Part shown: piece by piece, positions 1-64,000 of the stretch | How positions within the stretch are numbered: the stretch's first letter is position 1 | How the letters are laid out: each line of letters begins with the position of its first letter | DNA from: a virus | Virus record (IMG/VR): IMGVR_UViG_3300046616_000188 | Length of the DNA: 64,000 nucleotides | Direction: 5' to 3' (one strand) | The notes under the pieces: model-generated | What the model saw: the letters and a program-made list of their open reading frames with translations, nothing else | Database searches by the model: none | Told to the model about the DNA's origin: nothing | Program-made: the position numbers and the translations under genes

Positions 1-1
1 A

Positions 2-994
2 AACGAAGTTACGCTAAAGAACGCGGCGGATAATATTCCAATCGCAAAATCTCTGGCTGATTATTTCGGGGTGCAGAAAACCTTGGGACAGCTTGCAGAG
101 GGCGATAACGGTTGGCTCAAGCTTGTCACTGGCGAGAATAAAATCCATCACCACGTCAATCCTTGTGGCGCTGTAACGGGTCGTTGTACCCACGCCAATC
201 CTAATCTAGGTCAAGTACCCTCTATCTCGAAAAATAAGGATAAGCAAATCCTTATGGGCCGAGACGGCGGTTGGGGTTTTGAATGCCGCTCATTGTTCCA
301 CGTTCTGCCTCCCTTCGTAATGATGGGAAGTGACTTGAGTGGTATCGAGCTTCGTTGCTTGGCCCACTACATGGCTGAATTTGATGACGGTGAATATGGC
401 CGCGAACTGCTTGAAGGCGATATCCACACCGTTAATCAGATGGCAGCTGGACTAGAAACCCGCGAGCAAGCCAAAACTTTCATATACGCCACGTTGTATG
501 GGGCCGGTCCTGCAAAGATAGGTAGTATTGTTCTACCCTTCGCATCTGAGGCAGAGCAAACCCGCGTGGGTAAAGAACTTCTAGATCGATTCCTTCGCAA
601 CATGCCAGCGCTAAAGAAGCTGATGAAAAAGCTTAAGGCTGAAGCAAGACGTGGATTTATCGAAGGCATTGATGGCCGTCGTCTCTATATCAGGGCGCAG
701 CACGCAGCACTCAATACCTTGCTTCAAAACGCTGGTGCCATGCTAGCTAAGAAATGGTATCTCCTGTTTGAGGAATTCATGGAGAATCGCGGATACGTTC
801 ATTCGTGGGAACAAGACTTCGCCATGATGGCTTTCGTTCATGACGAAATTCAGGTCGCAGTATTGGAAGAGATTGCACAAATTGCTGGTGAAACTTCGGT
901 TGAAGCCGCCGCTGCATCTGGCGATTTCTTTAAATTCAAATTGCCTGTCGCGGCTGAGTTTAAAATCGGAACGAATTGGGCACTTACGCACTGA
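2..994 (+). CDS. Family A (T7 gp5-like) DNA polymerase, C-terminal part; the gene starts before the window
   Basis: Frame open from base 2. Motifs TGRCTHANPNLGQVP, DLSGIELRCLAH (A), KTFIYATLYGAG (B, Tyr at the T7 Y526 position), VHDEIQ (C). Confidence 0.96.
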   Translation, partial: NEVTLKNAADNIPIAKSLADYFGVQKTLGQLAEGDNGWLKLVTGENKIHHHVNPCGAVTGRCTHANPNLGQVPSISKNKDKQILMGRDGGWGFECRSLFHVLPPFVMMGSDLSGIELRCLAHYMAEFDDGEYGRELLEGDIHTVNQMAAGLETREQAKTFIYATLYGAGPAKIGSIVLPFASEAEQTRVGKELLDRFLRNMPALKKLMKKLKAEARRGFIEGIDGRRLYIRAQHAALNTLLQNAGAMLAKKWYLLFEEFMENRGYVHSWEQDFAMMAFVHDEIQVAVLEEIAQIAGETSVEAAAASGDFFKFKLPVAAEFKIGTNWALTH

Positions 995-1029
995 CCTGTG
1001 AGAAAAATAAAAATTAAGAGATTTTCTCC

Positions 1030-1058
1030 TTGACTTTTGAAAATCATTATGGTATTAT
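1030..1058 (+). promoter_or_regulatory. sigma70-like promoter
   Basis: TTGACT-N17-TATTAT. Confidence 0.75.
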
Positions 1059-1097
1059 CCTCACATAATAACAAAAGTAAAAATTAGAAACTGACAA

Positions 1098-1313
1098 ATG
1101 ATTGCATATATTTTAATTTCAATTGCCGTCCTGTTCGTGATGCTGAGCTATTATATCCTCATCGTACTAGCAGTGAAAAACGGCCTCCTACTCTTCATGT
1201 CATCTCTGGCCGAAACGCCCAAGCAAGACGCTGATATCGAGACGGAATTCACTACCGTCATCACAGCTGAAGAGTCTATTAAAATTCTACGCAACATGCG
1301 TGGAGAACAATAA
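1098..1313 (+). CDS. Hypothetical membrane protein
   Basis: 71 aa with hydrophobic N-terminal half; coupled (TAATG) to the next gene. Confidence 0.65.
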   Translation: MIAYILISIAVLFVMLSYYILIVLAVKNGLLLFMSSLAETPKQDADIETEFTTVITAEESIKILRNMRGEQ

Positions 1314-1906
1314 TGAAATATTTAGTATTTGATACCGAAACCACTGGAATGGTTCAGTGGAAGCTGCCTCCTACTGACCCTAACCAGCCTAAGCTGGTCC
1401 AGATCGGTTGCCTCCTTTTTGACTCACATCATAACGAAATCGCCGCACTAAAAACTCTTGTGGTTCCCCTCGCATCAATTGAACCGAAGGCCCAAGAAAC
1501 TCACGGCATCTCGTTTGAAACGGCTCAAGAGCTTGGCGTTTCCAACAATAATGTTTTAGAAGTTTTTTGTGACTTTGTCGATATTGCCGATGTCGTTGTG
1601 GCTCATAATTCAGCCTTCGACGTTAAAGTTATGCGCCATGCCGCACATAACGCAAAGATTGAAACAGACATTTTTGCTGGTAAAGAAATCCGCTGTACCA
1701 AAGAAGCTACTACCAAAATTCTCAGAATCCCTAATCCAAAAATTCGTGGTCAATATAAGTGGCCCTCTCTGCAAGAATGCATGACCTACTTTTTTAAAGA
1801 AAGTATCGAGGGGGCTCACGACGCCATGGTTGACGTTAGGGCTTGCGCCAGAGTTTATCAGAACCTAGTCGATAATTTCGAACCAAGAGAATTAAAATGG
1901 CAGTAG
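1313..1906 (+). CDS. DEDDh 3'-5' exonuclease (DnaQ-like)
   Basis: VFDTETTG, VAHNSAFD, AHDAMVD motifs; ends in TAG. Confidence 0.93.
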   Translation: MKYLVFDTETTGMVQWKLPPTDPNQPKLVQIGCLLFDSHHNEIAALKTLVVPLASIEPKAQETHGISFETAQELGVSNNNVLEVFCDFVDIADVVVAHNSAFDVKVMRHAAHNAKIETDIFAGKEIRCTKEATTKILRIPNPKIRGQYKWPSLQECMTYFFKESIEGAHDAMVDVRACARVYQNLVDNFEPRELKWQ

Positions 1907-2988
1907 ACGATTCCAAAATCCTAGATTTCGATAAAATCTTTAATAACTATATGGCTCATGAGAGCAAGCAGAAGAAGTGGATGTACGACCGTAACCTTTC
2001 AATGGGTGCGTCTGAAGCTTTTGACTGTCTCAGAAAAGCTTTCTTTAAGAAGAAGGGTTTCGATCAAGACTCTGATTATTCTCAGTCTTGGGGCGCGATG
2101 GAACGCGGTAACATGATCGAAGATCATTACGTTGTTCCAGCCCTTGAACTTGGACTACCTGAAGGTATCGATCTAATCGGCGCGGGTCAGCAGGATCAAA
2201 CAACTTTCTTGGACGAAGAAAATCGTCTCAGCGCTACACCAGACGGACTTCTTGCTGGTCTTCCGCGTAACGCTCTAAGTAATTATGGTATTGAGGATAT
2301 TGAAAGTGACTGTATCACGGTCGAAGTCAAGTCAATCGATCCTCGCGTTTCTCTCACGGAAGAGAAGGCTATCCACCGTGGACAGGTAAATATTCAGATC
2401 GGCCTCATTCGTGATCAGACAGATTTCAAGCCTCGCTACGGCGTCATTCTATACGTAGACGCTTCGTTCCTCGATAACATTACACCGTTCGTTATCCGTT
2501 TCGATGAAAAGACTTACGCTGCGGCTCAGGCCCGTTCTAGGAAAATGTTTGCCGCGAAAGAACCTTCTGATCTACCAGCTGAAGGCAAAGTAACAGGGGC
2601 TTGCAAGCTCTGCCCATGGGCCAAGCGTTGCAACGGTCTCAATCTCGCTGCTGTGCCGCAAGAGTCGTTCGATAAGACAGCCCTTGATAAAGATCGCGCC
2701 ATCATGGCTAAGCTCGTAGAAGACGAGCAAGAAGCAAAAGAGCGCAAGAAGCTGGCCGAAATGGATGAAGAACGCATCCGCGTCGAGATGAAAGAATTCC
2801 TAAAGAAGCTTGGTACAAAAAATCTCAAAGCAACTGATGGTTCTTGGGGCGTTACATATTCTACTCAGAAGGGCCGCACCGGTCTTGATAAAGAAAAAAT
2901 GATTGAGGATGGCATTGACTTATCGCTCTACGAAAAAGAAGGCGAAGGTTTTGAAGTTCTTAGAGTTACAACGAAGAAGATTAAGTAA
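1897..2988 (+). CDS. Cas4-like / PD-(D/E)XK exonuclease
   Basis: ASEAFDCLRK, ATPDG, VEVKS, QVNIQ and C-terminal CKLCPWAKRC. Confidence 0.8.
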   Translation: MAVDDSKILDFDKIFNNYMAHESKQKKWMYDRNLSMGASEAFDCLRKAFFKKKGFDQDSDYSQSWGAMERGNMIEDHYVVPALELGLPEGIDLIGAGQQDQTTFLDEENRLSATPDGLLAGLPRNALSNYGIEDIESDCITVEVKSIDPRVSLTEEKAIHRGQVNIQIGLIRDQTDFKPRYGVILYVDASFLDNITPFVIRFDEKTYAAAQARSRKMFAAKEPSDLPAEGKVTGACKLCPWAKRCNGLNLAAVPQESFDKTALDKDRAIMAKLVEDEQEAKERKKLAEMDEERIRVEMKEFLKKLGTKNLKATDGSWGVTYSTQKGRTGLDKEKMIEDGIDLSLYEKEGEGFEVLRVTTKKIK

Positions 2989-3215
2989 TGGCAAAATTCA
3001 ACGAAGACGTAATCGTTCGGATCATGGAAAAACTAACTGTGACATTGTTCGAAACGGCAAACGCAGTGCTAACTGAGGTCGCTAATGATCCTAGCATTGG
3101 TAAAGATGATTATGACGCGGCTCTGTTTCTAACATATGACGCGTATTACAAGGGAATCATTGAAGAGCTTGATCCTGAATTCGTCAAAGAAGCGCTAGCT
3201 CTGCTCGATGATTAA
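2988..3215 (+). CDS. Hypothetical protein
   Basis: 75 aa, TAATG-coupled to the upstream gene. Confidence 0.7.
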   Translation: MAKFNEDVIVRIMEKLTVTLFETANAVLTEVANDPSIGKDDYDAALFLTYDAYYKGIIEELDPEFVKEALALLDD

Positions 3216-3217
3216 TT

Positions 3218-3319
3218 AAATTTCCCTACTCGTCTCTAGGGGATTTTAAAATAAGAAAAATGTAGAGACACAAACTAAGAACCAAGAAAACAGAAAACTA
3301 AGAAACGAGAAAATATAAC
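3218..3319 (+). promoter_or_regulatory. Putative translational operator of the SSB gene (pseudoknot plus unstructured A-rich leader)
   Basis: Hairpin CCCTA/TAGGG whose loop GTCTC (3232-3236) is complementary to GAGAC (3265-3269), followed by a 50-nt A-rich leader. Confidence 0.45.
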
Positions 3320-4108
3320 ATGGCAAATGAAGTAGCAACCCGTAATAACACCGCAGTCTCAACACCGGCTTCAGGGAATCCGTTCCTCAACGCTGCATCT
3401 TCACTCGGTGGCGGTAATGAAGGTCTTACCTTCCTCGCATTCTCTGGCAAGACCGGCGATTACACTTACGGTGCTGACAAGGAAGAACTAGACGACGGCT
3501 GGGAAGGCGCAGTTAATATGAATTCTGCTAAGCAGGGCCATATTTGCTGGAAAGATTCCGAAGTCGTTGGCGAAGATATGACACGCATTCTCGACGGCAA
3601 TCCTACGCCGAAGAGCCAGCTTAAAGATCATGGTCCTTACGATGACGATGATGATGGTTGGCAGCAGCAGATTAGCTTTGAGGCAGTTGTTGTCTCTGGT
3701 GGTGGCGATGCAGAAGGCGAACAGATGCTGTTTAAGAACAGTTCTAAGTCCGGCCTTCGTGCCTTCGGTAATCTCCTTTCCGCTTACGGCAAGGCGATCC
3801 AGAAGGGTCAGAACATCGGTGATGACGGTGAAGAGCTTTTCCCTGTAGTTAAGTTTGAAGCTACAGAATTCACGCCAAAGGGCGCGAAGAAGAAGGAAAA
3901 GGCTTACGCTCCGAAGTTCACTATCACTGACTGGATCAGCGAAGCGGCTCTTGAAGAGCAGTTCGGTGGCGCGGACGATCCTGAGAATTACGAAGATGAA
4001 GACGATTCATCCGAGGCTGCTCAGGCAGAAGTCAAGGAAGAAAAGGTAGCTGAAAAGGCTAAAGCCGAAGAAGCTCCTGCTACTGGTGGTCGTCGCCGTC
4101 GTTTCTAA
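3320..4108 (+). CDS. Putative ssDNA-binding/annealing protein
   Basis: 262 aa, beta-rich core with aromatic residues and a long acidic C-terminal tail; lies between exonuclease and helicase. Confidence 0.65.
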   Translation: MANEVATRNNTAVSTPASGNPFLNAASSLGGGNEGLTFLAFSGKTGDYTYGADKEELDDGWEGAVNMNSAKQGHICWKDSEVVGEDMTRILDGNPTPKSQLKDHGPYDDDDDGWQQQISFEAVVVSGGGDAEGEQMLFKNSSKSGLRAFGNLLSAYGKAIQKGQNIGDDGEELFPVVKFEATEFTPKGAKKKEKAYAPKFTITDWISEAALEEQFGGADDPENYEDEDDSSEAAQAEVKEEKVAEKAKAEEAPATGGRRRRF

Positions 4109-4135
4109 GAATTAAAAACTTAGAAAATACGAATA

Positions 4136-4163
4136 ATAAAAGGGCTATTTTGAGCCCTTTTAT
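4136..4163 (+). terminator. Intrinsic terminator
   Basis: ATAAAAGGGCT-ATTTTG-AGCCCTTTTAT. Confidence 0.75.
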
Positions 4164-4184
4164 TTATGACTTAAGGAGATTGCA

Positions 4185-5519
4185 ATGTCAATTACTTTAA
4201 CTGATCACCAAAACGACGCTGTTAAAAAAGTTGTGACTTGGTTTAAAAAGGCACAAACCGAAGAAGACCCGGATCACTGCTACCTAGGCGGTTTCGCCGG
4301 AAGCGGTAAAACGGCTATTCTGCCTTTTATCGTTGAGGCTTGCGGTCTAACTACCAGTGAAGTGTTTGTAGTCACCCCTACGGGGAAGGCTGCTCGTGTC
4401 GCGGGCAAGAAGCTACGTGATGCGGGCGTCGATATCATACCTACTACGATCCACTCAGCGATCTATCGCCCCAAAGCGTTGAAAGCTGAAGTTTTAGAAT
4501 ATAAAATTGCTGACTTGGGTCGTGCCTTAAGCTCAGCCGCTGAATTCAGCGCTCCAGATGTTTTTTACGAAGGTAAAAAGTACAGCATCAAAGACGCTCA
4601 GAGAACTTTAAAACTTTTAAACGAAGATTTGGATAAGGCTTACATCAGCACTGATGGTCCGACATGGCACCTTAACACGGAAAGCTCTATCAGAGAAGCG
4701 TCTCTCATTATCGTTGACGAAGCATCTATGGTTGGCGAGCTTATCGCTAACGATCTTCATTCATTCGGTATTCCAATTCTAGCCATTGGCGATCCGGGGC
4801 AGCTGCCTCCTGTAAAAGATAGTCATGGGCTCTGCATCGGCAAGCCTCACGTTTTCCTAACTGAGATTCACCGTCAAGCCAAGGATAATCCTATTATCGC
4901 TTTGGCCACGCATATCAGAGAAGGTGGAGAATTGGAAGTTGGCAAATGGGGCGACTGTGTCGATATCGTGAGACGACGTGACGATGAAGATACTCTCGAC
5001 ATGGATAAAGAAGTCCAAGTCATTTGTGGCACGAATACAACACGTTGGAAGCTGACAAAGAAAATCCGCAAAGCAGCAGGGTACGATCTTGTTGGCCCGA
5101 TGGCTGGCGAACCTCTTATCATGCGTAAAAATTCAAGAGTTGCTAAAGAACTTGTCAATGGCATGTTCCTTACAAATAATAAAGATTACGAATTGGTTGA
5201 GGGTCGTGCCACGTTCTACATGAATGCGACGGATGAAGATGGCGTGGTCAGAAATATCACGGTGTGCCAAGCTCTGTTTGAGGAGCATTACGGAAAGCAA
5301 GCCGGATATTTTACCGGTGAGAAAAAAGAAGTTTTTGAAGCCAAAAAGAAACATCACCTTGTCGATTGGGGCCATGTCATTACGGGCCATCTCAGTCAGG
5401 GATCGCAGTGGAACCACGTAGTGGTACATGACGAAGGTTATGTCTTCAAAGACGACATGGATAAGTGGCGCTATACCGCCGTTACTCGTGCCGCAGAAAA
5501 ACTTACAGTGGTAATTTAA
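4185..5519 (+). CDS. SF1B RecD2/Dda-like helicase
   Basis: GFAGSGKT Walker A, IIVDEASMV, GDPGQLPPV, LTEIHRQ, SQGSQW, YTAVTRA. Confidence 0.93.
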   Translation: MSITLTDHQNDAVKKVVTWFKKAQTEEDPDHCYLGGFAGSGKTAILPFIVEACGLTTSEVFVVTPTGKAARVAGKKLRDAGVDIIPTTIHSAIYRPKALKAEVLEYKIADLGRALSSAAEFSAPDVFYEGKKYSIKDAQRTLKLLNEDLDKAYISTDGPTWHLNTESSIREASLIIVDEASMVGELIANDLHSFGIPILAIGDPGQLPPVKDSHGLCIGKPHVFLTEIHRQAKDNPIIALATHIREGGELEVGKWGDCVDIVRRRDDEDTLDMDKEVQVICGTNTTRWKLTKKIRKAAGYDLVGPMAGEPLIMRKNSRVAKELVNGMFLTNNKDYELVEGRATFYMNATDEDGVVRNITVCQALFEEHYGKQAGYFTGEKKEVFEAKKKHHLVDWGHVITGHLSQGSQWNHVVVHDEGYVFKDDMDKWRYTAVTRAAEKLTVVI

Positions 5520-6109
5520 TGGCAGAAAAAAAGTTTAAACTAGTAAAAAACCGCATCGTAGGTTTTTGCGGATATAAACGCTCAGGAAAAGGGATATGTG
5601 CTGAAGCTCTGGCTGGCATGAAATATGTAGATGTCCCTTTTGCTGGCGGACTTAAAGCAATGCTCACGGCTTGGTTGGAATATAACGGCGTGACTGACAC
5701 ATCTCTTTATACCGACGATTGGTACAAGGATCATAAGAGTCGTTATTTCAATAATAAGGAATTTCGTTACGCCATGCAAACTCTCGGCACGGAATGGGGC
5801 CGGAATATTATGGGGAAGCAGTTCTGGATCGAAGGTTGGGAAAGAAGAATTGCCGGTATGAGCCGTGTCGCTGTCAGCGATGTGCGTTTCCCTGATGAAG
5901 TTGACGCTATTAGAGAAAAGAACGGGATTGTCATTAAAGTTAGACGACCTTCGTTTCGTAACCTCGATACCCATGAATCTGAAACTAATATGGAATCTTT
6001 AAAATGTGACTACGAAATCGTCAACATCGATATTGAAGACACACAGAACCAAGTTAGAGAAATTGTAGATAATCATTTTAAAGGCAAAGGAAACTTCATT
6101 CGTGACTAA
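5519..6109 (+). CDS. Deoxynucleoside monophosphate kinase
   Basis: GFCGYKRSGK P-loop, FAGGLK, MQTLGTEWGR, SDVRFPDE; start placed at the ATG overlapping the helicase stop. Confidence 0.9.
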   Translation: MAEKKFKLVKNRIVGFCGYKRSGKGICAEALAGMKYVDVPFAGGLKAMLTAWLEYNGVTDTSLYTDDWYKDHKSRYFNNKEFRYAMQTLGTEWGRNIMGKQFWIEGWERRIAGMSRVAVSDVRFPDEVDAIREKNGIVIKVRRPSFRNLDTHESETNMESLKCDYEIVNIDIEDTQNQVREIVDNHFKGKGNFIRD

Positions 6110-6962
6110 ATTTATTTTTGAACCAACGGTCCACGTCGTGGCGGAAACCAAAATCAATTGGGAAGGTCTTCAGGCGTGGGCCGATGATCATGGCCTTACC
6201 GAAGTGCTTGGCGATAATGGTACTCCGCTGGGCGTGTTGTGGCAAGACCTTTACCACGATGAGAAAGATGTGTCGCTCGACGCGCTTCCCGAATTCGCTG
6301 GCCGTCATTGTTACAGATCGTTCTCGAAAGGTAGAAAACGTGAAGATTACATTAAAAACATTATTGATATGGAACATGGCTCTGTTCTGGAACATTCAAA
6401 TATTAGCTTTGCCATTTCTGGTGTTAGTCGAAGCCTCACTCATGAACTGATCCGCCACAGGGCCGGTGCTGCGCCGTCTCAGGAGAGTCAGAGATACGTA
6501 GACGCTCAAGACGTTAATTTCGTTGTGCCTCCTCTGATCCGAAGCTTATCAAATCCTGACAGTGCCAAAACGGTTTATGACGCATTCGAAAATAGCTGCA
6601 TCTTTGCCTTGAACGATTATAAAAGCCTAATCGCCCAAATGGAATCTCTTACAACTTCCGGCGACGGTTCTGAACTAGGCGTAAAACTCGCTACGATGCG
6701 CAAGAAGCGAATCCTTGAAGCGGCACGCTCTGTCCTACCAAATGCGGCTGAAACGCGCCTGACGTGGACCATGAACATGAGAGCGGCACGTCACGTCTGC
6801 GCCCTACGCGGCGGGGAAGGGGCTGATCTAGAAATCAGGGCTCTCGCCATCGCCATGTTGAAACAGCTTAAAGATCGTGCCCCTATTATTTTCAGCGACT
6901 TTACCATCTATACCGCTGATGATGGTTTCGACGCGGTGCATTGTGAAAAGCCAAAGGTATGA
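6102..6962 (+). CDS. thyX: Flavin-dependent thymidylate synthase
   Basis: HGSVLEH and signature ELIRHRAGAAPSQESQRY, ARSVLPN. Confidence 0.95.
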   Translation: MTKFIFEPTVHVVAETKINWEGLQAWADDHGLTEVLGDNGTPLGVLWQDLYHDEKDVSLDALPEFAGRHCYRSFSKGRKREDYIKNIIDMEHGSVLEHSNISFAISGVSRSLTHELIRHRAGAAPSQESQRYVDAQDVNFVVPPLIRSLSNPDSAKTVYDAFENSCIFALNDYKSLIAQMESLTTSGDGSELGVKLATMRKKRILEAARSVLPNAAETRLTWTMNMRAARHVCALRGGEGADLEIRALAIAMLKQLKDRAPIIFSDFTIYTADDGFDAVHCEKPKV

Positions 6963-7204
6963 CATACGCTGAGTTAGAAGAATTCGACACAAGTTCTTAT
7001 TGTACTATTCCAGCAATGTTTGATCATCAGTGGCATACGTCAATGCTTGATTTTCTGGAAGACGAACGTATTTTAAAATTTTATAAACACCCCTCCGGGG
7101 AGTTCGTCATAGAAGAACAGTGCGACAAAAATTTCGCTGTCCTATTCAATAGAGTGCAAATGTCTCAATTAATAAAAGAGTTACAGGAATTACTGGATGC
7201 TTAA
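6959..7204 (+). CDS. Hypothetical protein
   Basis: 81-aa ORF overlapping its neighbours in the operon. Confidence 0.65.
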   Translation: MTYAELEEFDTSSYCTIPAMFDHQWHTSMLDFLEDERILKFYKHPSGEFVIEEQCDKNFAVLFNRVQMSQLIKELQELLDA

Positions 7205-7403
7205 CATTAAAGAAATGGTTTCAGACGGAAAGCGCGTAAAGTTCAAATACTACCGGAGTGAAAACCTTTGGTACGAAACTGAAAATGGGTTTCTCTTCCC
7301 CGTACCGATCAGTGACATAGGAGATGCAACTTTCCTTGCCGAAGACAAGGCCATGCTCTTCATGCGATACATCCGACAATATCTTAAATTTTTAGAAAGT
7401 TAA
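7197..7403 (+). CDS. Conserved small phage protein
   Basis: 68 aa, LWYETENGFLFPVPISDIGDATF pattern recalled from other phage genomes. Confidence 0.75.
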   Translation: MLNIKEMVSDGKRVKFKYYRSENLWYETENGFLFPVPISDIGDATFLAEDKAMLFMRYIRQYLKFLES

Positions 7404-7406
7404 ACA

Positions 7407-7643
7407 ATGTTTGCGAATATCAAAATTACAAATGGTGATAATGGCGTAGTCATCACAGAGACTACTTACGAATTCGAAAATGACGAAGAGCGTGCCGGTC
7501 CAGTTACCAACGCCGGGTTCTATGCCTACACCGTTGATTATCTGTTCAGGACCGGAAAGATTCAGGATTACACCGCTGAAGTGGAAGCTGAATTGAGAGG
7601 CCTTATCCCGGTGGCTGAGAATGAAGGGCTAAACATTGACTAA
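7407..7643 (+). CDS. Hypothetical protein
   Basis: 78-aa ORF in the operon. Confidence 0.6.
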   Translation: MFANIKITNGDNGVVITETTYEFENDEERAGPVTNAGFYAYTVDYLFRTGKIQDYTAEVEAELRGLIPVAENEGLNID

Positions 7644-7818
7644 GTACGGCAGAGAGATTGCAGCTGATTTGGCCGCGCTTGAAACTTTTTTGGCTACAAC
7701 TGACAAAGAAATCATCAGTGTCAATAGTTATAACAACGGTGGCTTTATCGTAGTTTATAAAGAATCTGATCCAGAAATGGAAGACTGGATCAGAAACATT
7801 CGTGTCGAACCAATTTAA
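7636..7818 (+). CDS. Hypothetical protein
   Basis: 60-aa ORF with TTG start overlapping the previous stop. Confidence 0.5.
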   Translation: MTKYGREIAADLAALETFLATTDKEIISVNSYNNGGFIVVYKESDPEMEDWIRNIRVEPI

Positions 7819-7834
7819 TAACGGAATAAATAAA

Positions 7835-8341
7835 ATGACAATTACTATTACAGACCTACTCAATCTTCAGGACGAAATTTTTAAAATTAATGAAGCCAAC
7901 GGCTTTTGGGAAATGGGTGTCGAGAACCGCTCCTTTGCACAGCACATCTCTCTGGTCCATTCGGAAATTTCTGAGGCTGTCGAGGCAGACCGCAAAGACC
8001 TTAACGATGATAAGCTCACGGAATATCTTGGCCGCGACGTAGAACTTGCCGACACCGCTATTCGTATCCTTGATTGGACCGGGGCTAACAAGTGGGCCTA
8101 TACCACGCAGTACGCAGAAGAATACTACGTCGATTATGCCGACTTCTCTGAATTCGCGGCTGAGCTTCATCTCCTCGTTTCTAGCTGGTACGCCACTGAC
8201 AATGTGGCATGGGGCTTCATCGTTCTAGACGAAATCGTTAAGTATGTGAATGACAACGATATTCCTTTCATGGAAATCATTGAGAAGAAGTTGCAGAAGA
8301 ATCGCGAGCGCGGTTACAAGCATGGTGGGAAGAATTACTAA
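7835..8341 (+). CDS. MazG-like nucleotide pyrophosphohydrolase
   Basis: HSEISEAVEA...ELADTAIRILD and C-terminal KNRERGYKHG. Confidence 0.85.
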   Translation: MTITITDLLNLQDEIFKINEANGFWEMGVENRSFAQHISLVHSEISEAVEADRKDLNDDKLTEYLGRDVELADTAIRILDWTGANKWAYTTQYAEEYYVDYADFSEFAAELHLLVSSWYATDNVAWGFIVLDEIVKYVNDNDIPFMEIIEKKLQKNRERGYKHGGKNY

Positions 8342-8360
8342 TCAATTCAATTAGTAAAAG

Positions 8361-8391
8361 AAAATTACCCGCCAGTGAGGCGGGTAATTTT
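8361..8391 (+). terminator. Intrinsic terminator
   Basis: AAAATTACCCGCC-AGTGA-GGCGGGTAATTTT. Confidence 0.8.
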
Positions 8392-8404
8392 TATGGAGAA
8401 AGAT

Positions 8405-8680
8405 ATGACAGAAGAAAAATTTTATATGCATCCAAAAGACATTGTCGAGCTTTTTAAAAAGTTCGAGATGGAAAAGAAGGATACGAAAAACCCAAAGAAA
8501 ACAAAGCCGACTGGTAGAAAGCGCCCGAAGAATCATGACGGCCTGCCTCTGATGGAACGCTGCCAAGCCATTCTCGGTAAGAGGATGCGCGAGCGCAAAG
8601 GCGTTGGGTATATGCTAGATGGTGTACACGTTTCGTGCGAACGACTATTGCGCGAAGCGGGTTTATTTTTGTTGGACTAA
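8405..8680 (+). CDS. Hypothetical basic protein
   Basis: Lys/Arg-rich ORF with GGAG upstream; start uncertain. Confidence 0.55.
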   Translation: MTEEKFYMHPKDIVELFKKFEMEKKDTKNPKKTKPTGRKRPKNHDGLPLMERCQAILGKRMRERKGVGYMLDGVHVSCERLLREAGLFLLD

Positions 8681-8692
8681 GATAATTTTAAC

Positions 8693-8721
8693 TTGACTTT
8701 TTAGAAGTTTTATGTTAAGAT
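8693..8721 (+). promoter_or_regulatory. sigma70-like promoter of the nrd operon
   Basis: TTGACT-N17-TAAGAT. Confidence 0.75.
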
Positions 8722-8779
8722 TTTAATCTTTCAATAATGAAAAATGGACTGTTCAAGTAGGCCAATAAGGAGGTGGCAG

Positions 8780-9169
8780 GTGTATAATATTGTCTTTTAT
8801 TCCTCCGAAACTGGTAACACGCTTTCATTCATTAAGAAATTAGGTATGGAAGAAAACGCATTTCAGATAAAGTCTAAAATGCCAAATTTAGTAGAAATTT
8901 CAAGTCCTTACATTTTATTTATCCCGACCTACGCAGCAAATGACGGACGAGGGGCTATCCCAAAATCAATAGTAAAATTTCTAAATAATCAAAATAACAG
9001 AACACTCCTCAAAGGTATTGTGGCTTCCGGTAATAAAAACTTCGGGAGCAATTTTTGTCTCGCGGGTGATCTGATTTCTAATAAATGTGACGTGCCAGTC
9101 TTATATAGATATGAGCTACGAGGCACGCAGCACGACGTAACAAATGTAATGGATATTTTCAATGCTTGA
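8780..9169 (+). CDS. nrdI: Class Ib RNR flavodoxin NrdI
   Basis: [27 protein letters not shown]; GTG start after AGGAGG. Confidence 0.95.
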
Positions 9170-11276
9170 TTACCACTCTCTTAACGCACTACTGGCAATT
9201 CCCACGCACGATGGAAAAGTAAATTTCGACGCCGACAAAGAGGCGGCGCGTCAGTATTTTTTGAATCATATAAACCAAAATACCGTTTTCTTCCATTCTC
9301 TGGAAGAGAAAATCGCATACCTTATCGAGAATGAATATTACGAGCAAGACGTTTTTGATCTATATAAATTTGAAGATATCAAAAACCTATTCAAGACTAT
9401 CTACGATGTAAAATTCCGCTTCCCCTCATTCATGGGAGCTTTTAAATTTTATACTCAATACGCGATGAAGACGTTTGATGGCGAACGCTACATCGAACGC
9501 TACGAAGATCGCGTCTGCATGACAGCGCTCTACCTTGGCCGTGGCGATTTAGCTCTGGCGAAAGATATCGCTTCTGCCATTGTTAAGGGTGAATACCAAC
9601 CTGCTACGCCCACCTTCCTTAACTCCGGTAAGAAGCAACGCGGCGAACTTGTTTCATGCTTCCTTCTCCGTGTCGAAGATAATATGGAAAGCATCAGTCG
9701 TGCCATTAACTCTTCGCTTCAACTTTCTAAGCGCGGAGGCGGTGTTGCTCTCCTCCTCACAAACCTTCGTGAAGCCGGTGCGCCGATCAAGAAAATTGAG
9801 AATCAAAGTTCAGGCGTTGTGCCCGTTATGAAAATTCTGGAAGATTCGTTCTCTTATGCGAATCAACTTGGTGCTCGACAGGGGGCAGGCGCGGTTTACC
9901 TCAACGTCCATCACCCCGACATTTTGACATTCCTCGACACGAAGCGTGAGAACGCTGATGAAAAGGTTCGCATCAAGACTCTCTCCCTTGGCTTAGTTGT
10001 TCCAGATATTACGTTCGAATTGGCAAAGAAGAATGAAGACATGTTCTTGTTTTCACCTTATGATGTTGAACGCGTCTACGGTAAACCGATGTCTGAAGTT
10101 TCTATTACAGAGAATTACTATGACATGGTGGCAAACACTGAGATTCGCAAGAAGTCAATCTCGGCTCGTGAACTGTTCCAAATCATCGCTAAGATTCAAT
10201 TTGAATCCGGTTATCCATATCTGATGTTTGAAGACACTGTCAATAAGTTAAATCCTATTGATGGCGTGATCAACATGTCTAACCTTTGCTCAGAAATCCT
10301 ACAGGTAAACACCCCTTCTGTTTATGAAGACGATTTGGGCTACAAAGTTATTGGCAAAGACATTTCGTGTAATCTAGGTTCTCTTAACATTTACAACGCG
10401 ATGAAATCTGCCGATCTTGGTAGACTAGTTAGAACTTCGATCCTTGCCTTGAACACTGTTTCCGAAATGTCGTCTCTCGATAGCGTTCCTTCTATCCGTG
10501 AGGGTAATGCCAAGAGTCATGCCATCGGCTTGGGCCAAATGAATCTTCACGGCTATCTTGGTAGTGAAAAAATTCATTACGGCTCTGAGGAATCTGTTGA
10601 CTTTACAAACATTTACTTTTATACAGTTTTATATCACGCATTGAAAGCTTCGAACGAACTGGCTAAGCTCCGTGGTAAATCATTCGACGGCTTTGAAAAA
10701 AGCGCTTACGCCGATGGGTCGTTCTTTGATAAATACATTAATCAAAAGTGGGAACCGAAGACTGAGCGTGTGAAAGAACTTTTCGATGGTAAGTTTATCC
10801 CGGCACAGGGAGATTGGGTCGATCTGGCTCAAGCCATTGTTATTGATGGTTTGTATAATCAAAATCTTCAGGCCGTTCCTCCTACAGGTTCAATCTCTTA
10901 TATCAACAATGCTACATCTTCGATTCACCCGATTGTCGAAAAGATCGAAGCTCGCAAAGAAGGTAAGATTGGTCGCGTTTATTACCCCGCACCACATCTC
11001 ACAAATGATAACTCGGAATATTTTGCCGATGCTTACGAAATTGGGCCAGAAAAAATTATTGATATCTATGCCGCCGCTACTCAGCACGTGGATCAAGGCC
11101 TGTCTCTGACATTGTTCTTCCCCGAGACGGCGACGACAAAAGATATCAACAAGGCTCAGATTTATGCGTGGAAGAAAGGTATCAAGACAATTTATTATAT
11201 TAGAATTCGCAAAAAAGCTTTGGAAGCGAAAACAATAGAAGTAACTGAAGACTCTTGCGAAAGCTGCGTACTATGA
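9162..11276 (+). CDS. nrdE: Ribonucleotide reductase class Ib alpha subunit
   Basis: [42 protein letters not shown]-terminal CESC; uninterrupted. Confidence 0.97.
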
Positions 11277-12220
11277 ATTTCTCTGGTGCTATTAATTGGA
11301 ATCAATTAGAAGATAACATGGATTTGGAAGTCTGGAACCGCATGACTTCCAATTTCTGGCTCCCCGAAAAAATCGCACTATCTAACGATATTGTGTCGTG
11401 GTCCACGATGAGCGAGATAGAAAAAGATACGTCGGTTAAGGTCTTTACCGGCCTTACGTATCTTGACCACTTACAAAGTTCAACTGGTGCCCCTTCTCTC
11501 ATGGTAGATGCCGTGACACAGCACGAAGAAGCTAACCTCGCTTTCATTGGTGCGATGGAGGCAATTCATGCTAGGTCCTATTCTTCAGTGTTTGCCACGC
11601 TGTGTAGCTCTTCTGAAATCGCGCAAGCGTTTGAATGGGCGAAAAACAATAAGCATCTTCAGCAGAAATATGAAATAGTAAACAAGTATTATGATGGAAC
11701 CGATCCTCTTATGAAGAAAGCGGCTTCGGTATTTCTAGAAAGCTTTATGTTTTACTCAGGTTTCTACTTGCCCCTTAAATTGTCGGCAAGGAAAAAACTT
11801 ACTAATACTGCGGATATTATTAAATTAATTATTGCAGATGAGGCGGTACATGGTTATTACATTGGATATAAATTCCAAGTAGCGGCCCGAAAGCTTTCTC
11901 AGCCAGATCGAGACGAGTTGGAGCAAAAAGTTAAAATCCTTCTCAACTCACTTTACGCCGTAGAAACGGCGTATGCTTATGAAATTTATAAAGATATAGG
12001 TTGGTACGAAGAAGTCATTCCGTTTCTTAACTACAATGCAAACAAAGCTCTGATGAATTTAGGCTATGACGAAATGTTCGACTTTAGTGAAACACAAGCC
12101 GATCCTTCTGTCATTGCCGCACTCACGTCAGACGATAATCATGACTTTTTCTCTGGCGCAGGCTCAAACTACGTCATGGGTAAAGCAGTAGATACAGACG
12201 ACTCAGATTGGGATTTTTAA
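11273..12220 (+). CDS. nrdF: Ribonucleotide reductase class Ib beta subunit
   Basis: NFWLPEKI, metal ligands D..., [25 protein letters not shown]. Confidence 0.96.
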
Positions 12221-12222
12221 AA

Positions 12223-12468
12223 ATGTTTACGGTATATAGCAGAGATAATTGTGGGTTTTGCGTCAAGGCCTACGACCTTCTGGAAAAGAAGGGTGAAACT
12301 TATAAAAGCGAAAAATTAGACACAGACGAAAAGGTGCAAGCCTTTATCGCTAAGGGTTTCAAACAGGTGCCGCAAATTTATCATAACGATGAGCATATAG
12401 GCGGATACGATAAGCTTGAAGCTTGGTACGCCGCGAGAGAAGTAGACGATAGTGCATTTGATGAATAA
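12223..12468 (+). CDS. nrdH: Glutaredoxin-like NrdH
   Basis: CGFC active site, QVPQI, IGGYD. Confidence 0.85.
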   Translation: MFTVYSRDNCGFCVKAYDLLEKKGETYKSEKLDTDEKVQAFIAKGFKQVPQIYHNDEHIGGYDKLEAWYAAREVDDSAFDE

Positions 12469-12500
12469 AAAGAAACCCCGCAATTGCGGGGTTTTTCTTT
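12468..12500. terminator. Bidirectional intrinsic terminator between convergent operons
   Basis: AAACCCCGC-AATT-GCGGGGTTT flanked by A and T tracts. Confidence 0.85.
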
Positions 12501-12750
12501 ATCTTTTATTATTTCTAACCATTCCATAACTAGAACTTAAACCATAGCGATCCTCGATTGCTTTGTTTAATGCAGTACCACCTTTATAAATATCATCTGC
12601 TATAGAAGCTTTTATTACCACGTTAATGATTTCAGGTTTTGCAGCTTCGAAAAGTTTCAGGACATGTTCAGCCCCTAGCCTTTCAAATTCTTCCACCGTG
12701 ATATCTACAGTAACATCTCCTGACGTGATCAGCATTACTTCTGGCCCCAT
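12499..12750 (-). CDS. Small protein resembling the C-terminus of the tape measure protein
   Basis: KGGTALNKAIEDRYG versus KGGTNLNKAIEARYG in the tape measure protein. Confidence 0.65.
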   Translation of the reverse strand: MGPEVMLITSGDVTVDITVEEFERLGAEHVLKLFEAAKPEIINVVIKASIADDIYKGGTALNKAIEDRYGLSSSYGMVRNNKR

Positions 12751-13040
12751 TCTTCTTTTAGCTTGAGCGCGTTTGCGTTCTGCTTGTCGATCAACGCTGT
12801 TAGCTCTTTAAGTTTTAATTTACAATTGAGTCTAGCATCGTTTAATTTGGCAATAAATTCCCCTACTTCACGTTCAGTGTAAACACCCGTTGGCCTCTTG
12901 GGAAGTCCTGAGCAGGTGCGTAACGCAGCTGGAATCTCTATCGTATAAATTAAAGGCTCGTATTTAGTTATCGTCGTGCATCCGCTCAAGCTGACGCTGC
13001 AAGAGAGGAGACACAGCCCCATTATCGCTTTCAGGTTCAT
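12735..13040 (-). CDS. o-spanin (Rz1-like lipoprotein)
   Basis: Signal peptide with lipobox LSGC, Pro/Cys-rich, overlaps the i-spanin. Confidence 0.85.
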   Translation of the reverse strand: MNLKAIMGLCLLSCSVSLSGCTTITKYEPLIYTIEIPAALRTCSGLPKRPTGVYTEREVGEFIAKLNDARLNCKLKLKELTALIDKQNANALKLKEEWGQK

Positions 13041-13299
13041 TTCTTAAAATCTCCAATTCGTCTTCTAATTTTTGTGTCGCTTCGTTCTGTTGTGTTAAAA
13101 GATTCTCTAGAGACTGCTGCGCCGCTTTAGAATTATCTACTTCTAATTTTTTGGAAGTAAAGGCAGCTTTGAAGTTATCTCTTTCAATGCCTATTTGCAG
13201 AACGTCGTTTTTTAATTTTTGGTTCGCGGCGTACATGGAGCTAAAAGCTCCAAATACGAGTAGACCAACAATTACGTATGCTCCAATTTTCTCAAACAT
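12964..13299 (-). CDS. i-spanin (Rz-like)
   Basis: N-terminal TM helix followed by a coiled coil; follows the endolysin. Confidence 0.85.
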   Translation of the reverse strand: MFEKIGAYVIVGLLVFGAFSSMYAANQKLKNDVLQIGIERDNFKAAFTSKKLEVDNSKAAQQSLENLLTQQNEATQKLEDELEILRNEPESDNGAVSPLLQRQLERMHDDN

Positions 13300-14375
13300 T
13301 ATTTATCCTCAAATGCTTTTCGGTAATTTTTATAAGCCGAAATAATCTTTTCCTGAGCAAAAATACCAAGTGCAGCAATGATCAAGAGGCTTAGGAAGAT
13401 GGCTACAAGGATGCGCCAGTCTTGGAACCACGCCAGCGATCCAGCGAACGGAATCGATGTGAACCAATAACCGAAACGACCAAAGAAACCGGGCTGCATC
13501 GAAGGCGGCTGGCCAAGTACGGCGCTTGGGTCTTGACCTTGATCTTCAACAACTTCGGCAAGCTTCTGCTTCGTCAATGGTCCTACCTCACCATCCACGG
13601 TCAATCCATTTTCTTCCTGAAACTGCTTCACAACTTCCTGAGTATGGCCACCAAAATCACCATCAGCGTCTACGTCATAACCAGCGGTTTGTAGCGCGCT
13701 TTGGACCGCAACAACATCAGCGCCCTTAGTTCCGATATCTACGGTTGGGTTACTGTAAGAAACCGGAGTAAACTTAGAGCTATTCAATTTGGCCTGCCAC
13801 TTGCGATCAGCATTAGCGAGCTTGACGTGGTAGTTGTTTGCTTTAAATTCTTTTCCATTATATCCAGCTGCGAATACTTCCCATTTAGCATCTTTCAAAG
13901 CTTGAAAAATACCTTTGGCTTGGGCGAATTTAATGATGCCTTCAAGTTGATTAGCTTCACTCTGCGCCAGCCATTGCACCAATGAAAGCGCGGTGGGGAA
14001 TCCCAACATGGCGTGATTGAAGCCCATGACTTGGCCCATGCCGAACGATGTTGACATGGCTGCAACCTCGTCGCCAGCGATTGAGGCGCAAAGATCAATT
14101 CTGTCATATGAAGTCTTGGGATAATTTCTTACCCAAGTCTTATACGCAATACCAGCTTTTACAAGCTTGTCTCGCACAGCGCCTTTGGTGTAGCGATATG
14201 CCACGTGGGGCTCGTACAGCGCGATCAAACGATTTGCGCTGTCGTAGCCCGATCCACGTGCTTCTACTTCTGCAACGGCTCTGAGACGCGATTCAGGGAT
14301 GTTATATTTCGTGGCTAGAGCGGTGAAATCAGCCGCGCTAATTTTTCGCCCTGTGCCGTAATAAAAGTTTGTCAT
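13299..14375 (-). CDS. Endolysin: N-acetylmuramidase (DUF3380-like), PG-binding domain and C-terminal TM segment
   Basis: AVAEVEARGSG, STSFGMGQVMGFN; DGDFGGHT...FQ...DGEVGPLT PG-binding motif; hydrophobic C-terminus. Confidence 0.88.
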   Translation of the reverse strand: MTNFYYGTGRKISAADFTALATKYNIPESRLRAVAEVEARGSGYDSANRLIALYEPHVAYRYTKGAVRDKLVKAGIAYKTWVRNYPKTSYDRIDLCASIAGDEVAAMSTSFGMGQVMGFNHAMLGFPTALSLVQWLAQSEANQLEGIIKFAQAKGIFQALKDAKWEVFAAGYNGKEFKANNYHVKLANADRKWQAKLNSSKFTPVSYSNPTVDIGTKGADVVAVQSALQTAGYDVDADGDFGGHTQEVVKQFQEENGLTVDGEVGPLTKQKLAEVVEDQGQDPSAVLGQPPSMQPGFFGRFGYWFTSIPFAGSLAWFQDWRILVAIFLSLLIIAALGIFAQEKIISAYKNYRKAFEDK

Positions 14376-17300
14376 TACGTTACCAATCTGCTAAATTGTG
14401 ATGAATAGAGATAACCATTGCCACCGGCATAACTATCGATTGTACTTACTCTGTAATAATATGTCGTGCCCGACGCTAGGCCTGTGATAGATACGCCCAA
14501 GGCATTTCCATCAAATACTCTGTTACCCACGGCAGGGGTAAAGCCATTGGTGGTGCTCATGAACACTTGATACTTAGTCACATCAGATAATGCGACAGCG
14601 CTCCAAGTAATATCAATTCTGCCCGCTGAAGGGCTTGTTGAACTAATTGTCGTTGGGGCAGGAGGTGCAGTATCAGCGACATTCAATGTAGTTTCAGGAC
14701 CAGTCAAACTTGCGTTTTCTGCATTGACTTTGACCGAGAAATTACGCCAAGGTCCACCATCTGCCACTATCTGCGAGTTGCTATAAAAATAATTATTGGT
14801 AGTGACTGTGGTCGTTCTGATCAGTGCGCCAACGTTATTATAAATTTTAACTCTGTATAAATTAGCGCTTGTTACAGTGTTCCATTGAATATTAGATTCA
14901 ACGCCGGTATAAGGATTGGCAATTGATAATCCAGTAACCGCGCCAAGGGTTAGACCAAGAATTTGGTCCACTACCGCAGCGGATTCGCCGTAATCATTTA
15001 TTGCGTAAACATTAACTTGGATTCTGGACCAAGGTCCGCCTACCGCTGTAACTTCTGAAGAAGTCCAAGACAAGAAAGGAGAACTAACAGTTTTTGAAAG
15101 TTTAACGGTGTTAAACGTTCCACTGCCGGGAGAACTTTCAATCAGCACTTCCCCTCGGTAAGACGTGGCACGAGGCGCGGCGTTAAACGTTGCCTGAATC
15201 GTACCGCCGTTGACATCAGCTGTCGCATCTAGATTACTTACAAGACCCGGCGTTAGTGAAGGCGTGCCGAAGTTTTGCGGATTAGGATTGATGTACTTCC
15301 AAGGTCCAATAATATTATTTAAAGCCGCAACCCTTACATAAACATCACCAGCATTCGCAATAATCTGAAAGTTAGTGTTTGGCCCGCTATAAACCGTTAG
15401 CCAATTGATGCCGTCGTAAGAAATTTGCAGAATATAGCTCGTGGCTCCAATAGCACCGGCCCACATTGCGTTGATCAATACTGGATCGCTGCCGCTCAAA
15501 GGGTCTTGAGAAATATGCAAACTTGTGATGGATGGTCCATCTGGAATAACACCGGGGCCTAAATATGTTACACCGGGAGGAGGTGTACCAGCATCGGCGG
15601 CATAAACCCTAGGGTCATCTATCACAAGAGATAGATCAACTTTATCAACACCTCTCATTGTGGTGCCGACAACAATAAATCTTTTCTTGTACTCAGTTGT
15701 GGAACCTAATACAAAAGCCGTTTCTTTTGCATCTCCTTCCAGAGACAGCACCTCTTCAATGGTCATCCCCTGAGAAAGTTCTAGGGCTTCCAACGATCCC
15801 GTTTCTAACCTCACTTCGTTAGAGAAATCATTTTCAAATACTTCTATAGGCCCAAACTCTTTGCCGTCGCGTCTTCTCAGAGAAATGTAATTAGGCTGTG
15901 CCCCACTTAATGTTACACTCCTATCAAAAATTAAAACCTTATCAATCGGTAAGTAATCTGCCACAAGGCCGTTTTGTGACCATCCCGGTACGTCATGGCT
16001 GACAATTACTGGATCACCTTTAAGCAATAGTCTTCCATCTGCTTCGGTAGAAACCGATGCAAAAATTCGCCTATATGAATTAGACGCCGCTCGATACATT
16101 CCTTCGCGCCAAGCCTGCGATCTATTAGTGATGCCAAATATTTGAACCCTAGCTGGCTTAGTTGAATTAGAACCGGGTAATGTGCATTGAACTTCAGAAT
16201 TTACCCACGTCGTGCTATCCATAAATTCAACAATTACGTCATCGGCACTGTCTTCACCTTTAGCAATATGCGTAGACTTAAAAGTGTTTTTTAGAATTGA
16301 CTGAGGCGTGATAACTGTGCGCGCCAAGGCTCGCTGCTGATCCCTGACGAACGTAATCATTCCCGCGACTAGAATTGGCTGCGTTCTGACAACAGAAAGA
16401 ACAGACGTTAGCGCGTCCCAAAGGGTCTTCGACGTGTCAAACACCCCATTGAACGAATCCCCTCTAGCGGTATAAACACTGTGTAGGTTTGAAAGTTTCT
16501 GAATATCAATTCGACTATCTGGCAATCCCGCGCCATATACGGTATTTCTTAATATATCAGCTGCGATCCAAGCTGGTGAGTTAGTGTAAACCGGCGAAGT
16601 CCAACTCTGAGACGCATCACTCCATGTTGGAAGTTTGCTTCTTTGGATCGTGTTGATTTGTGTCGAGCTTTGATTTGTCAGCTGATTCGACGCTCTAATC
16701 TTTACTGCAAGAAGTGTGACATCTGGATAAATGTTGTCATCTGGAATAAAGGCGCGCAGGGCTTGCCAAATAATGTCGTTACCGTAACGAGCATCAGTTT
16801 GTTTTGTGCTAGTTCTTCTTACTTGAACTTCGTATCGACCTAGACTTACGTATATATCTCTTGTGTAACGACGCTGTGTCTGATCGGCCAATGTAAATGA
16901 TTCATTTAATACAGTGACGAATGAACCGATTGGATCACCAACGTTATTGATCTCTCTTACTTGCACGGTATAACTGACTGAAGCATTGCTAAGACCTCCA
17001 GCGTCATTAGCGTAATACAGACCGCGCGGTAAAACAATATCAACTTGTAAATGGTCCGTGGCTTGGTTGTTCGGGTTGGCCACGTAAGGGCCTACCCAAT
17101 CCGAAGTGTTGATCATCTCCTGTCCATTTACTTCTGACGAAGTATTGACGTTGGATGGAAACAACGTGATGCGGCCACCGGGAGGAATAATCTCTAACTG
17201 AACGTTAGAGAAAGTGCTGCTCAATCCAGTAGATGAGTCCCAAAGCTCTGTCTCACCAATATTAATCTTATCTACATCGTAATAACCCACACCTAGGCAG

Positions 17301-17884
17301 AGCAATTCGTAGAGATACTGATCATTATTTTCGAAATTTTGATACGGCTGTGACGCAAAGTCTGGAAATAGGATATGCTTCCCATAAAGCCTTGGGATAG
17401 GTTCTAACAGACGCGCTCTGTTGCCTTGGGCTTCCAAGTTATATGTAGGGCTAGCAGCTTCACTTGATTGCTGAGACTTGCTCTTTGGAACGTTAGGTCC
17501 TAGGAACGCATTAATTAAAAATGTTCCGCCAAGAACGATAGCTGCTGAAATAAGCCCTAAGCCAATAGCACTTGTGACACCAATAAGTCCGCCAATGGCT
17601 CCTGCGAGCGGGCCTGCGACAATGCCTAAAGCAATAACAGCAATTGTTCTTAAAATATTTTTAAACTGCTGTCCACGAGGGATGATGATGAATTTAATTT
17701 CATCCTCTTTGATGCCAATCGTTTTACCCCAATCCTTACGAAAGATCGGTTCGCCGTTTCTGACACAGATTACTGGCTCGCTTTTATAGGGCGCACCTAG
17801 TCTATCAGCTAGATCATAATAAGTGTCGCTGCAAACATAGTTGTCAAATTTTAATTTTGCAAATGGTGTGTTATATTCAATCAT
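14375..17884 (-). CDS. Central tail tip / host-specificity protein (lambda J-like) with C-terminal FN3 domains
   Basis: 1169 aa; NRARLLEPIPRLYG, tail-module position, FN3-like C-terminus. Confidence 0.88.
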   Translation of the reverse strand: MIEYNTPFAKLKFDNYVCSDTYYDLADRLGAPYKSEPVICVRNGEPIFRKDWGKTIGIKEDEIKFIIIPRGQQFKNILRTIAVIALGIVAGPLAGAIGGLIGVTSAIGLGLISAAIVLGGTFLINAFLGPNVPKSKSQQSSEAASPTYNLEAQGNRARLLEPIPRLYGKHILFPDFASQPYQNFENNDQYLYELLCLGVGYYDVDKINIGETELWDSSTGLSSTFSNVQLEIIPPGGRITLFPSNVNTSSEVNGQEMINTSDWVGPYVANPNNQATDHLQVDIVLPRGLYYANDAGGLSNASVSYTVQVREINNVGDPIGSFVTVLNESFTLADQTQRRYTRDIYVSLGRYEVQVRRTSTKQTDARYGNDIIWQALRAFIPDDNIYPDVTLLAVKIRASNQLTNQSSTQINTIQRSKLPTWSDASQSWTSPVYTNSPAWIAADILRNTVYGAGLPDSRIDIQKLSNLHSVYTARGDSFNGVFDTSKTLWDALTSVLSVVRTQPILVAGMITFVRDQQRALARTVITPQSILKNTFKSTHIAKGEDSADDVIVEFMDSTTWVNSEVQCTLPGSNSTKPARVQIFGITNRSQAWREGMYRAASNSYRRIFASVSTEADGRLLLKGDPVIVSHDVPGWSQNGLVADYLPIDKVLIFDRSVTLSGAQPNYISLRRRDGKEFGPIEVFENDFSNEVRLETGSLEALELSQGMTIEEVLSLEGDAKETAFVLGSTTEYKKRFIVVGTTMRGVDKVDLSLVIDDPRVYAADAGTPPPGVTYLGPGVIPDGPSITSLHISQDPLSGSDPVLINAMWAGAIGATSYILQISYDGINWLTVYSGPNTNFQIIANAGDVYVRVAALNNIIGPWKYINPNPQNFGTPSLTPGLVSNLDATADVNGGTIQATFNAAPRATSYRGEVLIESSPGSGTFNTVKLSKTVSSPFLSWTSSEVTAVGGPWSRIQVNVYAINDYGESAAVVDQILGLTLGAVTGLSIANPYTGVESNIQWNTVTSANLYRVKIYNNVGALIRTTTVTTNNYFYSNSQIVADGGPWRNFSVKVNAENASLTGPETTLNVADTAPPAPTTISSTSPSAGRIDITWSAVALSDVTKYQVFMSTTNGFTPAVGNRVFDGNALGVSITGLASGTTYYYRVSTIDSYAGGNGYLYSSQFSRLVT

Positions 17885-18293
17885 TTTTGTACTTATAAAA
17901 ATTAAATCTACGCCAGCCTGAAGCTTTTAAAATAATTAGAGGATCAAAAGTTACACCAGCAACTGAGCAATGTAGAATTCCACCTCCATCAATATCGAGG
18001 TAGACACCTACATGATTGGGATGGAAAGAATTAGAAAGTTCAACTACGCCGCCGTGGGTGGGGTGATCTACTTTTTCCCAATTCTGATGCTCCGGGTGTT
18101 CCTTAATAAATTTAATCAAGTCTCGGACTTTGTCAGAAGGCGGTTCAATAATTTGTAGATCACGGCCAAAAGCTTCTTTCTGAATATGTCTGACCAGACC
18201 CCAGCAATCAAAAGTGTCTGGCCCCATGGAACCAGACTCATATTTTACGCCCAAAACAGAATAGACTAAATTAACTAATTCTTCATTGTTCAT
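17877..18293 (-). CDS. NlpC/P60 tail assembly protein (gpK-like)
   Basis: FDCWGLVR and HVGVYL...ILH motifs. Confidence 0.88.
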   Translation of the reverse strand: MNNEELVNLVYSVLGVKYESGSMGPDTFDCWGLVRHIQKEAFGRDLQIIEPPSDKVRDLIKFIKEHPEHQNWEKVDHPTHGGVVELSNSFHPNHVGVYLDIDGGGILHCSVAGVTFDPLIILKASGWRRFNFYKYKND

Positions 18294-18868
18294 TAGATTA
18301 GGCCTCTGAATTCCTCTGGCCTGTACAGTTTACCGGGGAAGTTTCTATTAACTAGGTCCGCGAAACTGGCAGTTGCCGTGACACGAGTAACAGTAGAATC
18401 AATTGATTGGATGGACATTCCATTTAAAATGAATTGAGGAACTTCCAAATCATTTAGTAAGTATTCTCTGTAGGTCACTTCGATGTTGGTATCTAGTTCA
18501 ACAACATCGTCAAGATATTTGCCGACTTCTCTCGTTACGTTATCAATAATAATTTCAATTGTTGGCAGACTTCCCTCTTGCTGTGACGGCAATTCAAAGT
18601 CAAACATGCAAGATACGTACTTAACAGTTTCACCAGCATCCATCGGTGCATCATCTTCAAGCTTTAATTCATACCCAAAAATGTCTGGATCACCTTCTTC
18701 AAGAAGTACACCGTAATCTCTTACCAGTCTGATCGGGGCAGGATTTCCATCACTATCTACAAAAGATGGGTGACGCAGTTCCAAAGTATATAAAATAATT
18801 ACGTCGGTTGGCGCTGATGCATATGCCTCTTGTATCGCCAAGCTCCAGATTTCGTCGGATGTAGTCAT
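18293..18868 (-). CDS. Minor tail protein (DUF1833-like)
   Basis: EAYASAP...TLELRHP, IDNV, FP..Y.PE.F.GL ending. Confidence 0.8.
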   Translation of the reverse strand: MTTSDEIWSLAIQEAYASAPTDVIILYTLELRHPSFVDSDGNPAPIRLVRDYGVLLEEGDPDIFGYELKLEDDAPMDAGETVKYVSCMFDFELPSQQEGSLPTIEIIIDNVTREVGKYLDDVVELDTNIEVTYREYLLNDLEVPQFILNGMSIQSIDSTVTRVTATASFADLVNRNFPGKLYRPEEFRGLI

Positions 18869-19350
18869 TAAATATAATCTGCCATAATTGTCGGATAAGT
18901 TTCATTTACTATAACTTGAAGAACATCTGCCATCTCTTCAGCAAACGCCGCGCCGTACAAGCTGATGAGATATGTGGCAAACGCATCGTAGTAGAAATAA
19001 TCTCTTACTTCTAATTTTACAGTCAATGTATATTGGTCCCAACCTTCATCCTTAATTTGATACTTTTCTGCAAATCTAGCTTTTCTTGAGTTGTACCCCA
19101 ATCCTTCCCAAATTGGGAACTGGAACCAACGGCTACCTTGCCTTAAAGTATTAAAATAAAAACCTCTGAAGACGGTAAATTCATCATTCGTTAATGTAAT
19201 AGTCCCATTATAAATTAGTGGAGGATTATTAAACCTAACTCTGACGAGTTGCGGACCATCGTCAAAATCAGTCCTAGCGGGCTCTCTCTCTTCAAGAGAG
19301 AAAGAGCCTCTATCTAGTTTATAATTAAGATTCGGTGGCCACTGTTCCAT
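18868..19350 (-). CDS. Distal tail protein (gpM-like)
   Basis: Directly after the tape measure gene; RTDFDDGP, FYFNTLRQGSRWF. Confidence 0.7.
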   Translation of the reverse strand: MEQWPPNLNYKLDRGSFSLEEREPARTDFDDGPQLVRVRFNNPPLIYNGTITLTNDEFTVFRGFYFNTLRQGSRWFQFPIWEGLGYNSRKARFAEKYQIKDEGWDQYTLTVKLEVRDYFYYDAFATYLISLYGAAFAEEMADVLQVIVNETYPTIMADYI

Positions 19351-19359
19351 AGCTATAAA

Positions 19360-22300
19360 TTATCTCTTATTACCAGCTGCGGCTGATGAGCCGTAGCGGG
19401 CTTCAATTGCCTTATTAAGATTTGTGCCACCCTTAGAAATATCTTTTGCAACACCGTCTTTAATTTGTTCCAGCAAGACATTTACATCTAGTGAACCGTC
19501 TGGATTCTGCTTCGTTGAGGTGGAAGCACTTGCGTTCGTGCCGTTATTAATAATACTAATGTTAACCTTCGGCTGAACATAAACACTGCTTGAAGATGCT
19601 TGAACCGCGCCACTGGCTTGAACGCCTAATGAGCCGTCAGCTGCTCTCTTAAGCGGAATAATCGCTTCAGGACCGGCTTCTCCCATCAGACCTGTCTTAC
19701 TACCAGACATGTCAAACAGTGTAGGTGAAGTCACTATACCATTATTTGAACCGTTTGTCAAGCCCCCATTAGCAAAAGGAATAACATTTCCTGAATTAAA
19801 TGCACCGCCTTTAGCATAAGTCATTGGCGTGGAAATAGCAGACATGCCTCCACCAAGATTAAATCCACCAAATGAACTTGATCCTCCACCAAACATCCCG
19901 CCGAATAGACCAGACAGAGCTTGGATGATAGGCTGAATTACGGTGTAACGAATAACAATTCTAGCAATATCGCCAAGGATACTTGTGGCGAGAGACTTGA
20001 AATCCATCTTACCAGTAGTGACCCACTCGGTCAAAGCATCTTCAAGACCATTGAAGGCGTTAGAGACCGCACCAGCAACATCGTTAGTGAAATCTTCTGA
20101 TGTTTTGGTTAGATCAGTTAGGCCTTTATTGATACCGGCGATCCAAGGTGAGCCACCGCTTGCCGCTTCAGAATACTGTTTCTTCAGGCGCGTCAATAGA
20201 TCGGTATACTCTTGCAAGTTACCGGTATTGGCAAATTCTTGATCAAGAATCTGCTTCTTCTTCGTGAATTCATCTAGAGCCGTGGTAGAAGGCATTAATT
20301 CAGAGCGCAGTTTTTCGAAGTCAGACGTAAACGCGTTTGCTCCTGCCGTACCATCAGCATATTGAGCCTTCAATTTTGCGATACCATCGTTATACTCAGC
20401 CTGAGTTATCTGACCTTTCTTAAGTTGTCTTTCTAATGTTTCTTGAGCCTTATTGTAATTAAGGGTAGACTTGGCAGCATCATCTAGATAAGCTGAAGCC
20501 GCACCTCCGGTATGATCCTTCTTTGGTTTATTACCTTTATTTATTTCTGCAATTTTTTTATTGTACTCTTGTTGTACCCCGGCCATGGCGTTGAAGATTT
20601 CGTCGGCTGACCTACCTTTAGTGTTTTTCTTAATTAGCTCTTGTTGCTCGTGCAATTTAGCAAGCGCTCTAGCGGCCTCAGAAGCTCCGTCGCCATATTT
20701 TTCATAAACATTTTGAGCTTTGTCGCGGTCTTCGGCAAGCTTTTTAACCACAGTCATTTTGTCAGCGAGCTTATCCAGATTCGATCTGGCGATAGCTGCT
20801 TGGTTGTTTATTCTGCCGATCATTTTGTCTTGATCTTGACCAGTAGATGAAGACGTAGCATCCTTGAGTTTATCAGCTGTAAGCCTATCAAGCTCCATAT
20901 AGTTGTCAGCCAACGCAGCCTGATTCTTAGACAGCGACATTTTATAATAAGCTTTTTCGACATCATCAGCAGCTTTGGATACAACAGCAGCCATGTCGGT
21001 AGCAGCACCGCTTGCAGCATTCATGGTAGAGACGAACCCTGATGCATTTCCCCCATTAAGGGTTGCAAGCAGTTCAGCAATTTTAGCTTTCAATACTTCA
21101 GCGTTTTGACCAGTCGTGTCCATCTGAGACACGATTTCAATCAATGTCTTAGCAAATGCTTGCCCGCCCGGTGTGTCTAATTTTTGGCTTCTAATAATGT
21201 TAGCCAATTCAGACCACGAGCCTCCAGTTTTTTGAATCTTTTCAATAACCGGCAGGAGCGATTCAGCAAGCGTTTGAGTCTCAGTCTTAATAAGGGACCA
21301 AGAACCGTTATCCAACGCGGCTTGGACCGTATCAACAAACGACTGTTGAAGTTCTTTCAGATGAGCATTAGTTTTGTCTAGCTGTTCATTTAGCGAACCT
21401 TGCTCTTTAATAAGCTGAGCCGTGGTGAATGTCGCAATCAAATCCTTGTAACGGCCCAAAGCATCTTTGCTGCCGTCAAGAGTTACACTGAAATCGTCAG
21501 CGGCTTGACGTGTGGCATACCAAGTTGTTCCAAGAACGCCAAGCGCAATGATAAGCAATCCGATTGGACCAGTTGCGACAGATAGCAGCGTAGCTCCACT
21601 AAATACAGCTTCAAGAGCCAGACCAAAAGCTTGTAATGCCGGTCTAGCTCCGGTTAGCACTTGGCCAAACAGACTCACAACATTAATTGTTGTGGACCAC
21701 GCTCCAGACAATTTAGTAAGAGAGCCTAGCATACCTTGAAGATATGAAGCAATGTTGTACGTTAAAATCAGCTTAAGGCCTAGTACGACAGAGTCAATAT
21801 TTTTTACTAAGAAGACAAAACCGTCTCCAAGAGCGCCAACAACCTTAGCCGTGCGCTCGCCAAATTCAGAAGCGAATTTCAAAAACTCAGGCGCGGAAAT
21901 AGCTTCTCTAATTTTTTGAAACGCTCCGGCCAAAGCATCCATAGCTCCGCTTTGACCTATTATGACTTGAAGATCGTAGAGAGCATCATATAATAGATTA
22001 AATTGAGCCACGGACCCTTTAAGGGCGTATTGCAGTGATCCACCGTAAGTCTTTTGAATCTCAGCCGCGAATTTTGGAAGGAACTCGTTGGACGCAATAC
22101 TACCAGCCTTCAACATTTTTTGCAGCTCAGCGGTGTTTACACCTAGTGCGCGAGCAGCTAGGTTTACTGCACCTGGAAGTTGCTCGCCTAACTGTCTACG
22201 AAGTTCTTCGGAAGACACAGTTCCTTTTGACATCATCTGTTCAAGTGCAAGCAACGCAAGCTTTGTTCTGTCGCTTGAGCGGTGCAATACTGTCATAGCG

Positions 22301-23643
22301 GTAATGGTTGCTTCGAAGATTTCGCGTGTCTGATCCGTGGAAACGCCAGCGAGCTTAGACGAAACAGAGAACGAGCCAAAAGATTCTTGAATGTCATCGA
22401 TACGCTGGCCAAGACGTTTAGCCATATCTTCGGTGTAGCGCATCTCTTCGCCCGTAGCTGCTAAGTTGCCTTCGTTGACAGCTAGTAGCGTTGACTTAAA
22501 TGCGTTGAAGCTATTATTTACGTCATAGATAGATTTTGATAAAGTACCAAGTGTGATAGAGCCAATCAAGGTACGGAACACTGAAGCGGCTTGGAACGTA
22601 CCGCTAAAGGCGTTCTCTAAGCCGCGTAGATTCGAAGTCATGCCAGCGGCTTCGCGAGTAAAACCGCCACCACCGATCCCATTAAGATTGGTTCTGAAAT
22701 TATTTAAGAATTTGTTTGCCGTGCCTGCTGCTATGCCAATTTTCTCAAGATAGGCCGCGATCTGTGGCGCGTTAGCTGGAACTTTTAAATTCCCTAACAT
22801 CTTCACAAAAGCTTCTACGTTTTTAATCTGAGCCGGTGTTGGACCTTTAAAATTAGAAAAGGCTTGCGTGATGGCAGAGATAGAGCTAGTGCCACTGACT
22901 GGTTTAAACGTAGCCAGCGTGGAAAATAAGTCGCGAAGATTTTTTACGCTGGTGGAGCTTGGAGCTTTCATGCCTGCCACAGCATTGCTCAAATTTATGA
23001 TCCCGCTGACAAGTGAACCGCTAACAGAAGCTTTAGAGCCGCTATTGTTAAGCGCGCTGAAGAAAGCCTTCATGTTGGAGACAGCTTTTTCAGAAGGCGC
23101 TCTGAAGCCACCTAGGGCGTCACCAAGCTTCGTTATTCCGGCAAAATTACCAGCGATACGAAGCGACGGCGCAACTTCTTGTAGCGACATCCCGAATGCC
23201 TTTAGAGCAACGATCTTTGACTCGCTTGGGACTTTAAATCCCGCAAGGGCAGAACTAATCTTGTTAACAGATTCAGCAAAGCTCCCGCTAACATTGAAGC
23301 TGTTTAGCAGGGCAGGTATAGATGTGGCGAATGAATTGATATTTTTCAAGGCAGCAGGGCTCGGCGCTTTTAGATTTTTAAAAGCGTTGCCGATGCTGTT
23401 AATGCTCTTAACAGCGGCTGGATTAATGTTGATGTTGTTGAGTTTGCCTAAGTCTTTTGCAAGCTTGGTGAAGTCACCGCCAGAGGCACCACCCGCCATC
23501 AGTTTAGAGAAGGCAGCTTCGGCCTTGGCGTCTAGACCACTAAGACTTTTATTAACCCCATCAATGGCCTTGATGAACTGTCTCGCTCCCGCTTCGGCGC
23601 GGGAGGCGTCAATTTCGAAGCGTAAGGAGAAAGTGTCGGCCAT
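19360..23643 (-). CDS. Tape measure protein
   Basis: 1427 aa, helical; EQMMSKGTVSSEELRRQLGEQLPGA tape-measure domain; lambda-like FANGG...MGEAGPEAIIPL C-terminus. Confidence 0.95.
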   Translation of the reverse strand: MADTFSLRFEIDASRAEAGARQFIKAIDGVNKSLSGLDAKAEAAFSKLMAGGASGGDFTKLAKDLGKLNNININPAAVKSINSIGNAFKNLKAPSPAALKNINSFATSIPALLNSFNVSGSFAESVNKISSALAGFKVPSESKIVALKAFGMSLQEVAPSLRIAGNFAGITKLGDALGGFRAPSEKAVSNMKAFFSALNNSGSKASVSGSLVSGIINLSNAVAGMKAPSSTSVKNLRDLFSTLATFKPVSGTSSISAITQAFSNFKGPTPAQIKNVEAFVKMLGNLKVPANAPQIAAYLEKIGIAAGTANKFLNNFRTNLNGIGGGGFTREAAGMTSNLRGLENAFSGTFQAASVFRTLIGSITLGTLSKSIYDVNNSFNAFKSTLLAVNEGNLAATGEEMRYTEDMAKRLGQRIDDIQESFGSFSVSSKLAGVSTDQTREIFEATITAMTVLHRSSDRTKLALLALEQMMSKGTVSSEELRRQLGEQLPGAVNLAARALGVNTAELQKMLKAGSIASNEFLPKFAAEIQKTYGGSLQYALKGSVAQFNLLYDALYDLQVIIGQSGAMDALAGAFQKIREAISAPEFLKFASEFGERTAKVVGALGDGFVFLVKNIDSVVLGLKLILTYNIASYLQGMLGSLTKLSGAWSTTINVVSLFGQVLTGARPALQAFGLALEAVFSGATLLSVATGPIGLLIIALGVLGTTWYATRQAADDFSVTLDGSKDALGRYKDLIATFTTAQLIKEQGSLNEQLDKTNAHLKELQQSFVDTVQAALDNGSWSLIKTETQTLAESLLPVIEKIQKTGGSWSELANIIRSQKLDTPGGQAFAKTLIEIVSQMDTTGQNAEVLKAKIAELLATLNGGNASGFVSTMNAASGAATDMAAVVSKAADDVEKAYYKMSLSKNQAALADNYMELDRLTADKLKDATSSSTGQDQDKMIGRINNQAAIARSNLDKLADKMTVVKKLAEDRDKAQNVYEKYGDGASEAARALAKLHEQQELIKKNTKGRSADEIFNAMAGVQQEYNKKIAEINKGNKPKKDHTGGAASAYLDDAAKSTLNYNKAQETLERQLKKGQITQAEYNDGIAKLKAQYADGTAGANAFTSDFEKLRSELMPSTTALDEFTKKKQILDQEFANTGNLQEYTDLLTRLKKQYSEAASGGSPWIAGINKGLTDLTKTSEDFTNDVAGAVSNAFNGLEDALTEWVTTGKMDFKSLATSILGDIARIVIRYTVIQPIIQALSGLFGGMFGGGSSSFGGFNLGGGMSAISTPMTYAKGGAFNSGNVIPFANGGLTNGSNNGIVTSPTLFDMSGSKTGLMGEAGPEAIIPLKRAADGSLGVQASGAVQASSSSVYVQPKVNISIINNGTNASASTSTKQNPDGSLDVNVLLEQIKDGVAKDISKGGTNLNKAIEARYGSSAAAGNKR

Positions 23644-24050
23644 TATTTATTCTTCTTTAAATTATTTAAGGTTTCTTCTTTTCGCTTTTTTTCTTTTTCT
23701 TTTTCGTAATAATCTTCGATCCAAAGAGTATCTAAAAGTTTAATAAAATCAGCGAAATCGATTTTCTTTCTGTAGCCATCTATGCCGTAGATTTGGCAAT
23801 AATGATTAATTTCGGAAAATGTAATGTGAAGAGGGCCAGCCATCCCGGCAGGTCTGGATGCAGAAAGTATTAAAAATCCTTCCCAAATCCATCGCAAATC
23901 TTCAAAAAGTATCGGCCCTTCTTCTTCCTTAACTTCCTCCGGTTTAGGAGGAAGATTTTTTTCTTTTCTTACCTGCTCTATCCACTCATTAGTCTTTCTA
24001 GAAATTTTGTTGTTTGCTCTAGAGAGTGAATATTTCAGGTATTCAATTAG
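23643..24050 (-). CDS. Tail assembly chaperone T segment (translated by -1 frameshift from G)
   Basis: The -1 frame is open from the slippery site to the stop overlapping the TMP start and includes the 84-aa track ORF. Confidence 0.8.
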   Translation of the reverse strand, partial: LIEYLKYSLSRANNKISRKTNEWIEQVRKEKNLPPKPEEVKEEEGPILFEDLRWIWEGFLILSASRPAGMAGPLHITFSEINHYCQIYGIDGYRKKIDFADFIKLLDTLWIEDYYEKEKEKKRKEETLNNLKKNK

Positions 24051-24448
24051 TTTTTTTCTGCTTCGGCCTTGTCTTGAACTTTGAAGGCATCATCATCAGT
24101 AACTAGCTTGGCGATCAAGTTGCGGAATTCGCGGTACTTGGTAAGCTGAGCTTCAGCAGCATCGACAGAATAAGGAAGTTCAGTAACTTCGTCTTCTTCG
24201 GTAAAACCTTCCCAATCAGCGACAATGGCCTGTGCCATTTGCTTGATTAGAAGCGTTTCCTGTTCCTTCTGTGGAATGCCTTTACCAGTGCGCTTCAAAG
24301 CGAGATAAGGGGCTTCAAGGGCTTCGCGTACTTCCTGCGAACGCTTGCTCTGGAATGAGCGGAGCTTGATGCGAGTACCTTCGCCAAGTTCGAACCACTT
24401 GCCAGTTTCTTCAGATTCAATGTCGGTAGCAAAAGTTGAGAATTTCAT
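24047..24448 (-). CDS. Tail assembly chaperone G
   Basis: MKFSTFATD...EEGKWF pattern; lies between tail tube and TMP. Confidence 0.85.
   Translation of the reverse strand: MKFSTFATDIESEETGKWFELGEGTRIKLRSFQSKRSQEVREALEAPYLALKRTGKGIPQKEQETLLIKQMAQAIVADWEGFTEEDEVTELPYSVDAAEAQLTKYREFRNLIAKLVTDDDAFKVQDKAEAEKN
24050..24056 (-). promoter_or_regulatory. -1 programmed frameshift slippery heptamer A AAA AAC
   Basis: GAA AAA AAC TAA at the end of G. Confidence 0.8.
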
Positions 24449-24637
24449 TTTTTCGGGTTTCCTATGTGTGTTGCGTCGGGTGACATTTAAAGATAAAAAT
24501 GGCGACGGACCCGACAACCGCCGCCATTCTCAATAAGCTCAACAGAGCTTAAATTTTAACTATTCGTTATACTTAAAAGTAAACCGGTTGGTGACCCGCT
24601 AGCCCCACCGCCCCCACCAATAGGAGGTGAGGCTAAA

Positions 24638-26485
24638 TCAGGAGCAGACGTTCTTTACGTCACTCCAGCGATCTATCTGGAACATGGTTCCAGTCGAAGC
24701 ATCGCGGAAAGCAACGAATTCAAGCGGTTCAACAACGTCTTGGTCAATACCTTGAGCCGCGATGTTGTCGCTTGAGAACTTCACAGCTGGCAGAGTGTAC
24801 TTGTAAGTATTTCCGTCAACGTCAGTAAACTTGAAAGCTAGAGAAGTAGTTTCGTGGTTGATAAAGTCGTCGTAGAACGGGCTACCAGCTTCGAAGTAAG
24901 CCGTTACAGTTCCGGTAAGGTTGAAACGACCTGTACCGATACCACGAGCGAACTTAGAACCAACGGCTGGCTGCTGACGCAGCGTAGCATCGCCCTGTAG
25001 AGCAATGGACTGGAGCGCTGAAGAAAGTTCAACGTCATCCTTTTCAATCGAGCCAACGTTAGTCGTGGCGTTCATGACTTCAGTACCGGTTGACTTAAGC
25101 GGCGTGTAAGGAGCAAGACCTAGCTTAGATACGTTAGTGATCTGACGCCTTGTCTGTCTGCCCTCGAAAGAGTATTTTCCGGTAACGATAGCACCAGAGC
25201 TAACATCCATTGAGAACGATCCGACACGCAGACCGTCATGAACGAAGAACTGGTTAACGTCGTTGTAAGCCGATTCAGCAGAGAAGCTTTGAGCCACGAT
25301 TTGCTGGTGAGGTAGTGAGCCGGTCCCGTCAGGGTTACGAAGCATTGAACCTTTAATAGTTACACCAAGGTTAGATGCGTTAGCATCAGTAGCTGGTGCA
25401 GGGAAAACGCTAAGAACGTCGTCAGCGACAGAAAGAATCTTGAAGAAACCACCAGAAGCTAGACCACCGCTGAAGGCTGTCGTAACAGCGTTGGTAGAAA
25501 CGTCAGTAAGTGCTCCACCAATTCTGTTAAGGTTCTGTACAGTGACTGTGGCAGTCGATACAGTCGCCTTGGCTTGGAGACGGCCATCTACGCGAGCTTG
25601 GTTGATCGCAGCAGCAATGTTAGTTGCAGTAGCTGCACCTGAACCGCCGAGCGTTACGATTTGGTTACCAGCCGTTGCGCCACCATCAGATGATGTTTCG
25701 AAGATGACTTGGTTGACGCCATCAAATACAGTGAACGTGTCGTGGTTAGAAGCATTGACTGTAAAGTTAATCGTGCCAGACTCGCGTCCAGAACCATTAT
25801 CTACATAGATGTTTTGACCCGCGACAAGATTGCCAGCTGCAATTGCAGCAGCGAAAGCATTTGTACCATTTGAGTCGATAGTAGCAGCGCCGCTAGTTCC
25901 GAAACGAATAGCGGTATTGTTAAGAATAATAACGTCGTTAGCATCTTGAACCTTCGTGAAAGCAGTGCCGCCTTGAACTACAGCAGTAGTCGTGGTTACA
26001 GTGATTTGCGTAGCGCCACCTGAGAAACCAAGAGCGGAAATTTCAACATACTTATTGTTTAGGGGATTTAGGAAACCTGAAGTCTTGAGACGACGGCCCA
26101 CGGTGAAGTAGTCGCGGAAATCGCCACCAGCAATCGTAATGATGTTATTCGCGGTCCAAGATACCTGAACACCTTTGAAGTAATCAAACTCCATCGGGCG
26201 GCTCCAGAGGCCGAGAACGAAAGCCTGCATTAGAATGTCGTGGGAGCCTGCGCTGAATTCGTAGTTAATGTCACCACCGGTAGATGCAGAAACTTCAACA
26301 ACCGAGCTAACCATACGGTCGGCACGAAGTTCGTCAGAAACGACGGTTTCTTTAGCAGCTGCTAGTGAGTGGGAAGTGATACGAATTTCGCGAGTCTTAC
26401 CAGAAGAAGGCGTCGTGCCCCAAGTAAGGTTATTCTCTTGAATTAGGCGAATGCTATCGCGGTTGCTATCTGCAAAGTTGGCCAC
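24638..26485 (-). CDS. Major tail (tube) protein
   Basis: About 615 aa; TREIRITSHSL...GGDINYEFS N-terminus, GRFNLTGTVTAYFE C-terminus; GTG start after GGAG. Confidence 0.85.
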   Translation of the reverse strand: MANFADSNRDSIRLIQENNLTWGTTPSSGKTREIRITSHSLAAAKETVVSDELRADRMVSSVVEVSASTGGDINYEFSAGSHDILMQAFVLGLWSRPMEFDYFKGVQVSWTANNIITIAGGDFRDYFTVGRRLKTSGFLNPLNNKYVEISALGFSGGATQITVTTTTAVVQGGTAFTKVQDANDVIILNNTAIRFGTSGAATIDSNGTNAFAAAIAAGNLVAGQNIYVDNGSGRESGTINFTVNASNHDTFTVFDGVNQVIFETSSDGGATAGNQIVTLGGSGAATATNIAAAINQARVDGRLQAKATVSTATVTVQNLNRIGGALTDVSTNAVTTAFSGGLASGGFFKILSVADDVLSVFPAPATDANASNLGVTIKGSMLRNPDGTGSLPHQQIVAQSFSAESAYNDVNQFFVHDGLRVGSFSMDVSSGAIVTGKYSFEGRQTRRQITNVSKLGLAPYTPLKSTGTEVMNATTNVGSIEKDDVELSSALQSIALQGDATLRQQPAVGSKFARGIGTGRFNLTGTVTAYFEAGSPFYDDFINHETTSLAFKFTDVDGNTYKYTLPAVKFSSDNIAAQGIDQDVVEPLEFVAFRDASTGTMFQIDRWSDVKNVCS

Positions 26486-26561
26486 TATTGTCTCCAAAAA
26501 TTTTGTTATTGCTATTAGATGGGGCTTTTAGTGGCCCAAACTTTTTCTAAATTTGAATTGC

Positions 26562-26590
26562 ATAATACTACAATTAATAAAAAAAGTCAA
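26562..26590 (-). promoter_or_regulatory. sigma70-like promoter
   Basis: TTGACT-N17-TATTAT. Confidence 0.75.
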
Positions 26591-26616
26591 GAAAAATCTT
26601 CTTTGTACAGAAAATT

Positions 26617-26644
26617 AAACCCACTAAAATTACTTAGTGGGTTT
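26617..26644 (-). terminator. Putative terminator hairpin
   Basis: AAACCCACTAA / TTAGTGGGTTT inverted repeat. Confidence 0.6.
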
Positions 26645-26675
26645 AACAATTTTACTACTCTAAAAGTTTAAGTTA

Positions 26676-27719
26676 TTAAACCGATACGGTGTGAAGCGTT
26701 ATGGTATAAACTGATGCCGAATTAGGGGTATAAGCACCGTTGGTAACTAGGTAGCCATAGACGTTGGCAGAGCTTAATTTAATCTGCTTGTTGATGTTAG
26801 TTACTTCACAATATAGCGTAGAACCTAGATCGGCTGGTGTGCCCAAGTCGATATAGCCAAGGAACGAAGCTCTATCACCAGATGGTAGGTCCCAAGCAGC
26901 GTTATCAGCAAGAGCTGAAGGAGGTGTAACATTATAGAGATAAAGTCTGAAGTTTGTCATGCCAGAAGGAATTGCCGAAATGTCAATTTCCAGCTGAGCG
27001 CCAGTGATCAGCGTAGCTGCGCCAGAAACGCCTACAGAGGCGAAAGTAAGAGCAGCGGCTGTTGGACCAACAACGTCATTCGCAGTATAAGCCGTGGTGT
27101 CGGCGGGGCGAGTCGCAGAAACGGCTACGTCAAAAGCAGAAGTTATTTGGTTGATCGGAACAGTGGCTTGGTCCGAAGCTAGAACTACTGAGAGCGAAGC
27201 TGAGCTTGTCTTAGCGCCTAGCGAAGCTGGTAGCAGACCGATAAGCGACGTTAGGCGCTGAGCCACGCGCTGGAGTCTGCCGTTTAGGCCGCTAGAAGCG
27301 GTATCAGAAGCTGGAGCCGTTTCAGTGACTGAACCAAGTTGTGGAACAAGAACGTCGTCAGTCGCGGTTGTTACAGCTAGTGAAGCAGAAGCAGTCTTTG
27401 CACCTAGTGAAGTAGGCAATAGTGCGATAAGCGACGTTAGGCGCTGAGCCACGCGCTGAAGGCGTCCGTTCACACCGCTAGAAGCGGTATCAGAAGCTGG
27501 AGCCGTTTCTGTAACGATACCAAGCTTAGCTTGAAGATCGTCATCACTGGCAATCGTTACGGGAAGCGAAGCAGATTTAGTAGTTTGGCCGGAAGCTAGG
27601 TCAGCCGCCGTTCCGTCTGCGCCAACAGAAATCTTTACGCGTTGGTGTAACACACCGCCAATGTCGTCAGCAGCTACTGTTGCACCTGCGCCGGGGGTTA
27701 CTGCAATATTATCAGCCAT
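26676..27719 (-). CDS. Putative virion decoration/fibre protein with an internal 62-aa duplication
   Basis: Two copies of TETAPASDTASSGxNGRLQRVAQRLTSLI; C-terminal RPADTTAY beta-domain. Confidence 0.7.
   Translation of the reverse strand: MADNIAVTPGAGATVAADDIGGVLHQRVKISVGADGTAADLASGQTTKSASLPVTIASDDDLQAKLGIVTETAPASDTASSGVNGRLQRVAQRLTSLIALLPTSLGAKTASASLAVTTATDDVLVPQLGSVTETAPASDTASSGLNGRLQRVAQRLTSLIGLLPASLGAKTSSASLSVVLASDQATVPINQITSAFDVAVSATRPADTTAYTANDVVGPTAAALTFASVGVSGAATLITGAQLEIDISAIPSGMTNFRLYLYNVTPPSALADNAAWDLPSGDRASFLGYIDLGTPADLGSTLYCEVTNINKQIKLSSANVYGYLVTNGAYTPNSASVYTITLHTVSV
27240..27509. repeat. Tandem direct repeat with 186-bp period
   Basis: Identical 33-nt (27240/27426) and 35-nt (27289/27475) blocks. 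Confidence 0.9.
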
Positions 27720-27725
27720 TTTGAA

Positions 27726-27926
27726 TCACCTAGTTAAGAGTAATAGCAGCCCTATCGGCGTACCTAAAGTTACAGGAGGGTTGATAACTGGTTGAGCCAG
27801 TTTTCTCCCTGATTTTTTATTTGTTTTAGGTTTAGTTGGTCCTTCCCTTAAACTCTTGGGAGGATCAACAAACACGAGTTTGTTGTTAGACGGATTATAT
27901 CTTATGATATTTTTTGGGTTGGTCAT
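27726..27926 (-). CDS. Hypothetical protein
   Basis: 66 aa downstream of its own promoter. Confidence 0.55.
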   Translation of the reverse strand: MTNPKNIIRYNPSNNKLVFVDPPKSLREGPTKPKTNKKSGRKLAQPVINPPVTLGTPIGLLLLLTR

Positions 27927-27958
27927 AATATATTATCCAATTTTTAATTATTGTTTCC

Positions 27959-27987
27959 ATTATAGCATAGTATTTTTTAAAAGTCAA
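27959..27987 (-). promoter_or_regulatory. sigma70-like promoter
   Basis: TTGACT-N17-TATAAT. Confidence 0.8.
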
Positions 27988-28018
27988 GAAAAAGTGACTT
28001 TATACAAAATTTTAAATA

Positions 28019-29725
28019 TTAAGATGCTTCGTAACATCCAATGTTTGCTGTTCCGCCAGAGGCTAGGGCATTGCCAAATAGATCAATTGTGCCTAGGTTA
28101 ATGCTAAATAGAGAGTTGATGTTTTGTCCCGCATTCTTAGCTGGCGAAGACGATTGTAATTTATAAGGAGTTAGAGCGGCGATATTGAATCCATTTGTAT
28201 TGCCAACCGGAACAGTGCCTTGTAACAATGGATCACCACTGACTGATACGTTGGTGCTAGTAATAGTTTCTTGCGTTGAAAAAGCGCCGCGCCATGCTCC
28301 AATTGAAGTATAAGTTGAAGCTCCCCATTTGATAGATACTGACGCGACAGTGCTATATAAATTTCCAATAAATCTAATAGCAGGAGTCAAGCTGGTAGAA
28401 GAATAGATTAGTTTTGTTGTAGCGCCGGTTAGATAAAAAATGTTATTGCAAACATAAGTGGTTGTAAATTTATCTGGATTAGAAAAAACATACACTCCAT
28501 TAATTGAAGCTACGCTGCTATAAATCGTATTGTTATAAATTGAATTTCCCGGCGCGGCTCTTGACGCCTCTGCTGTTCCAATTAGTATCCCTCCTTTGGA
28601 AGTCGGCGCTTGCGTGCCATCGTTCTCAGAGATGTTGAAACGAATTGTATTACCACTCAAGGCAAGAACAGTTGAATCATTAAATTGATAAAGCTGGAAA
28701 CCTGAGCCATAGTTATCGTGGCTATAACAAAATTGAATGACGCAGTTTTGACAACCTCCGTCAATATCGAAGCCGCCTCCATCTGACGTTCCGGTTCCGG
28801 TTTTGTTATGGTGACTTTCGCAATATTGAATAACAGAGTTTGTACATTCATACAACCAAATGCCGACAGGACCAGACGCGAAAGTGTTATTAGCGCCATT
28901 GTTGTAGGCTTCGCAAAATTCTATTAATGCATTATTACATTGGCCTAGAATAATCCCGCTTCCAGAATGAGAAACCGTAATCCCGGCCTTGCCTGTGCAG
29001 TTATAGACCTTACAATTTCTAACGACCGGATTTGTATGGCTTACAGCATTTGCTACTAGTCCATAAAGACCTTGAATTGTAATCCCATTGCCTGCATAAT
29101 CGATGCAATTTCCGGTGCAGTCATGGACTACACAGCTATCGATAAGTGGAGCATCCCAGCCAGAAGCAGAATTAGCGGCATAAGCCGTATCTCCAGTATA
29201 AAGCGAAATACCATCAACACCGTAGCCAGAAACATCTAATCTTAAAAGCGTGAAGCTTTTTAATTTAGTGCTACCGAGTTGGTCATTGGTACAGTAAAGT
29301 CCCGTCGCCGTGCTAACAGTAGTACCTGTTCCTACAAAAATTAAATCCTGAACCGTTACATGGTGAGGATTTACCAAAGTAGCTCCTCTGTCGCTATTGC
29401 CGGAAGCTTGGATCGTCGCCCTGCCTGTGCCATAGGAACCATAGACAGTAATTGCTCCGCTGACTCCGTAATGCTGGCCCTCGGCAAGTGTAAGCGTACC
29501 TGAGAAAGTCGCCCCGCCTTTAAAGAGAACCCACGCTCCTGCCGGAATTGTGGCACCATTAACTTTTGACAAAGTTTGCCAAGGTGTAGATGGCGACAAG
29601 CCGCTATTCGTATCGGACCCGGCAGGATCAACATAGTAAATAGCCGTAGGTTGAGAAACGCCTTTTTTAGTTACGGCGGCACTGGAAGTAATTACTGATT
29701 TTGATTTAGCGCGAGCCAGCGACAT
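28019..29725 (-). CDS. Right-handed parallel beta-helix protein (pectate-lyase-like; possible depolymerase)
   Basis: YYVDPAGSDTNSGLSPSTPWQT N-terminus, repeated IxxCxxxxN coils, GGFDID. Confidence 0.8.
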   Translation of the reverse strand: MSLARAKSKSVITSSAAVTKKGVSQPTAIYYVDPAGSDTNSGLSPSTPWQTLSKVNGATIPAGAWVLFKGGATFSGTLTLAEGQHYGVSGAITVYGSYGTGRATIQASGNSDRGATLVNPHHVTVQDLIFVGTGTTVSTATGLYCTNDQLGSTKLKSFTLLRLDVSGYGVDGISLYTGDTAYAANSASGWDAPLIDSCVVHDCTGNCIDYAGNGITIQGLYGLVANAVSHTNPVVRNCKVYNCTGKAGITVSHSGSGIILGQCNNALIEFCEAYNNGANNTFASGPVGIWLYECTNSVIQYCESHHNKTGTGTSDGGGFDIDGGCQNCVIQFCYSHDNYGSGFQLYQFNDSTVLALSGNTIRFNISENDGTQAPTSKGGILIGTAEASRAAPGNSIYNNTIYSSVASINGVYVFSNPDKFTTTYVCNNIFYLTGATTKLIYSSTSLTPAIRFIGNLYSTVASVSIKWGASTYTSIGAWRGAFSTQETITSTNVSVSGDPLLQGTVPVGNTNGFNIAALTPYKLQSSSPAKNAGQNINSLFSINLGTIDLFGNALASGGTANIGCYEAS

Positions 29726-29755
29726 GGTGATCTTTCTACTGATTAAAAGTTTATT

Positions 29756-29784
29756 AGACTAACATTAATTTTTAAAAAAGTCAA
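29756..29784 (-). promoter_or_regulatory. sigma70-like promoter
   Basis: TTGACT-N17-TAGTCT. Confidence 0.6.
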
Positions 29785-30212
29785 GTTATTTCTTCGTCGC
29801 GCCTAAAAGCAATACGAACAACTACTCTGTCCGCGCCGCGTTCTTGTCCCACGACAAAGTTACTTGGAGTTTTAAACACTAACGTCCCTGCCGTTGCGGT
29901 TTGAATATTTGTTCTTCGATAGATTTTACCCAAGAAATCTGCTACGTCATTTTGCTTCTTAGTGCCAACATCAAGCGGAGTAACTACATCGAATTGAACT
30001 ATGCCGACGTGCCTGTCTACTTGGCGTGTCGCCGCTAATTGCGCTTGAATAGAATCTCCGTGGATGATAGAAAGCCTTATGTAAGTCTTGTCATCTGGTG
30101 TCTCGAACGATTGATTCGGATATTGAATAGGAACGTCTGGAAATGTTGTTGAAAATCCAGAAGAAAGTAATTTTTCTGTGACGGCTTTACGTACTTCGTC
30201 TAATGCTGACAT
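29781..30212 (-). CDS. Tail terminator protein
   Basis: 143 aa, IQYPN..F..P...YIR pattern, position in the head-tail module. Confidence 0.72.
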   Translation of the reverse strand: MSALDEVRKAVTEKLLSSGFSTTFPDVPIQYPNQSFETPDDKTYIRLSIIHGDSIQAQLAATRQVDRHVGIVQFDVVTPLDVGTKKQNDVADFLGKIYRRTNIQTATAGTLVFKTPSNFVVGQERGADRVVVRIAFRRDEEIT

Positions 30213-30697
30213 TATAAACTTCCTGCTTCGAGTCGGGCTAATAATTGTTCCATCGTAATTCCAAACATGCCGTTGGGACTACGAGATACAAAAGGTTCTC
30301 CCGGCAATATCCCGGCCTCTAGTCCAGAAACACTATCTGCATTGTTGCTGATATAAATCTTTACAAAAGGCTTATCTGGATTGATTACCAGATTAGAAAG
30401 AGACGTTTCAGCAGCTTTTTCGTTTGCTGATCTTCTTGGTTCTACGCCTAGTGGCAAGTTGTTTGTTTGTCCAATAGGGCCGGATTCAACTGGACTGAAA
30501 ACCGTGGTAGAGGGCGTATTCATCGTCAGAATGTAATTTCTGACAGTGGTGCCCTCGTGGACCGGCGTTCTAGACATTAACGTTTTGTGAGAGTAACGTG
30601 CTATTCTATCGAGACGCTTGGCGAAGTCCTTTTTCCATTTAGGAAAATAGGCGTTTAACTGATCTTTAAACTGAGGTATATTTGATTTAAAAACCAT
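30212..30697 (-). CDS. Tail completion / neck protein (HK97 gp10-like)
   Basis: SRTPVHEGT, YISNN, S...PNGM motifs. Confidence 0.7.
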   Translation of the reverse strand: MVFKSNIPQFKDQLNAYFPKWKKDFAKRLDRIARYSHKTLMSRTPVHEGTTVRNYILTMNTPSTTVFSPVESGPIGQTNNLPLGVEPRRSANEKAAETSLSNLVINPDKPFVKIYISNNADSVSGLEAGILPGEPFVSRSPNGMFGITMEQLLARLEAGSL

Positions 30698-31069
30698 TTA
30701 AGCTTTTCTACATTGGAGAATCCAAACACTCTCTCCCGGTACAGTCTTTACAATTCTAACTGTCCAACGGAGATTTTTATCATCAAGGAAGTAATCATTT
30801 TCTTTGGGCTCTACGCCGTTTAAATCTTTATTTGCAATAATAAATTTAGCGTCTTTATCAACGATAATGGAATCATTAATTTCTTCAGCCTTATAGCGGG
30901 CTTTGACTGCTTTCACTGTCGTCTGCGTATCCACACTTGTTTCAACGTCATTGACAGGATCGTAAGTCGGTGTTAGACCTTTTGATACGTAGGTAATCTG
31001 TATCGGAATATCACCGAGAATTTTAATGGCTGAAGAAACTAGATTATTAAGAGAACCTTTTAAGGCCAT
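30698..31069 (-). CDS. Head closure protein
   Basis: 123 aa, TYDP...ET motif, synteny. Confidence 0.7.
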   Translation of the reverse strand: MALKGSLNNLVSSAIKILGDIPIQITYVSKGLTPTYDPVNDVETSVDTQTTVKAVKARYKAEEINDSIIVDKDAKFIIANKDLNGVEPKENDYFLDDKNLRWTVRIVKTVPGESVWILQCRKA

Positions 31070-31072
31070 AAT

Positions 31073-31588
31073 TTAGCTCCTTCTAATTTTCGCTACAGTT
31101 GTAGAGCCGCCTTTAATTCTGCCGATCCCAAAAATGAGATCATTAATATAACTTGGGACTTCCGCAAGCCTGTAACTTTTATCAAATTCAAGCTCAATAA
31201 CGTCTACAACAATCTTAGTCAGGCCGTCAGTTTCTTGCTCAACGGTTCTATCATTTTCGATAAGGAAACGCGCATACTGAGCCGTGGCTTGTTTTAATTG
31301 CTTCGGCACGACGTTAGAGGGAATTGCAACGCAGTCCCTATCAACGGTATACTTTCTAGGCCATCTCAATGCAGATGAGGGATAGGCTTTTTGCCCATCC
31401 CAATCTGCTTTGGTGTCTAACAGGCTTGTGGCCCACGCCAATAGATATTGCTTGTTAGTGTCGTTTAGACTTTCCCAAGCAGTATTATGGATATTAGTAA
31501 TAAGTATATCATTGGCTTCTGCCAGTGAAACATAAGACGTGGCATTCGGTAATCCGGTGCCATCCTCAACAACGAACGCGAACGCCAT
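31073..31588 (-). CDS. Head-tail adaptor (DnaT-like family)
   Basis: VEDGTGLPNATSYVS, ALRWPR, VPKQLKQATA. Confidence 0.85.
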   Translation of the reverse strand: MAFAFVVEDGTGLPNATSYVSLAEANDILITNIHNTAWESLNDTNKQYLLAWATSLLDTKADWDGQKAYPSSALRWPRKYTVDRDCVAIPSNVVPKQLKQATAQYARFLIENDRTVEQETDGLTKIVVDVIELEFDKSYRLAEVPSYINDLIFGIGRIKGGSTTVAKIRRS

Positions 31589-31592
31589 ATCT

Positions 31593-32321
31593 TCATCCCT
31601 TATTTTTCTCTTTGTTGAAAGCGCCTACCCATTCTTTAGCATTCTGAGAGCGTACAACATCTTCTTCTGTAAATTCAACAACGGCAGGAGTTAGATCGTA
31701 TTCAAAAATAATGTCTACGATTTTTTCTAGGCCGCTATCTGGAATATCAACTTGGTCGATATCGCCATTTACGATGGTTAAACTATTTTCTCCGATACGC
31801 GTCAAAAACAATTTTAAATCTGAGTAAGTGCAATTCTGAGCTTCGTCTAGAATAATGATGGCATCATTAAAAGTTCTGCCTCTCATATGTTCAAAGCTTA
31901 GGAATTCAATTTTCCCTAGATTTTTTAATTTATCAACATCAGCTGGTGATATTTCATCAGCAAATGAAGAAAGGATAGGCACGAGCCACGGTCTTAGTTT
32001 TGCTTCCAAGTTACCGGGTAGGAAACCTAATTCGTGCCTCTTCTGAGCCACTGTAGGTCTTGCGATAATTAATTTTTCATATTTATTTTCGACTAATTTT
32101 CTGATCGCGAAGCGGGAAGCTAGATAGGTTTTACCTGTACCTGCGCCGCCGATGGCGAAAACTTGTGTTTCAGTATTTAGGCACTCAAGATAGAATTTTT
32201 GTGTTTCAGTTTTAGGTGTTAAAGGTCTTTTTATTTTCTGTTCCGTTCTAGTTTCTTTCGCATCTCTACGGACACGACGTTTTTCAGATTTTGTTAGTGA
32301 AGCGGAATGTTCTTGAATCAC
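31593..32321 (-). CDS. phoH: PhoH-family ATPase
   Basis: GGAGTGKT, LGFLPG, HMRGRTF, LDEAQN, LTRIGE, GDIDQ, DVVRS. Confidence 0.95.
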   Translation of the reverse strand: MIQEHSASLTKSEKRRVRRDAKETRTEQKIKRPLTPKTETQKFYLECLNTETQVFAIGGAGTGKTYLASRFAIRKLVENKYEKLIIARPTVAQKRHELGFLPGNLEAKLRPWLVPILSSFADEISPADVDKLKNLGKIEFLSFEHMRGRTFNDAIIILDEAQNCTYSDLKLFLTRIGENSLTIVNGDIDQVDIPDSGLEKIVDIIFEYDLTPAVVEFTEEDVVRSQNAKEWVGAFNKEKNKG

Positions 32322-32381
32322 TTAGGATTGCCTTTTAATTTTCATTATAATAAACACACAGTAGTAATCGAAAATTTTTAA

Positions 32382-32612
32382 TTATGAACCAATAATTCTA
32401 TCCTTAACAAAGTCCCACAAGTAGAACCAAGCTGCAATGACAGCAGCGGCGCTTAGTAGGATGGTTTTTACATAACGACTGACTACATTCATAGCCTCGT
32501 CTCTCTCAATCATGGTCATCATCCTGCGATAATCCTTGGCTCGCATTCTGACCACGATCAATTCTTCATCTTTATAAAGTTCGTGAATAGCTTCTTCGTC
32601 TGACATTGGCAA
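32382..32612 (-). CDS. Small single-TM membrane protein
   Basis: ILLSAAAVIAAWFYLW hydrophobic segment. Confidence 0.6.
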   Translation of the reverse strand: MPMSDEEAIHELYKDEELIVVRMRAKDYRRMMTMIERDEAMNVVSRYVKTILLSAAAVIAAWFYLWDFVKDRIIGS

Positions 32613-32630
32613 ACATTTAACCCCTTAAAT

Positions 32631-32660
32631 AAAAAAGAGCCACATTCAATATGTGGCTCT
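32631..32660 (-). terminator. Intrinsic terminator
   Basis: AGAGCCACAT/ATGTGGCTCT followed by a U6 tract on the minus strand. Confidence 0.75.
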
Positions 32661-32710
32661 GAGTCGTTCACCACGATGTTTCATGGTAAAAATAAATATT
32701 TTTATTTTTA

Positions 32711-33055
32711 TTATGATTTCTTCTTACGACCGCGAGTAGGCTTTTCAGCAACAGGCTCTGCGACTTCCTCAACTGCTACAACTTCTTCGACTGGTGCTTC
32801 TTCAGCAACAGGCTCTTCATCAGCTACAATTTCAGGAACTTCTTCTACTGCTGCTTCTTCAGCAACAGGTTCTACGACAAATACTTCGGGCGTTACAATT
32901 TCAGGAACGATAACGGGAGTAGGTTCTGTTACAGCAGTGGCTGTGACAGGTCTGTCGTAACTCCACCCAGCATGAACTACCAAGTCACGTGCGTTAACAG
33001 GTGAGTTTTCGAACATTTCGCCTTTTGGGGAATATACTTTTACCAAGTCAGACAT
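32711..33055 (-). CDS. Hypothetical protein with acidic low-complexity tail
   Basis: E/V/A/P-rich C-terminus ending RGRKKKS; follows the capsid genes. Confidence 0.75.
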   Translation of the reverse strand: MSDLVKVYSPKGEMFENSPVNARDLVVHAGWSYDRPVTATAVTEPTPVIVPEIVTPEVFVVEPVAEEAAVEEVPEIVADEEPVAEEAPVEEVVAVEEVAEPVAEKPTRGRKKKS

Positions 33056-33112
33056 TATCTTTTCTTTCAGGTTATAGTTGATTAAAGTCTCATTTTATTG
33101 AGACTTTAATAA

Positions 33113-33553
33113 TTAACCAACGATAGGAGCAAGATATGCGTCGTAGTCGAGGATTGGGGTTGTACCAGCAAGCGTAGCGTTGATACGAATGAAAGCAGCG
33201 TTAGAAACGAGCTTCTTGATTGTATCTACGTCTAGAAGGATGGTGTAAGCGCCTACAGCAGTTACGCCAGCAAGTGTGCCAACAACTGTGTATGAACCAC
33301 CAACAAGGTTGGAAACTTCAACAGTGAAGGTATAAGCTTCATCGCCAGTTGTACGGTCGATTGTCTTAACAAGGACGTTTACTGCGAGAACCTGATAAGG
33401 TGTCTGACCAGAGTTCCAAACAGCAGTGCCGTTATTTAGAGTGATACCAGTTTCAGCAGTTGACGCCGTAATCTGAGCGGCGGAAGTAGCACGAAGTGTT
33501 ACAGCAGCTGCCTTATCAACTAGAAACTTTACTTTAGAATTCATGTTAGCCAT
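33113..33553 (-). CDS. Putative capsid decoration/cement protein
   Basis: 146-aa beta-rich protein directly after the MCP, strong RBS. Confidence 0.65.
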   Translation of the reverse strand: MANMNSKVKFLVDKAAAVTLRATSAAQITASTAETGITLNNGTAVWNSGQTPYQVLAVNVLVKTIDRTTGDEAYTFTVEVSNLVGGSYTVVGTLAGVTAVGAYTILLDVDTIKKLVSNAAFIRINATLAGTTPILDYDAYLAPIVG

Positions 33554-33634
33554 TTTAATTCTCCTAAATGGTTTTATTTTTGGAAGTCAAGTCAGAAGGT
33601 TATTCTGACTTGACTAAAGTGTCTCTAGTTGATA

Positions 33635-34567
33635 TTAGAGAGTTACGTTGGCGTTAGTGATACCCCAAACGCGGGAAGCGGCGCGACCATGCTCGACAAC
33701 CATACCAACATACCATTCAACACGTGTACGGTAGACAGGAGCGGTCTGAAGCTGACCAAGGTCCTGAACGTCGATAAAGCCGTTCTGAATACCCTTGATT
33801 TTGCCGGGGCCGATGGAGAGGACGTAGATAGAGCTTGAAGTAGAAGCGCCACCTGGACCAGCTTCGTTGAAGCCAACCATACGGTTACCAGTTTCATCGT
33901 AATCAGCGATGAGGATTGGGAGACCGTTGTAGTAAGCAACGCGCTGGCCAAATTCATCAAGTTCGAAAACGATGTCGCCGCCGATGCCAGCACGAACAGC
34001 TGTTGAAAGCTTGTTACGCATTGTCTTCGACATTAGAAGGTGAGTAGGAGCATCGACGCGGTCAATAGCTTCGTCAAGTGCTTCAAGTGAAAGCGGTGAG
34101 TTAGCTGAAGGCGCGGTTAGGTTCGAAGGCACAAGCTGATCACCAGTGATACGCTTGCGGAGACCGTCGAATTCTAGTTCAGAGTTAAGTTCAGAGTCAC
34201 CGTTAATCATCTTGTTCATGATTGAGAGTGAAAGAGCCTTAACTTTCATTGCTTCCTGTTCAGAACGAACTTCTTGGCCACGAGTTGCGATAAGGAACTT
34301 ATCAACATCAAGATCGCCACCAGCAATACGAAGAGCTTCGGTGCGCTGGTTTAGAATACCAGTTGATTCGGTGTAAGCAGCATTAACGCCACGGAAACCA
34401 ACACCCGGAAGAGCATGCTCTTCAGTGTATGTGTATGAACCACCCGGAATGTTTTCGAAAGGAAGAACGCGAAGTAGATCGGCGTTCATTGCGAACATTT
34501 CAACGATAGCTGAACGCTTAACGTCGCCATCATTCATTTTATTAGCTTCTAGAAGCGTAAGTGCCAT
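33635..34567 (-). CDS. Major capsid protein
   Basis: 310 aa; LPGVGFRGVN, GGDLDVDKF, FDGLRKR, RVEWY HK97-type motifs. Confidence 0.92.
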   Translation of the reverse strand: MALTLLEANKMNDGDVKRSAIVEMFAMNADLLRVLPFENIPGGSYTYTEEHALPGVGFRGVNAAYTESTGILNQRTEALRIAGGDLDVDKFLIATRGQEVRSEQEAMKVKALSLSIMNKMINGDSELNSELEFDGLRKRITGDQLVPSNLTAPSANSPLSLEALDEAIDRVDAPTHLLMSKTMRNKLSTAVRAGIGGDIVFELDEFGQRVAYYNGLPILIADYDETGNRMVGFNEAGPGGASTSSSIYVLSIGPGKIKGIQNGFIDVQDLGQLQTAPVYRTRVEWYVGMVVEHGRAASRVWGITNANVTL

Positions 34568-34718
34568 GGGAATTCTCCTTGTAGGCCGTTTGTTATTTTT
34601 TTAAAAATTCAGTTTCTTGGGCTGTAGTTTTTTAAAACTTGGGGAACTTCCCTAAAGATTTTCCCCGTACACAGCCGTTACGAGGAGTTTGTTTTTACCC
34701 AGCAAGGAGTATAAAAAA

Positions 34719-35495
34719 TTACTTAAGACCGGCTTTCTTGTTTGCTAGCTCAAGGCGTTGCATCGGAGAAAGTTTATTAAGTTCTTCTTTAGTCATTCCG
34801 TAACCGGACATATTACCGCCGTTAGCACCGCCGCCGTTGGATTCCTTAAAGAGGTAAGGCATCTGTTTCTGAAGTGTCTTCATCCACTCGACCGGAGACA
34901 TAGGCGTTGCACCGTCTGATCCGTAAATTGTGGAGTCGCCATTCTTCGGAATGATCTTTTCACCATCTATTTTAAATACTTTACGTGCTTCAAGAAGGAT
35001 GTGCGATTCTGCTTCTGCACGAGCACCGGATTTAGGATCGTGAATGGCTGATCGAATGAAATTATCGATCTGGACGCCCTTAAGCTGATCTGTTACGGTT
35101 TCGTACTGGTTCTTCCATGTCGAACCTTCACTCGCTAGGCGACGAAGTTCTTCTTCATGGGTTTCACGCATCTTCTTAGTACGTTCGGCTAGAACTTCTT
35201 CGATCTTGCCTGATTCAGAAAGTGTACCATCATCTACACGCTGCTTTGTCTTACGAAGCTCTTGTAGTTCTGAAACAAACTTATCAGGGTCTTCTCCGAC
35301 TACTTTAGAAAGTTTGGCAAGCTGAGCAGCGGCTGTTTCATTTGCTTTCGCAAGATCAATGTTCTTTTCTCTAAACTCATCGACTTTCGTCTTTGGCACT
35401 AGGTTAAGAACATACTTACCGTCGTCACGCTTCTTTGCTTCCGTATGAAGTTCTTCAGGAACTTGCTCAAGTACGTCAAAAAGAAATTCTGGCAT
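34719..35495 (-). CDS. Capsid scaffolding protein
   Basis: Coiled-coil, acidic, PYLFKESNGGGA motif; directly upstream of the MCP. Confidence 0.82.
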   Translation of the reverse strand: MPEFLFDVLEQVPEELHTEAKKRDDGKYVLNLVPKTKVDEFREKNIDLAKANETAAAQLAKLSKVVGEDPDKFVSELQELRKTKQRVDDGTLSESGKIEEVLAERTKKMRETHEEELRRLASEGSTWKNQYETVTDQLKGVQIDNFIRSAIHDPKSGARAEAESHILLEARKVFKIDGEKIIPKNGDSTIYGSDGATPMSPVEWMKTLQKQMPYLFKESNGGGANGGNMSGYGMTKEELNKLSPMQRLELANKKAGLK

Positions 35496-35607
35496 TTTAC
35501 ATCTCCGATGTATTTTTATAAAGTTTTTAAAATAAAAGGTCGCTCTGCAACTCTTACTACATTCACCTTGAACGTAGATTTTTAGTCTTGCGTAATTTGA
35601 AACTTAG

Positions 35608-35751
35608 TTACGCGTTGTCGGGCTCATTCACTAGTTCAGTTAACTTACGCTGCGCCGCTCTACGATCTTTAAAAGGTCCAACTCGCACCACGATGTAGGA
35701 CTCTTGCGTAACGGGATCAGTTTGTACTTCAGCTAAACCGGTTTGTTTCAT
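35608..35751 (-). CDS. 47-aa protein with a SPOR-like motif (absent from the ORF track)
   Basis: MKQTGLAEVQTDPVTQESYIVVRVGPFKDRRAAQRKLTELVNEPDNA; 13 nt below a consensus promoter. Confidence 0.6.
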   Translation of the reverse strand: MKQTGLAEVQTDPVTQESYIVVRVGPFKDRRAAQRKLTELVNEPDNA

Positions 35752-35763
35752 TTTATGTTTCTC

Positions 35764-35792
35764 ATTATATACTAAAAATTTAAAAAAGTCAA
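35764..35792 (-). promoter_or_regulatory. sigma70-like promoter
   Basis: TTGACT-N17-TATAAT. Confidence 0.8.
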
Positions 35793-35799
35793 GGAAAAA

Positions 35800-35985
35800 T
35801 TATTTAGTCCATTTTTTATTTGTTTTTACTTTGACTTTTTCTAAATATTCTTCTAAACTTTCAAGTTCAATACCAAAAAAGGCATCGTCTTCATCTGGCA
35901 TTGATAATTCAAATTCTTTGAGGAGAGACTCGATGTCATCTACGTCATCGAAGTCAGGATCAAATTTGCTTAGTTTTTTGGGCAT
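35800..35985 (-). CDS. Small acidic hypothetical protein
   Basis: 61 aa, D/E-rich, overlaps the portal end. Confidence 0.5.
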   Translation of the reverse strand: MPKKLSKFDPDFDDVDDIESLLKEFELSMPDEDDAFFGIELESLEEYLEKVKVKTNKKWTK

Positions 35986-37579
35986 TTGTATTATTCTTAT
36001 TTAATTTATTTTGTTGTGCCGTAAAACTCTGCGTCATCTGAAGCTGTGACGTAGCCGCGCTACGATCCTTGGCGTTCTCCTCGACTTCGACCTTGGTCTT
36101 GGCGTCGGGGTAACCTTCTTTGCGTGCTTCGAAATCTGGATCGTTCGGGAACTGGTCTGGATTTTCAAGCATGTTTTTAAATTCATCCAGAGTTAGGCCG
36201 TCTGGAATGATATCGGTTTTTTGAAGAATATCGAAAAGCACATCGATAGGAATGATGCCGTCTTGGTACATCATTGTGAAAGCTCTGAATTCACGAGCAT
36301 CGATCTGTGCGAATAGGAAATCTTTATTAACTTCAACGGCAGTTTCGAGCTTATCTAGGTCTTCGTTCTGCCAGTACATCCACCAAGAAAGAAGTCTGGT
36401 GAATCCTTCGTTGAGCACGGTGACAACGTTTAGGAGAAGAGACATTTCATTCTTCTCTTTTACTTTAACTAGGTTGTCTGATTCCGCGACAGCGGTAGAC
36501 TTAGTGCCAAGCATTCTGCCACCCATGGCAGAGATGTTGGCTTCCTTCTCTTCCAAGGCGCGTTCCAAGAAGATCAGGCCTTGACCATTATATTCAGCAA
36601 TGCCGGGAGCCTTATCACCTTCGTATTCCCAAACGACGTTAGGGCCAACGACATAATCGCCACCCTTATCATTTGAATTCTTAACTTGGACGTGATAAAT
36701 TGGAATAGCGGTGTAGAAGCGGCCATGCTCTAATTGAGCCACGGAACGATAATGACTTAGGTTCATTAGTCCGATGTCTAATAGAGGGGGCTTCTCAACC
36801 TGTGGGTTATTTGATAATGTTCCAAAAAACATGAAAGGAATAAAATCAAATGGAACGCCTAGGCGCTTGGGCTCAATCACTTCAGGCTCTTCGTTTGTGA
36901 CAAGAGCTAGATTAAAGAACTTGGTGCGATACACATACTGACGATAGACACCGTCATCATCGAGACGAAGCTTACGGTACACGGCCTTGTAGCGCAGTGA
37001 GGTGGTTCTGAGTTGAGCCGCTGTAGTTTCTCTGTCTTCTTCAATCTCACGTAGCAGGACTTCCTTGAGGACGTAGCGGCCATTCTTCTCAACCACGGAC
37101 CAGTCAAGAATGTTCTCAGCGATATAATTGACGAGAAATGGCGTGCCATCTCCTGCTTTATCCATATCCAGCAATACGCCGACACGACCAACGTCAAAGA
37201 TTTGATTCGCTGTGTCACGGATAAACGTGTTTAGCGAGCTTCCATCTTTGGAAATGGTCTTGATCGACTTTTCAAATTGTTTGGGGAGGTTTTTTACTTT
37301 AGGTTCACGTCTGAAGATTGTGCCGACTAGGCCGTTGGACGTGCGCTGTGTCATATTATAAAAATATGCACGATCTAGGAACGCAGAATATTCGTTAGGG
37401 TCCTGAGCATCCATGCGCGGGAGATACTGAGTCCCTTTAGCCTTGACCGCAATTTCGCCAAGGAGGGTGTCTCTCATAGTTTCCCACGAATAGCGCCAGT
37501 AATTATATTCAGGATGGACCTGAACACTTTCCTGACCGACTGCGGTAACAACCTGTAGATTTTTATCGTTAATTGCCAA
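35960..37579 (-). CDS. Portal protein (DUF4055-like)
   Basis: 539 aa; YLPRMD...Y..RA.FYN.T.RT, PPLLDI..MNLSHYR, LEHG motifs. Confidence 0.9.
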   Translation of the reverse strand: MAINDKNLQVVTAVGQESVQVHPEYNYWRYSWETMRDTLLGEIAVKAKGTQYLPRMDAQDPNEYSAFLDRAYFYNMTQRTSNGLVGTIFRREPKVKNLPKQFEKSIKTISKDGSSLNTFIRDTANQIFDVGRVGVLLDMDKAGDGTPFLVNYIAENILDWSVVEKNGRYVLKEVLLREIEEDRETTAAQLRTTSLRYKAVYRKLRLDDDGVYRQYVYRTKFFNLALVTNEEPEVIEPKRLGVPFDFIPFMFFGTLSNNPQVEKPPLLDIGLMNLSHYRSVAQLEHGRFYTAIPIYHVQVKNSNDKGGDYVVGPNVVWEYEGDKAPGIAEYNGQGLIFLERALEEKEANISAMGGRMLGTKSTAVAESDNLVKVKEKNEMSLLLNVVTVLNEGFTRLLSWWMYWQNEDLDKLETAVEVNKDFLFAQIDAREFRAFTMMYQDGIIPIDVLFDILQKTDIIPDGLTLDEFKNMLENPDQFPNDPDFEARKEGYPDAKTKVEVEENAKDRSAATSQLQMTQSFTAQQNKLNKNNTNAQKTKQI

Positions 37580-37611
37580 TGTATTAATCTTTTTATTAAT
37601 TTATTACATTG

Positions 37612-37640
37612 ACTATATCATATAAAAATTAAAAAGTCAA
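37612..37640 (-). promoter_or_regulatory. sigma70-like promoter
   Basis: TTGACT-N17-TATAGT. Confidence 0.78.
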
Positions 37641-37664
37641 GAGAAAAAATTAAAAAAGTACAAA

Positions 37665-38144
37665 TTAATCCTTAGTTTTATTTTTAGATCCGAATGTTCC
37701 AGTTTGTGAGTGGCAATTTGGACATAAAAATCTTAGATTTTTTATTTCGTTATTTTTCCAATTACCGTCTATATGATCTACGTGCAAAGTTATCGGGTGC
37801 CCGCACCAGTCCGATATATCACATTCGGAACACTTATATTCAATACCAGATTCCAGAAGTCCTCTTTTTAGGAATTTTGTAGCTACTCTGGTTGATATAT
37901 TTTCATCAAATATCAAGATTTCGGATAGATTTTTTTGTTTGTTTGGAAACTTTTTACCTGTACTATAATTCTTGCCATTCAAAAAATGTGAAGTATCTAA
38001 TCCTAGATTCTTTATTCTTCTACTTATATGGGCGTGCGAGCCGCCAGCCATTCTCATTCCTAGTTTTCTGAGGACATCTGATACAGTATCACACTCTGCT
38101 ACTAACTTTGTTATATCTTCGTCGGAATATTTATATCTTGGCAT
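37665..38144 (-). CDS. HNH homing endonuclease
   Basis: CSEC...LHVDHIDGNWKNNEIKNLRFLCPNCH; start moved out of tRNA-Leu. Confidence 0.92.
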   Translation of the reverse strand: MPRYKYSDEDITKLVAECDTVSDVLRKLGMRMAGGSHAHISRRIKNLGLDTSHFLNGKNYSTGKKFPNKQKNLSEILIFDENISTRVATKFLKRGLLESGIEYKCSECDISDWCGHPITLHVDHIDGNWKNNEIKNLRFLCPNCHSQTGTFGSKNKTKD

Positions 38145-38172
38145 TTTATTTTTTTTATTTAATTTATTTAAT

Positions 38173-38257
38173 TGGTGCGGGTAGAGGGACTCGAACCCCC
38201 ACGCACAAGGCACAAGTTTCTAAAACTTGCGTGGCTACCAAATTACACCATACCCGC
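38173..38257 (-). tRNA. tRNA-Leu (TAG)
   Basis: CAAGT-TT TAG AA-ACTTG, long V arm, CCA. Confidence 0.92.
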
Positions 38258-38258
38258 G

Positions 38259-38331
38259 TACTCCCTGATGGATTTGAACCACCGAATGTCTGGATGTAAA
38301 CCAGATGCCTTAACCGCTTGGCGAAAGGAGC
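38259..38331 (-). tRNA. tRNA-Val (TAC), CCA not encoded, abuts tRNA-Leu
   Basis: TCTGG-TT TAC AT-CCAGA; T loop TTCAAAT. Confidence 0.85.
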
Positions 38332-38351
38332 GTGTTAAATTTTATAATCTT

Positions 38352-38428
38352 TGGACCGTCTTCCTTGGATTGAACAAGGATATCGCGATCCACAATCGCG
38401 CGCTCTAACCAATTGAGCTAAAGACGGC
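38352..38428 (-). tRNA. tRNA-His (GTG) with genomic G-1 and U73
   Basis: CGCGA-TT GTG GA-TCGCG; CCA. Confidence 0.9.
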
Positions 38429-38431
38429 TGT

Positions 38432-38505
38432 TGGTTCAGGATGATGGATTCGAACCACCATAACGAGTACCAAAAACTCGCGCCTTACCATTAGACGAAT
38501 CCTGA
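38432..38505 (-). tRNA. tRNA-Gln (TTG)
   Basis: CGAGT-TT TTG GT-ACTCG; U1-A72; CCA. Confidence 0.88.
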
Positions 38506-38512
38506 TTATTAC

Positions 38513-38620
38513 TTACTTATAGCGCTCAAGTATATTGGAAAGACCCGCGCCGGGAGGTTGATAAGATGCGCAAGCCGTTACACTAAAGGTGAGGAAGAGA
38601 ATTACAAATACTTTAAACAT
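38513..38620 (-). CDS. 35-aa lipoprotein (absent from the ORF track)
   Basis: MFKVFVILFLTFSVTAC|ASYQPPGAGLSNILERYK; lipobox VTAC; start overlaps the upstream stop. Confidence 0.6.
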   Translation of the reverse strand: MFKVFVILFLTFSVTACASYQPPGAGLSNILERYK

Positions 38621-38795
38621 TTTCTATTGCTTCCAATTTCTTTTTAGCTTTTTCAATCCCTGCTTCGGCAAAATCTAATAAATATTCGGGGTGACTATCG
38701 TCTTTGTCGTGCTCAAGGAAGATTTTAAGGTTCCAAATCGCACACTGAATATCGTCTCGATAATGATCGCCGTCTGGTAACGCGAAAAGTCCCAT
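38613..38795 (-). CDS. Hypothetical protein
   Basis: 60 aa after an AGGA RBS. Confidence 0.6.
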   Translation of the reverse strand: MGLFALPDGDHYRDDIQCAIWNLKIFLEHDKDDSHPEYLLDFAEAGIEKAKKKLEAIENV

Positions 38796-38810
38796 AACAT
38801 TTCCTAAATT

Positions 38811-38893
38811 TGGTGGACGTAGATGGAGTTGAACCACCAAGCCTTAAGGACCGGAGCTACAATCCGGCGGGCCTGCCAATGCCCAATACGTCC
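38811..38893 (-). tRNA. tRNA-Tyr (GTA)
   Basis: CCGGA-TT GTA GC-TCCGG, long V arm, CCA. Confidence 0.9.
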
Positions 38894-38899
38894 TTATCT

Positions 38900-39283
38900 T
38901 TAAATAGCGTCTGGATGCTTTTCCAGTAGTTTCTTCAACTGCTCAATCTCTTTGGCTTTAGCCTTAGCGGCTTTCTTTTCTGCCGATTCGGCTTGCTTTC
39001 GCTTGGCTTCGGCTTTCCGTTCTAGTTCCGCTTTAACCGCTCTAGCTACTTCATCTTTGATGGACTTAATTGCTTGGAGCGCTCCACCTTCAGGCTCGCG
39101 TACCAGAATATACTGCTGAGTATGGTTATTAACTCTTTGCAGCACATGAAGATTTTGTCTTATAAATTCAAAATCCTCTTCAGAAATTTCTTCCCAATCT
39201 GAGATTCCTTGAGTTAGTATTTGCTCGCAGTCATAATCATCCAAGTGTCTATCGATATACATAAACAATTTAACTTTGACCAT
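38900..39283 (-). CDS. Hypothetical protein with C-terminal coiled coil
   Basis: 127 aa, RBS GGAG. Confidence 0.75.
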   Translation of the reverse strand: MVKVKLFMYIDRHLDDYDCEQILTQGISDWEEISEEDFEFIRQNLHVLQRVNNHTQQYILVREPEGGALQAIKSIKDEVARAVKAELERKAEAKRKQAESAEKKAAKAKAKEIEQLKKLLEKHPDAI

Positions 39284-39299
39284 GACAATCTCCTAAAAT

Positions 39300-39386
39300 T
39301 GGCTGGGGAGGCCGGATTCGAACCGGCGACGGGCTTTCGCCAATGGATTAACAGTCCATCCCCTGCTACCGCTCGGGTACTCCCCA
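39300..39386 (-). tRNA. tRNA-Asn (GTT) with long variable arm
   Basis: ATGGA-CT GTT AA-TCCAT; V arm GGC GAAA GCC; G73; CCA. Confidence 0.85.
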
Positions 39387-39396
39387 TTATTTTTTC

Positions 39397-39425
39397 ATAT
39401 TAACACGAAGATTCGTATTTGTCAA
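39397..39425 (-). promoter_or_regulatory. sigma70-like promoter
   Basis: TTGACA-N17-TAATAT. Confidence 0.7.
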
Positions 39426-39494
39426 CCAATTTAACTAACTCTTGATAGGAAAGTGAACTCTTAGTCTTCTTTCTGTTATTGTCAGAGAACGACA

Positions 39495-39614
39495 TTAACT
39501 CACAATCATGCCTGAGTGGGGAGATTTACCTTTACTAGGGCCGTGAATTCTTTTATGGCCATTTAAAGCTTGTGTAGTTCTAAACTGTTTATCACATAAA
39601 TTACAATTAAACAT
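39495..39614 (-). CDS. 39-aa protein with one classical C2H2 zinc finger (or N-terminal relic of a deleted endonuclease)
   Basis: FNCNLCDKQFRTTQALNGHKRIH = F-x-C-x2-C-x3-F-x5-L-x2-H-x3-H. Confidence 0.6.
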   Translation of the reverse strand: MFNCNLCDKQFRTTQALNGHKRIHGPSKGKSPHSGMIVS

Positions 39615-39638
39615 ATACTATAAATTAATTTTTAAAAT

Positions 39639-39729
39639 TGGCGGAAGGTGCGAAGATTCGAACTCGCGGTCCCTTTTCAGGGACACTTCTTTAGCAAAGA
39701 AGCGGTTTAGGCCTCTCACCCAACCTTCC
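39639..39729 (-). tRNA. tRNA-Ser (GCT)
   Basis: CTTCT-TT GCT AA-AGAAG; long V arm; extra U in the T stem; CCA. Confidence 0.9.
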
Positions 39730-39734
39730 AAATT

Positions 39735-39809
39735 TGGAGACTAGGGCCAGTCTCGAACTGGCACGTGACGGCTTTGCAGGCCGTTGCATAACCCTTCTGC
39801 CTCCTAGTC
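39735..39809 (-). tRNA. tRNA-Cys (GCA)
   Basis: ACGGC-CT GCA AA-GCCGT; U73; CCA. Confidence 0.92.
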
Positions 39810-39812
39810 GAA

Positions 39813-40424
39813 TTAAATGCTAGTCTTACCTGTCGCCATGGCACGATCTTCGTCACTGAAACCTAAATTGGCATCAGAGCCCCACTGCTCATAATACATA
39901 CTGCGGTTTGCAACAGATTTAAATGCCTGCTCGTAATTACCTTTGGTCATGTTAAGAGTTGAGCCGGTTAGAACACCTAGCCCGCTGCTCTGGCCGAATG
40001 CATCAAAATCAGCGCCGATGAATACAACGTCGTAACCAGTTGTTTTGAAGTTATCAAGAATTGTTTTCGTGCCATTCTTATCAAATTCGCGGCTCGCATT
40101 TTCAAGGCCGTCAGTAACGATAATGATTGAAGCCTTCTTAGGAGCCTTAAGTGTTAGAAGCTGATTCAGCGCGCCAATCGCATCGAACAATGGCGTCATA
40201 CCACGTGGCAATACTTCTGTGGCTGAAATCGGATTCCAATCCTTAAGCTTTACGTCTTTTCTAATAACCTTAAACGGTTCTTGATTATCAAAAACTGTTA
40301 CAGATACTGAAGCCTTAGTCTTAGCTTCTTTCAAAGCTGTGACATAAGCATTTACAGCGCCGATAGTTTCATCCCAACGAGACTGCATCGAACCGGAACG
40401 GTCAATCAAAATTTCTACTTGCAT
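39813..40424 (-). CDS. von Willebrand factor A domain protein
   Basis: MIDAS DRSGSM, GMTPLFDAIG, IVTDGLENAS. Confidence 0.92.
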   Translation of the reverse strand: MQVEILIDRSGSMQSRWDETIGAVNAYVTALKEAKTKASVSVTVFDNQEPFKVIRKDVKLKDWNPISATEVLPRGMTPLFDAIGALNQLLTLKAPKKASIIIVTDGLENASREFDKNGTKTILDNFKTTGYDVVFIGADFDAFGQSSGLGVLTGSTLNMTKGNYEQAFKSVANRSMYYEQWGSDANLGFSDEDRAMATGKTSI

Positions 40425-40449
40425 TATAAGTCCTTTGTCGAGTTAGTTA

Positions 40450-40541
40450 TGGCGGAAGGGGTGGGATTCGAACCCACGGAACCCTCTCGGGTCCTTCGGT
40501 TTTCAAGACCGACTCAATCGGCCAGACTCTGACACCCTTCC
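40450..40541 (-). tRNA. tRNA-Ser (TGA)
   Basis: TCGGT-CT TGA AA-ACCGA; long V arm; CCA. Confidence 0.92.
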
Positions 40542-40545
40542 ATTA

Positions 40546-40627
40546 TGGAGCACGCCGAGGGACTCGAACCCCCATTCTCGTTCCAGTTAGCTTAGTCATC
40601 GTTCGTAGCGATGCGGCATAGGCGTGC
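40546..40627 (-). tRNA. Non-canonical tRNA-Arg (ACG)-like gene without a D-arm
   Basis: GCACGCC/GGCGTGC acceptor, CATCG-CT ACG AA-CGATG, GGGGG-TTCGAGT-CCCTC T arm, CCA; only 7 nt where the D-arm should be and a 23-nt variable region. Confidence 0.7.
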
Positions 40628-40632
40628 ATTAA

Positions 40633-41010
40633 TTAAATATGTGTAATCTTTTTCGCATCTCTGAGGAAAACTTCTGCGCCAATATCCTGCGGCTCAAAAT
40701 ATTCTCTAACGAGATTAATTACTTCATTTTCATCATAGTCTTTACAGCTGAAAATGTCAAGATAGAAATCACCGTCATGATCGACAAAGTGACCAGTAAT
40801 ATTTGACGTTTCGATCATTTGAATAAATGAAATGCCTGCCTTGACCGGATCGTGAGTGGCGAAACGCTCGATCCAGAGCGGGCCGTATTTAACCATGTCA
40901 ATCTTTACCACTAGCTCATCAACGAACTTAGCGATGTGTTCTTTAGACGTTACGGCAGGGATAGACCCGGCCCGCGCATCAATAATTAGGTGTTTTCCCC
41001 AATACTGCAT
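40633..41010 (-). CDS. speD: S-adenosylmethionine decarboxylase-family pyruvoyl enzyme
   Basis: WGKHLIIDA, IETSNITGH (autocleavage Ser), YLDIFSCK. Confidence 0.85.
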   Translation of the reverse strand: MQYWGKHLIIDARAGSIPAVTSKEHIAKFVDELVVKIDMVKYGPLWIERFATHDPVKAGISFIQMIETSNITGHFVDHDGDFYLDIFSCKDYDENEVINLVREYFEPQDIGAEVFLRDAKKITHI

Positions 41011-41297
41011 TAGATTTCCTCTAGAACTTCAACGTTAAAGCCCTGACGCTTCGAACCAAAAGGATAAGCCTTACCGAGATTAACTACCGGCGCGTAACGC
41101 TCGTGGCGAGGCTTGACATAGGCCTGATATGCCCTAACAGCTTTACCTTCTTCGTTCCTAAAAACTGTGACGCGGCCTTCTACGAGTTGATCCAGAGGAT
41201 GGACCTTGTATCCTTCGCTCTTCTTAGTCTCAGCTACAACAGTGGTAGATACCGTGGCTGTTTCGCCTTCACGTAGTGTAACACTTACATCTTCCAA
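41010..41297 (-). CDS. Hypothetical protein
   Basis: 95 aa, coupled to the next gene. Confidence 0.65.
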   Translation of the reverse strand: MEDVSVTLREGETATVSTTVVAETKKSEGYKVHPLDQLVEGRVTVFRNEEGKAVRAYQAYVKPRHERYAPVVNLGKAYPFGSKRQGFNVEVLEEI

Positions 41298-41331
41298 AAT
41301 ACTTTATCCTTTTTAATTTCTAATTTTTAAT

Positions 41332-41406
41332 TGGCACGACGCTCGGAACTCGAATCCGGTTTCTCGGTTTTGGAGACCGACGTTTTACCGCATAAACTAT
41401 CGCCGC
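41332..41406 (-). tRNA. tRNA-Trp (CCA)
   Basis: TCGGT-CT CCA AA-ACCGA; G73; CCA. Confidence 0.87.
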
Positions 41407-41409
41407 AAA

Positions 41410-41486
41410 TGGTGGAACAGAATGGAATCGAACCACTGACCTTCTGAGCTTCAATCAGACACTCTACCAGACTGAGTTACTGTTCC
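41410..41486 (-). tRNA. tRNA-Phe (GAA)
   Basis: TCTGA-TT GAA GC-TCAGA; CCA. Confidence 0.92.
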
Positions 41487-41644
41487 GAGATTAATTTTCG
41501 ATAATATTCTATGGAAAAGTAATATGTTTTCCCATTCGTATCGTAAGCCATGACGAAGCATAGCCAAACTTTTCGAGTAATACCATCACCCTGATAAGCC
41601 TTCACAGGTGACCAAGCGAACCGTTTTCTATAGGCGTAGTTCAT
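41477..41644 (-). CDS. Hypothetical small protein
   Basis: 55 aa between tRNAs; 3' end overlaps tRNA-Phe. Confidence 0.45.
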   Translation of the reverse strand: MNYAYRKRFAWSPVKAYQGDGITRKVWLCFVMAYDTNGKTYYFSIEYYRKLISEQ

Positions 41645-41672
41645 TAATGAGACTCGCTTCAAACTTAAATTT

Positions 41673-41747
41673 TGGAGCGGGTGAATGGTATCGAGCCATC
41701 CTCTTCAGTTTGGAAAACTGAGGCCCATCCATCTAGACCACACCAGC
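41673..41747 (-). tRNA. tRNA-Gly (TCC)
   Basis: TCAGT-TT TCC AA-ACTGA; U73; variant T loop CTCGATA; CCA. Confidence 0.85.
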
Positions 41748-41749
41748 AA

Positions 41750-41893
41750 ATTCTGTGACGGTTACTACCCCTCCGTCGTAGCTATTTCGTTGCTACAGAT
41801 GTTCCAGTGGTTGGACGGATCGTTTCAAGTGAGACACCCGTAGGCCCTCGAAACAGGGTTGCAACGATCAAACTACTTGATCCTGTTCTGGAA
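41750..41893 (-). ncRNA. Candidate structured RNA between tRNA-Thr and tRNA-Gly
   Basis: Complementary pairs TTCCAG/CTGGAA, GATCGTT/AACGATC, TCAAGT/ACTTGA, GTAGC/GCTAC, GACGG/CCGTC; no credible ORF. Confidence 0.45.
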
Positions 41894-41976
41894 TGGTGCT
41901 GGACACAGGATTCGAACCTGCGACGTGGGATTCTTCCTTACAAGAGAAGCGCTTTCGACCGCTCAGCCAATCCAGC
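41894..41976 (-). tRNA. tRNA-Thr (TGT) with extended variable region
   Basis: CTTCT-CT TGT AA-GGAAG; 11-nt V region; CCA. Confidence 0.85.
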
Positions 41977-41989
41977 ATAGGAAAGACGC

Positions 41990-42316
41990 TTACGCGTCGA
42001 TCCACTTAAAAATGTCTTCCCTAGTGATTTGCTTATCACCGTACTTATTAACCATGGCGAGTACGCGAGGCACAATAACAACCACTAGCTTATTGCTGCT
42101 GTGGATTTTTACCTCTACGGACTTGTAAGCCCTGCCATCTAGAAACGCACGAGCTAAGAATGTGGCTCGATTTTCGTTCCTAACGTCCCATGTCCTATGT
42201 TGTCTCAGGGACCAGAACGCGGGCTTATTTTTTGCTTTTTGTTTCCTCTCTTCGAAGCGAATGATTTTGGCTTCTTCGGTGAGGTGTTTAGATTTAACTT
42301 TTAGTTCGATACTCAT
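41990..42316 (-). CDS. Hypothetical basic protein
   Basis: 108 aa, GGAG RBS. Confidence 0.75.
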   Translation of the reverse strand: MSIELKVKSKHLTEEAKIIRFEERKQKAKNKPAFWSLRQHRTWDVRNENRATFLARAFLDGRAYKSVEVKIHSSNKLVVVIVPRVLAMVNKYGDKQITREDIFKWIDA

Positions 42317-42455
42317 TTGTATTCTCCATTAGATTATTTGATTGCCATTGTCAAGTGATTATTTGACGATTTAAGGTGGCCCTCTAATGGAAAGTATTAA
42401 TGTTTTTTCAAGCTACGTGTTATCGCCCATTTTTAAATCCTTTATATGGGTAGTT

Positions 42456-42529
42456 TGGTGGGATTACCCGGAATCGAACCGAGGTAAAAGAGTTTAGAAT
42501 TCCCTGCTCTACCATTGAGCTATAATCCC
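42456..42529 (-). tRNA. tRNA with CUA anticodon (putative amber suppressor; alternative register TCT/Arg)
   Basis: Perfect acceptor, D and T arms; anticodon arm GGGAA-TT CTA AA-CTCTT is weak. Confidence 0.65.
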
Positions 42530-42597
42530 TTTGGTCGAGGCTTCGCACCCCGTTGTCGATTGTCCCTTTTAACTACAGGCCTATCGATAATGCCAAT

Positions 42598-42678
42598 TGG
42601 TCTGAGTGGCAAGGATTTGAACCTGCGACCTTCCTCTTGAATGGTCGAGGATGCTCTGTCCCGCTGAGCTACACCCAA
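42598..42678 (-). tRNA. tRNA-like gene with a 10-nt anticodon loop (undetermined or pseudo-tRNA)
   Basis: TCCTC-GACCATTCAA-GAGGA; normal D arm; extra U in the T stem; CCA. Confidence 0.65.
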
Positions 42679-42711
42679 GTCATAAATTCAGTTGGTGATG
42701 ATAATATCAAC

Positions 42712-43074
42712 TCAAGAAAAATGTTTTTCCATGTGACACCTACAACAAAGTAGTATACATTTTTCTGCTTCGTTCAAGTAAGTTTCCCATGAAAGTTTGA
42801 CCGCGTCGGAAGCGTTCATTTCTTTATTAGGATCAGGATGGTGCCACTCCAATGCGGCTCCTATTTTGTCATACCCACATTCTTGACAACCAATGTTTAT
42901 TTTATGATTGCGCATCCTTTGTGAATACAAATGGTGCCGTAAGTTTTTTCGTTCTTGTTTAGAAAGTCCTTCGGGCATACAATCAAAACAAAATTTTCTG
43001 TTTGTTCCACCTGAGCCTTTTCTATTTGGTTCAAAATTTTTTGAGCAATAATCACAAAACATTATCATTTCCAA
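42712..43074 (-). CDS. HNH endonuclease with N-terminal Cys cluster
   Basis: CDYC...CFDC; GCQECG...LEWHHPDP...KCILLCCRCH. Confidence 0.88.
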   Translation of the reverse strand: MEMIMFCDYCSKNFEPNRKGSGGTNRKFCFDCMPEGLSKQERKNLRHHLYSQRMRNHKINIGCQECGYDKIGAALEWHHPDPNKEMNASDAVKLSWETYLNEAEKCILLCCRCHMEKHFS

Positions 43075-43079
43075 AATTA

Positions 43080-43156
43080 TGGTCGGAGTGATCAGGATCG
43101 AACTGATGACCTTACCGCCCCAAACGGTACGCGCTACCAGACTGCGCTACACTCCG
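43080..43156 (-). tRNA. tRNA-Pro (TGG)
   Basis: TACCG-TT TGG GG-CGGTA; C1-G72, A73; CCA. Confidence 0.93.
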
Positions 43157-43157
43157 T

Positions 43158-43254
43158 ATTCTTTTATTGTGGGGCACCAGTACCTAATAAAATCAACTCA
43201 GATGCAGTGAGTTAAAGATCAGGTTTGCATCCCGGTGCCTCCCAATAAAAGAAT
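43158..43254. ncRNA. Candidate pseudoknotted RNA A
   Basis: 12-bp perfect closing stem plus GGCACC/GGTGCC; inner hairpin AACTCA/TGAGTT whose loop GATGCA pairs with TGCATC. Confidence 0.55.
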
Positions 43255-43256
43255 GT

Positions 43257-43311
43257 GCTAGGACGAACGAGTTACCGGCGTACCTGTAACTTCATTCTAA
43301 AGACGCCTAGC
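43257..43311 (-). ncRNA. Candidate pseudoknotted RNA B
   Basis: GCTAG/CTAGC closing stem; 11-bp hairpin whose loop ACGC(C) pairs with upstream (G)GCGT. Confidence 0.45.
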
Positions 43312-43325
43312 CGCCTTCTCATTCA

Positions 43326-43466
43326 TTACAGAATAGAATTCTGCCTAGCAATTTCCCTGATATCACATCGTGAGATACCAAGATCGGCAAGTTCCCTATT
43401 TGTCAAACGCTCTAGCTCACGAACCGTTTGACGCTGCTTCTTCCACTTATTGAGAAAATTGAACAT
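43326..43466 (-). CDS. DUF1127-family small protein, 46 aa (absent from the ORF track)
   Basis: RQTVRELERLTNRELADLGISRCDI matches the DUF1127 consensus R.T.REL..L.DRELADIGI.R.DI; AAGGA RBS. Confidence 0.85.
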   Translation of the reverse strand: MFNFLNKWKKQRQTVRELERLTNRELADLGISRCDIREIARQNSIL

Positions 43467-43770
43467 GTTAATCCTTGTAATGTTCTAGTTTTCTCCTCCA
43501 CTGATCTTCTCCCAATATAAATTGGAGAAAGACTGTATTGCTTCCCATGCAATTAAATCACCAAGGGCACTTAAACTATCTGTAAAGAAAGGTGTTTACA
43601 GAGTAGAGCGGGACGGTCCACAATTCCAAAAGGCTTTTACGAAGAGCTTCCCCATTACTCACCTAATGTCGTTTTATCTAGTTCGGTGTACGCCGATCAT
43701 TCCCTCAACAGCCCTTATCGCTATGATTTGGCACATCGTACAACGTACCGGCTTATAGCTATGGTGAACT

Positions 43771-43847
43771 TGGTATCAGTGACTTGACTTGAACAAATGA
43801 CCTCTTCCTTATCAGGGAAGTGCTCTAACCAACTGAGCTACACTGAC
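43771..43847 (-). tRNA. tRNA-Ile (GAT)
   Basis: CTTCC-CT GAT AA-GGAAG; CCA. Confidence 0.92.
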
Positions 43848-43852
43848 AAACT

Positions 43853-43924
43853 GTTTCTGAAGGCAGGTTTATGACTAACCTTATTTAAGTGAGGCGGACA
43901 GTACGCGACATCACCCTTCAAAAC
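43853..43924 (-). ncRNA. Candidate 72-nt three-way-junction RNA
   Basis: GTTTTGAAGG/CCTTCAGAAAC closing stem, GTGA/TCAC arm, AGGTT/AACCT hairpin with a 7-nt loop. Confidence 0.4.
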
Positions 43925-43928
43925 TTTT

Positions 43929-44082
43929 TGTTTCTGAGCCTTCACCCTCTAGCTTTCTGCAAGACCTAGGATGACCTTCGCCGCAAATTGCGTCCAATTC
44001 GCTGACACCGTTTACCAGACCCCCGAAAGTTTCCAGACTTTCTTCGCGATAACTGACGTGCCGAAGGTGAAGCTCAGAAACA
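43929..44082 (-). ncRNA. Candidate 154-nt structured RNA
   Basis: 17-bp closing stem TGTTTCTGAGC-TTCACC/GGTGAA-G-GCTCAGAAACA; inner ACCTTCG/CGAAGGT, GAAAGT/ACTTTC. Confidence 0.6.
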
Positions 44083-44135
44083 GCACCTTTGATCCTGATA
44101 TATGACGACTTTGGGCCGCTAATTTTGGAGGTGCC

Positions 44136-44164
44136 ATTATTGTGGTTGATTTGGTTTGTGTCAA
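44136..44164 (-). promoter_or_regulatory. sigma70-like promoter upstream of the ncRNA candidates
   Basis: TTGACA-N17-AATAAT. Confidence 0.55.
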
Positions 44165-44223
44165 CGGTTTACAACCATCCGCATGTCTAGGATTGTTCCA
44201 GTAGTGCCGGAACCGTGCCAGAT

Positions 44224-44334
44224 TTACTTGCTTGCTTGAGATTTACTTGAGGCTGGTCTAACTTCTACGCCATTAATAAAAACAGCGACGTACTTAGTGC
44301 CATCAAGATTAATAATTTCTTTAGTCGTTACCAC
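44224..44334 (-). CDS. Possible 36-aa protein
   Basis: GTG start after GAGG, overlaps the upstream stop; MVTTKEIINLDGTKYVAVFINGVEV... Confidence 0.35.
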   Translation of the reverse strand: MVTTKEIINLDGTKYVAVFINGVEVRPASSKSQASK

Positions 44335-44524
44335 GAGTCACCTCTCCATAAAATTTCAGGTGAATGATGGTTCTTCCGGTCGGGTACGGATAACCATCAT
44401 CCCCATCTACATATTCTCTTTCGATATTTACGTCCCTTACATTAACTCTCTTACCGTCTAGAATAACGTTAAAGCTTTTGGCTTCATCTGGATCAGCCGG
44501 AATTGAATTAATATAAAGATTCAT
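44321..44524 (-). CDS. Hypothetical protein
   Basis: 67 aa; start moved out of tRNA-Met. Confidence 0.6.
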   Translation of the reverse strand: MNLYINSIPADPDEAKSFNVILDGKRVNVRDVNIEREYVDGDDGYPYPTGRTIIHLKFYGEVTRGND

Positions 44525-44540
44525 TTCACACTCTATGTTT

Positions 44541-44617
44541 TGGTTGCGGGTGTCAGAATCGAACTGACGTGATTGGCTTATGAGACCATGCTGGAACCGC
44601 CTCCAGTCCAACCCGCA
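44541..44617 (-). tRNA. tRNA-Met (CAT), initiator-like acceptor stem
   Basis: TGGT-CT CAT AA-GCCA; TGCGGGT/ACCCGCA; CCA; lacks the three G-C pairs of bacterial initiators. Confidence 0.85.
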
Positions 44618-44645
44618 GAATTTTTTTATTTCATTTAATGCGTAA

Positions 44646-44674
44646 ACTATAACACAGGTTTTTCAAAATGTCAA
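44646..44674 (-). promoter_or_regulatory. sigma70-like promoter at the head of the tRNA array
   Basis: TTGACA-N17-TATAGT. Confidence 0.8.
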
Positions 44675-44976
44675 GAGTTAATTTTGTAATTTTTATTAAA
44701 TTCTTTATTTCCCATGATATTAAATGTGCCGTCGTCATTAAAAATTACATAATCATTGACATGAACTGTGTAAGACTCAATCGTCAGTCCGTATGTGCCG
44801 TGGCGATCATGATTAAAGTCTAGACGGAAACCGGAACGCTCTTTATCGAAATTTAAAAGAAAATCTGCGCAGTTATATTGTTGAAACAGGTACTCAATAA
44901 GTGAAAGCGCGTTGGTGTAATTGAATTGAGTAGCTTTGACATTGTCAGCTACTTTGGTGTAAGATTTAAACATCAA
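44671..44976 (-). CDS. Hypothetical protein (paralog 3 of a KY..K..V.A.Q / G.Y.. family)
   Basis: KSYTKVADNVKATQF ... NDYVIF ... EFNKNYK. Confidence 0.7.
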   Translation of the reverse strand: MMFKSYTKVADNVKATQFNYTNALSLIEYLFQQYNCADFLLNFDKERSGFRLDFNHDRHGTYGLTIESYTVHVNDYVIFNDDGTFNIMGNKEFNKNYKINS

Positions 44977-45266
44977 ACAACCTCAGATGTGACTAGATAC
45001 AATCGTGCAAACTCTTCCTGAGTATAAACAGTATGTGCAATGTTATGCCAAATAATATACGACCCTACAACAATGTCGGAGCGTTCCGAAACTTCTTCTT
45101 CAGAAACGTTTTTATAAAAATAAAGTCCATTAGAGTGGATATCGATGTTTACATTTTTATCCTTGTAACGCTCCAAGAGCCAAAGCCTTACCTCACTCTT
45201 ATTTTCTTCCGTCATGAGGAAGCATTCAAACTCAGGCGGCTTATTCATTACAATGTACTTAGGCAT
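44973..45266 (-). CDS. Hypothetical protein (paralog 2)
   Basis: KYIVMNKPPEFECFLM ... GSYIIW ... EFARLYL. Confidence 0.65.
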   Translation of the reverse strand: MPKYIVMNKPPEFECFLMTEENKSEVRLWLLERYKDKNVNIDIHSNGLYFYKNVSEEEVSERSDIVVGSYIIWHNIAHTVYTQEEFARLYLVTSEVV

Positions 45267-45537
45267 AGTCTTTAATCCATTCTTCGATGATTGATTTGGT
45301 AACAGCGCCGATCTTAGTCGCGACCAGTTCTCCAGCCTCGTTATAGATTTGAATCGTCGGCGTTGCTTTGATTTTCTGCTGATCAGCTATATCAGGGTTT
45401 TCGTCAATGTCAATCACTTTGTGACGAAACCCATCTAAATTTTTAACTAGGAACTGAGACGGAGCGTCCCACGACGTGACATAAGCCGTAATGAAATAAT
45501 TAGTCAAGAACTCTGTTCCACTTTGTAAGGTCATCAC
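45259..45537 (-). CDS. Thioredoxin-fold protein lacking both active-site cysteines
   Basis: WDAPS in place of WCGPC; IDENPDIA...KATPT...ATKIGAVTK aligns with the Trx C-terminal half; start could be TTG 45507. Confidence 0.8.
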   Translation of the reverse strand: MMTLQSGTEFLTNYFITAYVTSWDAPSQFLVKNLDGFRHKVIDIDENPDIADQQKIKATPTIQIYNEAGELVATKIGAVTKSIIEEWIKDYA

Positions 45538-45877
45538 TGTCAGTGGGCCATGACTTTGGGATATATGGATTTAATACAGGATCATATTTTACAGGCACTA
45601 CCGCAATCGGTACAGGCTCGAAAACTTCGTTGAACTGCTCTACGCTCAGGAAATCATAATCCTTATCGTCAAAAACGACATATTCACCCTCAGATATATC
45701 TATATAGTAATCTCCCGCACTGACAAAAAGTACGCCATCTTCATTCAGGCTTACGTTGAAGATAACTCTATCATTAGTTCTTTTTTGAATATTATCTAGG
45801 ATTTTCCCTAAATTATTTAAATTCAATTGAAGCGCAGTGACTTCCGAATTTTTCGGTCTATATTTAACATCAGTCAT
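45500..45877 (-). CDS. Hypothetical protein (paralog 1)
   Basis: KYRPKNSEVTALQL ... GEYVVF ... QFNEVFEPV. Confidence 0.75.
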   Translation of the reverse strand: MTDVKYRPKNSEVTALQLNLNNLGKILDNIQKRTNDRVIFNVSLNEDGVLFVSAGDYYIDISEGEYVVFDDKDYDFLSVEQFNEVFEPVPIAVVPVKYDPVLNPYIPKSWPTDSDDLTKWNRVLD

Positions 45878-45912
45878 TAAATGAAAAGCTCCACAAATTT
45901 AATTATGGAGCC

Positions 45913-45941
45913 TTTGTAACATAATGATTTGGAAAAGTCAA
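45913..45941 (-). promoter_or_regulatory. sigma70-like promoter
   Basis: TTGACT-N17-TACAAA. Confidence 0.55.
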
Positions 45942-45948
45942 GCAAAAA

Positions 45949-46275
45949 TTAAAGCTGTGATGCTCTTTTCCATAACGCGTCTAGATCAGCTTCCGTCATG
46001 CCTTGCAGCATCCCGAAAACACTTACGAATTTATTATTCCGTTTAAAAACCGTTGCGCCACACAATTGCATATTAGCATCGAATTGTTCATCTGCCGGAA
46101 GCGCTGCGATGAAATTAACGAACTGCGCCGGTAGTGTGCCAGTCATAACGGCCCCAAGGGCTGCTTCTTTAGTGATTAGGCCCATGATAGCCAGTTCCTG
46201 AAAGAATTGGCGATCACTAATTTCCGTTGGCACGAAATCTTCTGTTACAGCATTTCCCCATAATCTAGGTGCCAT
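45949..46275 (-). CDS. Putative tail-fibre accessory protein
   Basis: ISDRQFFQEL...ATVFKRNN..V..FG; directly after the fibre gene. Confidence 0.6.
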   Translation of the reverse strand: MAPRLWGNAVTEDFVPTEISDRQFFQELAIMGLITKEAALGAVMTGTLPAQFVNFIAALPADEQFDANMQLCGATVFKRNNKFVSVFGMLQGMTEADLDALWKRASQL

Positions 46276-46278
46276 GTC

Positions 46279-48450
46279 TTAACTCCACTGTTGTACCGCG
46301 CCTGAAATAAGCGCATTTTTGTCGTTTAATATTCTGACACGGTATTTCATTGAGGTGCCTGAAGGCTGAGACGAAATGCTTGCCGTGCCCTCATACTGCC
46401 TAATGCCGCTGTAATTCTCTGTCAGTCCGAGAGTGACAGCGGTCCACGTCGTGCCGCCGTCGCGCGATACTTCACCAATAATGTCAGTGTTAGCCACTAA
46501 TGTTGCGCTGCCTGTGACTTGGATAGAGAGACGTGACGTGGTTGGTACGCTAAGTGCTGTGACAGGAACAGATTCCAAAGTCATATTGCTGTAAGTAACA
46601 GAATTTGTTCTGACTTCCATACCAGTGATATAATATCTAGCTGCCTGTGAAGCGGCGGTGTAGCCTGTTGGTGCAGCAATTGATGCCTCAGCCGCGCTCG
46701 CTTTAAAGTAGTTTGAGTAGCTTTGGCCTACATCTATTGCTGAACATATAGTAGTATTTGTTGGAATATCAAATGCAACTACGAGATCGTTGCCAACGGT
46801 GCCTATGTCAAAATTGATCCAATCACTCCATATTTCTGTGTTGGGAGATATTGTGATATTGTTACTGCCGCCGTTATACGTGACTCGAACAGGGGTAGTG
46901 CTAACAGTATCCATGTGCCAAGCGCTACCTGAAGACGCTTTCCTTCCAAGAAACGTATTGTTTATAATTGATGTACCAGAACCTCCAGTTAGGCGGATTC
47001 TGAAAGAAGTTCCTCCAGTTGAAAGCGCGGTAGAGTCAAGTACAGTTCTAAGAGCATAGCTTGACGAAGCTGTAGATTCCGTAGAAGTTTTTACTGACAA
47101 GGCGGTTGTCCCAGCACTGGTGGGGTAATAATTATCATTAGTGAAATCGTAAACTTGATTTGTAGTGCTAGTTCCAGATGCTAAGGCATATGGGGCGTTA
47201 GGCGGTGTGAAATTAGCGGTCCAACGCGCCGAAGAGCTAATTCTATACTCATCCAAGAAGAGATTTGATCCACTTAGATTATAGGCAGCACCTATGATAG
47301 GACGATTTGCATACGCTGATATGCTAGTGCCATCCGTGAATGCAGAACCTTCTTGAACACCGTTTAGGTATATTTTAGTTACACCTGAACTTCTTACAAG
47401 GGCCACGTGATACCAAGTATTCGCCACGATGAGGTTTGTACCGGTAATTCTAGTAGCACCTGTGGAATAATACGAAAGAACATTTGTCGTCGTAATATAG
47501 AAAACAGAGTTAATAGAACCCGGAGACGAATCAGGTCGTGAATCGTAGATATAATCTGAAACATTTACAGCGGGTCGTCTTACCCAAGCGTCAATCGTGA
47601 AATCTCCAGTGCCAAATCCATATTTCAAATATTGATATGGGTTTACTAGTGCGCCTCCCGCCATGCTAAGGCAGGAACCTCCAAATTTTGACTGAGCCGT
47701 GGTAATAGCGGCATTTCCATACACGTCCCATCTTGGTTTAGATGTTAGCGGGCCGAAGCCAGAATCAATTGCTACTTTCTTTGCATTTGTTTCATCAAAA
47801 TGTAGGCAAGTAATTGTGTCGGCATCAATTCCGTTATATACTGTGCCAATATTAATTCCATCTTCAGAATCATAAGGGTCAGCGATTCCGCCTGCCATAC
47901 CGTTTCGAATGCCTTTAATATCAGCCATATCGAGGGCGAGGATAGAGATATTTTTATTTGCCACGTCAAGGCCTACAGCGTTAGCACTCGCCGTGGTTCC
48001 ATTCGCAGTTATATTAGATTCAATAGTTACGAGTGAGGCTTCTAATGTGCCCGCGCCGCGAGTCACCAACGTTGTGGTATAGTCACCTGAAGTAGGATTG
48101 ACGTTGCCTGATCTGCCGTTGAAAGAGGAAACACCAGCAACAGCACCAGTCGCAACACCGGCCCAATATTTGGCGGAACGTTTACCCGGCTCTACTTCGT
48201 TAGGACTTTCGGCCCATAACGCAGCTTTATCGCTGAAACCTGAAGCAGACGTTGCAGCGGCTTGTGCCATGGTGACGAAACCACCAGCCGTCGTGCCGAT
48301 CTGAGCATAAAATTTTGAAATGCTTGGGACCGAGCCAGTATCAATCCCGATATCTTGAGAAGAACTTCCGTTGACAATGTTATCAAGGCGCGTCATGTTG
48401 ACGCTTAGCTTGTCAATTTTTGCTTGAATCTCTGTAGCACTGTCGGCCAT
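46279..48450 (-). CDS. Tail fibre with a concanavalin A-like/LamG domain
   Basis: N-terminal NG.....I.T..VPSISK anchor; FGTGDFTIDAWV...WYHVALVR...LDEYRIS. Confidence 0.82.
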   Translation of the reverse strand: MADSATEIQAKIDKLSVNMTRLDNIVNGSSSQDIGIDTGSVPSISKFYAQIGTTAGGFVTMAQAAATSASGFSDKAALWAESPNEVEPGKRSAKYWAGVATGAVAGVSSFNGRSGNVNPTSGDYTTTLVTRGAGTLEASLVTIESNITANGTTASANAVGLDVANKNISILALDMADIKGIRNGMAGGIADPYDSEDGINIGTVYNGIDADTITCLHFDETNAKKVAIDSGFGPLTSKPRWDVYGNAAITTAQSKFGGSCLSMAGGALVNPYQYLKYGFGTGDFTIDAWVRRPAVNVSDYIYDSRPDSSPGSINSVFYITTTNVLSYYSTGATRITGTNLIVANTWYHVALVRSSGVTKIYLNGVQEGSAFTDGTSISAYANRPIIGAAYNLSGSNLFLDEYRISSSARWTANFTPPNAPYALASGTSTTNQVYDFTNDNYYPTSAGTTALSVKTSTESTASSSYALRTVLDSTALSTGGTSFRIRLTGGSGTSIINNTFLGRKASSGSAWHMDTVSTTPVRVTYNGGSNNITISPNTEIWSDWINFDIGTVGNDLVVAFDIPTNTTICSAIDVGQSYSNYFKASAAEASIAAPTGYTAASQAARYYITGMEVRTNSVTYSNMTLESVPVTALSVPTTSRLSIQVTGSATLVANTDIIGEVSRDGGTTWTAVTLGLTENYSGIRQYEGTASISSQPSGTSMKYRVRILNDKNALISGAVQQWS

Positions 48451-48490
48451 TAATTAATATCCCAAATATAAAAATAGTGTTATAGCAGAA

Positions 48491-48519
48491 ACTATAACAC
48501 TATTTTTTAAAAAAGTCAA
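48491..48519 (-). promoter_or_regulatory. sigma70-like promoter
   Basis: TTGACT-N17-TATAGT. Confidence 0.8.
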
Positions 48520-48543
48520 GTTTTAAATACTTATGTCAAAATT

Positions 48544-48810
48544 TTAATACGCACTAACAGCAGCTTTAGCGCCGCCGCCTGTATTATCAGATTTAATAAA
48601 TACGTTATTAGAGCCTAGATCGTTTAGTTTGACTGTCTCGTTACGATTAATCTGGTGCCCCGTCACGTTGGCTAGATCAGTATCAGCTGCTGCTACGGCG
48701 TAACGTAGCGGAATGGTCGAAGTATTCGTGATAACGACTGTAGCTTTCGATGTTGATACTTGGGTCCACGCGCTGTTAGCGAGGGTGAAGTCTGCTGTTA
48801 ATGCTGCCAT
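48544..48810 (-). CDS. Small putative virion protein
   Basis: 88 aa, beta-rich; similar pattern to 54132..54392. Confidence 0.6.
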   Translation of the reverse strand: MAALTADFTLANSAWTQVSTSKATVVITNTSTIPLRYAVAAADTDLANVTGHQINRNETVKLNDLGSNNVFIKSDNTGGGAKAAVSAY

Positions 48811-48833
48811 GATATAGTCTCACTTTTTAAAGA

Positions 48834-50045
48834 TTAAACAAATTTGTAATAAGGATCAAGGTACGGTACGAAACCAGCTGCTACAACAGCAGCCATATCA
48901 GCATGTACCGATGAGCCGGGGTGAATCTGATCGCTTGGGTACGTGGTATAATCACCAGCTGCGGCGTTCGTGTCGTAATATTGATCTACTAAGCCATCAG
49001 CGCCAGCCGCAAGCCAAGTATTGTAATCAGTTCTGATCGTGTTCTGAGCCCCACTGAAAGTACCACGAGGAATGATTGCCGTGGCATGGATGCGAGGGCG
49101 GAAACCGTAAGGTCCTGTCAGGGTGCGACCATAACCAGCAATATCAGTGAAACGGGCTTGCATCGTTGCAAGTGAAGCACCGGACGCGATATCGTTCGTG
49201 CCTAGCTGAATCAGAATATCAGTTGCGTATTTCCAAACTTGCTTCTGCAACGGCGCATCGGCAATTTCTTGGTTGTTAAGTGAATTAGCGTCAATGGTTT
49301 GTTTATGCCAAGGCACAATAAGGCCATTGACGTTTTGGAACGCACGTGTTAGAAATCCCTGAGTCGTTGAAGTGTTTGTATCATTAAGGTAAGTAGCAAT
49401 ACTATCACCTACAATAACAACGCTGGCTAATGGAGCATCTGGAATGCCGAGAATCATCATTGGCCATACAGCTGGTCCGCTTCCCGTACCGCTGTTATTT
49501 AGCGAGCCATTGCTCATTAATTGGTTACCGGAAACCGTTCTAAAACCTTGGCTCGACGGGCCGTTTAAGGTAATGACGCTTAAGGAGTCTGTATCGAGTG
49601 GTACGGTTCGATAAAATCTGGTATAAATTCTTGTGTTTTTAGGAAAAGTTAGACCAGTGATTTCATCGCTTACTAGCATTCCACCAGTGTCTAACGTGGC
49701 TGATGTGCTGCCGCCATAATTTACACGAATCGTGGTTGAACCTAGTTCAACTGATCTTTGCCATGTGCTGGTCGCGGCTGGCGATGCCGCTTCTAATCCA
49801 GAACCGGGCGTGATACGAAACTGTGCGTCTAAAATTTTAACGCGGGAGCAATTGGCATTACCAATGTCGTGGCCGTTCCTGCCTTGGTTCGCGGTATAGG
49901 AGCTAGTCATCTGGACCGGAGCGCCGTTAGGAACAGAGGTAAAGCTTGCGATTAGCTGATGATTAATCGGCTTAGGTCTGACAATGCCACTGGTGCTAAG
50001 ATTAGCAACAGCGACATTTCTCTTTTTAAATCTTGAAATCGGCAT
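48834..50045 (-). CDS. SGNH/GDSL hydrolase (putative virion polysaccharide esterase)
   Basis: VGDSIA (block I), LGTND (block III), SDQIHP (block V). Confidence 0.9.
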   Translation of the reverse strand: MPISRFKKRNVAVANLSTSGIVRPKPINHQLIASFTSVPNGAPVQMTSSYTANQGRNGHDIGNANCSRVKILDAQFRITPGSGLEAASPAATSTWQRSVELGSTTIRVNYGGSTSATLDTGGMLVSDEITGLTFPKNTRIYTRFYRTVPLDTDSLSVITLNGPSSQGFRTVSGNQLMSNGSLNNSGTGSGPAVWPMMILGIPDAPLASVVIVGDSIATYLNDTNTSTTQGFLTRAFQNVNGLIVPWHKQTIDANSLNNQEIADAPLQKQVWKYATDILIQLGTNDIASGASLATMQARFTDIAGYGRTLTGPYGFRPRIHATAIIPRGTFSGAQNTIRTDYNTWLAAGADGLVDQYYDTNAAAGDYTTYPSDQIHPGSSVHADMAAVVAAGFVPYLDPYYKFV

Positions 50046-50068
50046 TTTATTTATTACTCTCTAAGAAA

Positions 50069-53000
50069 TTAAGCCGTGACAGGAATTGAGATAAAGTAAT
50101 CTTTAATATCAATGCCACGAGTTTGACGTAGGATACATCCAACCGTAGTGCCGTTCGTTACCGCGCCAGCGGCACGTGCCACATCACCGTTAGAGTTTAC
50201 GTAAATAGCTCCACCGGTATAGGCCGTAGGTGCGGTAGCTGAGTTAAGTAAAACGCGAGTTTCGTTGTTTAACAATGCAGGCTGATCAATAACGACGGCG
50301 TCTAGCGCAGTGTTGGCAACGGATAGAGTTCCCGTTACCAATAGAGTAGGCATTGGAACGGCTAGTTCGCCAGTTCTAGCGATAGGAGTCGATGTGGCAT
50401 AAGTCGCGTCATAGGCCAAGTTAGTAACTGTGCCATCCGTAACTACGATATGAATTCTATCAACGCGGCTGATGAGGCAACCCATATCTTCAGTCTTGAC
50501 AGTGTAGCTTGGGTTTGTTTCACCTTCGATCCAACGGCAGTCATAGCCCAAATGCTCGCTCCAGTTCGCCAATTGAACTACGGGGCGATGACGACGCCAC
50601 TGATAAGAACGTGTAATCGTTGCGTTAGGAAATTGAGCAAGAATTACGGACGTGTCAAAATCAGTATCTGTCGCATCAAGGGTTTGACCCACGGCACGCG
50701 TTCCAGTAACAACGGCACGTGTAATGATTGGAGGAGGAGCAACAACTACACCCTTATAGATGAAGTGATCGGACCAAGTAAAGCTCTGCATCGTTCCAGC
50801 CGTTGGGACATTAGTGTCGGTACGGCGTAACGTAGTTGTTACGTTGTGGAACACGATGCCACGGAAAATACCTGAAGTAGGTCTATCAATGCTGATGCCG
50901 TTGGCGCACTTCCAAATCAATTCATCATGAACCGCAATATCGGCACGATAAGGCTTGCCAGTGAAACCAGAAACCGAAATACCAGAATACGAGTGGGCAC
51001 GATTAATGTCGTACCAAGTATTGTCGTAAATTTCGTGGCTCATTGAGCCGCCTTGGTTGTCATACCCACCAATGCCATAACCAAACGAATAGCTATTCAT
51101 TTTGGCATGGGTGCAGGCGTTACGGCAGAATACTTGGAAGTCGCCTTCGTCCGTACCCTTAACGAAGTTATTTCCGTCCATTTTGTTGTCATGGCTGTAG
51201 ACATAGCTCGCCATATTCGTGACAAGGCAGCCTTTACCTGAAGAAGTTTTGACGCTGGCCATGTCGAGGAAGCAGTTACGAGCGATGAAGCCACGGTTCT
51301 TAGTCGTGAATCGATCTTCACGAAGCTGAACCGCGTCACCTTCAGCGGCATAAACCGGCTTGGTGTTGACCGTATCTAGAATGACGCGATCAGTATTATC
51401 TAAGTAAATACCATCGGACCAAACTCTATCGAGCGTTACGCGTCTCAGCGTAATATCGTTACCGTTCTGGAAGAACAGGCCTTGTGAGTTTTCATTCTTT
51501 GCCACGTAGCCGCAAGGATCGAACAAGCAGTCTTCAATTAACCAATTGCTACCTTGACGCTGCTGAAGCCCGCGCTGATTTCCAGCAATGTTCAGGTTTC
51601 TAATAGTGATATTGCTTAGGCCTTGAGTACCATCGGTGTATTGGTCGATACCGAAAGTAACGTTCGTACCAATAGTTGGCAGTCCGCCAGTGCCATAAGC
51701 ATCATACGTTCTGCTCGCACCAACGACTAGCTGAGTGGACCAAGAAGAGCCACGCTTTAGCAGGGCTGAGCCCGATGAAGTGATTGAACCAGTTCCGGTT
51801 AGGTTTTGCTTCGCCGTGTCAGGGGTTAGGCCATCGAAGCCGTCATTACCACCGGCAAGATCGTAATACGTGGCAGGGCCAAGAACCGTGGTTGGGGCGG
51901 AATAAACCGTGGTAGAGCCAATACCGTTTGTAGCGGTTACAGCGACACGAATTCTCTTGCCCAAGTCACCTGTGACAGGGACGTAGGTCGAAGTCGTTGC
52001 ACCTGAAATATTGGCCCAATCACCAGCATTAAGTGTTGCTTCTTGCTGCATCTGCATCGCGAAAGTCGTTGGCTGGTGATTCCACGAACCAAGCGTAATG
52101 TTGTGCGCCACACCAATTCTGTACTCAACCGCTGTCAAAGCTGGTAGAGATAGGTTAGCAGGGGCTGAGGTTTGAGCCGCAACGCTTTCAAGCGTGATGC
52201 CAGCCGTTGTAACGGTGTGGGTAAAGCTCGAATTAGAGTAAGTAACTTTAGCTGTGATAGACTTACCGGCATGCTCAGAGCGTGACGTAAATTTATTTTT
52301 ACCAAGTGCAAGACCTGTATAAGCGCCCCACGGAACATCGACGTAGCTCTGGCCCGCCGTGGGATCAACGGTGAAGTTGTTCGAGCCCGATCCGATGTTG
52401 GTCATGGCAAGTCTTAGACGCAGAAGATCAGTTCCGGCCCATGGACCAAAATCATTTGTTACAGTCGTTGTAATGACGCCAGTCGTGGCAGGAATAGCAG
52501 CGGTTCCCAGCGTTCCATGAACCATTTGAACCTCTGAGCCTTGGACCACACCCGCACTATCAACGCGGGCGAGATAGAGTCGAACGCTGACCTGAGAGTT
52601 CGGGCTTGAACTTTTAATAGTTGCGGAATAAAGCTGAGCCCCATCATTCTGACCCGCCGCAGTGGTTCCGCTCAGGTAGTAGTAATCACTTTCAGTGGTA
52701 AAAGGTGAGATGGAAGAGGCGTTCGTGTTTGAACCGCCATACGCGCTGGTGGAAAATCCTCTGGTGTAGTTCTGACCCTGTGGCAACGTTCCGAACGCAG
52801 CTGTGGTCTGAGCATAAAATCTCTTTGGCGATCTTGTGTCGTTGATTTTCACGTTATCGGCCTGCCATTCCCATGCCGTCTCAGCGGCGAAGTTGGTATA
52901 AACACCCGGAACGACTGAAATTTCAGAGCCAATTAGGTTTGTTCCAGATAGTGAAGGAGCCGTGGTTACAGCTGTATCGAGATAAGCAATCGGACCAATA

Positions 53001-53641
53001 GCGTTCGCGCTGACCCAAGCAGAAGTGCCAGCAGTGTTAACCGCTGCGACTTGCGCCGTAATATTGTCAAAGTCGTCGTCGGGCTGAAGAACATAAGTGC
53101 TCGCGTTCGCGCCGGGGATGAGGTAAGAACCACGGAGCCAGCGATACAGGAATGTAGTTGGGTTATTGGCCCAAGTGCCGGGATTTACTGTGAGAGTGCT
53201 ACCGACAAGGGCTGAACCAGTCGTGACAGGCGTGACAGTATTAGCCGCGAGTAAGTCCCAATGCCAGCCAGTGATATTTTTAATAAGGAAAGCCGAAGCT
53301 GTAACTTTCAGAGTATGGTCAATGCCGCGCGTCCCGAACGCGGTGAAGTCGTAGGTAAAGTCACCGTTCGCATCGGTAACAGCGGTTTTAGCCGCAGCGC
53401 CATCTAGGGAAAGAGTAACACTCAGTCCTTCAACGAGATTACCCGGAGAAAGAAGTCGGCCCGTAACAACAGGCGTCGTGTCGGTTCTCACGAGCAAGGA
53501 TGCACCGGTTCCGCCACCACTATTAATGTCGGAGATTTGCACTTTGTACGGCACGCCGTTATCGTCTACCAGAAGTAATGAACCTGTGGCGATGGCGTCA
53601 ACCGGGGCTGAATCAAGAGTTTCTACTGAGATACGTGCCAT
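50069..53641 (-). CDS. 1190-aa multidomain fibre/spike: Ig-like repeats plus a beta-helix
   Basis: Repeated P..TG...VG.TL.V.PG.W modules; TYYDLAGGNDGFDGLTPDTAK beta-helix cap. Confidence 0.75.
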   Translation of the reverse strand: MARISVETLDSAPVDAIATGSLLLVDDNGVPYKVQISDINSGGGTGASLLVRTDTTPVVTGRLLSPGNLVEGLSVTLSLDGAAAKTAVTDANGDFTYDFTAFGTRGIDHTLKVTASAFLIKNITGWHWDLLAANTVTPVTTGSALVGSTLTVNPGTWANNPTTFLYRWLRGSYLIPGANASTYVLQPDDDFDNITAQVAAVNTAGTSAWVSANAIGPIAYLDTAVTTAPSLSGTNLIGSEISVVPGVYTNFAAETAWEWQADNVKINDTRSPKRFYAQTTAAFGTLPQGQNYTRGFSTSAYGGSNTNASSISPFTTESDYYYLSGTTAAGQNDGAQLYSATIKSSSPNSQVSVRLYLARVDSAGVVQGSEVQMVHGTLGTAAIPATTGVITTTVTNDFGPWAGTDLLRLRLAMTNIGSGSNNFTVDPTAGQSYVDVPWGAYTGLALGKNKFTSRSEHAGKSITAKVTYSNSSFTHTVTTAGITLESVAAQTSAPANLSLPALTAVEYRIGVAHNITLGSWNHQPTTFAMQMQQEATLNAGDWANISGATTSTYVPVTGDLGKRIRVAVTATNGIGSTTVYSAPTTVLGPATYYDLAGGNDGFDGLTPDTAKQNLTGTGSITSSGSALLKRGSSWSTQLVVGASRTYDAYGTGGLPTIGTNVTFGIDQYTDGTQGLSNITIRNLNIAGNQRGLQQRQGSNWLIEDCLFDPCGYVAKNENSQGLFFQNGNDITLRRVTLDRVWSDGIYLDNTDRVILDTVNTKPVYAAEGDAVQLREDRFTTKNRGFIARNCFLDMASVKTSSGKGCLVTNMASYVYSHDNKMDGNNFVKGTDEGDFQVFCRNACTHAKMNSYSFGYGIGGYDNQGGSMSHEIYDNTWYDINRAHSYSGISVSGFTGKPYRADIAVHDELIWKCANGISIDRPTSGIFRGIVFHNVTTTLRRTDTNVPTAGTMQSFTWSDHFIYKGVVVAPPPIITRAVVTGTRAVGQTLDATDTDFDTSVILAQFPNATITRSYQWRRHRPVVQLANWSEHLGYDCRWIEGETNPSYTVKTEDMGCLISRVDRIHIVVTDGTVTNLAYDATYATSTPIARTGELAVPMPTLLVTGTLSVANTALDAVVIDQPALLNNETRVLLNSATAPTAYTGGAIYVNSNGDVARAAGAVTNGTTVGCILRQTRGIDIKDYFISIPVTA

Positions 53642-53646
53642 AAATA

Positions 53647-54126
53647 TTATTGCTCCAAAAGATCGATCAGTGTAGCGAGGGAGACCCTTCTAGAGCCTTG
53701 GTCCGTTACGATGAAAGTGTAGCCAGTAAGTGTGGCTGTTGAATTTAATTCATTTAAAAATTTATCTTGAAGGGTATGGAGGCCAACATCGTCAGCGGCT
53801 CTATCGCCGGAATACGCAACATTGTCCAAAGCTTCATCAAGTAATAGGAGGGAAAACTCATTCTGCGGATCGGTAGAACCGCCGCCACCACCGGGACCGC
53901 CATTGCTGCCGCCGTCTCCATTGTCGCCGCCGCCCGTATCACCACCTCCACCACCAGTACCCCCGCCTCCGGGGTTTTGGGCAGGCTTTTTGATTTCATT
54001 TTCAAGATCGGGATTGCCGATATAAAAATGAACTTTACCAATAGACCAACGAACTTTCTTCCCGCTCTTGGCGTGAAAAAATGAACGTCTCAATCTATTG
54101 TTAAGGGAGGAGCCACGAATCGCCAT
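53647..54126 (-). CDS. Hypothetical protein with a Gly-rich linker
   Basis: GGGGTGGGGGDTGGG linker; C-terminal motif resembling the N-terminus of the 1190-aa protein. Confidence 0.65.
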   Translation of the reverse strand: MAIRGSSLNNRLRRSFFHAKSGKKVRWSIGKVHFYIGNPDLENEIKKPAQNPGGGGTGGGGGDTGGGDNGDGGSNGGPGGGGGSTDPQNEFSLLLLDEALDNVAYSGDRAADDVGLHTLQDKFLNELNSTATLTGYTFIVTDQGSRRVSLATLIDLLEQ

Positions 54127-54131
54127 GTACG

Positions 54132-54392
54132 TTAGACCGTAAGGACTTTGACGACTACTTCTTGGGCGGGACAGCGGATAAAGATTTTATCGGCATTTGC
54201 AGTGAGAGACGATGCGCTGAAATTGTCGTCTGAATCGATAGACACGAAATCCGGGGTATTATCTGCCGGTGTGTCTGGCCCGATGAAAAGGTCAAGATCG
54301 AATTGCTTATTTGCGAAAATAAAAACTTCAGTGGTATTGAATGCAACTAGAACCCAGCTAGCTCCAACGGTATAAGCCTTAGATGCGGCCAT
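54132..54392 (-). CDS. Small putative virion protein
   Basis: 86 aa, first gene after a promoter. Confidence 0.6.
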   Translation of the reverse strand: MAASKAYTVGASWVLVAFNTTEVFIFANKQFDLDLFIGPDTPADNTPDFVSIDSDDNFSASSLTANADKIFIRCPAQEVVVKVLTV

Positions 54393-54428
54393 AATAAAAA
54401 TCCCTAAAATGAATGTATTTTAGGGATC

Positions 54429-54457
54429 AATATAACATTAATTTTTAAAAAAGTCAA
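54429..54457 (-). promoter_or_regulatory. sigma70-like promoter
   Basis: TTGACT-N17-TATATT. Confidence 0.7.
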
Positions 54458-54464
54458 GTCTTTT

Positions 54465-55641
54465 TTAGTTTGACCATTTCTTTAAACTACTGGCGAGGAA
54501 AGCGCCTAGATCAGTGTACTGAGATTCATTGGGATGGTTGGCGTTATACATCCAGCCCTTGCCATTTAACGTGACCCAATCGGTGTAGCGCGCGGCTTGG
54601 TCTATCATTGGCAGGCTATTTGTTACTGCCAATTTCTTTAACGCCGTGTTAAACTGCTGTTGCACCGTGTCAGTAATAGTATCGACGCGGGACGGATTAC
54701 CTGTCATCAGTAGTACATCGGCCCCGCCAGCCTTCGCCGCGTTAATGATGGACTGCATCTGCGTGGGGTAAGTCGTGTTATACGTTGTTGGTGAGAGAAG
54801 TGCGTTATTGATGGTGAGATCGATAATCACTAGATCAGCGTCGGAGCAATATGTCGTAACAGCGTTAAGCGCGGACCATGGGTTGGTTGCGCCGATCCAA
54901 TCCGAGGATTGGCTCGTGCAATTGCCAATGCTCCAAATATCGAAAGCTTTGACCGAGTCGTCCCACGCCCTGACACCTATCACGAAGGCATTTCCTGAAT
55001 CTCTGGTAATGTTAAGGGTGTGTGTCCCGGTACTGCCACAATCAATAATCGTGCTTCGCAGAGCGTTTGTTCCGTTCTGGCTCAGCACTGTGCCTGTGCC
55101 GCCGTCAATGTTATAATTGATCGCACCAGCCGTAGTTAACAGTATCGATTAGTTCGAATTTGGAGACAGGAATTGTCGGTGTGTAGCTTAAAATACTGGT
55201 CGTATCCGCCGTGTTAGTGAATAGGCAACCACCCGCCGTGGTCGAAGTCGATAGGACCCAACCAGCTGACGCTGGGTTAAATCCCGGCTTAACCGAGTTA
55301 CGATTTTCAGTGATTGTGACTACTGTCGTGGTAAGTCCTGAACTGCCAATTTTATTTTCATTAACCGCAGGAGTGCCGAGCGCTGTGAGGGAAGCCGCGA
55401 GTTTAGCGGGCCAAGACTTAGGCATGCAGCCGGTTCTCGCGGTGGCACCTGTGCCAGAGCCTTCACCAAACGTGGTACTATCTCCGATGCAAATGATTTT
55501 GCCTCGTCCCGTACCAGCCGCGATGCGCGCCATGGCGGCTCGCGTCTTATTAAATTGCGTGGCTTTGAAATTGAACTGCCCCGGTATCAGTATCGCACCA
55601 GCCGTAGTTACTATTTTTCTTTGATTATTACTTATAGCCAT
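54465..55641 (-). pseudogene. SGNH hydrolase split by a +1 frameshift near 55138 (or a sequencing error)
   Basis: Block I CIGDST in the 176-aa ORF, HP motif in the 207-aa ORF; removing one base gives a 391-aa protein. Confidence 0.75.
55120..55610. repeat. 19-bp exact direct repeat ATCGCACCAGCCGTAGTTA at 55120 and 55592
   Basis: Direct sequence match, 472 bp apart. Confidence 0.9.
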
Positions 55642-55646
55642 GACTA

Positions 55647-55680
55647 AAATGCCCTCAAACGCTTATTTTGAGGGCATATT
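55647..55680 (-). terminator. Putative terminator overlapping the -10 box of the next promoter
   Basis: ATGCCCTCAAA / TTTGAGGGCAT inverted repeat with T tract. Confidence 0.6.
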
Positions 55681-55704
55681 AGCATTAAATGTTTAAAAAG
55701 TCAA
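55676..55704 (-). promoter_or_regulatory. sigma70-like promoter
   Basis: TTGACT-N17-TAATAT. Confidence 0.7.
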
Positions 55705-56429
55705 GAAATATGCAGTTTAGCCATTTCTTCGCAGATATCATCGCCGGGTACGAGCATTGAAATGCCAGTATACGAACCAATTTTCTGAGGCGATACACCT
55801 TTGCTAGGGTCGTCTGGATCATTAGGAACCATGGCATATCCGGCAGGACCATTAAGAATTGCGTCGTTCAGACCAATAACTTCACCGTCTACATTGAAGA
55901 CTGGACCGCCGCTCATGCCGGGGGCAACGGTTAGATCGGCGGGGAGAATATTATATTCTGTGAATGGATTTGATTCTTTGGGGCCAGCAATTTTACCAAA
56001 AGTCGTAATAAATTCTAAGATAGTGGGGTTGCCCATAGAGATAATATCTTGGCCTAGTTTAACTGGCTCACAGGACAATTTTGCTTTCTTTAATGCTTTA
56101 CCGGCTTTAATTGGCTTGAGAAATGCCATATCTTTTTCAGGGATAAGTTTGACGATTTCAAGGTCAAAAATCGTCCCATCAGGCGTTTTTCCGATAAATT
56201 TAGCTGATTTTGGGCCTTTTTCACCACCAAAAACGTGATTTACCGACAAAATTAGCCCATTTTCGATAAAAACGCCACTCCCATGGCCCATTTCTTCGTT
56301 TTTTTCATCAATTGCTTCAATTTTAACCACTGAAGTCATCATTTTGTCGTAATCTGGAGTCTTATTATCAAAGTAAGCGAAACTTGATAGGCCTATGATG
56401 GCTGCTGCCGCAACAATTGCAATTTTCAT
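55701..56429 (-). CDS. Trypsin-like (S1C/DegP-type) serine protease with N-terminal signal/anchor, no PDZ
   Basis: GSGV...SVNHV (His), KDMAFL (Asp), PGMSGGPV (Ser). Confidence 0.92.
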   Translation of the reverse strand: MKIAIVAAAAIIGLSSFAYFDNKTPDYDKMMTSVVKIEAIDEKNEEMGHGSGVFIENGLILSVNHVFGGEKGPKSAKFIGKTPDGTIFDLEIVKLIPEKDMAFLKPIKAGKALKKAKLSCEPVKLGQDIISMGNPTILEFITTFGKIAGPKESNPFTEYNILPADLTVAPGMSGGPVFNVDGEVIGLNDAILNGPAGYAMVPNDPDDPSKGVSPQKIGSYTGISMLVPGDDICEEMAKLHIS

Positions 56430-56600
56430 AATGATTATGTTCCCATTTATTTCCGAGTAGCATGGCACATAATGCATAAAATGTCAAGAATTAAATCAAT
56501 GGTCCAAAAAGTTAAAATCTAAGTCATTGATATAACTTGTGGTGAAAATTTTTTTGGAGGGTAAGGGTGGACCCAAATTGGATAAAGGTACTTACACCCC

Positions 56601-56629
56601 TTGACAAAAATTATAATTTATGTTATAGG
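56601..56629 (+). promoter_or_regulatory. sigma70-like promoter
   Basis: TTGACA-N17-TATAGG. Confidence 0.7.
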
Positions 56630-56662
56630 AGTGTATAAACTTTAATATTTTAGGAATTTTAA

Positions 56663-57244
56663 GTGAAAACAAAACAAATGTTAGAAAAGGAAGCTAAACT
56701 TCCTTACGAGTGGGCCGAGCAAGTTTTACGTTACGATTCTGATACTGGAAAATTATTTTGGAAAGAGCGTGATTCTTCGTTTTTTGCTAACTGGCAGCAT
56801 GATGGAATCGCAGCCGCTAAATCCTTTAATGATATGTTTGCCGGTAAAGAAACTTTTAATATTGTTTCCCAAAAAGGTTATAAGCGTGGAAAAGTTTTTG
56901 GGACTCCTTACTCTGCCCACAGGATGGCTTGGTTGTTGACATACGGCGTGTGGCCCGAAGGGGAAATAGATCACATTAACGGCGATAAAATCGATAACCG
57001 TATTGAAAATTTACGCGATGTCACCACTGAAATAAATAATAAAAACAAACTACTTGTCAGTTCAAAGAACACAAGCGGTTATTCAGGAGTCAGCTGGGTA
57101 AAATCCAAGAAAAAGTGGAAAGCTGCTATTATGGTTGATAAAAAGAAAAAATTCCTTGGTTACTTCCACGATAAAGAAAAGGCAAATGAGGCTGTGCTGG
57201 CCGCTAGGCCTCAAGCCGGTTACACCGAGCGTCATGGTACGTAA
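56663..57244 (+). CDS. HNH endonuclease with AP2-like DNA-binding domain
   Basis: AHRMAW...EIDHINGDKIDNRIENLR; NTSGYSGVSW...KWKAAI...FLGYF. Confidence 0.93.
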   Translation: MKTKQMLEKEAKLPYEWAEQVLRYDSDTGKLFWKERDSSFFANWQHDGIAAAKSFNDMFAGKETFNIVSQKGYKRGKVFGTPYSAHRMAWLLTYGVWPEGEIDHINGDKIDNRIENLRDVTTEINNKNKLLVSSKNTSGYSGVSWVKSKKKWKAAIMVDKKKKFLGYFHDKEKANEAVLAARPQAGYTERHGT

Positions 57245-57425
57245 TCTCCGTATCACTTGTAGTGCCGTAAAAATTTTTAGGTAAGGGTAGCAATGTGCCG
57301 GGGAGGCTTTGCCACAACTTGTGTTGTATACTCGTTACGGTAGTAAGGACGGATTCGAGGCCACCATGGGGTGTGGCCTTGGGTCCCTCCTCATTTTAAA
57401 TCAATAATAGATTCAAGTCAACTCA

Positions 57426-57632
57426 TTAATGCATTACCTCATCACAATATGTTTCAACCATTTCAATATTTTCTATTTTAAACTCAATGTTCATAGGCGA
57501 GTCCGCCTTATTCACTGCGTCTTCAATGGTGCGACATGCAATGAGTGAGTCGTATGGTGCATAGGGCAACGTTACATCCATGTCTGTTACAGGGTTATGC
57601 AGGACAAGGAACAATGTGAATATCGTATTCAT
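57426..57632 (-). CDS. Small protein with hydrophobic N-terminus
   Basis: 68 aa, GGAG RBS. Confidence 0.6.
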   Translation of the reverse strand: MNTIFTLFLVLHNPVTDMDVTLPYAPYDSLIACRTIEDAVNKADSPMNIEFKIENIEMVETYCDEVMH

Positions 57633-57680
57633 TCGCGTTCTCCTATGGTGTGGCGCATGGCGTGGCGTGCATGCCTCGCA

Positions 57681-57881
57681 TCATCCCATTAAGTAAGTGA
57701 ATACAGGTAGGACAAGCCATGTATCAACGGCTTGCGTGTATGCGTTGCTACCTGCTATCCAATGCACAATGAACGATGACACGATGCATGTACCTGTCGC
57801 ACCATAGGCAAGAGCAAGGCTTGTGCCGACTGCATCTATCACTTGAGCTTGCGCCTTGCGGTATGTGGTACGGTTAAGCAT
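57681..57881 (-). CDS. Small membrane protein
   Basis: 66 aa, AAGGAG RBS, two hydrophobic stretches. Confidence 0.55.
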   Translation of the reverse strand: MLNRTTYRKAQAQVIDAVGTSLALAYGATGTCIVSSFIVHWIAGSNAYTQAVDTWLVLPVFTYLMG

Positions 57882-57921
57882 GTCGTTAACTCCTTTGTTC
57901 ATACATAGACCATATAGAACA

Positions 57922-57952
57922 ATGTAAGATAACGCAATACATTATCTTACAT
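57922..57952. repeat. Early palindrome variant
   Basis: ATGTAAGATAA-N9-TTATCTTACAT. Confidence 0.65.
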
Positions 57953-58071
57953 CAATCATAATCTATTATATATTACATATCACTAATGAATATATAATGT
58001 ATAATAGATTAACCTATGCAGCAGGTAGGCTATGGGCCATGCACCATATGGAGCATGGCCTATAGATGGGC

Positions 58072-58566
58072 TTATACCTTGATAAGCGTGCGCTGATGCA
58101 TGCACTGGATATTATAACCGCCAGCAACGATTGTGTTGATGGTAACGACCTTGCGGCCCTTGTCAGTCATGACAACAAAAACCCCGTCAAAGCCGTTTGC
58201 AGAACGGGAATAATCAGAAGAAACAACTTCCAGAATTCCGGCCTTTTCCAGCTTTGCCGAAATGCTCGCATTGCGCTTTGCTATGGTCGCGGCGCAATTT
58301 TTCGTAACGAATTCTTCAACCATTTTCGGGCTGCGACCGTAAAAAACGTTCCACCATGTTTTGCCGCCAGCAACGTTGAAAAGACCGTCATAATAAGCGC
58401 TTTCACCCATGGCGCGGCGCTTAGCTGAATTCTCGGCAACATATTCTTTGATTGCAGCAACGCGGCCCTTTGCCCATTCCTGCTGTCTAGCAACGAATTC
58501 TGCATCAAGCTCAACAAAGATGGAAGCAAGAGCGGTTTCGATGGCTTGGAATGTCTTGTAGGTCAT
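58072..58566 (-). CDS. Early hypothetical protein
   Basis: 164 aa; leader AAGGAAATACGGAA shared with other early genes. Confidence 0.8.
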   Translation of the reverse strand: MTYKTFQAIETALASIFVELDAEFVARQQEWAKGRVAAIKEYVAENSAKRRAMGESAYYDGLFNVAGGKTWWNVFYGRSPKMVEEFVTKNCAATIAKRNASISAKLEKAGILEVVSSDYSRSANGFDGVFVVMTDKGRKVVTINTIVAGGYNIQCMHQRTLIKV

Positions 58567-58881
58567 TTCCGTATTTCCTTGTTTCGATGATTTAATTTCG
58601 CACGATTCGCTTTTTCTTACAAGCGGAATCTTTCAAAAATTTCACTTTTTTATTGTTTAAGAATTTCGAACAAAATCACTTCATTGTTTACCGTGAACGG
58701 AAAGAGAACAAATCGCACGGCGAAGTTTTCCGATACATGATAGCGCAGATGTAAGAAAACGCTTCTATGGCCTTCTATGGCGGTTTAAATCGCCGTGAAC
58801 AAACGTTCTCTAAACGTTCCGTTTTTGTACCGAAATAAAAAGCGCGCAAGGGGCGCGTTCACATCCTACTGAATTAAAAAT

Positions 58882-58910
58882 AGAATAAATAAAAAATTGA
58901 TTCTTGGCAA
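58882..58910 (-). promoter_or_regulatory. sigma70-like promoter in a long non-coding gap
   Basis: TTGCCA-N17-TATTCT. Confidence 0.55.
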
Positions 58911-59099
58911 GCCCCTTTAAAAATAAAAATCGCGCTCCACAAAAAGCCTTTTAGAGCCTTGTGGAACGCGTTTAACAGTTTTGGCTAGGGCAATCCGCCC
59001 TAACCCCTATTTGCTTATCCTAGGCCATTCTAGAGCGGCCAAATGCACCATAGCAGCACGCAAGCCGCGATAAATCCCGCTAGTTGAAACAATCCGATT

Positions 59100-59339
59100 C
59101 TAGCTCCTTTTCGGCCTAGTTGCGGGAATGGCGATTCTTTGCCCATTAGCGAACCGGCAAGAGGCGAAACGCTCCTTAACGTCGTCTAGCGCGTCACTGT
59201 AAACGATTCGATTGGAGGGGCTGTTATTGATCGTTTCGGCCATGGCAAAGCAGGAGTCTTGCGTGCCAATGTCAAACCGCGACAATGTTGCGGTTTGATC
59301 GGGCGAATTGAGGATTAGAACAAGGATTAGCTTTTCCAT
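59100..59339 (-). CDS. Small protein with hydrophobic N-terminus
   Basis: 79 aa, MEKLILVLIL; ends in TAG. Confidence 0.6.
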   Translation of the reverse strand: MEKLILVLILNSPDQTATLSRFDIGTQDSCFAMAETINNSPSNRIVYSDALDDVKERFASCRFANGQRIAIPATRPKRS

Positions 59340-59340
59340 G

Positions 59341-59937
59341 TCAAATTGCCTGAATAACTTTGTAGCCAATGGCTCTAAGGTAATTCAAGCCGGATTCGCG
59401 GAAACATGAGCTATAGCCGGTTTCGCAATCATCCGACATTTCCCATTCCCTTTGCAGCTTGAAAGCCGTTTCTTTGACTTCCTCCCATCTTGCGTTTTTC
59501 GTGTCTGCATCAGTGTCAGCGATTCCAAGCGCTTCATACGCCTTTTCATACCAGTCATTGCTGTAAACGGTTCTGCCGGTCGCCTTGCTGATACTGGTAT
59601 AATTTGCCAGACTATAACCCTTTTTGGGCTGATAGTCACGCGGATAAAGCTTGTGCCCTTTTGGCGGTTTCGGCGCGTCTTCACTGCTAGCGTGATTCGT
59701 CATCTTGTGCCCGTCAATCGTCATTCCAGAAAGAGCGGCAGTGAATTTGTCATAGCCATAGCCTCCCGCCGTGGCATGCTGAAACTCGCCATTGAAATCA
59801 TGCACATTGACAAGGCAAGTCCCGCCGTCGCTGAAATGCGCCTTGATCGTTGCGACATGTTCGCCTTTCTTGTTCAAGACGACATAGGCCGAAATGCTCT
59901 TGCCTGCTTTGGTATCATGCACATATTTGGTCGCCAT
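59341..59937 (-). CDS. Early hypothetical protein
   Basis: 198 aa, AGGYGYDK motif, AAGGAG RBS. Confidence 0.8.
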   Translation of the reverse strand: MATKYVHDTKAGKSISAYVVLNKKGEHVATIKAHFSDGGTCLVNVHDFNGEFQHATAGGYGYDKFTAALSGMTIDGHKMTNHASSEDAPKPPKGHKLYPRDYQPKKGYSLANYTSISKATGRTVYSNDWYEKAYEALGIADTDADTKNARWEEVKETAFKLQREWEMSDDCETGYSSCFRESGLNYLRAIGYKVIQAI

Positions 59938-59953
59938 GCTTAAAACTCCTTTG

Positions 59954-60003
59954 TAAGCATTTAGGAATGGCGCTATGACATAGCGCCATGGTCTAAAGGC
60001 TTA
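59954..60003 (-). promoter_or_regulatory. Long leader hairpin, putative RNase III site
   Basis: TAAGC/GCTTA, TTTAG/CTAAA, ATGGCGCTATG/CATAGCGCCAT directly before the RBS. Confidence 0.55.
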
Positions 60004-60192
60004 AGCTTTCACCTTGTATTTAAGCGAGGCGAAAGAGTGGGATACACTTTCAACAAAAACGTTGTTTGTGTTGACAATAACCACGATACGAGACGTTACG
60101 GCGGATACAATGAATTCGCGGCGCTCCTCATTAACGAGAATCATGCCTTTAACAAACTGAATTCCCTTGTAATCTACATGGCCCATAAACAT
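60001..60192 (-). CDS. Early hypothetical protein
   Basis: 63 aa after a promoter cassette and AAGGAAATAAGCAG leader. Confidence 0.6.
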   Translation of the reverse strand: MFMGHVDYKGIQFVKGMILVNEERREFIVSAVTSRIVVIVNTNNVFVESVSHSFASLKYKVKA

Positions 60193-60214
60193 CTGCTTAT
60201 TTCCTTGTTTCGAT

Positions 60215-60248
60215 AGATGTAAGTTAGAACATTTCCTTACATCTGGCA
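60215..60248 (-). promoter_or_regulatory. Palindromic early promoter cassette (type B)
   Basis: TTGCCA-N17-TAACTT containing AGATGTAAG-N12-CTTACATCT. Confidence 0.75.
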
Positions 60249-60258
60249 AGAGGGAATT

Positions 60259-60570
60259 TTAAAAAAGTTGCAGAGTGTTTATGTAAACGCGGAAATAAAT
60301 CAAGCGTCCTGCATCGCTATCGGGATCAATACCGGCTTCATAGCAAGTATCTAATGCGTTTTGATCAGCTGAATCATGCTTCGCTTGTGTCGCCTTGCCG
60401 CGATAGTGAAGCGCGGTAGCGGCTTCATTGCGGATTGCCTCAAGCAATGCGGCAAAGGCTTTATCTTCCACGTTCCAAGCCTCAAGAGTTTGCGCATTAT
60501 CGGCAATTTCCTTTGCAGCCTGATATGCGAGAAATTCAGCCGCGAAGTTGGTTACAAGCTCATTTGCCAT
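60259..60570 (-). CDS. Early hypothetical protein
   Basis: 103 aa, GAGG RBS. Confidence 0.75.
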   Translation of the reverse strand: MANELVTNFAAEFLAYQAAKEIADNAQTLEAWNVEDKAFAALLEAIRNEAATALHYRGKATQAKHDSADQNALDTCYEAGIDPDSDAGRLIYFRVYINTLQLF

Positions 60571-60591
60571 TGCCGTTTCCTCTTGTTCGAT

Positions 60592-60625
60592 AGATGTAAG
60601 TTAGAACATTTTCTTACATCTGGCA
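60592..60625 (-). promoter_or_regulatory. Palindromic early promoter cassette (type B)
   Basis: Near-identical copy of the 60215 cassette. Confidence 0.75.
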
Positions 60626-60655
60626 AGAGAGAATTTTAAAAAAGTGAAGCGCTCC

Positions 60656-61414
60656 TTAGAGCGCTTTAGGCCGATTAACGATTGTCGTCTTGACGCCTTT
60701 ATAATCGTTATGCTGCTTTACCGTCGCTTTGAAAGAGATGGTATCTCCCATTTTCCCCATCTCGTTATTGAAGAATGAAACAATGTCGTTACCGATTCTA
60801 ACTTTCGTGATAGTGTAACCGGCTTGGAATTCCGTTTCCTGCTTTTCAATGAAAGCAAAAATTTCGCCTTTAAATTCGCGACGTTCGCCAATCGTGCCAA
60901 TGAAGGAAGAAAGAGAGTCAACTGCGAAGCGTTCGGCGCGGATTGCCTCGCGTTTGGCAATCAAACCCTTTTCCAGTGCAACGCCTTGGCAAGCCGCAAT
61001 CAAGGCATTGGAAACCATGTTAGCTTCGCTCAAAGCTTGATCCGCAAAATACAGCACATATGAATCAGGAGCATCAACAATCTTGACGCCTTTGTGTTTA
61101 CCGAACGGAAAAACGCCGCTTTCAATCGCTTCAATGTTGCGCGTGTCATAGATCGAAAGTTTGCCACGGCGCTTGTCAGCGACAAATTCAGGGCAATCAT
61201 CAAGAATGATGACAAGGCTTTCTTGATCAGCAACGCGTTGCTGCAAACGCTCTACATAGTCCGTTGCCTTCTCAATTGCTTTTTCTTCCGTAGCAGCAAG
61301 ATTGCAGATGTAGTTATCAAGAAAATGAACGTTGCCACGTACCGCGACTCGCAGTGTGTACATAGCATTTTTAGCGCCGGTCGAAATGTAGTAATTGCGA
61401 ATCTGCTTTTCCAT
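60656..61414 (-). CDS. Early protein with a DUF3820-like motif and putative C-terminal OB fold
   Basis: FPFGKHKG..I.D.P..YV; C-terminal GDTISFKATVKQH..YKG.KTT...RPK. Confidence 0.7.
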   Translation of the reverse strand: MEKQIRNYYISTGAKNAMYTLRVAVRGNVHFLDNYICNLAATEEKAIEKATDYVERLQQRVADQESLVIILDDCPEFVADKRRGKLSIYDTRNIEAIESGVFPFGKHKGVKIVDAPDSYVLYFADQALSEANMVSNALIAACQGVALEKGLIAKREAIRAERFAVDSLSSFIGTIGERREFKGEIFAFIEKQETEFQAGYTITKVRIGNDIVSFFNNEMGKMGDTISFKATVKQHNDYKGVKTTIVNRPKAL

Positions 61415-61436
61415 TTCCGTATTCCCTTTAATTGCG

Positions 61437-61479
61437 TTGACCATGTAAGGAAGATACGACTCTTTCCTTACATGGTCAA
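61437..61479 (-). promoter_or_regulatory. Palindromic early promoter cassette (type A)
   Basis: TTGACCATGTAAGGAA-N11-TTCCTTACATGGTCAA; -35 TTGACC, N17, -10 TATCTT. Confidence 0.85.
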
Positions 61480-61498
61480 TAGGCAAATCACGGAATTT

Positions 61499-61624
61499 TT
61501 AATAAAACCGCTTTTCGTTTCCGTCGCGCTTATCCGCCGCAACGAAAGAGAAAACGTTGCGCCTTGCGGCCTTATCACGTCTTGCGTTCTGGATTGCGCG
61601 CTTGTTCATTTTGTTCTGCGACAT
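61499..61624 (-). CDS. 41-aa basic protein (absent from the ORF track)
   Basis: MSQNKMNKRAIQNARRDKAARRNVF...; AAGGAG RBS. Confidence 0.55.
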   Translation of the reverse strand: MSQNKMNKRAIQNARRDKAARRNVFSFVAADKRDGNEKRFY

Positions 61625-61681
61625 GCTCTTAACTCCTTTTGAGCTTATCCCGTTCCACCATTGGAACGGGAAACGTTGCGG

Positions 61682-62068
61682 TTAATATTCGATATCTGCA
61701 CTCAGCGCGGAATGAAAACATTCCGCGATGTAGTCTTTGATTTGGCGCTTGTCGCGTCCAGTGACGCGGATTGTGAAGCCATACACAAGAGAAGGCGTCA
61801 CAATAACCTTGTGCATGGTCCAACCATCGTAATAGCCTGCATCGTTCATGTGATGAAATCCCGTTTCAAAAACGAGACGTTCCGGCTTGCTTTCATCATC
61901 GTTGAATTGCGTTCCAGAATCGAAGCCGGAACCGGATGGCATAACATTTTTGCAAATGTCTGTAATGGCGTCTTCGTGCTTTTCCAGCCATTCCACATTG
62001 CCGGATTTCTCGCAATTCAGCATTGCTTGGAACCGATTCGCAATTTCCTGATAAACTTTGCGCTGCAT
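61682..62068 (-). CDS. Early hypothetical protein
   Basis: 128 aa, MPSGSGFDSG and FHHMN..GYYDGWT motifs; GGAG RBS. Confidence 0.8.
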   Translation of the reverse strand: MQRKVYQEIANRFQAMLNCEKSGNVEWLEKHEDAITDICKNVMPSGSGFDSGTQFNDDESKPERLVFETGFHHMNDAGYYDGWTMHKVIVTPSLVYGFTIRVTGRDKRQIKDYIAECFHSALSADIEY

Positions 62069-62073
62069 TTCCG

Positions 62074-62280
62074 TTACTCCTTAACGGGCTCGATTGAAAA
62101 GATTTCGGACATTGCGCCTTCATAGGCAAAAACGTCGAAATGGTCTGGATTGTCGCTATCCTCTTCAATGAACATATCAGAGAACATTGTGAGAATGAAC
62201 GCCTTTGCCGCATCAACCGTTTCCACGGTCTTGAGCAGCTTTTTCGCGCCATTCGCGATTGTCTCGATTTTGTAGGCCAT
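62074..62280 (-). CDS. Early hypothetical protein
   Basis: 68 aa after a promoter cassette. Confidence 0.7.
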   Translation of the reverse strand: MAYKIETIANGAKKLLKTVETVDAAKAFILTMFSDMFIEEDSDNPDHFDVFAYEGAMSEIFSIEPVKE

Positions 62281-62296
62281 TTCTTCAATCCCTTGT

Positions 62297-62339
62297 TTGA
62301 CTATGTAAGGATATTAAAATCATTTCCTTACATAGTCAA
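62297..62339 (-). promoter_or_regulatory. Palindromic early promoter cassette (type A, co-varied)
   Basis: TTGACTATGTAAGGA-N13-TCCTTACATAGTCAA; -10 TAATAT. Confidence 0.85.
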
Positions 62340-62348
62340 TACCTTTTT

Positions 62349-62669
62349 TCACTTAAATTTCACTTTGACGCTATGCCAGCCAGCCTTAACGCTTACAACG
62401 CGTTTTCCAGCCGGAACAAACGTTGTGTTGCCTACCTGCTTAAACTTGCCATTCGACAAGCGTCGAATCACGTTGAACGGTTCAAAGCCTGTTACAGCGT
62501 TCCACGCGGTAAAGAATGCCGCATCTCTTGCAACGCTATCGCCACGCAAGTTTTCGCTTGTGGCATGAATGCACTTGCCATTGTGCCACAACGTAAACGC
62601 GTTAGTTTGCGTTTCGTAGCACTTAATTTCCACTCCCATTTTATAGCGGGAAAAAATAAGGTTCTGCAT
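62349..62669 (-). CDS. Early hypothetical protein
   Basis: 106 aa, AAGGAG RBS. Confidence 0.7.
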   Translation of the reverse strand: MQNLIFSRYKMGVEIKCYETQTNAFTLWHNGKCIHATSENLRGDSVARDAAFFTAWNAVTGFEPFNVIRRLSNGKFKQVGNTTFVPAGKRVVSVKAGWHSVKVKFK

Positions 62670-62673
62670 TGGC

Positions 62674-62892
62674 TTAGCTCCTTAAAGCCGTTTTGGCTTC
62701 ATTCATGACACTGAAAAGCGCGCGGCGCGTTCTGGTAAAGCTTGCCGGAACCGATACGCGATTAAGAAGGCCTAGCGCCTTGCACATAGCGTTGTAACGC
62801 GTTTCATGGCAAACCGTACCATCTCGGCTTTCAAGCCAGCGCAAGCGGCTTACAATGGCTTGAATCTCGTTTTTGATGTAAGTATCAGTCAT
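62674..62892 (-). CDS. Early hypothetical protein
   Basis: 72 aa, GGAG RBS. Confidence 0.7.
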   Translation of the reverse strand: MTDTYIKNEIQAIVSRLRWLESRDGTVCHETRYNAMCKALGLLNRVSVPASFTRTRRALFSVMNEAKTALRS

Positions 62893-62909
62893 GGCCTTAG
62901 CTCCATTGG

Positions 62910-62957
62910 CAAGCGTTTAAGAATGGCGCTCCAATGAGCGCCAAATTTAAAGGCTTA
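62910..62957 (-). promoter_or_regulatory. Long leader hairpin, putative RNase III site
   Basis: TAAGC/GCTTG, TTTAA/TTAAA, TGGCGCTC/GAGCGCCA before the RBS. Confidence 0.55.
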
Positions 62958-63134
62958 GTTGTTTCGTTCAGCTTCGATTGCTTCCATTGCCTCACGAATA
63001 ACGCGAGTCATGTCGGAAAAATCGCCGTGGTTTTCGATGAAAGTAATGGCCCACTCTTTCAGTGAAGGGGAAATGATTCCCAACTCAGTCAAGACCATTT
63101 TTTCCTTCAAAGCCTTTGTTTCTGCGTTTGCCAT
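62955..63134 (-). CDS. Early hypothetical protein
   Basis: 59 aa, AAGGAAATACGGAA leader. Confidence 0.7.
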   Translation of the reverse strand: MANAETKALKEKMVLTELGIISPSLKEWAITFIENHGDFSDMTRVIREAMEAIEAERNN

Positions 63135-63150
63135 TTCCGTATTTCCTTTG

Positions 63151-63193
63151 TTGACCATGTAAGGAACTTAAACGCTTTTCCTTACATGGTCAA
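63151..63193 (-). promoter_or_regulatory. Palindromic early promoter cassette (type A)
   Basis: 16-bp perfect arms, 11-nt spacer; -10 TAAGTT. Confidence 0.85.
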
Positions 63194-63209
63194 TAGGCTT
63201 TTTAAAAAA

Positions 63210-63548
63210 TTACCATCTTTCGCCAGTAAGCCAAACTTTGAAGTTTTCAGGGAATTTCAAACCATAGGGCAAATCTTTGTTTGCGCGGCAGAACCTGTTA
63301 TGGAGTGCAGGCTTTTCGCTATGCATCCATTTTTTGAAATCTTGATATTCCGGCAAAGCCGCATACATATCGTTTATCTTGTCGCGGTTATGGCAATAAA
63401 CATAACCGCCAAACGGTTGTGCCGTAACGCCTAATGCAGACATGCTGGCGACATAAGTGCGATATTCAGAAAAGAGCGGATGCGACTCATCTGCTTTAGT
63501 CGTAACAGGCTGAATCGGAGCCATGGCGGCGCGTGACATATCAAACAT
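63210..63548 (-). CDS. Early hypothetical protein
   Basis: 112 aa, AAGGAACTAAGCAG leader. Confidence 0.75.
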   Translation of the reverse strand: MFDMSRAAMAPIQPVTTKADESHPLFSEYRTYVASMSALGVTAQPFGGYVYCHNRDKINDMYAALPEYQDFKKWMHSEKPALHNRFCRANKDLPYGLKFPENFKVWLTGERW

Positions 63549-63564
63549 CTGCTTAGTTCCTTTG

Positions 63565-63607
63565 TTGACCATGTAAGGAAGATATGACTCTTTCCTTACA
63601 TGGTCAA
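63565..63607 (-). promoter_or_regulatory. Palindromic early promoter cassette (type A)
   Basis: 16-bp perfect arms, 11-nt spacer; -10 TATCTT. Confidence 0.85.
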
Positions 63608-63615
63608 TAGGCTTT

Positions 63616-63900
63616 TTAAATTTTATTCAGCGCCAAGCGCAAATCATACGTGCGCTTGATATCTGCTCTAATCGCTGCAATCGTCTCAGCGCTAAGACCG
63701 TCAACAATCATGAACGGTTCAACGATATTAGCGCCGCTCAAGTTTTGAACCGTGATAATCACGCCGCTAGCCATATACTTATCGGTATTGGCCTTTCCGA
63801 TATCCCTGTTAGCACTTGCCAGCGTTCCTATATCATGCGCCTTGGATTGCAACAAATCTTTCGCGAGTTGCGCGGTGCGGGAAAGTTTCTTTGCAGTCAT
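63616..63900 (-). CDS. Early hypothetical protein
   Basis: 94 aa, GAGG RBS. Confidence 0.75.
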   Translation of the reverse strand: MTAKKLSRTAQLAKDLLQSKAHDIGTLASANRDIGKANTDKYMASGVIITVQNLSGANIVEPFMIVDGLSAETIAAIRADIKRTYDLRLALNKI

Positions 63901-64000
63901 TAGCTCAAATCCTCTTTTGCGTAACGGATTCGCCCGTCATAATCGATAAACAGGCCGGTTTCGTGGTTATAACCATCTCTAACCCATTTATGTGCCGTGG

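What the first reader, a model, noticed from the sequence alone, without database searches (positions are those of the whole stretch)
40546..40627. Arm-rearranged tRNA-Arg(ACG): D-arm absent, D-loop-like sequence moved into the variable region
Seen: perfect 7-bp acceptor stem, CCA, canonical T arm and a perfect anticodon arm with the typical Arg loop CU-ACG-AA. Only 7 nt (UAUGCCG) join acceptor and anticodon arms, while the 23-nt variable region contains AGCUAACUGGAACGAG, very like the D-arm of ordinary tRNA-Arg (AGCUCAGCUGGAUAGAG) including the GG that contacts the T loop. Perfect stems argue against simple decay. Known: D-armless tRNAs are a mitochondrial oddity. Inference: a new tRNA topology that rebuilds the elbow from the variable side, or a tRNA mimic acting as a decoy for anticodon nucleases or for TadA/ArgRS. 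Standard scanners would likely miss it or call it a pseudogene.
Basis: partly seen in the sequence, partly recalled or inferred. Interest (0 to 1): 0.8.

Follow-up and report, generated by a model that had tools for sequence, protein, structure and literature searches.

The report
Phage arginine tRNA with rewired D-arm
This 82-base phage gene is very probably a working arginine tRNA that keeps every standard tRNA part but has half of its D-arm placed after the anticodon arm, a non-cloverleaf layout shared by many unrelated phages, mostly missed by tRNA finders, and not described in any paper I could find.

Summary
On the minus strand at 40546-40627 lies an 82-nt tRNA-like gene: 7-bp acceptor stem, 7-nt connector, perfect anticodon arm (loop CUACGAA, anticodon ACG), 23-nt segment holding a tRNA-Arg-type D loop, T arm, and U73-CCA. 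ARAGORN and the Rfam tRNA model both miss it.

It is not decay or chance. I collected 51 distinct homologues from viral contigs and three more from cultured phages (Stenotrophomonas RAS14, Microbacterium Pumpernickel, Streptomyces Mildred21).

- All four helices covary.
- All anticodons are arginine (ACG, UCG, CCG, UCU, CCU).
- U8, A9, U13, A14 and G18 are invariant; G19 and A20 nearly so.
- The 15:48 tertiary pair covaries (A:U 49, G:C 3).

The D stem is not absent. It forms between the 5' connector and the bases just before the relocated D loop, enclosing the anticodon arm. Segment order is 1-9, 22-43, linker, 10-21, linker, 48-76.

Many 17-25-tRNA phage arrays, including this window, have no canonical tRNA-Arg. 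Where one coexists, its anticodon differs in 13 of 15 loci.

Most likely this is a functional, segment-permuted tRNA-Arg reading CGU/CGC, the phage's commonest arginine codons. Expression and charging are untested.

This scan has noted the same architecture before on other phage DNA. I found no published description.

The parts
40546..40627 (-). Whole 82-nt gene for a segment-permuted tRNA-Arg(ACG)
   Evidence: Sequence. CM R1 scores it 113.5 bits and R2 91.7 bits. Near-identical homologues lie in L006:3379-3460 and L008:3378-3459, with compensatory changes in three stems.
40621..40627 (-). Acceptor stem, 5' strand (GCACGCC, positions 1-7)
   Evidence: Pairs with 40550-40556. All 7 pairs covary across the family, 99.5% of cells paired.
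40619..40620 (-). U8 A9
   Evidence: Invariant in 51/51 members.
40615..40618 (-). UGCC, equivalent of the D-stem 3' strand (22'-25'). G23'-C12 and C24'-G11 pair; U22'/U13 and C25'/A10 are mismatches in this copy
   Evidence: Covariation at alignment columns 13:71 (CG36 GC7 AU3 UA3 UG1) and 15:69 (CG30 GC14 UA2 AU1). An alignment-free fixed-offset test gives 85/102 paired against 53+-3.9, 0 of 10000 shuffles.
40614..40614 (-). G26, opposite A44 (G.A as in ordinary tRNAs)
   Evidence: Read from the sequence. Calling it position 26 is inference.
40597..40613 (-). Anticodon arm CAUCG-CUACGAA-CGAUG; anticodon ACG at 40604-40606
   Evidence: All 5 pairs have changes on both sides. The family's anticodons are all arginine.
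40593..40596 (-). Linker ACUA (A44 plus 3 nt) between the anticodon stem and the relocated D-stem strand
   Evidence: This linker is 3-5 nt in all members, and 4 nt in 39 of 51.
40589..40592 (-). AGCU, equivalent of the D-stem 5' strand (10-13); U13 is invariant
40581..40588 (-). Relocated D loop AACUGGAA (A14 A15 C16 U17 G18 G19 A20 A21), including the ArgRS identity base A20
   Evidence: A14 and G18 51/51, G19 49/51, A20 50/51, A21 44/51. A canonical phage tRNA-Arg(ACG) at L181:3861-3939 has the same AACUGGAA inside its normal D loop.
40574..40580 (-). Connector CGAGAAU ending in U48, the partner of A15
   Evidence: The 15:48 pair is A:U in 49 rows and G:C in 3, never unpaired. Connector length is 3-10 nt across the family.
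40557..40573 (-). T arm GGGGG-UUCGAGU-CCCUC
   Evidence: 99.6% of cells paired, and 4 of 5 pairs have changes on both sides.
40550..40556 (-). Acceptor stem, 3' strand (GGCGUGC, positions 66-72)
40546..40549 (-). Discriminator U73 and encoded CCA
   Evidence: CCA is encoded in about 46 of 51 members; the discriminator is U in 23, G in 20, A in 7, C in 1.
40450..40541 (-). Context: canonical tRNA-Ser(UGA), 4 nt (UAAU) downstream of the CCA
   Evidence: ARAGORN, Rfam 52.4 bits, spacer. The same neighbour follows the element in L008.
40633..41010 (-). Context: S-adenosylmethionine-decarboxylase-like gene ending 5 nt upstream of the tRNA; holds a sigma70-like promoter match at 40760-40732
   Evidence: Pfam PF02675 at 6.8e-14; PHROG 3125 at 1.3e-30; promoter match 11/12 (consensus match only).

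Best explanation
The element is a gene for a functional elongator tRNA-Arg(ACG) whose D arm is segment-permuted. In standard numbering the RNA runs 1-7, U8 A9, 22-25, 26, anticodon arm 27-43, A44 plus a 3-nt linker, 10-13, D loop 14-21, a 7-nt connector ending in U48, T arm 49-65, 66-72, U73, CCA.

SHOWN:
- The acceptor, anticodon and T helices and a short D-type helix between the 5' connector and the bases just before the relocated D loop are all kept by compensatory changes.
- The core nucleotides U8, A14, R15:Y48, G18, G19, A20 and A21 are conserved.
- The family carries only arginine anticodons.
- It substitutes for, or complements, canonical tRNA-Arg in phage tRNA arrays.

INFERRED:
- The RNA is transcribed with the array.
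- It is cut by RNase P and trimmed at the encoded CCA.
- The D-type helix stacks on the anticodon stem as one long hairpin. The relocated D loop reaches the T loop (G18-psi55, G19-C56), restoring the normal L shape. Every new chain junction (9 to 22, 44 to 10, 21 to 48) joins residues that are already neighbours in the canonical fold.
- Host ArgRS charges it through A20, C35 and G36. TadA converts A34 to inosine.
- It then reads CGU, CGC and CGA, the first two being the phage's most used arginine codons.

A plausible origin is an internal duplication of the D-arm-to-anticodon-arm segment followed by loss of complementary halves. Why the layout persists, whether as a neutral but tolerated form or as an escape from a tRNA-targeting factor, is open.
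For: - Sequence and parts.
- Homologues in syntenic position (AdoMet-decarboxylase-like gene, element, tRNA-Ser, VWA gene) show compensatory changes in three stems: G5-C68 to U-A, U-A to G-C in the anticodon stem, and several in the T stem.
- There are 51 distinct members in alignment A5. 94.6% of cells are paired against 63.2% in shuffles; the covariation score is 0.835 against 0.228, and 0.08-0.17 when partners are slid.
- D-type helix: columns 13:71 and 15:69 each show four Watson-Crick pair types. A fixed-offset test without any alignment gives 85/102 paired against 53+-3.9.
- The Levitt pair 15:48 is A:U in 49 rows and G:C in 3, with none unpaired.
- Invariants: U8, A9, U13, A14 and G18 in 51/51; G19 49; A20 50.
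- All anticodons are arginine (ACG 27, UCU 17, CCU 4, UCG 2, CCG 1), although the pattern did not constrain the anticodon.
- Arrays of 17-25 tRNAs hold rewired Arg but no canonical tRNA-Arg: L166, L183, L179, L049, L141, L117, L042, L081, L227 and this window. Where both kinds occur, the anticodons differ in 13 of 15 loci. Loci with two or three members carry different anticodons; the one exception is L150, with two UCU copies, one of which has an 8-nt loop.
- Window codon use per 1000: CGT 12.8, CGC 11.1, AGA 11.7, CGA 2.8, AGG 3.2, CGG 0.3.
- Arginine identity in bacteria is A20, C35, U/G36 and A/G/U73 (PMC9976931), and all are present here.
- E. coli HisRS, EF-Tu and the ribosome accept even a tRNA with no D arm at all (PMC11551756).
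Against: - There are no expression, processing, charging or decoding data for any member.
- In this copy the D-type helix has only two Watson-Crick pairs (G-C, C-G), flanked by U/U and C/A.
- The minimum-free-energy fold is not better than shuffles (z = -0.92).
- Alignment A5 was fitted to a model that already contained the D-type helix, which biases. The alignment-free test offsets this.
- The three-dimensional argument rests on textbook tRNA geometry, not on a model.
- Two loci (L181, L186) hold a canonical tRNA-Arg with the same anticodon as the rewired one.
Confidence: 0.75

Rival explanations
1. A tRNA mimic or decoy that is not used in decoding. It would soak up an anticodon nuclease, a tRNA-modifying enzyme (TadA) or ArgRS, or serve some other tRNA-like role, with the rewired core preventing normal use on the ribosome.
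For: The architecture departs from every tRNA known to work in bacteria, and standard models mostly miss it. tRNAs are recognised targets of antiphage immunity, and phages carry counter-measures (abstracts of PMC12851939 and PMC13096335; PMC12475279).
Against: A decoy for an anticodon nuclease needs only the anticodon stem-loop. Here the acceptor and T arm lengths (7/5), the encoded CCA, the T-loop sequence, the 15:48 pair, G18/G19 and the ArgRS determinant A20 are all conserved. Members fill the arginine slot of arrays that lack canonical tRNA-Arg, and they avoid duplicating canonical isoacceptors. Five different arginine anticodons occur, often two or three per phage, which is the pattern of a decoding set.
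Confidence: 0.1
2. A precursor that is rearranged at the RNA level, by cutting and religation as with permuted or split tRNA genes, into an ordinary cloverleaf tRNA-Arg.
For: Permuted and split tRNA genes that mature into canonical tRNAs are known in red algae and archaea (my own knowledge: Soma et al. 2007; Randau et al. 2005). One note of this scan reports a tRNA-Phe gene with an unclassified insert elsewhere in the same genome (e1-5811963, untested).
Against: The acceptor ends are already in normal order with an encoded CCA. No bulge-helix-bulge or intron-like motif flanks the displaced segment. The D-type helix between the connector and bases 10-12 covaries in the permuted arrangement, so selection acts on the RNA as encoded. 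A canonical product would also need a 3' D-stem strand after A21, and there is none: the connector there varies from 3 to 10 nt.
Confidence: 0.03
3. A decayed tRNA pseudogene, a recombination scar between tRNA genes, or a local misassembly.
For: tRNA finders do not call it. Phage tRNA arrays are recombination-prone and studded with HNH endonuclease genes.
Against: The same arrangement occurs in 51 distinct sequences from independent metagenomes and in three cultured phage genomes, with compensatory changes in every helix.
Confidence: 0.01

Closest known systems
Canonical bacterial and phage class I tRNA-Arg(ACG) (Rfam RF00005), for example the ordinary copy at L181:3861-3939
   Same: Shared features: 7-bp acceptor stem, 5-bp anticodon stem with loop CUACGAA, 5-bp T stem with a UUCGA-type loop, encoded CCA, D-loop sequence AACUGGAA with A20, U8, A14, the 15:48 pair, and G18 G19.
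   Different: The D-stem 5' strand and the D loop lie after the anticodon arm instead of before it. The secondary structure is therefore a three-way junction with a composite D/anticodon hairpin, not a four-way cloverleaf. RF00005 gives no hit for the window copy. It scores only 6 of 22 tested members, at 29.5-39.9 bits, against 41-73 bits for neighbouring canonical tRNAs.
D-armless mitochondrial tRNAs (metazoan mt-tRNA-Ser) and the engineered E. coli 'mini HisT'
   Same: A short single-stranded connector joins the acceptor and anticodon stems. Both show that translation can use non-cloverleaf tRNAs (PMC7609411; PMC11551756).
   Different: Those RNAs have lost the D loop and its G18/G19-T-loop contacts, and they adopt a relaxed or Y shape. 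This family keeps a full D loop, a D-type stem and all core tertiary nucleotides, only in a different order.
Circularly permuted tRNA genes of Cyanidioschyzon merolae and split tRNA genes of Nanoarchaeum (my own knowledge)
   Same: The order of tRNA segments in the gene differs from the cloverleaf order.
   Different: In those cases the permutation or split is removed during maturation and the mature tRNA is canonical. Here the termini are normal, the permutation is internal, and covariation indicates that the permuted RNA itself is the selected structure.
allo-tRNAs and other tRNAs with 8/4 or 9/3 acceptor/T arrangements (Mukai et al., PMC5389517)
   Same: Natural non-standard tRNAs found in bacteria and their phages by mining metagenomes (abstract).
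   Different: Those keep the four-arm cloverleaf order and change only helix lengths. This family keeps helix lengths and changes segment order.
tRNA-like RNAs such as mascRNA (RF01684) and viral tRNA-like structures
   Same: Acceptor/T-arm minihelix with a reduced region in place of the D arm. mascRNA was the only Rfam model to align the whole element (13.5 bits, E 6.1).
   Different: That score is far below gathering (42.5). This element has a full anticodon arm with arginine anticodons and sits in a tRNA array.

Membership tests
tRNA (class I elongator, Rfam RF00005) | 7-bp acceptor stem, discriminator and 3' CCA | tested here: met
   GCACGCC/GGCGUGC, U73, CCA. 99.5% of cells paired across the family.
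tRNA (class I elongator, Rfam RF00005) | 5-bp T stem with 7-nt T loop U54 U55 C56 R57 A58 | tested here: met
   GGGGG-UUCGAGU-CCCUC. 99.6% paired.
tRNA (class I elongator, Rfam RF00005) | 5-bp anticodon stem, 7-nt loop with U33 and purine 37 | tested here: met
   CAUCG-CUACGAA-CGAUG. All 5 pairs have changes on both sides.
tRNA (class I elongator, Rfam RF00005) | D arm as a hairpin between position 9 and position 26 (four-way cloverleaf) | tested here: not met
   Only 7 nt separate the acceptor and anticodon stems. The D loop lies after the anticodon arm.
tRNA (class I elongator, Rfam RF00005) | Core tertiary nucleotides U8, A14, R15:Y48, G18 G19, A21 | tested here: met
   All are present, though in permuted order. 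Conservation is 44-51 of 51; 15:48 covaries A:U/G:C.
tRNA (class I elongator, Rfam RF00005) | Score at or above the family's gathering threshold (29 bits) | tested here: not met
   No RF00005 hit for the window copy even at E<=10. Six of 22 relatives pass weakly.
tRNA (class I elongator, Rfam RF00005) | Aminoacylation and decoding on the ribosome | not testable with these tools
   Only indirect evidence: members fill the arginine slot in the arrays and their anticodons complement canonical copies.
Bacterial tRNA-Arg identity set | A20 in the D loop | tested here: met
   The A directly after G18 G19 (40582). 50 of 51 members have it. The determinant is as given in PMC9976931.
Bacterial tRNA-Arg identity set | C35 and G36 or U36 | tested here: met
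   Anticodon ACG here. All members are NCG or NCU.
Bacterial tRNA-Arg identity set | Discriminator A/G73 (U73 also listed for bacteria) | tested here: inconclusive
   U73 here. Across the family: U 23, G 20, A 7, C 1. Table 1 of PMC9976931 lists A/G73 and U73.
D-armless (mitochondrial-type) tRNA | Loss of the D loop and of the G18 G19 contacts with the T loop | tested here: not met
   A full D loop AACUGGAA is retained and conserved.
Permuted or split tRNA genes that mature to a cloverleaf | 3' half encoded before the 5' half, or halves in separate genes, joined at processing motifs | tested here: not met
   The acceptor strands are in normal order with CCA at the 3' end. The permuted arrangement itself covaries.

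The most novel reading that the evidence does not exclude
A natural, widespread, non-cloverleaf tRNA architecture works in bacterial translation. On this reading it is kept in phages because moving the D-stem strand and D loop behind the anticodon arm makes phage tRNA-Arg invisible or resistant to a factor that recognises or cuts ordinary tRNA-Arg through its D-arm or variable-loop connectivity. That factor could be a host defence nuclease or the phage's own host-shutoff nuclease. ArgRS, EF-Tu and the ribosome would still accept the rewired tRNA.
Probability: 0.25. Interest if true: 0.9.

Novelty: new variant of a known kind. Interest (0 to 1): 0.8.

Why it matters
Textbooks and recent work state that all known bacterial (cytosolic) tRNAs are cloverleaves that differ only in arm sizes (PMC11551756). 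This family would be a natural counter-example. Its segment order is changed, yet every tertiary-contact nucleotide is preserved. That implies the L shape, and not the cloverleaf connectivity, is what ArgRS, EF-Tu, RNase P, TadA and the ribosome require.

There are also practical consequences.
- Standard tRNA finders miss most copies. ARAGORN made no correct call on any of 59 (its single overlap is a spurious tRNA-Leu call), and Rfam missed 16 of 22. Phage tRNA repertoires are therefore systematically short of arginine tRNAs, and codon-usage or host-prediction analyses inherit that error.
- The layout is a ready-made scaffold for orthogonal tRNA engineering.
- Members exist in cultured phages of Stenotrophomonas, Microbacterium and Streptomyces, so the question can be tested directly at the bench.

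Tried and rejected
- Whole-genome search: no genome is held for this window.
- Megablast of the 7-kb tRNA region against INPHARED found no match. blastn of the 301-nt and 82-nt queries hit only ordinary tRNA parts, apart from Stenotrophomonas phages CM1 and RAS14.
- The first loose pattern returned mostly chance matches and had to be filtered with a covariance model.
Only 2 of 120 stretches were real members: L241, a Blastocatellia MAG contig with 25 tRNAs in 8 kb, and L354. I therefore cannot say how often cellular genomes or prophages carry the family.
- The nearest cultured relatives of the window phage by portal protein are at most 50% identical: Microcystis phage Mwe-JY26, Erythrobacter vB_EliS-L02, Rhodobacter RcXuper, Sphingobium Lacusarx and Roseobacter DSS3P8. 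They give only about 30-bit cross-hits to ordinary tRNAs, so the family is patchy and not lineage-bound.
- A relaxed structural parser found no non-arginine tRNA with this layout in the 355+ loci; all non-Arg hits were mis-parses.
- A hairpin-type D stem within the 23-nt segment (CU/AG) is rejected. It is broken in L006 and L008 (G to A), and the 3' side varies in length.
- Pairing of U8-A14 and A9-U13 as plain Watson-Crick pairs with a bulged position 22' cannot be told apart from the canonical-type U8-A14 contact, because those bases never vary.
- Thermodynamic folding is uninformative.
- Six literature searches and two reviews gave no description of this layout.
- TAG recoding was considered because of the CUA-anticodon tRNA. 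ORF lengths give no sign of it.

Full report
**1. The observation**

The reverse complement of 40546-40627 reads GCACGCC UAUGCCG CAUCG CUACGAA CGAUG ACUAAGCUAACUGGAACGAGAAU GGGGG UUCGAGU CCCUC GGCGUGC U CCA. The acceptor stem has 7 perfect pairs. The anticodon stem has 5 perfect pairs, with an arginine-type loop and anticodon ACG. The T arm is standard, with one G-U pair. U73 and CCA are encoded. Seven nt join the acceptor and anticodon stems, and 23 nt join the anticodon and T stems.

ARAGORN finds 17 tRNAs on the same strand between 38173 and 44617, but not this one. The Rfam tRNA model finds nothing here even at E<=10. The predicted fold energy is not better than that of shuffled sequence (z = -0.92), so this single sequence proves little by itself.

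**2. Setting**

The window is an uncultured phage of 44% G+C with standard stop codons. It has no close relative in INPHARED. Its portal protein is at most 50% identical to those of large siphophages of Alphaproteobacteria and of a Microcystis phage.

The element lies inside a tRNA array interspersed with small ORFs and two HNH endonuclease genes. It starts 5 nt after an S-adenosylmethionine-decarboxylase-like gene. It ends 4 nt before a canonical tRNA-Ser(UGA), which is followed by a VWA-domain gene. A TTGACA-17-TATGAT match lies about 105 nt upstream on the same strand. That is a consensus match only.

The array has no canonical tRNA-Arg.

**3. Homologues**

Searching viral contigs with the two flanking proteins gave syntenic loci. 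These carry the same 82-nt element at L006:3379-3460 and L008:3378-3459. They differ from the window copy by compensatory changes in three stems: G-C to U-A in the acceptor stem, U-A to G-C in the anticodon stem, and several in the T stem. The two connectors are almost unchanged.

A covariance model of the three helices (R1) was run over loci fetched with two degenerate patterns. A second model, R2, also contained the D-type helix. Together they gave 51 distinct full-length members, at 45-99 bits and E 1e-7 to 1e-20.

Cultured phages also carry members.

| Phage | Locus | Anticodon | Annotation in the record |
|---|---|---|---|
| Stenotrophomonas phage RAS14 (and CM1) | L355:1488-1567 | ACG | none |
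| Microbacterium phage Pumpernickel | L358:971-1051 | UCU | none |
| Streptomyces phage Mildred21 | L357:963-1040 | UCU | 'tRNA-OTHER' |

The window phage's nearest cultured relatives have none, so the distribution is patchy.

**4. Structure**

Pair counts on alignment A5 cover 53 distinct rows, two of which are not members. They give 94.6% of cells paired against 63.2% in shuffles. The covariation score is 0.835, against 0.228 in shuffles and 0.08-0.17 when partners are slid. Changes on both sides occur in 20 of 21 pairs.

Besides the three obvious helices, two positions of the 5' connector pair with the two bases immediately 5' of an invariant U-A that opens the D-loop-like sequence.

| Columns | Pair counts |
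|---|---|
| 13:71 | CG 36, GC 7, AU 3, UA 3, UG 1 |
| 15:69 | CG 30, GC 14, UA 2, AU 1 |

A third pair forms in a subset of members (CGG:CCG, CUC:GAG, ACC:GGU, CGC:GCG, CCC:GGG). A5 was fitted to a model that contained this helix, so I repeated the count with fixed offsets and no alignment. That gave 85 of 102 cells paired against 53+-3.9, with 0 of 10000 shuffles as high.

In standard numbering the connector is U8 A9 + 22'-25' + 26. It is 7 nt long in 43 of 51 members. The segment after the anticodon arm is N44 plus a 2-4-nt linker, then 10-13, then A14 R15 N16 Y17 G18 G19 A20 A21, then 3-10 nt ending in Y48.

U8, A9, U13, A14 and G18 are invariant. G19 is kept in 49 members, A20 in 50 and A21 in 44. 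Position 15 and the base before the T stem covary as A:U (49) or G:C (3) and are never unpaired. That is the signature of the Levitt pair.

A canonical tRNA-Arg(ACG) in one of the same contigs carries AACUGGAA inside a normal D loop. So the D stem is not missing. Its 3' strand sits before the anticodon arm, and its 5' strand plus loop sit after it.

The rest is inference from textbook tRNA geometry. The strand 22-25, 26, 27-31 is continuous in any tRNA. U8 stacks directly above pair 13:22. Position 44 lies directly below pair 10:25. A21 lies next to 48. Each new junction therefore links residues that are already neighbours, and the number of stacked layers between anticodon and elbow is unchanged.

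**5. Function**

All 51 members have arginine anticodons: ACG 27, UCU 17, CCU 4, UCG 2, CCG 1. The pattern put no constraint on the anticodon. A relaxed parser found no other specificity with this layout among the roughly 555 tRNAs of the same loci.

The bacterial arginine determinants A20, C35 and G/U36 are all kept (PMC9976931). Ten arrays of 17-25 tRNAs, including this window, hold a rewired tRNA-Arg and no canonical one. In 13 of 15 loci with both kinds the anticodons differ. Loci with several rewired copies carry different anticodons, except L150, which has two UCU copies, one with an 8-nt loop.

CGU and CGC, read by I34-modified tRNA-Arg(ACG), are the phage's commonest arginine codons. 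E. coli HisRS, EF-Tu and ribosomes accept even a D-armless tRNA without adaptation (PMC11551756).

I therefore read the element as a working tRNA-Arg, with confidence 0.75. Transcription, RNase P and 3' processing, arginylation, A34 deamination and decoding are all inferred.

**6. Rivals**

- **Pure decoy or mimic.** This would not need CCA, A20, the 15:48 pair or complementary anticodon sets (0.1).
- **RNA-level rearrangement to a cloverleaf.** This is contradicted by covariation of the permuted helix and by the lack of a 3' D-stem strand after A21 (0.03).
- **Pseudogene or misassembly.** This is excluded by the comparative data (0.01).
- **Why the layout is kept is open.** tRNAs are frequent targets of antiphage nucleases, one of which cuts a variable loop (PMC12851939 and PMC13096335). 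T5 tRNAs differ from host tRNAs mainly around the D loop (PMC12475279). Escape from such a factor is therefore a reasonable idea, but untested (0.25).

**7. Comparison and novelty**

The element works like a class I tRNA-Arg but fails two defining features of the family as modelled. It lacks a D hairpin between positions 9 and 26, and it does not reach the RF00005 gathering score. Six of 22 relatives reach that score, weakly, at 29.5-39.9 bits. ARAGORN gave one spurious overlap in 59 members.

It differs from mitochondrial D-armless tRNAs, which have lost the D loop (PMC7609411). It differs from permuted or split tRNA genes, whose products are canonical. It differs from allo-tRNAs, which change helix lengths and not segment order (PMC5389517).

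A 2024 paper states that all known bacterial tRNAs are cloverleaves. Six full-text searches found no description of this layout.

This scan has noted the same architecture before on other phage DNA: Felix O1-like, T4-like, Seunavirus and Streptomyces phages. It also noted a 90-nt UCU form elsewhere in this same genome. I reached the D-stem reading before seeing those notes. I could not check the same-genome copy, because no genome is held.

**8. Verdict**

- The element is a new variant of a known kind.
- Interest is 0.8.

Noticed in passing
window 42456-42529 (-): A well-formed tRNA with anticodon CUA (amber-suppressor type). ARAGORN labels it 'Pyl' and Rfam tRNA scores it 61.5 bits. A counterpart lies at L006:987-1060, and L008:442-517 instead has a UCA-anticodon tRNA. 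ORF lengths give no sign that TAG is recoded; TAG ends 4 of 49 long ORFs.
   Followed up: partly
window 42603-42677 (-): A tRNA-like sequence just below the Rfam tRNA threshold (28.2 bits) and not called by ARAGORN. Its anticodon stem UCCUC/GAGGA closes a 10-nt loop, GACCAUUCAA.
   Followed up: partly
window 39300-39386 (-) and 41894-41976 (-): tRNA-Asn(GUU) is 87 nt with a hairpin extra arm (GGCGAAAGCC), like a class II tRNA. tRNA-Thr(UGU) is 83 nt with a roughly 10-nt variable region. The Asn genes of L006-L008 are 75-79 nt.
   Followed up: partly
window 37665-38213 (-) and 42712-43074 (-): Two HNH endonuclease ORFs sit inside or at the edge of the tRNA array. The first, as listed, overlaps the 3' end of tRNA-Leu.
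   Followed up: partly
window 44674-44646, 44164-44136, 40760-40732, 39425-39397 (-): Near-consensus sigma70-type promoter matches (10-11 of 12) lie on the tRNA strand, several just upstream of tRNA genes. The total number of matches is not above the shuffled expectation.
   Followed up: no
L150:5533-5617 (+): This family member has an 8-nt anticodon loop (UGUUCUAA). It sits beside two other rewired Arg tRNAs and two canonical ones in the same contig.
   Followed up: no
L044:6036-6505 (-), L163:9760-10120 (+), L066:1567-1736 (-): Other structured RNAs lie close to rewired tRNA-Arg genes in viral contigs: a GOLLD RNA (159.5 bits), a tmRNA (87.6 bits) and a manA RNA (65 bits).
   Followed up: no
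L241 (JAWVEB010000045.1, Blastocatellia MAG contig of 139 kb), member at 4746-4825: This 8-kb stretch holds 25 ARAGORN tRNAs plus one rewired tRNA-Arg(UCU). It looks like a phage-type array inside a contig binned as bacterial; whether it is a prophage or a mis-binned phage was not resolved.
   Followed up: no
window 39813-40424 (-) and 40633-41010 (-): A VWA-domain protein gene and an S-adenosylmethionine-decarboxylase-like gene are embedded in the tRNA array. Both are syntenic with the rewired tRNA in related contigs L001-L003 and L006-L008.
   Followed up: partly

Follow-up and report, generated by a model that had tools for sequence, protein, structure and literature searches.

Early-gene cassettes and neighboring hairpins

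The window, that is, the whole stretch of 64,000 nucleotides that was analyzed, comes from a large, uncultured rhizosphere or soil phage that, judging by its sequence, has siphovirus-type tail genes. Its early region contains seven palindromes with the core ATGTAAG..CTTACAT, packed into 5.7 kb, every one upstream of minus-strand genes. The pattern ATGTAAG-N8-22-CTTACAT has seven matches in the window against 0.00 expected, and TTGACYATGTAAGGA has eight, corresponding to four palindromes, against 0.34 expected. All seven elements were found where the initial annotation had placed them; its reading direction had to be corrected, as both genes and promoters are on the minus strand. The array is co-oriented, with all cassettes facing the same direction. 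Each cassette consists of the stop codon of the previous gene, an A/T tract, a sigma-70-type promoter, an SD, and an ATG, and the genes headed by the cassettes are small ORFans; the anti-host role that the initial annotation proposed for them is conjectural. Among the early-gene proteins scanned, 12 of 16 have no PHROG match and 14 of 16 have no Pfam match.

Four cassettes, all on the minus strand, contain palindromes of 43 bp. Cassette A1 (63546..63618) illustrates the layout: the stop of the upstream gene and the A/T tract are followed by the palindrome (63565-63607), with a -35 box TTGACC (63607-63602) and a -10 box TATCTT (63584-63579), and then by the SD and a 112-aa ORFan whose ATG is at 63548. 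Cassette A2 (63132..63212; palindrome 63151-63193, -10 box TAAGTT) continues through a leader to the ATG at 63134 and heads three small genes. Cassette A3 (62278..62351; palindrome 62297-62339, -10 box TAATAT, ATG 62280) also heads three small genes and carries the double change TTGACT/AGTCAA. Cassette A4 (61412..61501; palindrome 61437-61479, -10 box TATCTT) precedes the gene of a 252-aa protein (phrog_3628), whose ATG is at 61414. The perfect arms of 15-16 bp that had been described for these four elements were measured as 16 bp with an 11-nt loop at 61437, 63151, and 63565, and as 15 bp with a 13-nt loop at 62297.

The two class B cassettes on the same strand have shorter arms of 9 bp (AGATGTAAG/CTTACATCT) and a 12-nt loop. 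In B1 (60568..60646) the -35 box TTGCCA (60626-60621) and the -10 box TAACTT (60603-60598) accompany arms at 60592-60600 and 60613-60621, and the ATG is at 60570. B2 (60190..60261) repeats this design with arms at 60215-60223 and 60236-60244 and the ATG at 60192. The seventh copy, at 57920..57954 on the minus strand, has DNA arms of 11 bp, a 9-nt loop, and a weak -35 box, TTGATG, which is TAGATG in relatives.

Other minus-strand hairpins are interspersed with the cassettes. A canonical intrinsic terminator (60647..60666), in which a T run follows a G+C-rich stem of 8 bp, is located after the 252-aa gene and directly upstream of B1. Promoter-less junctions within the array likewise bear stable predicted hairpins. 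One of these (62893..62954; z -3.6) has an outer helix that is conserved and, at its apex, the G+C-rich stem GGCGCTC/GAGCGCC, and junctions of this type occur with differing apical stems in two related phages, G001 and G002. Two others are found at 61625..61681 (TCCCGTTCCA/TGGAACGGGA) and at 59938..60000 (ATGGCGCTAT/ATAGCGCCAT).

Promoter signature and conservation of the arms

Each of the four long copies has the sigma-70-type signature TTGAC(C/T)-17-TAnnnT and is followed by a ribosome-binding site, which suggests that they would be active as host sigma-70-type promoters. In all four, a -10 box falls exactly 17 bp from the -35 box, and on the gene strand only: the hexamers are TATCTT, TAAGTT, TAATAT, and TATCTT on this strand and CTCTTT, GCTTTT, TCATTT, and CTCTTT at the same spacing on the opposite one. 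The -10 signature is kept in all 14 cassette copies of the conservation set (the window phage, G001, and G002), in agreement with the initial description of promoter-RBS cassettes heading early genes. T-12, A-11, and T-7 are the sole invariant loop bases in this set, and the remaining ones differ at 0.52 per site. The A/T tract is probably an UP element.

The left arm of a long copy extends from -35 to -20 and the right arm from -8 to +8, and the loop between them (-19 to -9) takes in the first four bases of the -10 box, so that the 43-bp palindrome encloses the whole promoter. The predicted +1 is the A of CAT within the right arm, and the dyad center is at about -14 to -18. Thus, the view that one arm carries the -35 box, 17 bp from the -10 box, and that its mirror arm covers the start site holds for the four long copies. 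It does not extend to class B, where the -35 box is just outside the arm, with only its last A paired, and the second arm spans -10 to -1. The second arm occupies different promoter positions in the two classes, yet in both it is complementary to the upstream half. The spacing of the core half-sites is variable, as had been noticed, and equals 17, 12, or 16 nt; classes A and B differ by 5 bp, or half a helical turn, which places the half-sites on opposite helix faces.

Conservation is approximately ten times higher in the arms than in the loop and flanks, with 0.03-0.05 differences per site in the arms among the 14 copies compared with 0.43-0.48 in the flanks. For A4, which has orthologues in both G001 and G002, 0 of 96 arm positions changed compared with 30 of 141 elsewhere, and the loops of this trio differ at five of 11 positions. 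Conservation concerns the arm sequence itself beyond its pairing, and compensation is seen once among the 14 copies, as the C-to-T/G-to-A double change of the 62297 copy, which is indeed present in both arms. Two G002 copies bear uncompensated arm changes, and hairpins are missing from several early promoters in the relatives; hence the palindrome is not indispensable.

A near-invariant arm sequence with one compensatory pair would also fit a sequence-specific binder. One such scenario, possible although rather unlikely, is a symmetric operator at which a phage or host protein binds the inverted ATGTAAG/CTTACAT half-sites flanking the -10 box and silences the early promoters by keeping RNA polymerase out. 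Almost invariant arms amid a loop and flanks near saturation would be expected of it, as would the sharing of the 7-bp core by three otherwise different classes and a dyad in the classical repressor position. In addition, the motif TCCTTACAT/ATGTAAGGA is enriched in the genomes of the relatives, which contain 15 and 22 copies of it, whereas the reversed control occurs 1 and 4 times. However, most of the inspected single genome-wide copies coincide with the -10 region in a different promoter class or are located within coding DNA, and isolated half-sites show no enrichment in the window (3 and 5 against approximately 5 expected). The half-turn shift in spacing is difficult to reconcile with one symmetric protein, and the palindrome spans the full 16 bp, including the -35 box, beyond the needs of a half-site. 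In the part of the genome covered, none of the early genes encodes a recognizable HTH or repressor-like protein, and HTH_3 had no match above the cut-off in G001 or G002.

The symmetric-site reading also meets two natural exceptions. A G002 promoter has unrelated 12-bp arms (ACGTGAGACAAA/TTTGTCTCACGT) in the identical register, with the second arm starting from -8, and the left-arm motif A(T/A)GTAAG(G/A)AA at -29 to -20 recurs unpartnered in a promoter of G001 and G002 that is not palindromic. Together with the different arm positions in classes A and B, these observations suggest that the constraint would be on pairing rather than on a symmetric protein site. A more elaborate version, which we consider quite unlikely, is that one phage factor binds pairs of ATGTAAG(G/A)A bracketing the early -10 box, switching it off, and binds the same motif over the extended -10 box of a second promoter class, switching it on; it would time the early-to-middle transition, with the mirrored -35 box being part of the site.

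Mosaic joints and the site of action of the palindrome

The gene content between cassettes is mosaic and differs between close relatives, and homology blocks terminate at the cassette edges. The 43-bp core of A3 (62297) is found unchanged in G002, where it has unrelated flanks and heads unrelated genes, and at an orthologous G001 site the core was swapped as a unit for another core type. Metagenome contigs contain joints at cassette edges, 60269>60656, which deletes one B unit, and 61425>62297, and diverge as loose ends at two further edge positions, 63132 and 63193 (A2), although contig breaks and joins at repeats longer than the assembler word can be assembly artefacts. These comparisons support the proposed role of the cassettes as recombination joints, at which related phages have exchanged genes.

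The same exchange raises the possibility that the symmetry has no function of its own, and that only the promoter and the recombination homology matter. The palindromes would then be a by-product of spread and repair, with quasi-palindromes made perfect by template switching and with gene conversion between copies. The movement of the 43-bp core as a unit, the persistence of the uncompensated G002 copies, and the hairpin-less early promoters of relatives are consistent with this explanation, and imperfect repeats are said to drift toward perfect ones (PMC6060812). We nevertheless consider it unlikely, as it leaves unexplained the origin of the 16-bp arms, the shared register of the unrelated arm pair, and arms unchanged in orthologues whose loops differ.

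According to the initial annotation, the symmetry must act in DNA, since the transcript starts inside the second arm. This does not follow. As the cassettes are co-oriented and the long copies have no terminator signal, read-through transcripts carry both arms. The read-through RNA of the cassettes is predicted to fold into hairpins of -21 to -36 kcal/mol, with z from -4.4 to -5.9 for folds of -23.6 to -36.3 kcal/mol. The folding energies show no difference between sense and antisense, either in class A or over the whole array, and therefore do not single out the RNA strand.

A DNA cruciform, extruded by negative supercoiling and turning the promoter off or on, seems very improbable. The arms of 15-16 bp are perfect, the upstream flank is A/T-rich, and the predicted DNA hairpins of the long copies reach -13 to -15 kcal/mol. 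However, screens for cruciform-forming repeats use spacers of 0-8 or 1-10 bp, with typical loops of 3-6 nt (PMC6060812), and the spacers here are longer, with class A having 11-13 nt and class B 12 nt. The 9-bp class B arms yield only -5.7 kcal/mol, and the stem extension of the 57922 copy consists only of G.U pairs, which are unusable in DNA. Thus, with such spacers, the half-turn shift, the unrelated G002 arms, and no DNA-binding protein identified in the part of the genome covered, the proposed early shut-off switch controlled by supercoiling or a repressor received no positive support.

Intrinsic termination, defined by a G+C-rich stem, a loop of 3-8 nt, and an adjacent U run, was considered for classes A and B and rejected, with no copy flagged by the terminator scan. 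Classical termination by the long-copy hairpins is unlikely because no U-tract follows the stem. The scan flagged only the 60647-60666 site and the 57922 variant, whose sense-RNA stem reaches 16 pairs, including G.U pairs, with a 3-nt loop and a U-rich tail; its predicted folding energy is -27.1 kcal/mol for sense and -12.8 kcal/mol for antisense RNA. The variant shares the core of the family, as had been noted, but it more closely resembles a terminator-type RNA hairpin and probably closes the array as a hairpin or terminator of another kind than the cassettes. In plus-strand orientation, the hairpin is followed by TAGGC or TACC and then by TTTTT in three of the four long copies. An antisense terminator, halting transcription that runs into the early block opposite to its genes, is hardly credible: the T run follows after 5-6 nt and does not adjoin the stem, the scan did not flag it, it is missing at 61437 and in several copies of the relatives, and an UP element is a simpler reading of the A tract.

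Most of the evidence can be accommodated if the elements are composite regulatory cassettes of the promoter-early stem-loop (PeSL) type, with the hairpin acting on read-through RNA and the arms aiding shuffling; we give this explanation about an even chance (roughly 0.5). A transcript from the promoter of the cassette itself would start inside the right arm and would be unstructured, whereas a read-through transcript from an upstream cassette would hold both arms and form a very stable hairpin of 15-16 bp. Both read-through and the role of the hairpin are inferred, and what the hairpin does in RNA is a guess: it may attenuate or insulate, or it may mark a site at which the RNA is processed or its 3' end protected. 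In either case, most of the expression of a gene group would come from the promoter of that group. No RNA run was found to contain this phage. Short patches of identity in the conserved arms would allow cassettes to recombine, by which the ORFan genes between them may be shuffled.

Comparison with known systems

Several known systems share some features of the array. The conserved inverted repeats of phiC31 and the stoperators of mycobacteriophage L5 are multi-copy operators that do not vary in geometry and are bound by a known repressor. Like them, the array repeats a short conserved sequence at many early promoters and junctions. Unlike them, it shifts its spacing by half a turn and shares its geometry with an unrelated arm pair, and the part of the genome covered yielded no repressor candidate. 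The N4 virion-RNA-polymerase promoters also tie a promoter to an inverted repeat in early phage DNA. They form a 5-7 bp stem with a 3-nt loop in extruded single-stranded DNA and have no sigma-70 boxes, whereas the present elements have arms of 9-16 bp, loops of 9-13 nt, and canonical -35 and -10 boxes. In T7, RNase III processing hairpins of roughly 20 bp are located at nearly every junction of the co-oriented early unit. Stable hairpins at co-oriented early gene junctions are thus common to T7 and, as predicted folds, to the array; the T7 RNase III sites contain no promoters, unlike those described here.

The closest counterpart is provided by the PeSL cassettes of the T4-type phages RB49/phi1, PST, and nt-1 (Arbiol et al., 2010, PMC2839356; Comeau et al., 2014, PMC4122927). 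The initial annotation named them among known analogues but set them apart as having no -35 box mirrored across the start site. They are nevertheless comparable, as the published stem-loops are located between or overlap the -35 and -10 boxes, in five listed positions, and the order of stop, AT tract, promoter, SD, and ATG is the same. As in PeSLs, intergenic repeats are concentrated in a variable, ORFan-rich early region, and the stop, AT-rich tract, sigma-70-like -35 and -10 boxes, SD, and start codon follow in that order. A stable stem-loop is within or overlaps the promoter, and the insertions, deletions, and replacements that distinguish close relatives have their ends in cassettes. The differences are a perfect stem of 15-16 bp, much longer than and distinct from the short G-run/C-run type; its extent from -35 to +8, outside the five listed positions; no U-tract after the stem; and a phage with siphovirus-type tail genes instead of a T4-type myovirus.

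The array is a larger version of the T4-type PeSL cassettes and no new kind of switch. The perfect 16-bp arms and the natural variants, one compensated copy, two uncompensated ones, and one with unrelated arms, make a tidy test system for hairpin function, and such palindromes should be annotated as promoters, not as terminators. If the explanation is true, accessory early-gene cassettes with a promoter in a hairpin are not confined to T4-type myoviruses, and the occurrence of an extreme form, enclosing the whole promoter, in a soil phage distant from them would point to a general plug-and-play solution for early genes.

Palindromic promoters of the early array

The initial annotation described seven palindromic elements in the early array; they exist as claimed, and their counts in the window are far above chance. 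The pattern TTGACYATGTAAGGA yields eight matches, that is, four palindromes, versus 0.34 expected, and ATGTAAG-N8-22-CTTACAT yields seven matches versus 0.00 expected. The long copies have arms of 16 bp and a loop of 11 nt (61437, 63151, and 63565) or arms of 15 bp and a loop of 13 nt (62297). The two short copies (60215 and 60592) combine 9-bp arms with a 12-nt loop, and the variant at 57922 has 11-bp arms and a 9-nt loop. The genes around all seven elements are on the minus strand; each element follows the stop codon of a small gene and precedes the Shine-Dalgarno sequence and ATG of its neighbor.

On the gene strand, every long copy contains TTGAC(C/T)-17 bp-TAnnnT, while the opposite strand has no -10 box at this position. 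The upstream flank holds an A/T tract, and the promoter is followed by a conserved leader that contains AAGGAA or AGGGAA. Across 14 long copies taken from the window and two related phages, G001 and G002, T-12, A-11, and T-7 of the -10 box are invariant, while the rest of the loop has 0.52 differences per site. Such a pattern marks a sigma-70-type -10 box. The earlier proposal that the long cassettes are promoters is well supported. Given the usual 7-nt distance, the start site would be the A in the CAT of the second arm. The short copies have TTGCCA-17-TAACTT, with the second arm at -10 to -1. The 57922 copy has a weak -35 box, and its sense RNA is predicted to form a stem of 16 pairs, G.U pairs included, that runs into a U-rich tail; we take it to be a hairpin or terminator ending the array.

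Among the 14 long copies, differences per site amount to 0.03-0.05 in the arms, 0.43 in the loop, and 0.43-0.48 in the flanks. In the orthologous trio that follows a conserved 41-aa gene, the arms have 0/96 differences versus 30/141 elsewhere, the comparisons not being independent. The paired C>T and G>A changes of the 62297 copy recur in G002 with an identical loop. These comparisons indicate that the symmetry of the palindrome is under constraint.

Several other elements were observed in the window and its relatives. The GATGTAAGAA promoter class in G001 and G002 is better interpreted as TTGACN-18-AAG(A/G)AT carrying a TGn extension, which would make it an ordinary promoter of the extended -10 type (TGn-AAG(A/G)AT, 18-bp spacer). 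Elsewhere in the relatives, a further conserved promoter family (G001 69299, 72978, 77757, and 78970; G002 41947, 43214, and 52590) has the sequence TTGAC(T/A/C), 13 bp, (G)ATGTAAG(A/G)AT. We interpret this family, too, as having an extended -10 (TGn plus AAGRAT; 18-bp spacer); it has the ATGTAAG string in common with the early palindromes. Ahead of the 57922 hairpin, 170 bp of non-coding DNA contain a palindrome with loop CCATATGG (58030-58065), adjoined by an A/T-rich 22-bp palindrome (57959-58011). The former is also found in G001 (contig L044, 14677-14710) and G002 (contig L045, oriented position 15044-15082), and its arms differ between these phages by a compensated G:C to C:G change. The 57959-58065 palindromes may represent a regulatory or origin-like region bordering the variable early block. 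Inside the array, a non-coding stretch of 530 bp (58567-59100) includes an apparent decayed short-type cassette ahead of a 164-aa gene, and a minus-strand promoter, TTGCCA-17-TATTCT (58910-58882), directed into a strong terminator (58857-58843), which makes a very short RNA possible.

Relatives and mosaic joints

The window encodes a portal, a major head protein, a 1427-aa tape measure, and a tail fibre J-like protein, as well as ribonucleotide reductase, a Dda-like helicase, and 17 tRNAs. Judging from this gene content, the virus is a large phage with siphovirus-type tail genes. The tRNA genes form an array at 38173-44617 (minus strand), and one of them, with anticodon CTA (42456-42529), is a potential amber suppressor. 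The DNA of the window is present in rhizosphere metagenomes, and megablast against GenBank phages gave no match to the region. Rhizobium phages are linked only distantly, via one protein with 44% identity; Rhizobium phage P10VF, which shares a 1190-aa protein at this identity, has a different gene order and was of no use for comparison. Three related contigs in IMG/VR, with about 72-92% nucleotide identity, represent two distinct phages, G001 and G002, the third contig (G003) having the same elements as G002 at matching relative positions. A protein-anchored search for more distant relatives gave only the same three contigs.

The genes between cassettes differ among the three phages, and the cassettes are retained. 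Homology blocks end at cassette edges, at 444 and 2592 of the oriented window and at 12442 of G001, each just past a cassette. The 43-bp core with TTGACT is identical in the window and G002, while both flanks and both neighboring genes are unrelated. At the G001 site orthologous by its flanks to this G002 copy, the core is different and identical to another G001 copy; hence, the core was exchanged as a unit. In contigs from four rhizosphere runs, joint 60269>60656 drops one short cassette with its gene, joint 61425>62297 drops three genes between two long cassettes, and loose ends occur at 63132 and 63193. Repeats can cause breaks and wrong joins in short-read assemblies, and these joints and loose ends are therefore considered as supporting evidence only. 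The view of the cassettes as recombination joints, also put forward in the initial annotation, is well supported by gene content, block ends, and the identical core with unrelated flanks.

Just one protein of the block is widely conserved: a 252-aa protein of unknown function (60656-61414, minus strand; phrog_3628), which has 48-56% identity to proteins of Pseudomonas, Bordetella, Sinorhizobium, and many Klebsiella phages. The window and G002 both encode it; in G001, the corresponding pair of cassettes encloses an unrelated gene of 115 aa.

Wider pattern searches gave only lookalikes. The palindrome has 16 matches in metagenome contigs, none with the spacing of the long copies and all due to chance, and 20 other IMG/VR contigs matching the arm pattern are unrelated to the family. 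One such group, with tandem CTGTCTTATGTAAG iterons beside a replication-type gene, represents a different system. In this unrelated virus group (contig L025, IMGVR_UViG_3300033176_000059, 4480-4625, and five similar contigs), the iterons number eight and are closed by a palindrome, ATGTAAGGAA-N13-TTCCTTACAT around TATATATA, with a 188-aa gene immediately downstream. This array looks like an origin or operator and matched the pattern only through the arm string that it shares with the early palindromes.

Base pairing and the level of action

The main rival to an RNA-level role of the hairpin is a symmetric operator formed by the arms. An operator would account for the nearly invariant arm sequence and for the single compensated change, both of which count against pairing, as do uncompensated arm changes in two G002 copies. 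However, one G002 promoter, TTGACG-17-TAAGTT, has 12-bp arms (ACGTGAGACAAA/TTTGTCTCACGT) unrelated to those of the family and still keeps the family register, with the second arm beginning at -8; this favors base pairing over an operator. Its G001 counterpart is not palindromic. Long and short copies place the second arm at different promoter positions, with a 5-bp difference in core spacing, which is awkward for a rigid dimer and again favors pairing. The left-arm motif (-29 to -20) recurs in G001 and G002 in a promoter that is not palindromic and therefore has its own role, the second arm being whatever complements the left one; this, too, favors pairing. No DNA-binding domain was found when 20 proteins encoded by the early array and its adjacent genes were scanned with Pfam and PHROG, and HTH_3 had no match above the cut-off in G001 or G002.

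The initial annotation held that the symmetry must act in DNA, since each element's own transcript begins in the second arm. This argument overlooks read-through of co-oriented cassettes. The cassettes are co-oriented, none of the long ones resembles an intrinsic terminator in a terminator scan, and the single canonical terminator of the array is at 60647-60666. Predicted folds of the read-through RNA have energies of -23.6 to -36.3 kcal/mol. Windows for calling cruciform-forming repeats exclude spacers of 11-13 nt (PMC6060812). Sense and antisense folding energies at 52 junctions, including the long copies, have no asymmetry, and so the folding test does not separate RNA from DNA; the RNA level is what we infer, and the likeliest of the readings is that the hairpin would act in read-through RNA.

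Stable hairpins of about 60 nt are also predicted at promoter-less junctions of the array in the window (62893-62954, 61625-61681, and 59938-60000, minus strand) and of L044 and L045. Those at 62893 and 59938 share a conserved outer helix of the AAGCC-TTTAA ... TTAAA-GCTT type, which the 61625 hairpin lacks, and the G+C-rich apical stems vary between copies and phages. Because these hairpins run from the upstream stop codon to the next Shine-Dalgarno sequence, they are candidate RNA processing or stabilizing sites.

Comparison with known systems

The cassettes do not fit the definitions of N4 hairpin promoters, intrinsic terminators, or cruciform-prone repeats. The closest description is that of the promoter-early stem-loop (PeSL) cassettes of T4-type phages, whose order of parts is exactly the order found here. 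According to the PeSL paper, their stem-loops are located in the spacer between -35 and -10, overlap one of these boxes, or sit immediately beyond them, and promoter and attenuator activity as well as inter-cassette recombination were reported. Unlike in PeSL, the stem here is longer, perfect, and extends over the entire promoter, and the phage is of another kind. The cassettes are a real, well-defined element and a variant of the PeSL kind.
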